Below, one piece after another: positions 1-43,034 of a DNA stretch of 43,034 bases. The DNA is taken from positions 1 through 43,034 of the forward strand of contig JAUCBJ010007280.1 in NCBI GenBank assembly GCA_032718475.1, given 5' to 3'. The stretch's first letter is position 1, and the number at the start of each line of letters is the position of its first letter. The notes under the pieces are model-generated. The model made no database searches. It was not told where the DNA came from and saw nothing but the letters and a program-made list of their open reading frames with translations. Both the position numbers and the translations under genes were made by a program. The DNA is from Nemertoderma westbladi. Taxonomy: Eukaryota > Animalia > Xenacoelomorpha.

Positions 1-1083
1 GGGCACCGGTTTTCGGTTTTGGGAGTTTGAAGGGTTTCTGCTATAATTTCTCCCTTCCTTCTGTTGTCTGTAGCGACTTTTAGAGCGCCCGCGTTGTTGT
101 CCACCTTGGGAATATTGTTGCACAGCTTTAACCTCATGTTTGAGCCGCTGTCCTTCCTTGGTGGCAAGTTCGCGGTTGCGACAGAAGTCCACGGTTTCAG
201 TGAGGGATAGGGCAGGTTTTTTACTGAATATTTCCCGCCGGGTTTCATCGTCTCTGAGGCCACATGCAAGAAGGGTCATTATCCAATCGTCTATTGTCGT
301 GGACTCTACCATGGCATCATCCGCTAACTCACGAAGGCGGATATAGAATTCTTCGAAATCCTGCCCTTCTTGCTGTTTTTGGCGAACCAGCTCGTACCTG
401 TCAACGGTAAGATTTTGTTCTTCCCTCAGATACGCACGGATTTCACTTAGGATTTCATCCATTGTTTTTTCTGTGTCCCGGGGAATCCCCATGGTGTATT
501 GGATTCGGTTTAAAAAATCTGGGTGGCAGTACGAAAAGAGAGCGGCCACATGGTCCTGACGGGGTTTACTGGCCAAGTTAGTTATTTGCACATAGTTTAG
601 CCACGAAGTTTCCCAATGTTTGAATTGGCGATACTTCATCAGTACGTCTAAAACGTCCGGGGAACGTACCTGAAGTTTTGCACCAGTGGGAATGTTCCTC
701 TGCTCGTGGGGTTCGCTGTGGCGATTCCCTCCTTGAGCAATAGTTAGTAGATGCTCCATTTCTACAGAGCGGCGGTGTTCTTCATCCATTCGTCGTCGCT
801 CTTCATCGGCCTGGCGGGCGTCATCGCGATCAACGAGGTATTTTATAAGAGCCCCCACATCGAAGTTATAACCACTGGCTGTTTCTCCCGGAGTTTTAAT
901 CTCGTCGCTATCCTCTTGCAGCGCCCGTGCGAGTTTTATTCTAAGGGTTACTGTAGACGTTTTCGTCGTGTATTTGACTCCTAGATTGTCGCAGTGGATC
1001 ATTAGATCTGATCGAGGAATATCATCAAGTTGGTCCGGGTGAAGTTCCAGCGTGTCATTAAAATTCGGCGGGTCGTTCATCAT
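1..1083 (-). CDS. gag: Gag of a Ty3/Gypsy (Mag-like) LTR retrotransposon, running off the window edge
   Basis: Hand translation from ATG at 1083 (MMNDPPNFNDTLE...) stays open toward base 1. It contains an MHR-like motif RQKQQEGQDFEEFYIRLRELADDA and LLACGLRDDETRREI, and lies just downstream of a PBS and LTR. Not in the ORF track because it has no stop within the window. Confidence 0.85.
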   Translation of the reverse strand, partial: MMNDPPNFNDTLELHPDQLDDIPRSDLMIHCDNLGVKYTTKTSTVTLRIKLARALQEDSDEIKTPGETASGYNFDVGALIKYLVDRDDARQADEERRRMDEEHRRSVEMEHLLTIAQGGNRHSEPHEQRNIPTGAKLQVRSPDVLDVLMKYRQFKHWETSWLNYVQITNLASKPRQDHVAALFSYCHPDFLNRIQYTMGIPRDTEKTMDEILSEIRAYLREEQNLTVDRYELVRQKQQEGQDFEEFYIRLRELADDAMVESTTIDDWIMTLLACGLRDDETRREIFSKKPALSLTETVDFCRNRELATKEGQRLKHEVKAVQQYSQGGQQRGRSKSRYRQQKEGRNYSRNPSNSQNRKPVP

Positions 1084-1096
1084 TGAAGTTTTAGTC

Positions 1097-1105
1097 ACTG
1101 CGCCA
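1097..1105 (-). promoter_or_regulatory. Primer-binding site (TGGCGCAGT, tRNA-Ser type)
   Basis: Minus strand reads ...TAACA|TGGCGCAGT: LTR end CA directly followed by a TGG-starting PBS, just upstream of the gag ATG. Confidence 0.7.
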
Positions 1106-1318
1106 TGTTATGAACTTGTGTGTGCGGCTCCATATAAATAATAAAGTCAACTAATATATATTTATTATATATTATATATGTATGGGTGTCAATTACCACA
1201 GTACAGCAGTATTAGCCTTTAGGCCTCCAGGGCCAACCACTTTCCCATCACCATCTTAGTCTGGTACCGGTAACCGCTGTGCCTGTAGGCCTACCTACTA
1301 AATATCCAGGCCATCACA
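1106..1318 (-). mobile_element. Short 5' LTR (~213 bp) of the Gypsy element
   Basis: Minus strand TGTGATG...TAACA with an internal AATAAA; the outer boundary coincides with the start of an unrelated BEL integrase fragment. Confidence 0.6.
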
Positions 1319-1666
1319 AGATGCAATACACGTTTCCTATATACGGAACTGGATTATAATGAGAAGTTTCCCATACTGTTACCAAATGAGTCGCAGATTA
1401 GAACAGCTATAATCAGAGTGGCACGTCAGGATATCGCCCATCAGGGATTTGACAACACCATGCATAAGGTGCGAAGACGTTTCTGGATTTTCAAGTTAAG
1501 ATATAATGTGAAACAAGTGATATGCACCTGCATTAAATGCCAAAAGGAAATGGGGTAGGGTAGAGTGGGCTCACAATTAATGGCCCCGCTACCATGGAAC
1601 AGGACCCAGATGTACGACCTACCATTCACCTACTGTGGAGTGGATCTGTTTGGACCCATAACGTTA
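1319..1666 (+). pseudogene. BEL/Pao integrase fragment (zinc finger and start of catalytic core)
   Basis: Translates as ...FPILLP...IAHQG...VRRRFWI...CIKCQK..*..QLMAPLPWNR...PFTYCGVDLFGP, the BEL integrase signature; has an in-frame stop. Confidence 0.85.
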
Positions 1667-2208
1667 ATGAACCAATGCTGCATTATAGAACAAAACTAAC
1701 AATAGAAAGGGGTAGCTATAGTTACTAAAACTAAAACACAAACAAAGCGCAAATATCCTAGCTTTTCCACATTAGTGTCAGTAGTTCTAGTAAGATAATA
1801 ATAGTGATAAACAGTTTCATTCAATTTTTTGAATAAATACAAATTATATAATATATTATAGAGCAAATGTATAAACAAAAACTCAACTAATATTATGAAA
1901 ATTGAAGGTCTAAACAATATGAAACAAAATAATACATTATCAAAGACAAATTAAATTTTAGCATCAGAACAACTATATCCAAGAAATGTAACAAAACCGC
2001 ATATCAGTCAAAGTGAAAAGGGGGGACAGTTCCCCCCCTTCAACCCCCCTTTCAATCAGCACTCCGTCCCAAATGCAAAGCCGCACCCAGACCCAGTCAA
2101 GCAGAATAACCTATGGAGATAGATATTATGACAACACACCCGGTTCTTTTAAATTTGCGTGATTTGAGTTTTATGCTCGCACCACTATTGAGTTTTATAA
2201 TATTTGTA

Positions 2209-3674
2209 CTACTACTAGGTCGAGCGAACTCGGACAGTGGAAATGAGATCCTTCAAGGCTTCCCGATTCCCCATAGTTGTCGCAATTTCGTTTCTCCCAA
2301 GTTCAGTATCCCTTTCAAGTTGATCTATATATGTTATGGCCGGTCGTCCACGACTACGCTTTCCATGAGTTGGTTGCCAGAGAAGTAGATCTGGTATGAC
2401 CTCGTCTTTACTTCGCCAGCAGTGCCCACTGAATCGTAATCTGCGTTCACGGAGGGTTGTTGATACAGGTGGTATTGTACCATAAACTCGGCGTTTGTTA
2501 TGTGATGTCTCCAGCTGATGTTTAGGGCTGCCCTTAGTAGTCTTGTGTAGCAACCATCAATTCGTTGTTCATGTGATTTAGTCAGTGTCCAGGTCTCACC
2601 CCCGTATAAAAATACCTTTCCACTGTAGCTCGAAAGAACTTTGTCTTCAGGTGCCTGGAGAGATCTGATTTCCAGATGGTATCCATTTTTGATATAGCTA
2701 CCCAAGCCTTTGCTTTCCTAACTTCTATGTCCTTTTTGCTACTCTCTATCCATGATCCTAGGTACTGGAAGTCGTCAACCTTCCTTAGTTGATTATTATC
2801 AATGGTTTACAAGTTTCCATCAACATTAAAGGTCATGAATTCGGTCTTTGTAGCATTTATATGCAATCCAACCTCCTTAGCAGCCCTCTCCACTTTATTT
2901 AGTAGAAACTGTGCATCTGCTAGCGTATTAGAGAGCAGGGCGATGTCATCCGCAAAGTCGGTGTCTGTGACTGTAGTTGCCGGATATCTACTACTTCTGT
3001 GTTCTTGAAGTGTGAATCCCAGATCTTCACCCTTTGTGGCCGTCCTCTGCGTAATCCAGCACAATTACAAATAGTAACGGTGCTAACCTTGCAGTACGCA
3101 AGCCAGGATTGAGAAAAACTCAGTTTCACCATCTGGTGAGAGTACCTGCGCTTCTGTGTCACAATATAACAATCCAATGCCAGCAACAATTACTTCTGGT
3201 ATTCCATAAGCTCTTAGGATTTCAAGCATTTTACCTCTATGGATTGAGTCGAATGCCTTCTTGAAGTCCACAAAATTCCTTCAATCACTCTCCGTAGTGC
3301 AAGTATCTGAGCTATTGTTGATCTACTTGGTCGAAATCCGTTTTGGCTCTTATGCAGTAGTTTCTTTATGTGAGGCCTAATCCTATATAAAATCATTTTA
3401 TTGTATATTTTGGCAGCTACCACAAGCAGACAGATCCCACGATAGTTTGTTGGTATGCCGAGGTCTCCTTTCTTGGGGAGAGGCTTTAGTTGACCTTTAG
3501 TCCAAATTGGTGGTGGCTTTTCCCCTTTTAACATCCGGTTGTAAACATTCAATAATGGTCTGTTTAGCACTCCGGTTTTCCATACCTCAGCTGGGATTTC
3601 ATCTAATCCACTCGCTTTATTATTGGACATGCTTTTAATGCTTCTTTGGAGTTCGGCAGGTGTGAAGTCCCCTG
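2209..3674 (-). mobile_element. 5'-truncated RTE-clade LINE (family A), frameshifted RT
   Basis: Motifs KASGLDEIP, PLPKKGDL..NYRGI, DFKKAFDSI, GxLQG-like, DFADDIALL, RRLRFSGHCWR, RGRP; (TAG)n tail; 12-bp TSD ATAATATTTGTA at 2197-2208 and 3675-3686. Confidence 0.92.
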
Positions 3675-4169
3675 ATAATATTTGTAAGAAATGTTAAAAC
3701 TTATCTTCTTATGCCAATGTAGTAAGGGTATTAAAATATAATTAAATTAATTTGCACTATTAATGCTTCAGCTAAAAAATGATGCTAATCCTATGTAATA
3801 ATAAAAATAAGAATATTATTTTTAAGAAATTTCTACATATATCCAATACAAAATAATCAGCACAAGGATTCGTGGAATAATAATATAATACTACTGCAGT
3901 TGTATATTTTATTATGTTTATTGGCAACTCAACTATTTTCTGTCTATACCTGAGAGCTGATAAGGAAGTGTAGACTCAGCCAGCAGCGCTGCTCCTACAA
4001 GGCAAAGGCAGGCAGGAGGGATGTAGTCAAGTCAATAAATTCCGCATGGATGGAATTATATCTCAGACAGCCCTGCACTCCACCGTTCCTACAACTCCAC
4101 AGCTAGCTGCTGCAGCTCAGGCAGGAGTTGTTAATTTATCATTGCTTTTAATTACGCGACAAAATAATG

Positions 4170-4435
4170 TCAAAAAACTAAATATATCGAATACCACACA
4201 TAGAATCGATCTGATATTTTGTAACGCGATTATGAACCACCAATGCAATGTACTTGCAAAATTTCATCAAAATCGCCAGGCAGGAAGAGCCTGAACCTAG
4301 ATAATTATCAGTCAGAGTCAGTCACTCAGTCAGTCAGTGTTATATATCCTGAGATTTTTACAGTAAGTATCCTGCAGATTTTTACAGTAAATCCCGCTGT
4401 CGAGCGGGCTCCTAATTACGGTGTTTTAATATAGT
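4170..4435. mobile_element. Possible non-autonomous Helentron/DINE-like remnant
   Basis: AAATTTCATCAAAATCG motif, (CAGT)n microsatellite and short hairpin CCCGCT-gtcg-AGCGGG; boundaries approximate. Confidence 0.3.
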
Positions 4436-4439
4436 TGTG

Positions 4440-5260
4440 ATGCATTTCAGAATTTTCCCCCTAATACCGGCATTATATAGTTTATAGAGGAGTCCGTTTA
4501 TCCTTATAGAATCAAAAGCTTTCTCTACATCTATAGTAGTTAAAACACCTGATCGACCATTTGATGTATCTTATTTTATCATACTTGTTAATTTATATAG
4601 ATAGTCTACTGTACTCGAGTTAGGTTTGCAGAATTGTGATTTGTCACAGTGTGGTCCAACTAAATCTGGAATTCTATGTTTGATCAACCGTTCAAAAAGT
4701 TTACCAAAATATGACGATATAGAGATAGGTCGGTATGAACCTGGGAATTTATAATCTCTTTTACCTGCTTTTTTGATAAACTTAATCATATTTAATGGCC
4801 ATGGCCATATATTATTCTCAAATGTTAGATTAAACAAATGTAAAGTGAGTGACCGCGCCCAAAAGCCCATAGATGTTATAAACTTTGGATGTATTCCATC
4901 ACAATCCATTGACTTGCCACTACATTTAATTAGTAACTCCTTCATTTTGAAAGCTTGATCAAGTTCGGTGCTCGATTCATTATCATCACTCCCATAGAAA
5001 TCAGAATGGTGATCTTCAATAAATTTGTCAACGTAATTCTTAAAAGGTTCATCGAAATTCTCTCCAGCCAAATTTTTTCCAGTGAAGAAAGTTTCAAACA
5101 TATACTTAGCCTTTTCCTCCTCATCAGTAATTATCTTTAATTATCTTTTTATTTATTAGTGAATCCACTCTTGAGTCAGCTTCTTTTTGAAATTGTGCTT
5201 GAATGATTTCCATAAGATTTTAGAGTTGGTTTTATTTAACTCCGATGCTTGTTTTTGAAA
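4440..5260 (-). pseudogene. Non-LTR retrotransposon RT N-terminal fragment (I/Jockey-like)
   Basis: ORF 4571-5101 has DGIHPKFI, IKKAGK..PGSYRPISISSYFGKLFERLI, and continues past a stop as IDVEKAFDSI. Confidence 0.85.
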
Positions 5261-6494
5261 CCCTGAACCTGAAAGTTCTCTGATCGCTGACAAGCTCGCT
5301 GATCCCGTTTAAACACTAATATTAATATAATATTTCAATTATTATTATGTAAATATACATTATTACAATAAATTTTCGGAAATATCTCATCACATTATTA
5401 CAATTAAAATTTACAGGGACTGTGATATGTCAGCCAAAAGTAGACGCCATTCTGATAAGTCAGCCAAAAGCAACATGTTCGATTCTAAGCTGTCCGTGAA
5501 TGAAGACCAAGTTAATGACCTATGTGCTGCTGATGAAGTGTCACCATCGACCGCTGCAATGATCGTCCGTAAAGAGAAAACGGCGGAATGGTTGAAGAAT
5601 AAACGTACAACATACGACGAGAAAAACGAGGCATCGTGCTCAGGTATTCCAGATTAATTGATTTCCCTAAATTATCTTAGCCTTAATCCCATTGTCGTTT
5701 TTATTCATCATTCGTCATTTTTATTATTCAATTTGAAATGTAGTTTTGTTTTACTATGAACTCGCTCCTGGTGGTTTGACTAGATACAAAATCCAAATAA
5801 TATACCGTCCCCTAAAACTGTGTCTGGCCTGATTTGGATGTAAGTATACATGTGAAACGCGAAATCTAGAGATGACCAGTAGGCTTGTCTTTCTTTTGGC
5901 TCCGATATACCAGAAACAACCCGAATTCTCCTTTTATATGCCTTTCCTGTTGAAGCTTGGGCTGGTGTGACGGTGTGGCTCCTCTTATACTCACATTTTA
6001 GCTTGGTAGCTACGTAAAATGTAAATTGGCCTGGTTCACAGAATCCACCATTTCGTACCATGAGAGAGCTCAAGGTTTCATTTCAAAAGTAGAACAGAAA
6101 ATGTTTACAGAGCAGAGGTTTCATAGTAAAAAATGGCAAAAACGTATTTGGCTTTTTTCGACACGATTGTTTAGAATTAGTTCCATACAGTAAGTTTATA
6201 AAATATTTTGTAATGTCCACTAAGGGGACATTACTTAACATTTATTTGCCTGACAGCCACTATATTACCTACCGGTAAGCGGGGTATAGCTATTAATAAC
6301 CAGTAGGGTCTAGCTATATTATTATAACATGGCTCCAAACGCCACCATAAATATAAGCTAACTTATTTATAACATAATTTATGTCATTTTTAGATTTATT
6401 TATACAGCAACTAATATAATTTGTGCTGTTTCTATCACTTATAATGTATATATACAATCATTTCGTAATGTTACAATTTTGGAATAAAACTACA

Positions 6495-6631
6495 TACATA
6501 CTTGTTGCAAAGTACTTTACAGTGTTCTGATCCTCGTGACTTTATTTTCACTCACTCACTAACGTTCGTTCGTGTAACAAAGCCACTCGGATCATCACAC
6601 TGTAAAGTGCTACTTTACACACAAGTATGTA
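6495..6631. mobile_element. Small palindromic MITE-like element
   Basis: Imperfect inverted arms TACATACTTGT..CTTTACAGTGT..TGATCC / GGATCA..ACACTGTAAAG..ACAAGTATGTA. Confidence 0.5.
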
Positions 6632-7620
6632 AATAGTTATAACTCTTCTGAATTCATTGTCCCACTAACACTCACTTGTTTTACCTCTGTTTTCTATAAT
6701 ACTTCTTGCTTTCTGTAGATACTGACCTAACCTATTCCAGTGCGACTAGTAAATGCATTCTATTCCAGTGCGACTAGTAAATGCATTCTATCATATTATC
6801 TTTTAAACACCCACTGTTATCTTGAGCAATTATAATTTATGAAAATTGCCAGGAAAATATTTAAAAAGTAGCATTGATCTTAAAACTGTCTCTAAAAATT
6901 TTATAGGTGTGGCTGTGGCCGTCCCTGCGGTTTTTTTAATTTGTACATATCTCCAATGTGGTTGAAAAATAACATGGGTTTTTTATTTTTAAATTATTTA
7001 ACGAAGTTGCTAATTATAATAATAAATGTACACCCCCAGTCGGGGTAAATTTGAAATCCAACAAGTAAAACACAAGTGTATATATAAATAAAACAATAGT
7101 AAAGTAACAAATCATTAATATTAAAAAGTAAGGAACGCGAAATATTAGGTGGTAAATAACGGGGAGAGGAGTGGACATGTGTAAATACCGGTCGGCGCAC
7201 GATATGGAGCAGTACATGCAGACGCAAATCTGCAAGAGAGGGTGAAATGGCTGGTGGTACGAGCAGATGAGGCGGGCGGTTGCGCGGGTTACCACATGGC
7301 GGTTTTGTTGACCCGTTGCGTCGCCAGGTGGACGACTGGAATGCCTTGTGAAACCCTTGTGTAATTACCAATTATGGGGGGGGGGGGGGGGTGTTACCCC
7401 CCACCACCCTTAATGTTGTCAACTTCATCCAGGTTTTACTTGTCTTCTCCAGCGGAATTATTATCTTTTAAATTAACCCTATATACTTAAAGCCTATACG
7501 TCCTCCTCCGCTGTAACTCAAACTCCTACATCCACTCTGTCCTGTACCAATGTAAGAACGCTTTCATCCGTTACATCCCGGTGAACTGATCGCACACCAT
7601 TGAAATCAATTTCCGAAAGA

Positions 7621-8670
7621 AGCACCGCCCTCAATCCCCAGCCCACTGCGCCACTTGGTAGCCCCGCACCGTCCTCAATCCCCGGCCCACTGCGCCACTT
7701 GGTAGCCCCGCACCGCCCTCAATCCCCAGCCCACTGCACCACTTGGTAGCCCCGCACCGCCCTCAATCCCCAGCCCACTGCGCCACTTGGTAGCCCCGCA
7801 CCGTCCTCAATCCCCATCCCACTGCGCCACTTGGTAGCCCCGCACCGCCCTCAATCCCCAGCCCACTGCGCCACTTGGTAGCCCCGGACCGCCCTCAATC
7901 CCCAGCCCACTGCGCCACTTGGTAGCCCCGCACCGTCCTCAATCCCCAGCCCTCTGCACCACTTGGTAGCCCCGCACCGTCCTCAATCCCCAGCCTACTG
8001 CACCACTTGGTAGCCCCGCACCGTCCTCAATCCCCAGACCACTGCACCATTTGGTAGCCCCGCACCGTCCTCAATCCCCAGCCCTCTGCACCACTTGGTA
8101 GCCCCGCACCGCCCTCAATCCCCAGCCCACTGCACCACTTGGTAACCCCGCACCGTCCTCAATCCCCAGCCCACTGCAACACTTGGTAGCCCCGCACCGT
8201 CCTCAATCCCCAGCCCTCTGCACCACTTGGTAGCCCCGCACCGTCCTCAATCCCCAGCCCACTGCACCACTTGGTAGCCCCGCACCGTCCTCAATCCCCA
8301 GCCCTCTGCACCACTTGGTAGCCCCGCACCGTCCTCAATCCCCAGCCCACTGCACCACTTGGTAGCCCCGCACCGTCCTCAATCCCCAGCCCTCTGCACC
8401 ACTTGGTAGCCCCGCACCGCCCTCAATCCCCAGCCCACTGCACCACTTGGTAGCCCCGCACCGCCCTCAATCCCCAGCCCACTGCACCACTTGGTAGCCC
8501 CGCACCGTCCTCAATCCCCAGCCCACTGCACCACTTGGTAACCCCGCACCGTCCTCAATCCCCAGCCCACTGCGCCACTTGGTAGCCCCGCACCGTCCTC
8601 AATTCCCAACCCCCACTGCGCCACTTGATAGCCCCGCACCACCCTCAATATCCAGCCCACTGCGCCACTT
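7621..8670. repeat. 44-bp C-rich minisatellite array 1 (~24 units)
   Basis: Unit CAGCCCACTGC(G/A)CCACTTGGTAGCCCCGCACCG(T/C)CCTCAATCCC repeated head to tail. Confidence 0.97.
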
Positions 8671-9400
8671 GGTCTGCATTGATCGCTGCAACTTTAACTC
8701 CCAGGTCAAACGCCTGCTATACTCGACCCCCAATGCGAGACTCGCACGTCGCCGGAATCTCAAAAACTGCCAGGTTTTTCAGTGTTTTCGATGCCTCCTC
8801 CGGATACTGGCAGGTCCCCCTCGATGTACCAGCTCCTCACGTGTTTGCGAACCCCTGGGGCCAGTACAATCACTCGAGAAATGCAATGAGTCTCATCATC
8901 ATATCGGGGATGAATATAATCGGCGGGACTTTCTGGCCTGGTAAAGGAGGTGGATGATGTCCTGCTCTTTGATGATACATGAGCAGCATATTGACTCTAT
9001 CCATTCATGCATTCATTCCTTCAACGATGCATGGAGTCTGGCATCTTCCTACATCCAGGGAAAGTACTACTGGCCCTCCCAGAGGTTCAGTTTATGGGCT
9101 ATATTGTGAGCGAGTCCCGCATGACCGCAAGAAGGTCCATGCAATATCGGCCTTCCCTCGTCCTACAAATATTACTGACTAAACTCTCGTACCAAGTCCT
9201 TCAAAACCGGGGGTCTTGGACCATCCCCGCCCTTGATGTCGGCCACGCGGTTCGCATACAGCACCCGACATCTCAACGATCAGACAAGGTAGTAATTGTG
9301 AGTGCCAACCTCTTCAAGGAAGTATATCGTCTGTTTACCATCTGGCCGAACTCTCACCCGCAACCAGCGCCACATCCTCCGGGACACGTCAGCACCCCCG
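8671..9400 (+). pseudogene. Heavily deleted Gypsy (Mag-like) pol: RT pieces fused to integrase C-terminus
   Basis: VCID..NFNSQVKR, ARFFSVFDASSGYWQVPLD, VDDVLLF, VQFMGYIV, KVHAISAFPRPTNITD, then LDVGHAVRIQHP across shifting frames. Confidence 0.85.
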
Positions 9401-9565
9401 AATTCTAACTCACCCATGGTAACGACCCCCAGCAATAGCAATTGCCCCCCACTATGAAACCCACATCATTCTCGTTTACGCTGATGCTGTTTCAAAGCCA
9501 CGCAAACGTGTCGACGGGCACCACAACTTATCGTATCGAGCACGTGTGCCCCCTCGCATGACGTT

Positions 9566-11046
9566 TTGGTAGCCCCGCACCGCCCTCAATCCCCAGCCCA
9601 CTGCGCCACTTGGTAGCCCCGCACCGTCCTCAATCCCCATCCCACTGCGCCACTTGGTAGCCCCGCACCGCCCCCAATCCCCAGCCCACTGCGCCACTTG
9701 GTAGCCCCGCACCGCCCTCAATCCCCAGCCCACTGCGCCACTTGGTAGCCCCGCACCGCCCTGAATCCCCAGCCCACTGCACCACTTGGTAACCCCGCAC
9801 CGTCCTCAATCCCCAGCCCACTGCACCACTTTGTAGCCCCGCACCGTCCTCAATCCCCAGCCCTCTGCACCACTTGGTAGCCCCGCACCGCCCTCAATCC
9901 CCAGCCCACTGCACCACTTGGTAGCCCCGCACCGTCCTCAATCCCCAGCCCACTGCACCACTTGGTAGCCCCGCACCGTCCTCAATCCCCAGCCCACTGC
10001 GCCACTTGGTAGCCCCGCACCGCCCACAATCCCCACCCCACTGCACCACTTGGTAGCCCCACACCGTCCTCAATCCCCAGCCCACTGCACCACTTGGTAG
10101 CCCCGCACCGTCCTCAATCCCCAGCCCACTGCGCCACTTGGTAGCCCCGCACCGTCCTCAATCCCCAGCCCACTGCACCACTTGGTAGCCCCGCACCGTC
10201 CTCAATCCCCAGCCCACTGCGCCTCCTCAATCCCCAGCCCACTGCACCACTTGGTAGCCCCGCACCGTCCTCAATCCCCAGCCCACTGTGCCACTTGGTA
10301 GCCCCGCACCGTCCTCAATCCCCAGCCCTCTGCACCACTTGGTAGCCCCGCACCGTCCTCAATCCCCAGCCCACTGCACCACTTAGTAGCCCCGCACCGT
10401 CCTCAATCCCCAGCCCACTGCACCATTTGGTAGCCCCGCACCGTCCTCAATCCCCAGCCCTCTGCACCACTTGGTAGCCCCGCACCGCCCTCAATCCCCA
10501 GCCCACTGCACCACTTGGTAACCCCGCACCGTCCTCAATCCCCAGCCCACTGCACCACTTGGTAGCCCCGCACCGTCCTCAATCCCCAGCCCTCTGCACC
10601 ACTTGGTAGCCCCGCACCGTCCTCAATCCCCAGCCCACTGCACCACTTGGTAGCCCCGCACCGTCCTCAATCCCCAGCCCTCTGCACCACTTGGCAGCCC
10701 CGCACCGTCCTCAATCCCCAGCCCACTGCACCACTTGGTAGCCCCGCACCGTCCTCAATCCCCAGCCCTCTGCACCACTTGGTAGCCCCGCACCGCCCTC
10801 AATCCCCAGCCCACTGCACCACTTGGTAGCCCCGCACCGCCCTCAATCCCCAGCCCACTGCACCACTTGGTAGCCCCGCACCGTCCTCAATCCCCAGCCC
10901 ACTGCACCACTTGGTAACCCCGCACCGTCCTCAATCCCCAGCCCACTGCGCCACTTGGTAGCCCCGCACCGTCCTCAATCCCCAACCCCCACTGCGCCAC
11001 TTGATAGCCCCGCACCACCCTCAATATCCAGCCCACTGCGCCACTT
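9566..11046. repeat. 44-bp minisatellite array 2 (~33 units)
   Basis: Same unit as array 1, ending in the same two degenerate terminal units. Confidence 0.97.
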
Positions 11047-11266
11047 GGTCTGCATTGATCTCTGCAACTTTAACTCCCAGGTCAAACGCCTGCTATACTC
11101 GACCCCCAATGCGAGACTCGCACGTCGCCGGAATCTCAAAAACTGCCAGGTTTTTCAGTGTTTTCGATGCCTCCTCCGGATACTGGCAGGTCCCCCTCGA
11201 TGTACCAGCTCCTCACGTGTTTGCGAACCCCTGGGGCCAGTACAATCACTCGAGAAATGCAATGAG
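11047..11266 (+). pseudogene. Second copy of the Gypsy RT fragment, cut off by the Polinton terminus
   Basis: Near-identical to 8671-8890; identity stops after ...GCAATGAG where AGTAGT begins. Confidence 0.9.
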
Positions 11267-12480
11267 AGTAGTATGCTAAACACCGGGATTAAGACAGTGT
11301 CTGCCATAGTCTACCATGTTAAAGAATTTGCCGAACGGCTCTTGCCCCGCCTACTTACTATAATTACTATTGTTGCCCCACCCACTTACTATGGTTACCA
11401 TGGTTACCATTCTTGCCCCGCCTACTTACTATGATTACCATTGTTGCCCCCCCCCACCCACTTACTATGGTTACCATGGTTACCATTGTGCATATGTGAC
11501 ATATGCGGTATAAGGCCAGTTCGCAGACGGAAGTAATTTAATTAATTCGTGTCTACTGGTTGGCGTTTGACCTTGAACCGCAATAGGTAAAACCCAATAT
11601 AGTAAGTGGGTTGCAGACGTTTGTTATAAAAGTCTTTAACATGATAGACTATTACAGACGCAACAACTAAAAAAGGTGAATAAACACAGACTAACGGTGG
11701 CTACCAATATTGTCAAGCAATAAGTTGTGGGGGCGAGCCGCGAAGTGAGAATAAGGTATTTATAATATTATTTGAATTTGATTATTCTACCTATGGGGCG
11801 AGCCATGAAGTGAGTGATAGCATCGAAGTAAGGTTATTGTATTTATACTTATCACTACGCAACAAGTTGTGGGGCGAGCCGCGAAGTGAGTATAAGGTTA
11901 TAGTATTTATAATAATATTATTTTAATTTGATTATTCTACCTATGGGGCGAGCCATGAAGTGAGTGATAGCATCGAAGTAAGGTTATTGTATTCAACTAA
12001 CGACAGCCTATCACTACGCAACAACCTATGGGGCGAGCCATGAAGTGAGTGATAGCATCGAAGTAAGGTTATTGTATTTATACTTATCACTACGCAACAA
12101 GTTGTGGGGCGAGCCACGAAGTGAGTATAAGGTTATAGTATTTATAATATTATTTTAATTTGATTATTCTACCTATGGGGCGAGCCATGAAGTGAGTGAT
12201 AGCATCGAAGTAAGGTTATTTTAATTTGATCATTTACTTAAATCCGACGCCGCTTTATTTAAAAATTTCTCCCACCACCCCACCCGCTTATCCCGCTATC
12301 ACCATCTGCCCAATCTTCTTCCGCATCCACAACATCATTACCACTACCACCATCACCCGACATCCCCTTCATTCCTTTCCAACATTGAAAAAATGGGGCG
12401 AGCCATGAAGCGAGTGAAGCCTTAGCATATGGGCACCATTAATGAGTTGTGGGGCGAGCTACGGCGAAGTATGGTTATTG
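11267..12480 (+). repeat. Left terminal non-coding repeat region with modular subrepeats
   Basis: AGTAGT start, TTGCCCC..ACTTACTAT subrepeats, then about 9 copies of a GGGGCGAGCC(A/G)(T/C)GAAG(T/C)GAG core. Confidence 0.85.
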
Positions 12481-12567
12481 TATTTATAATATTATCATTA
12501 TACCAACAAATTTGATTATTATACTTAAATCCATCACCATTACTATTTTAAAATTTCTTCCACCAAC

Positions 12568-13011
12568 TCACCCATTTATCCCACTATCCTCGCTATCTAC
12601 ATCCACCGCATTATTACCATTACCACCACCACCATCACCCAACACCTCCATCATTCCTTCTAACATCTCAATCCTTTCTTTCATCACCTTCTCCTGCGCA
12701 CACCTCTCAGCTTCCCTCGCTCTCCTAACCCCCTCAGCCTCCATCTCCAACTCCCAATCTTCACCCCACGCGCTGTTCTTTCTCGCCTCTTCCTCCAAAT
12801 AATGGTTCTTCTCTATCTCCTCCCACTTGTTTCTCGGATTTAACAACCTCTCCAACCGCGCTTCTTCTTTCTCCCTCGCATACATAGCCACCAATATTGC
12901 TTCATTCTCCTTCGCTATTTCAGCCGCCACATCCACATCTTCCTCCTCTTCCACCTCTTCCTCCGCATCCATATCTACTTCATCCACCACAAGTTCATTT
13001 TCCCCCAACAT
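12568..13011 (-). CDS. Acidic, Glu-rich coiled-coil protein (147 aa), left copy; function unknown
   Basis: Intact ATG-initiated ORF, identical in translation to the 22216-22659 copy; TATAAATA upstream. Confidence 0.65.
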   Translation of the reverse strand: MLGENELVVDEVDMDAEEEVEEEEDVDVAAEIAKENEAILVAMYAREKEEARLERLLNPRNKWEEIEKNHYLEEEARKNSAWGEDWELEMEAEGVRRAREAERCAQEKVMKERIEMLEGMMEVLGDGGGGNGNNAVDVDSEDSGING

Positions 13012-13243
13012 ATCCGCGTATAATAAATAAAATAATGTAATAAATATATAAATATGTGTATAATAATGTATAATACTATAAATAAATTTATATAATATTT
13101 ATTTCAATCGATAATTCATTATACCAACAAATAATTTACCACCACAAAATAATAATAATAATTTAACCGTGCCCGGCTCGTTGCGGCGACACCGCCTACG
13201 AACATGGCCTATTTATATAATAAAGTTTCTACCGCTCGAAGAT

Positions 13244-14536
13244 TCACACTGAATGTTTATTCTTCTTTATTTGAGGTTGCCCATTAGTCTCGATTTCATT
13301 GAAAATGTCTTCACCATCATCCGTATCATTGACGATGTCCTCTTCAAAGTCGCTGATATCTTCATACTCATAGCTAGGTGTTTTATTCACGATGAGATCA
13401 ATTTTTCGCTTAAGCGCTTGTTCTTTCATGGCTTTAGGTGTTTTCATCTTCATCTGAGCGCTCACACCCCCAACGAGGGTATCAATATCCTTATAATCAT
13501 TCTTTTTTTCAGTGCTGTCTACCTGTTCATTTTCTGCAATCGCAGGCAACCAGATTTTTTTCTCATCCATTTTCTTAGCAGCGACTTTTACTGCTTCGGA
13601 CGTCTTCAGCTGACTAGCATTGTTCGGCATTTCCACTTTCATTAGTTCCTCGTCCGCTAATTCATCAATCGCAGCCTCAACAACTAACTTTTTAATCGGT
13701 AGAAACTCACACCCAGACGGAATATCGCGGTCCGCGTACTTCTGTAATTGCTTAATTATCTCGACATTTGCGTTGTTTCGAGGGATGAAAATAACCTTGG
13801 TGTCGAAGTTGTGGGACAAATATATCCCGTTTTTGTTAACGGTTGATGTGTACCTCATACTAACCTCATCGATATTCTCGTTAACATTCTTATCTATGTT
13901 AAAGTCGAGCAAACAGAATTCATCCGCTCTGAGATTCAACCCATCGTAATATATAACACCCTTCCGCTGTCTACCTATATCATCCGCTTCCCAAACGCCG
14001 ACAAATCGTTGCCCTTCAAAGTCGTAGATATATCCAATGTACCCACAATCTTCGAACTCCATAAAATTCTCATCATGAATTTCCTTCTTTTTTGGTTCAA
14101 TACGGGAAAGAACGACTTTGCCGTAGATGTTTTGTAAGACATCTAGAATTTTTCGCGAGATAAAAATTGATGCGCCGTTTTTCCCAATGCGTAAGTACGC
14201 ATGATTTATCGGTGTTATAAGCAAATTGCCTCGGGTGTATTCCTTGTAATATTCAACGGCTATTTTATTATAATTGAGGAAGTCAAACAGGAATCTTATG
14301 TTCTGGTAAGTAAGACTTACCGATTCTTGTACGACGTTGCGTCCTTTGGTATCACCCCAACGGTTGAATCGAACGTATTTCCCGTTAAATGCTTTTATTT
14401 CTATTCCTTCCCCCAAACACTCGAGGCCCCACACACTCTTACCTGTAATCACCGATACGTATGGGGCGGGCGCACTATCAGTAGAGCTACCGCTTAATGA
14501 CATCATTTTTGGTTGTGATGGTTTCGCAGATTCCAT
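13244..14536 (-). CDS. ~430-aa protein with tandem PC4/PUR-like repeats and acidic C-terminus (putative ssDNA-binding protein or coactivator), intact left copy
   Basis: Longest closed ORF in the track (first ATG 14536). Segments AFNGKYVRFNRW...SVSLTYQNIRFL and DFEGQRFVGVWE...DGLNLRADEFCLL follow the PC4 pattern FxGKxYVDIR...GISLxxEQWxxL. The ORF itself is solid; the fold call is by eye. Confidence 0.55.
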   Translation of the reverse strand: MESAKPSQPKMMSLSGSSTDSAPAPYVSVITGKSVWGLECLGEGIEIKAFNGKYVRFNRWGDTKGRNVVQESVSLTYQNIRFLFDFLNYNKIAVEYYKEYTRGNLLITPINHAYLRIGKNGASIFISRKILDVLQNIYGKVVLSRIEPKKKEIHDENFMEFEDCGYIGYIYDFEGQRFVGVWEADDIGRQRKGVIYYDGLNLRADEFCLLDFNIDKNVNENIDEVSMRYTSTVNKNGIYLSHNFDTKVIFIPRNNANVEIIKQLQKYADRDIPSGCEFLPIKKLVVEAAIDELADEELMKVEMPNNASQLKTSEAVKVAAKKMDEKKIWLPAIAENEQVDSTEKKNDYKDIDTLVGGVSAQMKMKTPKAMKEQALKRKIDLIVNKTPSYEYEDISDFEEDIVNDTDDGEDIFNEIETNGQPQIKKNKHSV

Positions 14537-15046
14537 CAACAAATTTTGTGAAATATTAATAATTAAGTGTAAAATTACAATAATATCGCGCTATACAATG
14601 TGCGAAAAATATGATAATGAATGAATTAATCTGAATGAGAAAATAAAGTATTTTACGACGTATTTATAATATAATGATGGGCTATCGGGAAATCGGGTAT
14701 ATTTTAAGCACTCAACCGGATTAATTGCTATTGTCCTGAGAAGAATTTTTTTGAAATACTTCCTATAAATTTCAAGGGAAATATTTATTTACGCTTAAAT
14801 TGGTTGACGTAAGTGGTGACAGCTTTGCAGTAGCGATTAATGCGACCGATAGAAATTTCTATAGACACACCCCAGAATTTCTACAGAATATTACTCACGG
14901 TTAAATTGATTGACGTCAACTGTATTAACTGTGTAGCTTCTTAGAAGTTTCATAATTTTAAGCATGAGCGAATTTAATTTAATGTCGGGAATCGCAGGGT
15001 TCAGGAAAGTCAATTCCATTTTTGTCTGAATTTCTAGAGCCTAAAC

Positions 15047-15577
15047 TTAGTAAGTTGTCTTCTGGGTTGTAATGTATTGACCAAAACGCGTCAAGACCAA
15101 GTATGTTATTTTTTTTAAAGACGATAAGCCAAATATATTTATTAAATCCCCGTAGAATTGGAAATAGCGTCCTTTCATAGAATGCAAATGTATTTTCGAT
15201 GTGTGCTTGTGATAATTAAACTTAACATCGGAGAAACCATGATGTGCTATGGAATTTTTTTTCAAATATACGGTAATATAATTTATAATTGACTCAACGG
15301 AAGCATACAGCCCATGATTAAGATCGATTTCAATAAGATTATATGGAGCAATATGGAATGGTATATCCGCATCTTCCATGTATTCGCCAATTTTAATTCC
15401 GGATCTTTGCTCAATATTCCTATAAGTTGATACATATTGTATTTCTTTTAGGCCCACAACCCAATCCGTGGTAATGGGAATAGGTTTGGACAATTCAATT
15501 GTAAAATCGCTCAGGGTGTTGTTAGGATATTTATCTAGACTGGCGTCAGAAGTCAATGTCAAATGTAAGCGATCCAT
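15047..15577 (-). CDS. Polinton minor capsid (penton/PX) protein, N-terminal part only, left copy
   Basis: LTLTSDASLDKYPNNTLSDFTIELSKPI...WVVGLKEIQY matches the Maverick penton N-terminus; the conserved C-terminal YxDI...PLLR part is absent. Confidence 0.8.
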   Translation of the reverse strand: MDRLHLTLTSDASLDKYPNNTLSDFTIELSKPIPITTDWVVGLKEIQYVSTYRNIEQRSGIKIGEYMEDADIPFHIAPYNLIEIDLNHGLYASVESIINYITVYLKKNSIAHHGFSDVKFNYHKHTSKIHLHSMKGRYFQFYGDLINIFGLSSLKKITYLVLTRFGQYITTQKTTY

Positions 15578-16119
15578 TATTGTATCCTATCAACCCACCG
15601 GTGCTTCGCATAACCAACGAATTTTACCAGGTATTGTTTTTTCCCTGTTTTTTTGTTTATTACTTTTTCCTTGATTACTTTTTCAATTGGTAAGAACTCA
15701 AACGGTTCTTTCAACTTTTTCATTTCATATTGATAAAATGTCCCTTTAATAACACGCCTATTCACATCCATAACTTCGTACATAGGGTACGGCTCTCGAT
15801 CCATCCGTATTCTAGAAATTTCGAAAATTTCCCTGGTATAGTTAGGTGTATATCCTTTGGAAAATGGCGTCGCGGTTAAACTCAGACGCACTTTATCGCC
15901 AACTTTGAAATAAACTCGACGCTGTTCGCGGCGTTTCTTTTTATTGGGATGGCCCACACTGCCATATAGTTTTAAAAATGAGTCAGTTTCATTATTTTTA
16001 TTGACTGAGTTTGGCGCCATACCAATGGTTCTATGTATTGAATTATTATATGCAACCAATATTTTTGGCAATATACTCATCCATTCTCTATTCTGTCTCC
16101 TCGTGAAAATTCTGTACAT
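15577..16119 (-). CDS. Polinton c-integrase C-terminal half with chromodomain-like end, no DDE core, left copy
   Basis: YNNSIHRTIGMAP, FKVGDKVRLS, FSKGYTPNYTREIF, IKGTFYQYEM, IEKVI...QYLVKFVGY. Confidence 0.9.
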   Translation of the reverse strand: MYRIFTRRQNREWMSILPKILVAYNNSIHRTIGMAPNSVNKNNETDSFLKLYGSVGHPNKKKRREQRRVYFKVGDKVRLSLTATPFSKGYTPNYTREIFEISRIRMDREPYPMYEVMDVNRRVIKGTFYQYEMKKLKEPFEFLPIEKVIKEKVINKKTGKKQYLVKFVGYAKHRWVDRIQ

Positions 16120-16221
16120 TTCTTATTATTATTATAAGTATCCGTTAATAAAGTAGAAACTAGATACAACTTCTTAAAATTTCCGAGGCTAATCTCGTTA
16201 TTTTTCATCGTTATATATCAT

Positions 16222-16348
16222 TTAGCGGGCGAGGAACCCATGAAAGTGGAAATGCTGAACAACGCTAGACAGCTGCAGACGTCCGAGGCAGTAAAAGTCA
16301 CCGCTAAGAAAATAGGTAAGAAAAAAATCTGGTTGCCAACGATTGCGG
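16222..16348 (+). pseudogene. Diverged third fragment of the PC4-like gene C-terminal region
   Basis: MKVEMLNNARQLQTSEAVKVTAKKIGKKKIWLP aligns with MKVEMPNNASQLKTSEAVKVAAKKMDEKKIWLP. Confidence 0.85.
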
Positions 16349-16364
16349 CGATTGCCAACGATCA

Positions 16365-17801
16365 AACGCCAATCACTCACTTCATGGCTTGCCCCATAAG
16401 TCTTTTTTTTTTACCTTTTTTAGTTGTTGCGTCATAACCTTACTTCGATCACTCACTTCATGGCTCGCCCCATAGGTAGAATAATCAAATTAAAATAATA
16501 TTATAAATACTATAACCTTAACCCATATGCTAAGGCTTCACTCGCTTCATGGCTCGCCCCCCATTTTTTCATCAAATCACGAAATCATGTCCTATGGGGC
16601 GAGCCATGAAGTGAGTGATAGCATCGAAGTAAGGTTATGACGCAACAACTAAAAAAGGTAAATAAACACAGACTTATGGGCGAGCCATGAAGTGAGTGAT
16701 TGGCGTTTGACCTTGAACCGCAATAGGTAAAGATTCGCCACCAAAAATAACGCAAAAAATTTTTTTTGAAATTTTTGGTCAGAAAAAAAAAACATGGAAA
16801 AAGTATATTTTTAAAAAGATTTTATGTCTTTGCCTATGGTCAGAGAATTATCCAACTCTGTAACTTGGCAATCGCTCAAATCCATTCAGCTGAAAGGCAC
16901 AGTAGAGTAAACTAAAGTAAATTCCCTATACAATGTTCTGAAGGGGAGACTGACAGAGAGTAATCCAACCAATAAGGGCGAGCCATGAAGTGAGTGATAG
17001 CATCGAAGTAAGGTTATGACGCAACAACTAAAAAAGGTAAATAAACGCAGACTTATGGGGCGAGCCATGAAGTGAGTGATTGGCGTTTGACCTTGAACCG
17101 CAATAGGTAAAACCCAATATAGTAAGTGGGTTGCAGACGTTTGTTATAAAGTCTTTAACATGATTTCGTGATTTGATGAAAAAATGGGGGCGAGCCATGA
17201 AGCGAGTGAAGCCTTAGCATACGGTATGGGTTAAGGTTATAGTATTTATAATATTATTTTAATTTGATTATTCTACCTATGGGGCGAGCCATGAAGTGAG
17301 TGATAGCATCGAAGTAAGGTTATGACGCAACAACTAAAAAAGGTAAATAAACACAGACTTATGGGGCGAGCCATGAAGTGAGTGATTGGCGTTTGACCTT
17401 GAACCGCAATAGGTAAAACCCAATATAGTAAGTGGGTTGCAGACGTTTGTTATAAAGTCTTTAACATGATTTCGTGATTTGATGAAAAAATGGGGCGAGC
17501 CATGAAGCGAGTGAAGCCTTAGCATATGGGTTAAGGTTATAGTATTTATAATATTATTTTAATTTGATTATTCTACCTATGGGGCGAGCCATGAAGTGAG
17601 TGATAGCATCGAAGTAAGGTTATGACGCAACAACTAAAAAAGGTTTAAAAATTTCTCCCACCACCTCACCCGCTTATCCCGCTATCACCATCCGCCCAGT
17701 CTTCTTCCTCATCCTCAGCATCATTACCACCACCACCATCACCCAACATCCCCATCATTCCTTCCAACATTGAAAAAATGGGGCGAGCCATGAAGCGAGT
17801 G
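16365..17801. repeat. Internal array of TIR-type modular repeats, with a ~300-bp higher-order unit and an orientation switch near 16590
   Basis: Three cores in reverse orientation (16375-16560), then about 10 forward; 16976-17280 is repeated at 17281-17580 and partly after 17581. Confidence 0.9.
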
Positions 17802-18218
17802 TTTTACCCCGACGATAAAACTGCACAAGAATATTATTAAATATCTCCGGCTCATATTTCACCTCCACATTATAATAATTATCTAAAAATGAAACCCGAC
17901 CGTTTTCATTAATTTGCTATAGTCTATGTCTAGATTGTTAATAATATAAGTTTGGCTATTGATTGAAATAAAAGTTAGTTTATAATCAGTATGCTTATAT
18001 ATATACTTAATAATTTTTATTATTTTAGGCGATTTACCGAGTACAGTGACCTTACCGCTCGGGAAAAAGAGACACGTCCATCCGCAAATTTTGGCGATAT
18101 ATTGAAAAGGCTTTAAGATGAGTTTTCCATTTCGAATTCGTTTAGCCAGCACATCGAATGATATGCACCCATCAACCAACCTCAAACTTATATTACTGTT
18201 GACAACACTAAAAGACAT
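17802..18218 (-). pseudogene. Divergent TATA-binding protein-like gene, 3'-truncated, one homopolymer frameshift
   Basis: VVNS..L / LAKRIRNG...KPF / TCLFFPSGKVTVLG match TBP repeat 1 (QNIV / IALRARNA...KRF / TALIFSSGKMVCTG). SINS and, after adding one T to the T5 run near 17885-17889, VKYEPEIF match repeat 2 (YEPELF). Confidence 0.8.
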
Positions 18219-18231
18219 CGCAATCCGCTAT

Positions 18232-18700
18232 TAATTCAATACATAGAACCATTGGTATGGCGCCAAACTCAGTCAATAAAAATAATGAAACTGACTCATT
18301 TTTAAAACTATATGGCAGTGTGGGCCATCCCAATAAAAAGAAACGCCGCGAACAGCGTCGAGTTTATTTCAAAGTTGGCGATAAAGTGTGTCTGAGTTTA
18401 ACCGCGACGCCATTTTCCAAAGGATATACACCTAACTATACCAGGGAAATTTTCGAAATTTCTAGAATACGGATGGATCGAGAGCCGTACCCTATGTACG
18501 AAGTTATGGATGTGAATAGGCGTGTTATTAAAGGGACATTTTATCAATATGAAATGAAAAAGTTGAAAGAACCGTTTGAGTTCTTACCAATTGAAAAAGT
18601 AATCAAGGAAAAAGTAATAAACAAAAAAACAGGGAAAAAACAATACCTGGTAAAATTCGTTGGTTATGCGAAGCACCGGTGGGTTGATAGGATACAATAA
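18232..18700 (+). pseudogene. Polinton integrase C-terminal fragment, right copy
   Basis: Reverse complement of 15577-16045 with an R>C change; ORF 18257-18700. Confidence 0.88.
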
Positions 18701-19231
18701 TGGATCGCTTACATTTGACATTGACTTCTGACGCCAGTCTAGATAAATATCCTAACAACACCCTGAGCGATTTTACAATTGAATTGTCCAAACCTATTCC
18801 CATTACCACGGAATGGGTTGTGGGCCTAAAAGAAATACAATATGTATCAACTTATAGGAATATTGAGCAAAGATCCGGAATTAAAATTGGCGAATACATG
18901 GAAGATGCGGATATACCATTCCATATTGCTCCATATAATCTTATTGAAATCGATCTTAATCATGGGCTGTATGCTTCCGTTGAGTCAATTATAAATTATA
19001 TTACCGTATATTTGAAAAAAAAATTCCATAGCACATCATGGTTTCTCCGATGTTAAGTTTAATTATCACAAGCACACATCGAAAATACATTTGCATTCTA
19101 TGAAAGGACGCTATTTCCAATTCTACGGGGATTTAATAAATATATTTGGCTTATCGTCTTTAAAAAAAATAACATACTTGGTCTTGACGCGTTTTGGTCA
19201 ATACATTACAACCCAGAAGACAACTTACTAA
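18700..19231 (+). pseudogene. Penton N-terminal ORF, right copy, with an A-run frameshift near 19020
   Basis: Matches the left copy (TTEW vs TTDW) until the homopolymer; TAATG stop/start overlap with integrase. Confidence 0.8.
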
Positions 19232-19359
19232 GTTTAGGCTCTAGAAATTCAGACAAAAATGGAATTGACTTTCCTGAACCCTGCGATTCCCGACATTAAA
19301 TTAAATTCGCTCATGCTTAAAATTATGAAACTTCTAAGAAGCTACACAGTTAATACAGT

Positions 19360-19616
19360 TGACGTCAATCAATTTAACCGTGAGTAATATTCTGTAGAAA
19401 TTCGGGGGTGTGTCTATAGAAATTTCTATCGGCCGCATTAATCGCCGCTGCAAAGCTGTCACCACTTACGTCAACCAATTTAAGCGTAAATAAATATTTC
19501 CCTTGAAATTTATAGGAAGTTTTTCAAAAAAATTCTCTCACGACAATAGCAATTAATCCGGTTGAGTGCTTAAAATATACCCGATTTCCCGATAGCCCAT
19601 CATTATATTATAAATA
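19360..19616 (+). promoter_or_regulatory. Candidate Pol II promoter of the PC4-like gene (mirrored in the left arm)
   Basis: TGACGTCA (19360-19367) and TTACGTCA (19466-19473) in a degenerate duplicated block; TATAAATA at 19609-19616, about 130 bp before ATG 19741. Confidence 0.4.
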
Positions 19617-19740
19617 CGTCGTAAAATACTTTATTTTCTCATTCAGATTAATTCATTCATTATCATATTTTTCGCACATTGTATAGCCCGATATTATTGT
19701 AATTTTACACTTAATTATTAATATTTCACAAAATTTGTTG

Positions 19741-21983
19741 ATGGAATCTGTGAAACCATCACAACCAAAAATGATGTCATTAAGCGGTAGCTCTACTGAT
19801 AGTGCGCCCGCCCCATACGTATCGGTGATTACAGGTAAGAGTGTGTGGGGCCTCGAGTGTTTGGGGGAAGGAATAGAAATAAAAGCATTTAACGGGAAAT
19901 ACGTTCGATTCAACCGTTGGGGTGATACCAAAGGACGCAACGTCGTACAAGAATCGGTAAGTCTTACTTACCAGAACATAAGATTCCTGTTTGACTTCCT
20001 CAATTATAATAAAATAGCCTTTGAATATTACAAGGAATACACCCGAGGCAATTTGCTTATACTACTAGGATCGGCATGCTGCATTGCAGCTGCATTTTTA
20101 AGAATGCTGTGCTGGCTTGTCAACAAAATTGCGCCGCCACAACTCCCTATCACCCATGACATTTGCTAGATCATCCGCATCTTTAAGGCCAGTGTCCTTT
20201 AAGATGCGTCTCAAGAAAGTCATGGGCTGTCCACCATGCTTATTCACTCCATGAGGCTGCCAAAGTACAAGATTATGCACTGGCTGGTCCTCACGGCGAA
20301 AGCAATGTCCTGCAAAGCGGAGGCGATTTTGTTCTAGTGTCAAGCTTGGGGGAACCAATGAGACACCTCCAATGTTATATAGTGTCTGGTTGGAGATGTG
20401 TGCATTGTACTTGACACAATGTACCCGGCGTAGCATTCTTGTGAATGTGCCATCCAGAGATTTGGTGTCCTCAGCAGTTAGAGCCCAGCATGGACTCCCG
20501 TTGAGGAGTACTGGAACTACTGCTGCTCTAAATAATCGGACCTTAAGTTTCCGATTAATTCTAGGTGACTTCCAAATCCTGGAAAGCCTATTCAAGGCTG
20601 CCCATGCCTTTCCCTTACGTATTCGAAGGTCCTCACCTGACTTCCGGATCCATGATCCCAGGTAACAGAAGTCGTCCACATGCTCAAGCATACCATCCTT
20701 TGAGCTTATGCTCATCCGATCAGAGACTTGCTGAGGACTTTCAAAGTTAACTGTCAGAATTTTGGTCTTTCTGGAGTTAATAAAAAGACCAACACTAGAA
20801 GCAGCATGTTCTAATGAGCTGAGGAGCCGCTGGGCTCCCTCTAATGATTCTGAGAGTACTCCTAAGTCATCAGCAAAGTCTAGATCAGTTAGGTACTTGG
20901 CAGGATTTCCTCGACTTCTGGAGCCAGTAGGTGGAGTTATCATCACCCCATCATCATTATGATGATCTAAGGACATGCGTAGAACATAGTCAACCACAAT
21001 AATTTGCTTATAACACCAATAAATCATGCATACTTACGCATTGGGAAAAACGGCGCATCAATTTTTATCTCGCGAAAAATTCTAGATGTCTTACAAAACA
21101 TCTACGGCAAAGTCGTTCTTTCCCGTATTGAACCAAAAAAGAAGGAAATTCATGATGAGAATTTTATGGAGTTCGAAGATTGTGGGTACATTGGATATAT
21201 CTACGACTTTGAAGGGCAACGATTTGTCGGCGTTTGGGAAGCGGATGATATAGGTAGACAGCGGAAGGGTGTTATATATTACGATGGGTTGAATCTCAGA
21301 GCGGATGAATTCTGTTTGCTCGACTTTAACATAGATAAGAATGTTAACGAGAATATCGATGAGGTTAGTATGAGGTACACATCAACCGTTAACAAAAACG
21401 GGATATATTTGTCCCACAACTTTGACACCAAGGTTATTTTCATCCCTCGAAACAACGCAAATGTCGAGATAATTAAGCAATTACAGAAGTACGCGGACCG
21501 CGATATTCCGTCTGGGTGTGAGTTTCTACCGATTAAAAAGTTAGTTGTTGAGGCTGCGATTGATGAATTAGCGGACGAGGAACTAATGAAAGTGGAAATG
21601 CCGAACAATGCTAGTCAGCTGAAGACGTCCGAAGCAGTAAAAGTCGCTGCTAAGAAAATGGATGAGAAAAAATCTGGTTGCCTGCGATTGCAGAAAATGA
21701 ACAGGTAGACAGCACTGAAAAAAAGAATGATTATAAGGATATTGATACCCTCGTTGGGGGTGTGAGCGCTCAGATGAAGATGAAAACACCTAAAGCCATG
21801 AAAGAACAAGCGCTTAAGCGAAAAATTGATCTCATCGTGAATAAAACACCTAGCTATGAGTATGAAGATATCAGCGACTTTGAAGAGGACATCGTCAATG
21901 ATACGGATGATGGTGAAGACATTTTCAATTAAATCGAGACTAATGGGCAACCTCAAATAAAGAAGAATAAACATTCAGTGTGA
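19741..21983 (+). pseudogene. PC4/PUR-like gene, right copy, disrupted
   Basis: Colinear with 13244-14536 but split by an RTE insertion, an A-run frameshift near 21670 and GAA>TAA at 21930. Confidence 0.88.
20062..21000 (-). mobile_element. 5'-truncated RTE-clade LINE (family B), 939 bp
   Basis: LDFADDL, FCYLGSWI, RLRFAGHCFR; TAG tail; 12-bp TSD AATTTGCTTATA (20050-20061, 21001-21012); empty site visible in the left arm. Confidence 0.95.
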
Positions 21984-22215
21984 ATCTTCGAGCGGTAGAA
22001 ACTTTATTATATAAATAGACCATGTTCGTAGGCGGTGTCGCCGCAACGAGCCGGGCGCGGTTAAATTATTATTATTATTTTGTGGTGGTAAATTATTTGT
22101 TGGTATAATGAATTATCGATTGAAATAAATATTATATAAATTTATTTATAGTATTATACATTATTATACACATATTTATATATTTATTACATTATTTTAT
22201 TTATTATACGCGGAT

Positions 22216-22659
22216 ATGTTGGGGGAAAATGAACTTGTGGTGGATGAAGTAGATATGGATGCGGAGGAAGAGGTGGAAGAGGAGGAAGATGTGGATGTGG
22301 CGGCTGAAATAGCGAAGGAGAATGAAGCAATATTGGTGGCTATGTATGCGAGGGAGAAAGAAGAAGCGCGGTTGGAGAGGTTGTTAAATCCGAGAAACAA
22401 GTGGGAGGAGATAGAGAAGAACCATTATTTGGAGGAAGAGGCGAGAAAGAACAGCGCGTGGGGTGAAGATTGGGAGTTGGAGATGGAGGCTGAGGGGGTT
22501 AGGAGAGCGAGGGAAGCTGAGAGGTGTGCGCAGGAGAAGGTGATGAAAGAAAGGATTGAGATGTTAGAAGGAATGATGGAGGTGTTGGGTGATGGTGGTG
22601 GTGGTAATGGTAATAATGCGGTGGATGTAGATAGCGAGGATAGTGGGATAAATGGGTGA
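22216..22659 (+). CDS. Acidic coiled-coil protein (147 aa), right copy
   Basis: Same translation as the left copy; TATAAATA at 22010-22017. Confidence 0.65.
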   Translation: MLGENELVVDEVDMDAEEEVEEEEDVDVAAEIAKENEAILVAMYAREKEEARLERLLNPRNKWEEIEKNHYLEEEARKNSAWGEDWELEMEAEGVRRAREAERCAQEKVMKERIEMLEGMMEVLGDGGGGNGNNAVDVDSEDSGING

Positions 22660-22749
22660 GTTGGTGGAAGAAATTTTAAAATAGTAATGGTGATGGATTT
22701 AAGTATAATAATCAAATTTGTTGGTATAATGATAATATTATAAATACAA

Positions 22750-23839
22750 TAACCTTACTTCGCCGTAGCTCGCCCCACAACTCATTAATGGCGCCCATAT
22801 GCTAAGGCTTCACTCGCTTCATGGCTCGCCCCATTTTTTCAATGTTGGAAAGGAATGAAGGGGATGTCGGGTGATGGTGGTAGTGGTAATGATGTTGTGG
22901 ATGCGGAAGAAGATTGGGTAGATGGTGATAGCGGGATAAGCGGGTGGGGTGGTGGGAGAAATTTTTAAATAAAGCGGCGTCGGATTTAAGTAAATGATCA
23001 AATTAAAATAACCTTACTTCGATGCTATCACTCACTTCATGGCTCGCCCCATAGGTAGAATAATCAAATTAAAATAATATTATAAATACTATAACCTTAT
23101 ACTCACTTCGTGGCTCGCCCCACAACTTGTTGCGTAGTGATAAGTATAAATACAATAACCTTACTTCGATGCTATCACTCACTTCATGGCTCGCCCCATA
23201 GGTTGTTGCGTAGTGATAAGTATAAATACAATAACCTTACTTCGATGCTATCACTCACTTCATGGCTCGCCCCCCCCCCCCCCCCCCCCATAGGTAGAAT
23301 AATCAAATTAAAATAATATTATAAATACCTTATTCTCACTTCGCGGCTCGCCCCCCACAACTTATTGCTTGACAATATTGGTAGCCGCCGTTAGTCTGTG
23401 TTTATTCACCTTTTTTTAGTTGTTGCGTCTGTAATAGTCTATCATGTTAAAGACTTTATTAAATAAATTGGAGATGAGCTGTTGCAACTGTAATTAAAGG
23501 TGTAATATTATGGGTTTGTTCACTTTATAAAACAAACGTCTGCAACCCACTTACTATATCGGGTTTTACCTATTGCGGTTCAAGGTCAAACGCCGACCGG
23601 TAGACACGAATTAATTAAATTACTTCCGTCTGTGGACTGGCCTTATACCGCGTATGTCACATATACACAGTGGTGACATATGTTACATATGCACAATGGT
23701 AACCATAGTAACCATAGTAAGTGGGTGGGGCAACAATAGTAATCATAGTAAGTAGGCGGGGCAAGAGCCGTTCGGCAAATTCTTTAACATGGTAGACTAT
23801 GGCAGACACTGTCACAATCCCAGTGTTTAGCATACTACT
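22750..23839 (-). repeat. Right terminal repeat region
   Basis: Reverse complement of the left terminus with indels and about 7 core repeats; ends ACTACT. Confidence 0.85.
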
Positions 23840-24253
23840 AGTACGTGGACATGGAGGTGATCTCAAGCAGCCTATTAATTAAACCTGGGATACCTGAGTC
23901 ATATTGGGGCAATGCAAACTTGCATAATTGTATGTATTTTCTAGCGATGGTCCAGGTATACAGAAAGTTGGAATTTCGTCAAGATGGTGGGAAGTTAACC
24001 CTGTAACCTGATTGAATAAAAAATGGGCAAGTAAAACCTGTTAGCTACCCGTAGGCCTATATAAAAAATGGAAATTAAATTTTCCATTATAATAATTTCA
24101 ATGGAAATTGAATTACTTATATTATTAGAATATCTGATAGGTACTGGTAATGTATGAAATTATATTAAATATAAATCTATAGCTAGCATAAATCCAGTTT
24201 CATAAAGTTATCCGTAACGTAATTAGGGCCAAGTTTTTATCGATATATAATAT

Positions 24254-24457
24254 TCATTCATCTTCACTAACGGCTTCAGCCCCACTAGCATCTTCTAGAT
24301 CGCTCTTTCCACCCTTTTTCTGACTGTAAACAATATAAAATATAATTAAGTACATTAAAATAATTACGTAATCGAATAAACTATAATTTGTCTGTTCGAG
24401 AATGGAATTAATCGTTGATAATATTAATATAATGGCCAGGCTGAATGTATTATCCAT
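24254..24457 (-). CDS. Possible small two-TM membrane protein (67 aa)
   Basis: Two hydrophobic stretches, then KK and an acidic tail; could be a chance ORF in AT-rich DNA. Confidence 0.25.
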   Translation of the reverse strand: MDNTFSLAIILILSTINSILEQTNYSLFDYVIILMYLIIFYIVYSQKKGGKSDLEDASGAEAVSEDE

Positions 24458-24475
24458 TTACGCGATTTATTTATT

Positions 24476-24590
24476 TACTACTACTACTAGGTCGAGCGAA
24501 CTCGGATGGGATGCTGGAAGGATGAGATCCTTCCAGGCTTCCCGATTTTCCATAGTTGTCGCAAATTCTTTTCTCTCAAGTTCGGATGCT
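24476..24590 (-). mobile_element. 3' stub of RTE family A
   Basis: (CTA)nGGTCGAGCGAACTCGGA...GAGATCCTTC matches 2209-2305. Confidence 0.85.
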
Positions 24591-24674
24591 TATTCGCTCC
24601 ATACTATATTAATATATAATTATTAAAATAAAAATATTATTAAATTATATAATATTACTATTTATTATTACTCA

Positions 24675-25365
24675 CTACTTCGATCCACCATATCTTGTTG
24701 GTGCCTGCCGAAAGAAATTGGATAGTGCGTCTTCTATGGCATTTGATGTAAATAGGGTAGTGTTTTTCATCATGGCTTCTGCAAAATTAGAAAATTTTAG
24801 AAATTATAAATAGAAAACTTCAGATCAATGGCTATCAGTATCGCTTTGTATTTATCCACCAGCCAGGGCGCCTCTCTGCCTTGCATCCTTAAGTGGTAGC
24901 TAAATGAGTACTGGAGTCTCCTCTGGGGAGTAAAGTTCTGGGGGGACTACACTGAAATAAGTCGTCAGACTCTGTACGTGCGTAATCCCTGGCCTAACGG
25001 CAGAAGAAAATGTACTTTTTTTATACGCAAAATATAATGACCCTAAATACTTACCTATAGGGCAATTTAAGGTCGATTTAAGAAAAACTTAGTCTAAGGT
25101 CTTAAATATATGTACAGCTATTCATTCATTCAGCTACTCATTCACTAATTAATTTATATATTCGCATAGATGTATATTAAATAAACAACATACTTTTGAA
25201 GGCGGTCATAATGTTTGGGTATGAATCCGTAATGGAATTTCTCTTTGTCCGATGTCCTGTTTTAGAAAAATTACTTGCAATAGAATTTGTCATCAGGGAA
25301 TTACCAATAATATTAGCTGCTTTCCTGCAATCCTGCGTTGACGTTCGATCAGAAATCTCCTGGAT
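24675..25365 (-). CDS. Last two exons (25365-25194, 24778-24675) of a DUF4806/BEN-like domain gene, probably a DNA-transposon accessory gene
   Basis: ttttag| exon |gtatgt ... ctaattttgcag| with matching phase 1. Joined peptide ...LMTNSIASNFSKTGHRTKR...IMTAFKKAMM...IEDALSNFFRQAPTRYGGSK* is open. Confidence 0.65.
24862..25022 (+). mobile_element. SINE fragment with Nin/Deu-like central domain, inside the intron
   Basis: CTCTGCCTTGCATCCTT..GGTAGCTAAATGAGTAC....CTGGGGAGTAAAG resembles the Nin/Deu consensus CTCAGCCTTCCATCCTT..GGTCGATAAATGAGTAC. Confidence 0.5.
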
Positions 25366-25450
25366 CTAAAAAAATTACACTTTATTAAATATTGCATTAA
25401 TTAATTAATTGTAGGATAATTGTAGTAATTAATTGTCCCGGAATTACACC

Positions 25451-25880
25451 GGATGAGCATAAGCTCAAAGGATGGTATGCTTGAGCATGTGGACAACTTC
25501 TGTTACCTGGGATCATGGATCCGGAAGTCAGGTGAGGACCTTCGAATAAGTAAGCGAAAGGCATGGGCAGGCAGCCTTGATTGAATAGGCTTTCCAGGAT
25601 TTGGAAGTCACCGAGAATTAATCGGAAACTTAAGGTCCGATTTTTTAGAGCAGCAGTAGTTCCAGTACTCCTCTATATGAGTCCATGCTGGGATCTAACT
25701 GCAGAGGACACCAAATCTATGGATGGCACATTCACAAGAATAGATGAAAAGAAGATTCGGATGATCTAGCAAAAGTCATGGGTGATGTGGAGTTGTGGCG
25801 GCGCAATTTTGTCGACAAGCCGACACAGCATTCTTAAAAGTGCAGCTGCATTGCAGCATGCCAATCATAGTAGTAGTAGT
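25451..25880 (+). mobile_element. Internally deleted RTE family B fragment
   Basis: Near-identical to the reverse complement of 20065-20175 and 20435-20717; ends in (TAG)4. Confidence 0.9.
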
Positions 25881-28408
25881 ATCGACATTAAGTCCTGCAT
25901 CGTTAGTGTTAGGTACAGCATAATGCAATACTGTAGCTTTATTTCTATTTACAGCAAAGCTATTTCTTACCATATAAATATATATTTATTCCCAGCAAAA
26001 ATTAAACTGTAAACTGTAACATGTATGTATATATATACTATTGACACTCGCTTATTGTTTTGGTTCGAATAATATGTCACTGTAACCTGCTGCTTTCCTT
26101 TAACGACACCAGGATATTGCACTAAAGCACCTAATGAAGCGAAACCGTTGGTTTTGGGTCAGGGTAGGGTTTTAGGTATGAGCCTAAAAAATTTACTTTT
26201 GGTAAAGATTATAGGTTTTTTAAAAAAAGTAATGAAATTGAATTCCCTGTCGTTTAAGGCCGAAAAGTATCCTCCATCCCACCCCATTATCAATTTATCC
26301 TCCTTCCGAGAATGTTGAATTTCGGTTACGGTTCCGGACGGAATCAAAATATCGATTCCGGGAAATCCCTAATTAAATCGGCCATTATATTTTTGCTGGA
26401 TTATTGAATATATTTCAAATTAAGAAAAATATATATTTCATACATACACAAGATATTCATTTACAATAGGAAATTCATTCATCACCAGGTTTACTGCAAA
26501 TATTATTCTCAGGGACAATATTATTAAATTGCCGGTATTATTCACCCATAATTATTTTAGGTAATGTAAAGAGACTACTTCTATTACCATTTAAAGTTAG
26601 GCATGGAGATTGAAATCAATATTGTATGACCGTTGAAGGTTAATCTATTGTGTTATTCGCCATTGTGTTGCTTTCATGATGACCTGTATAGTTTACATGG
26701 GTGTAATGGAAACTCCCGAAATAACTGCATTCCATAGAGGTGATAATTTATTTTGTGTACACAGAACCTCAGATCTAGCCATTCACGACAGATATTGTTT
26801 TTCTCTTCGACCAATCCTGGTATTAATTATGTTTGGTGGACGGTTTGAGGTTAACCTTTGAGCATTTCCAAGGCTAATGAGCAAATGTTTGTATAAAATA
26901 AACACGCATTGATTGTGTGACCTTTCTCATTTTAGTCTGAGACGTACTTGTAAATCCTCTTACTTGTGTATTATTTTTATGCTCAAAACTTTTGTGGATT
27001 GTGACTTGAACTGTCTTCTTAATCCCGGCAGCCCTTTTGGACCGTTTCGTAGATGACAGTTACAAGATGACAGTTACAGAGTTGTAGTTAACTTTCAGCA
27101 AAGCCAATGTCGCAGAGATCACGAATGGAGTAGCGGTACTAGTATTCCTTATATATGTCTTATTTGCGTACATGTTACCAGCCCTGTCCAATGTAGAAAG
27201 AAACAGTAGTGATCGCAGTTCCAACACTTTACCAAGAGTGAGTTTTGTATCAGTAATTTGGATGGTACTTAAGTCATATCATATTATTTTTTTTATCTTT
27301 ACTGAATGGCTTTTACCTGTATACCCTTTTTTATTCTGCTCTATTAACTAGTAATTTATCCGCATTCCACATGTTGACCTCTTTTTTCCGTATTCAACGT
27401 TTTTGTTCATGACATTCTTCTCCATCTAAGTCTAAGGTAAGCTGTGTCTAATTAACTAATTAAATCTCTAATATAAAGAAATTATAATTATTATGAGGGC
27501 CTTTAATTTGTTGTTTGTTGTATTTTTTACATTGACATATTTTTGCGAGAAAAAAACTTCCAAGTAAAATTTTGTGCGTCCAAAAACATACCAATGGAAT
27601 TTTGGACATACAAAATCACCCCCAACACCGTATTTTCATTGCGGTAGAAAATTTCTTAATAAAGTTTTATTGCACGCAATGAACATGAACAATGTGCCAA
27701 TTGTGCATATTTGCTAAATAATACATAAATAATTAATTATAGTAGTATAGTTCTTTACCTTTTATATCTTGATTATATCTTGAAAATGATACTGTTTACT
27801 GTTAAAGATTGCAAAATTCCTCAAGAATTTCGGTCGGAGGTAAAAAAGAACATTGCGCATTTTATCTAAAAATTCGGCGAACGCCCACACACTCCCTTCC
27901 CCACCCTGACCAATATTTTTCATAGTGGCACACACGGATAGGGCAGCTGCGCCCATTTGCCCAAAGATGTATAACACATACATAAAATGGCGTTTTCTTC
28001 AAGGAAAATTTCTGCATAATGACATATTTAATGTAGATTCCATCATGTAACTATAACGTTGCTAATAAATGTTACGGTGTTAGGTTCCAGGTCAATTGTA
28101 AATAAATTTACACATTAGAACAGAAGGAAAAAAATCTCAATTAAATAACTTGTAATCTTGTGTCACAGAATTATTAACATATCCAGATGCGCGTTTGTTG
28201 TTTCCAAATACTTCGTTTACTTTATGAATCCTAATTGTTTTCTGATATACATCACTCAGTATCAACAATTTTAACTTTTTTAAATTTTTTAACTTTTAAC
28301 AACGCCAATGTATTTTACATCGCCATAACTTTTACAATAATGGGACATAAATGTTTTACTACCGGTATTTATTTACTATAGATGATAACATTACTTATTC
28401 TTTATTAG

Positions 28409-29446
28409 ATGGCGCCAACTCAAGTCTCTATATCCACGGTCAGATGGTACAAGAGAATTCCGGAGACTGGCGATATAACCCCGAAGACAGGGTTTTATTC
28501 GCCATTCTTCTAAACATAGCCCGGCCGTTGGTTACACTACCGAACGTGCCACCGGGAAAGCAAGCACCAGAACTCCGTCAAAGAAAACCTCGAGGGAGTT
28601 CGCCTTCGATAGAATGTTCGTCCTCGGCGACATCTCGGAGTCCCTGTGCTTCATTTTCGTTGTGTTAGTGGAGTCGGCTGCGATGTCGTGACGGTACCCA
28701 GTACCTCCAGTACGCCAAGCTCTCTATCGGGACGGTGGTCGGTGTACTGGAGCCCGTCATACTGGAGAAGTTCCTCTCCAACGAGTTAGAGAACCCCATA
28801 GTCAACGTCCGGTTCCCGTTCCAACCAGCCACCCAGGCGGTCCCAGCCTCCTTCAATCTCTCCCTCCACGGACAGGTCGGATACCACCAGTTTCGATTTC
28901 ACAACCTCCAACTCCAACTAACGATTACCTCCGCGATGGTTGTGTACCCGACCTGCTCGGGGGAGCTCTGAGACTGTCGCAGCAACGAACCCAATAAACC
29001 CTGCATCTGCGTAGAGAAACCTCCGCAGGATAGGTGGTCAGTTTCAGGGAGAATTATACCCGATAATGATGCCATTGATATCGGGAATGAGTATACCAGC
29101 TGGGCAATGGCGAAGTTATTTGTTTCTCAACCATCCCTCGAACTTCCCGCATCCCTTATTATTCAACAGGGTCTGAGGGCGGCTGTAAGGGACATTGTAG
29201 GAAGAGTTAACGTCGACGGTGGTTGGACTGTGGTGGGTTGGTTCAAGTCGCCAGCAAAAAGAAGTAGGGAACTTCGAACGTGGTGAACGAACTACACATA
29301 CAGACATCGCCCTTCTCCAACCAACCCGCGCAGTCGACATCAGTAATCCGAAATACCGCCGCCAAGCCATTGCCCCAGGCCCTGGAGTTAATCTCGAACA
29401 GCCACAGCTGGTCATACCAGCACCTCAAGCTGTCAAGCTCAGGTGA
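28409..29446 (+). pseudogene. Degenerate ~345-codon gene of unassigned family (Cys cluster; GGWxxxGWxK motif)
   Basis: GC-richer coding-like island. Stitched frames give FDRMFVLGD...LSIGTVVGVLEP...TCSGEL*DCR...CICVEK...VNVDGGWTVVGWFK...DIALLQP. Confidence 0.5.
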
Positions 29447-29557
29447 ATGAACCAGTACAGCAAGACACTGCTGCTGCTGATCCATAAATACTGCAGTCCA
29501 GTGAATGGAATATGTCAATAGACGGTACTGGTGTAAGCCTACACACACAATGCGACA

Positions 29558-29614
29558 GTACTATTGTACTAAGACTGTACAGTCCCCGACTGTACAGTCT
29601 TAGTACAATAGTAC
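29558..29614. repeat. Perfect 27-bp inverted repeat with 3-nt loop
   Basis: GTACTATTGTACTAAGACTGTACAGTC-ccc-GACTGTACAGTCTTAGTACAATAGTAC. Confidence 0.95.
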
Positions 29615-30601
29615 AGTTCAAATTTCAACTGTGTTGAAATTTAAAACTTTTTATTTTAAATTCAACTTTTAAGTTGTAAATTCAACTCTAAAATGGCAAG
29701 AGGCGCAGAAGGGCCCCCAAACGTCACAGAAGGGGTGTTTTTATTGTTTTTAATGATATAACTCGAAAAATTAACCCTAATTACCGATGGAATAAAAACT
29801 TTCACCATCGGGAATATAGTTTTTTTTAAACATTTTAAGTGATTACATTTGCATATTAGCTGAAATACTACGGGAATCTATTATAGATGTATGAAATTAC
29901 TACTGTATGTCATAATTATTATAGGGTATAATGGGGTAATTTCGGACATGGGTCTATTCCAGACATTGGGAAAATTCTGGACAGTAGTAGGCCAGTAGGC
30001 CTACTGTAGTACTGTAGTAGGCTTATCTAATCATACCAATCTATAATAATATCAGTAACTAGTATTGTCAGTGTCAGTAGGATATATGACCAAGGCAATA
30101 ACCCTAGTACGGCCTTTATATTCCAAAACCGTATATCTCAATTTTTGACATTTTGAGAAAATGGCCAAAAACCATTCCGGTTTTTTATGGTTTTTCATTT
30201 TAAATTCTTACTGGGATGAATTCGGGAAATTTCCATATTAATTTTCAATATAGGGTAAACGCATGTGCCGAATCCACCTGAGGCAAAATGAAGGCGTAAA
30301 AATAAAGGGAAATATGTTAAAAACACCATAGTACACCAGTAGTAGAAGAAGAGGGTCCCCCCACAATGTCCTCCCTAAGCTTCTCTATGGGAATTCCATC
30401 CGGAGGGCTATTGAAATTGCTCAATTTTGATACATTTACGACGTCCATCTGCTACCCTGTTCATTCGCATCAACCAATGATTGATATTCAACTACGCATA
30501 GCCTAGCCACACAATTCAAGCTCAAACCCCCCCGTAAGTTACATACTTTATGAAAGCCCCCTATGATGAATTAAATAATTATTTCCCTTATTTTTATTTA
30601 G

Positions 30602-30826
30602 AGCCCCAAAATGGTGATAACATTGGAAGACGTTAGAAAGCACGTCAAACAAGAGGTCACAAAGTATAAAGGTGGCTGGTACTTGTCTGGTTGGACCAAG
30701 GGACCGGATGGAGAATCCGACGACAACAGCCCGGGTCGTCCCCATTTAGTCAACATTCGACCAGTGGACCCCTCCCTCGTATTGCTTCAGAATATTCGGC
30801 ACTTGTATCTGATTATTTACATGTAG
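30602..30826 (+). pseudogene. Exon-like fragment paralogous to the C-terminus of 28409-29446
   Basis: Follows ttttatttag; VRKHVKQEVTKYKGGWYLSGWTKG...HLVNIRP. Confidence 0.4.
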
Positions 30827-31484
30827 CCGGTTACATTAAAGTGTCTGACTGACTTGTATTATAGCAATGTTATATATCTTTAATATATTTTGGGATTAGA
30901 ACATAATACCGCATATTGGGATTACGTTATTGGTTTATATTTATCTTTGACGAATTGTTTTTGATTAATATTAAAATAAATATTGGGAAAGTGTCTGCAT
31001 CCCGTTATAATAAGTGAACTTACAACATTGACTGTTTTACAAAGTCTATATTCTATGCATTGTGTATTGTGTATTCAACCTTTGTAAACAGTGTGCCTCC
31101 TACACTATGAGCATTCTGTTAGTGTTCTAATCAGTGTGGGTTTTATACACGTCCACCCTCTCTTATAAGTGCGGATCCCCACCCATAGTAGTATTTGCTT
31201 AAAGCAAAGGGCAATGAGTTAATTTATATAATAGTATAGTACAGATTGCCAATTAACACTTTGATGTAATACTTCTCTGTATAACAGTAATTACAATGGT
31301 GATAACCTGTTTAATTAATTATCAAATAATTTAGAACAAATCAGCTGATTACAAATTAGATAATTTAAATAAGAGGAAGTAAAATAATTTTTAGAACTTT
31401 AGTCTATTGTCTCTCGTATTATTCGTTATTTGTTATTATCTTCGCTTTTTCTTTCGATTTTGTTTATCTGCCTGACCGACCTAG

Positions 31485-32072
31485 ATTTTTGGGATTTTCA
31501 ACCTCGCGACCCTGTTTTACTCCAACCGACCACGATTTTTGGACTCTCGTTGTCGACCCATTTTCACTCCAACCAACCACGATTTTTGGACTCTCAAGCT
31601 GTCGTCCCATTTTCACTCCAACCAACCACGATTTTTGGACTCTCAAGCTGTCGACCCATTTTCACTCCAACCAACCACGATTTTGGGACTCTCAAGCTGT
31701 CGACCCATTTCTACTCCAACCAACCACGATTTTTGGACTCTCAAGCTGTCGACCCATTTTCACTCAAACCAACCACGATTTTTGGACTCTCAAGCTGTCG
31801 ACCCATTTTCACTCCAACCAACCACGATTTTTGGACTCTCGCTGTCGACCCATTTTCACTCCAACCAACCGCGATTTTTGGACTCTCAAGCTGTCGACCC
31901 ATTTTCACTCAAACCAACCACGATTTTTGGACTCTCAAGCTGTCGACCCATTTTCACTCCAACCAACCACGATTTTTGGACTATCGCTGTCGACCCATTT
32001 TCACTCGAACCAACCACGATATTTGGAGTCTCAACCTGTCGATCCTTTTTCACTCTAACCAACCACGATTTT
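31485..32072. repeat. 49-bp minisatellite (~12 units, some 47 bp)
   Basis: Unit TTTTCACTCCAACCAACCACGATTTTTGGACTCTCAAGCTGTCGACCCA. Confidence 0.97.
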
Positions 32073-33132
32073 GTGTTATCAACCATTCCGTAGGATTAAG
32101 GTAAGCTGTTGTTAATCACCAGTTATATAATCTATAAAATAAATCAAGAACTATATTTTTTCATAGAGTTTTGTTGTGTTAATTCAAAAATTTAATAAAG
32201 TGACTGTGGACACAGCACATATCTCAGTCACTCATAATCCCTCACTGTTCATACTTATTAATTCTCAAGTCCTGTGTTTTTGAATGACAAAGCATGAATG
32301 CAGCACATAGAGGGAAATTTCGACGCAATGAAAATTCAACTTTCCAGGGGAATGCGACGCAAATAACAGCTGAATACTCATAAAAATAAAAATAAAAATG
32401 TTAATGTTTACAGTCCCAATCCCAATAAACATTAACTTGGTCGTTTTGGTGGCCAAAATGACCAAAATCGCCAAAAAAATGTAGTGTATTCCTATGGGCT
32501 ACTTGGTTGGCGAAGCGATTTAACTCGACTCAGTCAAGTCCAGACAGCCCGTCTCCTTGGACATCCATTTGGTTGCTCTGACTAAATGTCAGCTCGCTTT
32601 CATTTTTATTAATGACAGATTGCTAACTTACCTGGAGCTGAGTCGGGCCTTTCAGTTGTAGTAAAGACCACCCACTGAGGCATTGATACAGCACAGGCTA
32701 ATACGTAATAAGGGAGTTAGTTGAATGCGGCTTTGTTAAAAGGAGGTGTATGTATAATAATCGGATTTTGTGTATTATTATTAGATAATCACTTCTCACC
32801 TTTTCCTTTGTGTAGCTTCAGTTTAGAGTCATTATGAAATGGCAACGTGTTCTGTATGAAGGCGTCCTAATTAAGTTTTATAGTTAGAAGCTGGGTCTGT
32901 GACAGGGCGAGAGGTACCTATTAAATAGCGACACTCAGTCTCGAACGAGTTCGGTATACTGATGAAATTCAGATTACAGTAGACGGCGCGGCCTATTTCT
33001 AGTAGCTGGGTCTGAATTCGAAGGCGATAGTAACTGAAAACATTATAATATCAGGCTCTGGCTCTGTGCTAACAGTCAACAGAGTCGGCATATTTGGGTG
33101 AATTTATGATGATGTAATTATTATTTATCGAG

Positions 33133-33394
33133 ACAGGGGGGGGGGGGGGGGGGGGGACTGGACGCAAAACTCGCCTTGGCGAATTAATATCCCGCCTCAA
33201 TGTTAAATTCTCAATTTAAGGAAATGAGCAGGTTATAGTGGCACGTTATTTTAACCAAAACAATAAATTAAACATAAATGAACAGTTTTATTTTTGAGAG
33301 TAATCATCTGTTATTTGCGTCAAATTTCCCCTGGAGAGTTATGAATTTTTATATATTGCGTCCAGTCCCCCCCCCCCCCCCCCCCCCTAACTGT
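33133..33394. mobile_element. MITE with poly-G/poly-C TIRs
   Basis: ACAG(G)nACTGGACGCAA ... TTGCGTCCAGT(C)nTAACTGT. Confidence 0.7.
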
Positions 33395-34062
33395 ATTTAT
33401 GAGAGCATTTTTATTATAGCGTACTAAACAGCTAAATAAAGAAAAATCTATGTAAAGTACTTTTCTCATATTTTAAAGAATTTTTACAAATTAAATATAT
33501 GAACTTGTTATTTTTATTACCAATCGAATAGAATTAAAGTAAATAATTAATTATTACACTGCAAGTGCTAGCACACTGCTTATAACCTAAGTGACAGGTA
33601 AAGGTGTGTTAATTATTAGATTAGTAAAAAATATGTAGAAAATACTAAGTTAGGGCGCCTCACACTGCACTCTTTCAGGCATGTTTACTACAGTGGCGAG
33701 TCCAGCCATTACTACACTGGAGCCTTTCTCTCTACCTAAAGGTAGAGAGAACTCTACCTCAGAACTCTACCTCAGCGCCAACATGCTGGGCTTTACCTAC
33801 ACTCAGCATGTATTCACTGGCTGTGATTGACAAGCCAACGTGCCTCAGCAGATTGTTATTGGCTATCAACCACATCAGGCGAATTTAGCGAAATCTTGTG
33901 TACAAGTTTATCCTGATTTTGCTTATCTGTGTATTATAGACATACATGGTGGGGCATAATAACCGCAAGTTAAAATTGTCATCTTTATCACTAATTTACC
34001 GCAAGGGAAATATACAGTATAAAAATACAAGACACGTTTGTATATTGGAAGAAGCCGCTAGA

Positions 34063-34758
34063 CTATGGTGAAATACAACACATCGTGCAACAGTTTTTGA
34101 ATAATAAAGGTGTGGTGATTGCTGCCTTTAAAGATAATTTTCCTGGGATAGAGTGGATTCGAGGTTTTCTAAAGAGACATAACCTTAACACAACGTATGG
34201 CTGATAATATCAAGCCAGCAAGGGCAAAACTCACTCCAGATGTGATAATTGATTTCTATAACGAACTGAAGACTGAAGTTGAAGGTGTGCCGCCACGAAA
34301 TCTTGGCAATTACGATGAAACTGGATTCTCTAACGATCCTGGGTCAAAACGGGTTATTTGCCGCCGAGGCACTTTACGCATTGAGCGTTCAATAAACAAC
34401 AGCAAACAGATGACATCAGTCATGTACAGTGGTTCCGCGGATGGAACCCTTAATCCAGTTATGGTTGTCCACAAGGCCAAGCATATGTATGAGGGGTGGA
34501 CAGTCGGGGGCCCAGTTGGGGCTCATTATAGTTCAACAGAGTCCGGCTGATTCAATATGGATAAATTTGAGGAATGGTTTTCCACAATTTATCTTCCCTC
34601 AATAAAGGATTTGCCAGGCAAGAAAGTCTTGATTGGCGATAACCTTGGGTCACATATGTCTACGTCCAAGTAGTGCAATCTTGCCTTGATAATAATATTC
34701 GCTTCATTCCGCTGCCTCCCAACAGTACCCACATCCTTCAGCCCCTAGATGTGGCTTT
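34063..34758 (+). pseudogene. pogo/Tigger-like DDE_1 transposase fragment
   Basis: PGIEWIRGFLKRH, NYDETG, SG*FN (W>stop), VLIGDNLGSH, LPPNSTHILQPLDV. Confidence 0.92.
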
Positions 34759-35836
34759 GAACCCTAACACTTGGGCCTAAAACCAACTTGAGGATATTAA
34801 CATATGACCATTCTATTGGAAGCTACACAACTCTACTTAATATTTTGAAATCTCTTTCTAACAAAGATCCGAAGTCATTGTGTAGTGATATCTTAAAACA
34901 CTTTGATAACTCAAAAAATTGATTAAAACATATAGGTCAAGGTTGAACAAAGGTGCAACAGTCAGTGTTACGTGTAATTGGTACCTAATGGTCACAGATT
35001 CCACTTCTCAGATGTAGTGCTTATACCAATTTTCCCCAGAGGCTTGGTGAACACCAACATTACCATTTGAACGTTTGTATACAATGGATCAAGAACTTAA
35101 GCCCATATTCGAATTAGCTAGGGATCAAATTGTGGAGTTATACTTAAATATCGCCATCAGTGAAGACAATAATAATACTGATTATATAGACACAATTCTG
35201 AGCGCCTACTCGTTTACTGACATGAAAATATGTTCCATATGCCATGCTAAATATCCAAGGTCTAAGCGGAAATGTGACTTGTGTGGATCTCTTCTTAAAA
35301 TAGCACCACAGCCCGAACTTGTTCCAGGCAGTTTTTATTCCACTGATAAATAAATAATTATATGAAATAACATTTTGAATGTAATCTATCCGTCATCGAA
35401 GATGATTCAATACGATCACCAGTAATGGTGTATCCCAGCTCGGACTGCAAAGGCATCAGTGATTTCTTTTGCAAAGACTGTCAATCCATATATATAAGCT
35501 GCAAATCGTCCATCCATCCGTCGTGTCTTGTCACTTAGATAAGCTCACTGCTTCACCAGCAGCTATAAAACTACCTCAGCCTAGCATAGCCAGAACCGCA
35601 GCCTGGGCAGGTTGGCTAAGGCTGGTTGGATAAAGGCAGGCTGAGATACCAAATCCAAGACCAAGACTGAGTACCAATCACAGCAAACTTCTCTAAGGAA
35701 GGACATTGACATAACTTTTCAATTTGATTACTCATGGCAATGATATTAATAATATAAAACTTTTACTGACTGTGTGTCAACCTCCTAACCATTTGGATTC
35801 GAATTATTGTTATTGGTAATTAATTGGTAATTAAAG

Positions 35837-36582
35837 ATGGTTGGAGTCTATTTAGAAGAAGATGTATTTAGCCACGGCCAGTTATATGTAGCCCTGAACC
35901 GTTTACAACATTCAGTGGTCTCAGAATTTTTACCCCCAATGGCAACACAACAGTCACCAATGTTTTGTTTCCTGAACTTCTTATATAAACAATATTACAG
36001 TATAATAGTGTTCAAATTTGTATGTATTTGAAGAGTATTAACTCCATTATGGTTATGATTTATTACATACAAAGTAGCAACAACTGTATAAACATGGTTG
36101 ACTACTAATTAATGTTTTTCTTTTCATTTTCTTTTCTATTGACAATTCAGAAAAATTTGCGATTTCCGTCACTTATTATATATAATAAGTATACACCATG
36201 TCCCGTAATATAGTGTAATTTTCTGATGACACGGACCCCCCCCCCCCCCCCCCCCACATTTTTCTACAAATCTTTATCATATTGCTTGAAATTTGAAACA
36301 CAACTACAGTAGTTCAACTCACCGTCGATGACCCCATGAAGCCGGAATTTTCGATTTTGCCTTTAAATTTTTTTTATAAGCGTTTTAAAAAAGTGTCTCG
36401 TGAGCGTTTTAAAAAAGTGTCTTGTGCGATGGGGAGGTAGGGGTAGGGGGGGGGGGGGGGGGGGTCCGTGTCATCAGAAAATGAAACTATATTATGGGAC
36501 ATGGTGTATAATGTCACTTATTGTTTTTAGTGTGATCAAATGTTACTAGCTGTAGGCGGCCCGAAGGGCCGCCTACAGCTAG
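35837..36582 (+). mobile_element. 3' end of a Helitron (RepHel helicase C-terminus, hairpin, CTAG)
   Basis: VGVYL..DVFSHGQLYVALNR, frameshift, then TTFSGLRI...TNVLFPELL*; GC hairpin ending in CTAG|T at 36579-36583. Confidence 0.8.
36194..36506. mobile_element. Tc1/mariner-type MITE nested in the Helitron
   Basis: TIR CACCATGTCCC.TAATATAGT...ATTTTCTGATGACACGGA(C)n at both ends; TA on each side. Confidence 0.88.
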
Positions 36583-36624
36583 TATAATATAATATATATA
36601 TAATATAATATAATAGTAGATTCG

Positions 36625-37126
36625 CTAAACTCTGATCTACATTTCTATTTCATCCATCGGTGCAAAGCTCTCAGAGATAATGAATGTGTACCAATAAGGT
36701 CCCTCCCCATAGACGCCGTTTAGATTGGACTGGCTACTGTTGCACCTCCAATACCACCAAGCCCCTTTGAGAACAGCGGTGCAGTTTCCGAAATAATAAT
36801 CGTTATCGCGATCATAGGTTGACAAAGGTTGTCCATTCTCATAAAGTATTGAATTACCAGCTGTACCGCTGTACCCGGATATACTGTATGTAGCATGTAA
36901 TTACTATTCGAATCACCGATAATGAAGTAATTATACTCGGTATACTTGTGTTCTTCTTTGTACCACAGATCAATCAATCCTCAGTTTGACTCTGGCTTTG
37001 GTAAGTTCATAGATGTTGGTGAGTCCTAACCAAAAGTTATTTTCTACGTCACCGAAACCATGGATGTATTCCGACCATCCCATAAAGAAATCCTAGGACC
37101 CATCTATTCGCCTCTGTATCACCAGG
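36625..37126 (-). pseudogene. Fibrinogen C-terminal (FReD) domain pseudogene, no intron in the visible part
   Basis: VIQRRIDGS*DF..WSEYIHGFGD..NFWLGL..LRID / STYDRDND...NC....KGAWWY..C....NLNGVY, with a stop and frameshifts. Confidence 0.92.
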
Positions 37127-37399
37127 GACCCACGGGGGCTCTGTCATCGTGGTGAAGTGAACCATCCAATCCACTGGAGTGGCTGATTAAGGAAATGGTG
37201 TCTACTGGGGTATTCGAGCAAATGGATGCAGGAAGGGATGTTGGCGTGGATCTGCTTGTATCGATATTGCTATTCCGATTGTGATTGGTGATAGTTCAGG
37301 TGGGTATTCATAGTCTTCCTATGCATAATATGGCCTGTGAGATGCTATTTGGTGCTGCTGATGAGAGGAGCAAGAAGGGAGGTGGTGGTTCTGGACCAA

Positions 37400-38225
37400 C
37401 CATGACCTATGTCTCAGATTGAATGGTTTTTGCGCATCACCTGATCTTACATTCCACTCCTGTGGTTGGAATTTGAAGGAATTTAAGAAGAAAAAAGAAG
37501 AACTGAGGGATCTAGACATTGTATGGAGAAACTGTCAAGAATTCCTAAGTCAAGAATACTGTCAAGAAAAAGTCCAAAAATTTCTCAGATTTCAATACCG
37601 AACTTATTGAAATGAGCCAAAAAATATACAACTTAAACAAAAAATTCGAGAACTGGGTGGGTGGGTCTATCCCAACATCTGCATTAGATATTGAGATATG
37701 ATATGTTAGATAGAGTTAGATTTGATGGATAGAGATAGAGATAGATTATGAATAATGCTGAGGACAAAAAACAAGACCATCTTGCCAGTTTAATGATTCG
37801 AAATGCAAAAATCAATTTTAAAAACTTGAAGACCGATCACCTGTTATTTCAACTACCTGGCATATCAATTGATGATGACAAAACAAACTTAAAGTTACTC
37901 TATGGTGACCACCATGAAGGCCATCTGTCAGTTTGATTTGCGCACTGCTATTCAAAGTTATGATACCAATATCACCATACTAATGGCTTCCTCGTACAGT
38001 AATGCCAATGATACAGGTGTGTGTGTGAAGTTAATAAGGGAGAGTGTGATGGGACCAAGGTCGGCCAGTTTGTGTTTGCTCTATGGCATGATGAAAGGTC
38101 AGTTGGTGAGGTTGTCTCTGTTGACCAAGCGAAAGGACTCTTTATTCGCTATATGAAATGAACAAATACGTTAGATAATGACAATTGGAAGTGGCCAATG
38201 ATAGATGATTGTCATTTGGACCCTT
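37400..38225 (+). pseudogene. Possible decayed DNA-transposon coding fragment
   Basis: VGQFVFALW....VGEVV....FIRYMK*....WKWP..DD resembles C-terminal SH3/Tudor-like segments of invertebrate transposon proteins; weak. Confidence 0.25.
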
Positions 38226-39662
38226 GCTTCCTAACTTCTCCTAGTATATCCTGTTCTTGTACTTTCACCGCATTCATCATACACCCGACTTACATTTCAA
38301 TTGGTGAATGCTGCCATTTATATTATATCATTGGATAAGTAAACAGACAAAATATTGTAATTATTCACCTTATACTGTATAAATATATATATGTTTTATT
38401 ATATGTTCGCGCTTTTAGACCTTCAGCAGTTTAACCTGCCAATTTTAGTTGTCCTCTAGTTTATAAATCGACTTTAGCCTATATCGATTATTTAATGTAC
38501 TGAAGTTACATCAGCCGAAGCCAGTCTGTGCGCGATCATTCACCCACAGTTAAGGGAGACTGGATTCGGGTGCCTTGAAAGTTATTGCAATGTAAACCTA
38601 CTGTATTATTCGATTGATCGTTACTATATAATCTCTGACAATATATTTACTTTCGGGGAAATATTAACAGTTCCTTTAGGACGTGGCGCTTTAAGTATAA
38701 AAACAGAGTTATGACTTATACTAATCACAACTAGATGGCCACAGAGTTTCGTAAATAGCGCATTCTTTAGGAGATGCTTTATTATCTTTCACACTACTAC
38801 ACACGACTTCACACTACTTCACACTACTGCGCACTAATCTGCCGACCGTCACTGAATTTGATCATATATAAGGAGGATTGCAACTGACACAAGTAGGGAT
38901 TATGAAATAGCATTTAATTCACACAAAAACCACTATTATTTAAGTCGCAATTGCTACCGGTAACCTGTTCCTCTTACCTTCAGTAATCAAGAAGATTGGG
39001 GGTTTTATGATTATTTATCGGTATTCTCCAAATATATCAGCAATATACATCAATATAACAACAATTAATAACAGAAGTAAAATAATGCGGTGAACAGTCA
39101 GCATGTGTTACTTATGCAGTTATGAAGTCAGGCAGTCAGGTGAGTTCGTAAGTGGTTGGTATGGTATGATATGTGTTCAGGATAATAGATTTACGTTCCT
39201 ATAATCCAAGCCATCTGATGTTTAGGCCAAAGTCTGAAACTTCCAAAACAGAAGTACAGAAGATTCCAAGCCGGTTCTGAGGCTCAGAAAGGTAAACAAA
39301 GACCGTAATGCATTGCGCGGGTTTCCATAGGCCTCTGTAAAACATAAAGTGAAAATCGCTCTGATTGGCTGAGCAGAACAACGAAATTCCACGTCCATAA
39401 AGAATCAGCTGATAGATTTCGTCATCTGGGCTCTGATTCCTCCCTTTCCCGTAGTTGGATAAATTTAGGGCTATCTTAGAGTATTCTGCGCATTGCGGCA
39501 AAAATGACTTGTTATGTCCTCAAAAGCATCTACACTGCGCATTGCGGGAAAAAATGACTTGTTATGTCCGCAAAAGCTTTTACACCGCTCCCAGAAAATG
39601 GGATTTAAGTCTATAAAATATAAAAAATCACAGTTTCTAAAATATAAAAATACTCTAAATGG

Positions 39663-40283
39663 TTAGTCCTTCTTACGTGAACGGCGTTTACGAAGTTTTT
39701 TGAGGCTAGCAAGAGTCCTTTTCTCTTTGGGGCAAGCCACTTTACTAGGAGGGCTATAACTCCTGGGTGAGGGGTGCAATATGATTGCATCGGAAGGTTT
39801 AGGGTTACTGTCGGTGTATCCGCTGGTCGAGGTACCCGGTTGATCGATATCAACCTCAGTGGAACGAGGTCGAACAACCTTTAGAGCGCGTTTCAAGACA
39901 GCAGCTCTTACTGGTCCCTGACGGGTCGTTGGCACGAGAGTGGTAGGCGGACTGTGAGTAGTGAGAAATTTCCTCGGTTTGATGGTTCTTTCTAACTCGC
40001 GTTCTCGGGCTCTATATTCATAGGGTCGTCTATGAACTTCCTGTAGTTCTGGATGCGAGTTGATGAACAAGTCACCATATTCCGGATCTTGATGGATGAA
40101 GTTGATCAAGTTATAGGAATTAAGGTCGTTAGGATTAATGTTCCTGAGGTACTTGCGAACAAATTTGGTCGAAATATTCTCGCCAACACGCTTCATTAGC
40201 TCGTAGCTCGGTGTGCGAGATTTTTGCTCAACGGAAGCAAAGAGATACCGGTTAAATGCATAGACTCCTTCATAGGTTGCCAT
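39663..40283 (-). CDS. Orphan 206-aa protein with basic, NLS-like C-terminus
   Basis: Open from gaaATGG (MATYEGV...) to ...KKLRKRRSRKKD; globular-looking N-half and Pro/Ser-rich tail; no family recognised. Confidence 0.55.
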   Translation of the reverse strand: MATYEGVYAFNRYLFASVEQKSRTPSYELMKRVGENISTKFVRKYLRNINPNDLNSYNLINFIHQDPEYGDLFINSHPELQEVHRRPYEYRARERELERTIKPRKFLTTHSPPTTLVPTTRQGPVRAAVLKRALKVVRPRSTEVDIDQPGTSTSGYTDSNPKPSDAIILHPSPRSYSPPSKVACPKEKRTLASLKKLRKRRSRKKD

Positions 40284-41195
40284 TTCCTGGTGCTTCAAAC
40301 GGTGCCGTTTAAAATGGCCCAACTCTACATGATTTTGTCAATTTACAGATAGGCCATTTTAAATGGTGCCGTTTAAAATGGTCTATGTTGCGGGATAAAT
40401 CCATTAATAATGTAATTATTGATAAGGGCATGCATGACGGGCTTTAGCTTGTTTGGATTGAAGCGAAGGGACCATCAGAGAGGGATATTGGTGTAAATTG
40501 TTGGGAGAGCGTCTGGTTATTGAGTGTGAGAGAGAGAGAGAGAGAGAGGGAATCTGTATTGAGCTGTGATGGTTAGATTGCAATGGCGCGAGGTGAGTGG
40601 TAATTAAAAGGTCGGGTGAAGGGCAATGTAATAGTAAGCTGAGGGGGGAACCTGTTACCGTGTAGAAACAAGCCAATAAAAATAGCTTCCTGGTTGACAC
40701 GGTAGGGAGTGCCTTATTGCTAGAAAAGTTTGGTTAACCAATCAGGATGCAATATAGATAGATAGAAAAATCCAATCTTGTTTTATATACGAACAATATA
40801 TTATTTATGATGTAAATTAATTAGGACAGAATCCCCGAGAGGATACAATGATTTGTAATGGGGCCCTTTGGCAAAAAAACCGATTAGCATCCTGTTTGGT
40901 TTCCCATAATTAAATATATTATTTACCGGTGAATTATTAGTACATATTATTAACTGAAATAACTAAAAAGGAAGAAGAAGATAAACTATCATTTTTCATA
41001 GTACGTAAATTATGGGACGAGCCTTACGGGCGGGTTTTCGGTCAAACCCATATACCGTGTAACCACTGAGGGGATTCCAGGAACAAAATTACAAATCAAT
41101 TATCCAAAAAAGAAGATGACCAATAATTAACTAAGCTTAAGCCCTCCTTAATGAAAATAATGAAGAACAAATCGAGAGTAAATTAAAGTCGAAAT

Positions 41196-43034
41196 ATGTC
41201 TTCTATTGGTGGAGGGAGTAACATAGCAGAAAAAATCCAGGCGGATAACTTATCTACAACTGATGGATGGATTAGGACGGGTAAGGTTCTCGCGCGGACA
41301 CCCCCTGGTGGTCCTAGTGGTATACCGTTGTCCGAGGGTGATGAGAACATTCAACCATACGAACCTGAATCTACCAACGAGTACAATGGACGAGTGGGAT
41401 GGGCAGAGCCTTCCGGAATTACCCAAACGGCCCAGGAAACGCAAAAGGACGCCGGCCAGGGGATACCCCCAATTGAGGAAGGACCCCCTCCATTCCAATA
41501 TGGCGGGCCCCCAAGGGATTTGTTTCCGGACCTACAAAGAATGAGAACCAGACAGGCGAAACCAAACCCGCAGATAATTCACGCCACAGACCCGGAATCC
41601 ATATTGAGGAGTGGCAGGAGGGCTGAACGAGAACTATTTGGAACTGAGACAAATCCCAGGTTGGAGCTTCCTGATCCTATAAAACTCGGTAAGATACTTG
41701 ACTCATTACATACATACTTAAATCATTTACGTGCGTATGGAGAGAATTCAAAGGCTGATGAACTCCAGCAAAGGGTTGATTCCCAGCTGAAGGGGAGCCA
41801 ACTAGAAATCTCTCCAAACGCTAATACAGTTAACCAGGAAGTAGTAGTGGCAACTGAGGAGGGGTCAGAGGTCCATCGGTCTAATGTCTCACATCCCGAA
41901 ATAAATCCCGAGGATTCAGTTTCCCAAGCAGGTGTGAGTCACCTTGTTGAGAGGAAAAGTCAAGTTGGATCGATGGGGGGTTCTCTCCGTTCCTCAGTTG
42001 TGGCTCGATTCCGTGAGAGAGTAGCAAGAGAAGACAGAGCGATGGCACTTAAAAATTTGTGGAAATGTGCAGAACGTGAGGCCAATTTAAAACGTGTGGA
42101 ACGAGCGGAACAACTTAAGGAACTTGAATTAAAATCTAAAATTGAGCGAGAACTAAAATTGATTGAGGCAGAGGATCAGTTAGCTAAATTGGAAGAACAA
42201 TCATCTGATGTGGCCTGGAATGAGCGTGATGTCAGTAGAACGAATAAAAATATTGAAAAATATGTGAAAGGTGTAATCCAGACATCAAAACCCCTTTCTG
42301 AAGGTGTAGTTCGCCCAAAGCAAAAACAAATAATACAGCCACGTCCCGCTATTGATTTGGCTTCAGAGAATATAGGATTTATACCACGCCCATTGAAATT
42401 GCCAAATAAGCAGGTTCAAAAAACCCCTAAAATTCTAGTAGAACCTAATAAAATAATATTACAAAGTAATCAACCAATGGGTATTAGTGGCCAAAGAACT
42501 GTAACTCAGCCATTGGTTAATGCGGTGGGTGAATCCAATACTATTAATCCTCCTAGGGTACCAGTTTACGATTTCTCTGAAATATACAGTAGACAAGATG
42601 ACTGTAATGTAAATGAAAGGAATGGTATATCGGTATCTCGTATGCCCATAACAATGAATACAGAATTAGAAAATAATGTAGAATATAGTAGACCTGCTGA
42701 TGGGTATGTTGTAACCCAATCTACTCCTGTTATGGCAAGAGTTAATACAGGTGATAATAATACTGTCAATAGGGTTACTACAGAGAAGAAATTAGATCCC
42801 CGGTTAAATCCTAATGTTAATCATTTTAACCCAGGAACAAAATATATAATGTCAACAAACAATATCAGTGAAATTAAAAGAACTGAGTTTTTAGGGATGC
42901 CAGAGACCAATCAAAATTCAGAGATTGGTCTCGGCCAATTGAGATACCCAATAATTGGTGGGTATAACAGGAAAACCTATGGACAAACTACCGGAATTAA
43001 TACCGGTGAATATTCAGGTGTTCCAGGGGATCCC
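41196..43034 (+). CDS. gag: N-terminal Gag region of a probable BEL/Pao polyprotein, running off the window
   Basis: Hand translation gives 613 open codons from ATG 41196. EINPEDSVSQAG followed by Ser-rich and coiled-coil segments, and LNPNVNHFNP, are typical of BEL Gag N-termini. Confidence 0.65.
   Translation, partial: MSSIGGGSNIAEKIQADNLSTTDGWIRTGKVLARTPPGGPSGIPLSEGDENIQPYEPESTNEYNGRVGWAEPSGITQTAQETQKDAGQGIPPIEEGPPPFQYGGPPRDLFPDLQRMRTRQAKPNPQIIHATDPESILRSGRRAERELFGTETNPRLELPDPIKLGKILDSLHTYLNHLRAYGENSKADELQQRVDSQLKGSQLEISPNANTVNQEVVVATEEGSEVHRSNVSHPEINPEDSVSQAGVSHLVERKSQVGSMGGSLRSSVVARFRERVAREDRAMALKNLWKCAEREANLKRVERAEQLKELELKSKIERELKLIEAEDQLAKLEEQSSDVAWNERDVSRTNKNIEKYVKGVIQTSKPLSEGVVRPKQKQIIQPRPAIDLASENIGFIPRPLKLPNKQVQKTPKILVEPNKIILQSNQPMGISGQRTVTQPLVNAVGESNTINPPRVPVYDFSEIYSRQDDCNVNERNGISVSRMPITMNTELENNVEYSRPADGYVVTQSTPVMARVNTGDNNTVNRVTTEKKLDPRLNPNVNHFNPGTKYIMSTNNISEIKRTEFLGMPETNQNSEIGLGQLRYPIIGGYNRKTYGQTTGINTGEYSGVPGDP

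What the first reader, a model, noticed from the sequence alone, without database searches (positions are those of the whole stretch)
17802..18218. A Polinton-like element carrying its own divergent TATA-binding protein gene
Seen: the minus-strand ORF aligns by eye with the TBP core in the right order and spacing (VVNS; LAKRIRNG..KPF; CLFFPSGKVTVLG; SINS; then YEPEIF after a one-base correction in a T run). It is intronless, lacks an N-terminal extension, and is cut by a TIR-type repeat just before the second IFxSGK. Known: these positions correspond to both DNA-contacting Asn and three of the four intercalating Phe of TBP; TBP is not among the core Polinton genes (pPolB, integrase, ATPase, protease, major and minor capsid), though TBP homologues occur in large DNA viruses. 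Inference: the parent virus encodes its own basal transcription factor, or a decoy for host TFIID. It is far too divergent to be a recent host retrocopy.
Basis: partly seen in the sequence, partly recalled or inferred. Interest (0 to 1): 0.88.

Follow-up and report, generated by a model that had tools for sequence, protein, structure and literature searches.

The report
Broken mini-TBP gene in palindromic Polinton
A broken, heavily altered gene that likely encoded a small TATA-binding protein sits in the middle of a mirror-duplicated, defective virus-like transposon (a Polinton); such genes are already noted in related viruses, and this one keeps the two residues predicted to grip the host's TFIIB.

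Summary
The motifs are there, in order and near-canonical spacing. The TBP likeness is weak but beyond chance: both pieces together reach 11.3 bits on a TBP profile (1 of 5,000 shuffles as high), and 28 of 30 language-model neighbours are TBP clusters. Pfam, PDB, phmmer and an alignment-free fold found no TBP. The copy is dead: frame break near 17884, second lobe cut at 17801, promoter side cut about 11 bp upstream. It lies in the unique centre of a 12,573-bp palindromic Polinton derivative (AGTAGT ends, no target duplication, integrase 3' part, no polymerase, capsid, ATPase or protease found). The gene is multicopy in three studies of the same organism, and other copies run on past both cuts. 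That it belongs to the parent Polinton is likely, not shown; no intact neighbourhood was seen. It is not a recent retrocopy (23-32% identity to 120 eukaryotic TBPs). A TBP gene in Polinton-like viruses is already labelled in PMC8502044 (Fig. 5 legend), and this scan found Polinton TBPs before on other DNA (8 notes shown). Verdict: real, new member of a known kind; function untested.

The parts
11267..23839 (.). Palindromic, non-autonomous Polinton/Maverick derivative, 12,573 bp, 5'-AGTAGT...ACTACT-3'; no 6-bp target duplication
   Evidence: end motif as in PMC8097293
11267..12008 (+). Left outer terminal repeat with sub-repeats
   Evidence: 25 mismatches in 548 aligned bases and 11 gaps against the right end
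23219..23839 (-). Right outer terminal repeat
12009..16048 (.). Left inner arm
   Evidence: 9 mismatches in 2,218 and 12 in 1,832 aligned bases against the right arm, 3 one-base gaps
18229..23218 (.). Right inner arm (inverted copy), interrupted by a LINE fragment
17883..18218 (-). TBP-like gene, piece 1 (111 aa): whole first lobe and start of second lobe; Asn7, Phe38, Phe52, Asn87
17802..17880 (-). TBP-like gene, piece 2 (other frame): YEPEIF stirrup; cut at 17801
16222..17801 (.). Centre mosaic of TIR sub-repeats and short gene pieces, 80-100% like the left arm; 16732-16965 unmatched
   Evidence: (1,266 of 1,753 bases of 16049-17801 covered)
15577..16122 (-). 3' part of a Polinton integrase with chromodomain-like end; partial inverted copy at 18233-18700 (+)
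   Evidence: E 1.5e-26 to 4.8e-22 against 10 of 10 Polinton-type loci L241-L250; their integrases carry rve and Chromo in the four loci scanned
15047..15577 (-). Likely minor capsid protein, N-terminal part (named by position after the integrase; inferred)
   Evidence: E 3e-9 and 4e-9 to the ORF after the integrase in L249 and L243, 2 of 10 loci; gene order in PMC8097293
13244..14539 (-). 431-aa ORF of unknown family; right copy broken by the LINE
   Evidence: no family
12568..13011 (-). 147-aa acidic ORF; right copy 22216-22659 (+)
20062..21000 (-). 5'-truncated LINE with reverse transcriptase, in the right arm only, 12-bp target duplication (20050-20061, 21001-21012)
   Evidence: RVT_1 E 1.7e-5; borders

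Best explanation
The ORF is a broken, doubly cut copy of a likely mini-TBP gene that probably belongs to the Polinton family whose rearranged, palindromic remnant surrounds it. Shown: TBP motif order, two frames, both cuts, Polinton ends and integrase piece, multicopy state. Inferred: the intact gene is an accessory gene of the parent element; its product is a compact two-lobed saddle (helix 2 region about 8 residues shorter, one hairpin 3 shorter) that would bind an AT-rich promoter box through the two Asn and the aromatic wedge residues, and would recruit host TFIIB and RNA polymerase II through the kept E-x-E stirrup, acting as the element's own promoter-recognition factor, most likely for capsid/packaging genes. 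This copy does nothing: it was caught as a fragment when one end of the element was duplicated in inverted orientation and the centre was patched from terminal repeats and gene pieces; a LINE later entered the right arm.
For: Profile score above 4,999 of 5,000 shuffles, reversed sequence 0.1 bit, and the six best of 2,136 window tiles overlap the locus. A single-lobe profile finds two lobes in tandem; pairwise scores to three eukaryote-type TBPs are reached by 0, 0 and 2 of 1,000 shuffles. ESM Atlas: 28 of 30 hits in PF00352 clusters, best 0.93 with 194 shared features. With TBP rows, lobe 1 folds at pLDDT 65-86 per block and matches TBP chains first (circular). Contigs of four runs from three studies lie on the gene; they run on with unlike sequence at 17801 (X1, X2, X3) and 18232 (X3, X4), differ in length at the break (2,499 of 4,536, 3,345 of 3,345, 15,650 of 29,629 depth), and include a second type about 87% alike, as the integrase does (about 85%). 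GC3 0.35 matches integrase 0.37 and the next ORF 0.35. The two Glu are the TFIIB contacts named in PMC7221094 (passages).
Against: No Pfam hit at E<=1; no PDB sequence hit to TBP; hhalign probability 2.2%, E 0.022; 0 relatives at E<=0.001 among 1.84 billion representatives; alignment-free model pLDDT 47 with no TBP among listed matches. Atlas recognition 1654 is below 2300, where the tool calls a high score weak evidence. The profile was seeded with the YEPE motif, which favours piece 2. No contig links the gene to Polinton genes in its native place. 0 of 10 other Polinton-type loci gave a TBP hit (best E 0.088; most are partial contigs). Pro after the third Phe is absent and the fourth Phe cannot be seen. 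The two genes with upstream DNA in the window have ordinary TATAAATA boxes (13210-13217, 14661-14668), which host TBP could read.
Confidence: 0.62

Rival explanations
1. TBP-like gene of the Polinton family, but a decoy or repressor: it would bind TFIIB or TATA DNA unproductively and damp host (or the element's own early) transcription instead of starting transcription.
For: TFIIB-contact Glu pair kept while the rest is only 23-32% identical to cellular TBP; the element's retained genes have canonical TATA boxes that need no private factor.
Against: DNA-face residues (both Asn, aromatic wedges, SGK turn) are kept as well; characterised viral TBP mimics activate late genes (KSHV ORF24, PMC12529657 abstract).
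Confidence: 0.15
2. Real TBP-like gene, but from another multicopy element or endogenous virus, captured by chance in the rearranged centre.
For: Both joints are rearrangement points; contigs on the gene are 5-12 times deeper than the main contigs on the integrase and the next ORF in all four runs (table 8; the tool warns that depth cannot rank genes); 16732-16965 is also foreign to the arm.
Against: Neighbours on both sides are Polinton DNA and most of the centre derives from the element; composition and two-type divergence parallel the integrase; TBP genes are labelled in Polinton-like viruses.
Confidence: 0.15
3. Chance likeness: an unrelated small alpha/beta protein or non-coding AT-rich DNA.
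For: All library searches at standard thresholds are blank; scores are only 6-11 bits and tile margin is small (4.3-5.6 against 3.7).
Against: Eight anchors in order with near-canonical spacing across two frames, two lobes, an unguided language-model search that names TBP.
Confidence: 0.08

Closest known systems
TBP-labelled gene of MELD viruses with adintovirus-like PolB (PMC8502044 Fig. 5 legend; preprint 10.1101/697771)
   Same: TBP-like gene in a mid-size Polinton-type element.
   Different: Seen only as a legend label (passages and section 3.4 read; figure not held; supplement search found no TBP/TATA), in a section on non-animal datasets; no analysis or function given. Sequence not compared.
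Cellular TBP (Pfam PF00352; e.g. P0014, PDB 1cdw, 1ytb)
   Same: Two lobes, both Asn, Phe at three of four positions, FxSGK turn, YEPE stirrup, basic helix-2 spacing.
   Different: 23-32% identity against a median 93% among the cellular cores; no N-terminal extension; helix-2 region about 8 and a hairpin 3 residues shorter; no Pfam hit; broken and cut.
Viral TBP-like proteins of large dsDNA viruses (PMC7221094) and the herpesvirus TBP mimic ORF24 (PMC12529657)
   Same: Divergent viral TBP that keeps DNA-contact positions.
   Different: PMC7221094 states that viral TBPs have diverged at the TFIIB-contact positions and often come with their own TFIIB; ORF24 is a large protein with a section headed 'incompatible with direct TFIIB binding' (outline only). 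This small protein keeps E-x-E (11 of 29 viral rows of my motif-seeded set do too).
Intact Polintons/Mavericks (PMC8097293, PMC10748475)
   Same: (AGT)2//(ACT)2 ends, long TIRs, integrase followed by a likely minor capsid gene, size at the low end.
   Different: No target duplication, no polymerase, ATPase, protease or major capsid found; nearly the whole element is one inverted duplication.

Membership tests
TBP (PF00352) | Match to the Pfam model at its cut-off | tested here: not met
   0 families at E<=1 for either piece
TBP (PF00352) | Profile similarity beyond chance | tested here: met
   0 and 1 of 5,000 shuffles; piece 1 alone 19 and 3 of 5,000; 28 of 30 Atlas hits
TBP (PF00352) | Two tandem lobes | tested here: met
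   single-lobe profile gives two domains in order; lobe 2 is cut at 17801
TBP (PF00352) | Central Asn in each lobe | tested here: met
   Asn7 and Asn87; MAFFT placed Asn95 instead, the ungapped lobe comparison favours Asn87
TBP (PF00352) | Four intercalating Phe | tested here: inconclusive
   three positions present, fourth removed by the cut; first is another aromatic residue in most contigs
TBP (PF00352) | TFIIB-contact Glu pair in the lobe-2 stirrup | tested here: met
   YEPEIF; role from PMC7221094 passages
TBP (PF00352) | TBP saddle fold from an unbiased model | tested here: inconclusive
   alignment-free model too poor; TBP-guided model matches TBP but is circular
TBP (PF00352) | Binds TATA-type DNA and supports initiation | not testable with these tools
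   needs biochemistry
Polinton/Maverick | 5'-(AGT)2//(ACT)2-3' ends with terminal inverted repeats | tested here: met
   11267 and 23839; motif from PMC8097293
Polinton/Maverick | 5-8-bp (usually 6-bp) target site duplication | tested here: not met
   flanks differ
Polinton/Maverick | Retroviral-type integrase | tested here: met
   3' part only; hits 10 of 10 loci
Polinton/Maverick | Protein-primed DNA polymerase B | tested here: not met
   no hit in the window with ORFs of 10 loci at E<=1e-3; two of the four loci scanned carry DNA_pol_B_2
Polinton/Maverick | Packaging ATPase, protease, major capsid protein | tested here: not met
   no long unexplained ORF left inside the element
Polinton/Maverick | Minor capsid protein | tested here: inconclusive
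   matches the unnamed ORF after the integrase in 2 of 10 loci; name inferred from order
Polinton/Maverick | TBP-like gene lies inside intact copies of this family | not testable with these tools
   no assembly held; contigs too short

The most novel reading that the evidence does not exclude
The parent Polinton carries a one-gene transcription switch: a TBP of about 150 residues that reads the element's own promoter box and, unlike most viral TBPs and herpesvirus mimics, plugs straight into host TFIIB through a kept Glu pair, with no viral polymerase or viral TFIIB. That would be the smallest known viral route to a private RNA polymerase II programme and a handle on when Polintons make particles.
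Probability: 0.3. Interest if true: 0.7.

Novelty: new member of a known kind. Interest (0 to 1): 0.36.

Why it matters
How animal Polintons switch on capsid genes, and whether they make particles, is open. A TBP of their own would give a testable control point. This locus adds a distant member (no relative at E<=0.001 in 1.84 billion representatives) that keeps the TFIIB-contact pair. But the copy is dead and out of context, the gene type is already labelled in print, and other windows of this scan hold intact examples, so this locus is a poor place to study the mechanism.

Tried and rejected
Blank searches for the TBP-like piece: PDB sequences, word-index protein search (6 candidates, none scored), Pfam, 1.84 billion representatives, viral contigs (117 pattern matches, 0 confirmed; 33), phage records, prokaryote genomes (600 matches, 0 confirmed; 52), scan notes by sequence. 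Alignment-free fold and two fold searches: no TBP listed; the model is too poor to count against. hhalign 2.2%. Integrase piece in viral contigs by its own words: none; found by a degenerate motif (85; variant 86 gave 0). TIR 17-mer in metagenomes: 18 loci, none matches the window beyond about 30 bases, so chance. Minor-capsid-like ORF in the protein index: 29 candidates, none scored. PC4 likeness of the 431-aa ORF, seen by eye, not supported. No RNA holder listed. Assembly fold-back artefact rejected: 21 mismatches between inner arms and a LINE with target duplication in one arm. Recent retrocopy rejected. Rows dropped: 61 of 120 archaeal loci kept as complete 165-215-aa ORFs; 88 of 267 profile hits kept after length filter and dereplication. 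No tree was built (about 135 positions at under 32% identity, no host TBP or TRF2 at hand). No complex prediction (stirrup and lobe 1 lie in different frames; no host TFIIB). Copy number is uncalibrated and the element's end joints were not examined in the runs. Literature: five searches; no dedicated study of a Polinton TBP among the listed papers; no TBP/TATA in the main text of PMC11161782 or 10.64898/2026.06.19.733378, no TBP in PMC10748475, none in the held supplement of PMC11131425. Figures, bioRxiv supplements and most subscription papers were not seen and may name such genes.

Full report
Observation. At 17801 a copy of terminal-region DNA (12128-12416, 88%) takes over, before the place of the second IFxSGK. 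About 11 bases upstream of the ATG the right arm of the element begins (18229), so the promoter side is cut as well. Nothing like 17802-18228 lies elsewhere in the window.

Is it TBP? Standard searches say nothing: Pfam, PDB sequences, the word index and phmmer against 1.84 billion representatives gave no TBP or relative; hhalign against 37 TBPs gave 2.2%, E 0.022; an alignment-free model had pLDDT 47 and listed no TBP. An unguided language-model search placed 28 of 30 hits in PF00352 clusters (best 0.93, 194 shared features; recognition 1654, in the range the tool calls weak). I then built profiles from 61 of 120 archaeal loci and from 51 archaeal, 8 eukaryotic and 29 viral TBPs (88 of 267 hits). 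Both pieces scored together reach 9.3 and 11.3 bits; 0 and 1 of 5,000 shuffles do as well, the reversed sequence 1.8 and 0.1. Piece 1 alone, which lacks the motif that seeded the set, is reached by 19 and 3 of 5,000. The six best of 2,136 six-frame tiles of the window overlap the locus, by a small margin. A single-lobe profile finds two lobes in order, and pairwise scores to three eukaryote-type TBPs are reached by 0, 0 and 2 of 1,000 shuffles. Spacings between eight anchors are 23/22, 8/8, 14/17, 9/9, 26/34, about 33/26 and 5/5 (window/canonical). With 31 TBP rows behind it, piece 1 folds at mean pLDDT 70 and Foldseek ranks TBP chains first (E 0.003, TM about 0.6), with several viral TBPs in the viral library; this is circular and shows compatibility only. 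I put TBP homology at about 0.9. Identity to 120 eukaryotic TBPs is 23-32%, against a median 93% among their cores, so it is no recent retrocopy; host TBP and TRF2 were not at hand.

The element. AGTAGT ends at 11267 and 23839 bound 12,573 bp; this end motif is the commonest in vertebrate Mavericks (PMC8097293, passages). The flanks show no target duplication. Almost all of it is one inverted duplication: inner arms 12009-16048 and 18229-23218 differ at 21 of 4,050 aligned bases; the outer ends at 25 of 548. A LINE fragment with a 12-bp target duplication lies in the right arm only, which argues against an assembly fold-back. Each arm carries an acidic ORF, a 431-aa ORF, a likely minor-capsid start and the 3' part of an integrase. 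The integrase piece hits 10 of 10 Polinton-type viral loci (E <= 5e-22), the next ORF 2 of 10; the four loci scanned carry rve integrase and ATPase and, in some, protease, capsid or polymerase families. With the ORFs of all ten loci, no polymerase, ATPase, protease or major capsid was found in the window. The 2.2-kb centre is mostly a patchwork of the element's own repeats, followed by the TBP-like fragment. So this is a non-autonomous Polinton derivative, not an intact member.

Other copies. Four runs of one organism (three studies) hold the stretch (one may be the window's source). Their contigs lie on the TBP-like gene, continue with unlike sequence at 17801 and 18232, and many differ in length at the break, so the cuts and the break are features of this copy and not of the whole family. 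A second type about 87% alike exists for this gene, as one about 85% alike does for the integrase. Most contigs replace the first Phe codon with another aromatic residue. Contigs on the gene are 5-12 times deeper than the main ones on the integrase; the tool warns against ranking genes by depth and I have no calibration. No contig shows the gene's native neighbours, and no assembly is held. None of the 10 other Polinton-type loci gave a TBP hit (best E 0.088; mostly partial), in line with an accessory gene.

Mechanism. Shown: anatomy, breaks, multicopy state. Inferred: the intact product is a compact TBP that binds AT-rich DNA through both Asn and the aromatic wedges. It keeps the two stirrup Glu that contact TFIIB, which PMC7221094 (passages) reports as diverged in viral TBPs; 11 of 29 viral rows in my motif-seeded set keep them too. 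I therefore favour a promoter-recognition factor working with host TFIIB and polymerase II, probably for capsid and packaging genes; the late-gene part is taken from earlier notes of this scan and from the analogy with KSHV ORF24 (PMC12529657, abstract and outline) and could not be tested, since those genes are absent. The two arm genes with upstream DNA have ordinary TATAAATA boxes. Rivals: decoy (0.15), capture from another element (0.15), chance (0.08).

What is known. The legend of Fig. [quoted passage not shown] Five literature searches listed no dedicated study; unseen figures, supplements and subscription papers may hold one. This scan has 28 notes with these words, 8 shown, on Polinton TBPs in other genomes, and one on a palindromic Polinton derivative; these are unchecked leads. 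One of them reports lost partner surfaces, whereas this copy keeps the Glu pair.

Verdict. Observation confirmed; interpretation partly supported; new member of a known kind; interest 0.36, because the copy is dead and out of context although the underlying question is a good one.

Noticed in passing
window 11731-12414, 16376-17799, 22813-23353: A 19-base motif occurs 27 times, all inside the element (0 expected), often close to TATAAATA; 22 of 29 TATAAATA matches lie in the element (5.2 expected in the window). In the terminal repeats the boxes point outwards. Possible core promoters or replication-origin repeats.
   Followed up: partly
window 11267-12008 vs 23219-23839: The outermost ends differ by 4.6% with 11 gaps while the inner arms differ by about 0.5%, and there is no target duplication: the two ends may come from different insertions, with the inner duplication younger.
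   Followed up: partly
window 12259-12416, 17644-17801: Decayed copies (about 80%) of the 3' part of the acidic ORF sit in the terminal region and the centre.
   Followed up: no
window 13244-14539: 431-aa ORF looks by eye like tandem PC4-type repeats; no tool supported it. The complete Polinton-type locus L249 has a terminal PC4-like gene (11376-11897, E 0.0034, below cut-off).
   Followed up: partly
window 16732-16965: 234 bases in the centre with no match to the left arm.
   Followed up: no
window 10962-11266: Left flank looks like an LTR-retrotransposon reverse transcriptase remnant (RVT_1 E 0.2 only), cut by the element's end.
   Followed up: no
window 25450-25875: Second copy of the LINE that entered the right arm, 91-93% alike.
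   Followed up: no
window 7622-11049 and 31484-32072: GC-rich 44-bp satellite in three arrays (about 57 units) next to the element, and a 49-bp array of 12 units.
   Followed up: no
window 3214-3693 and 4571-5140: Further reverse transcriptase pieces on the minus strand (E 1.5e-8 and 0.0015).
   Followed up: no
L237:1144-1779: A divergent TBP-like ORF in a 4.9-kb viral contig, two genes before a 476-aa ORF that looks by eye like a terminase large subunit; unrelated to the window.
   Followed up: no
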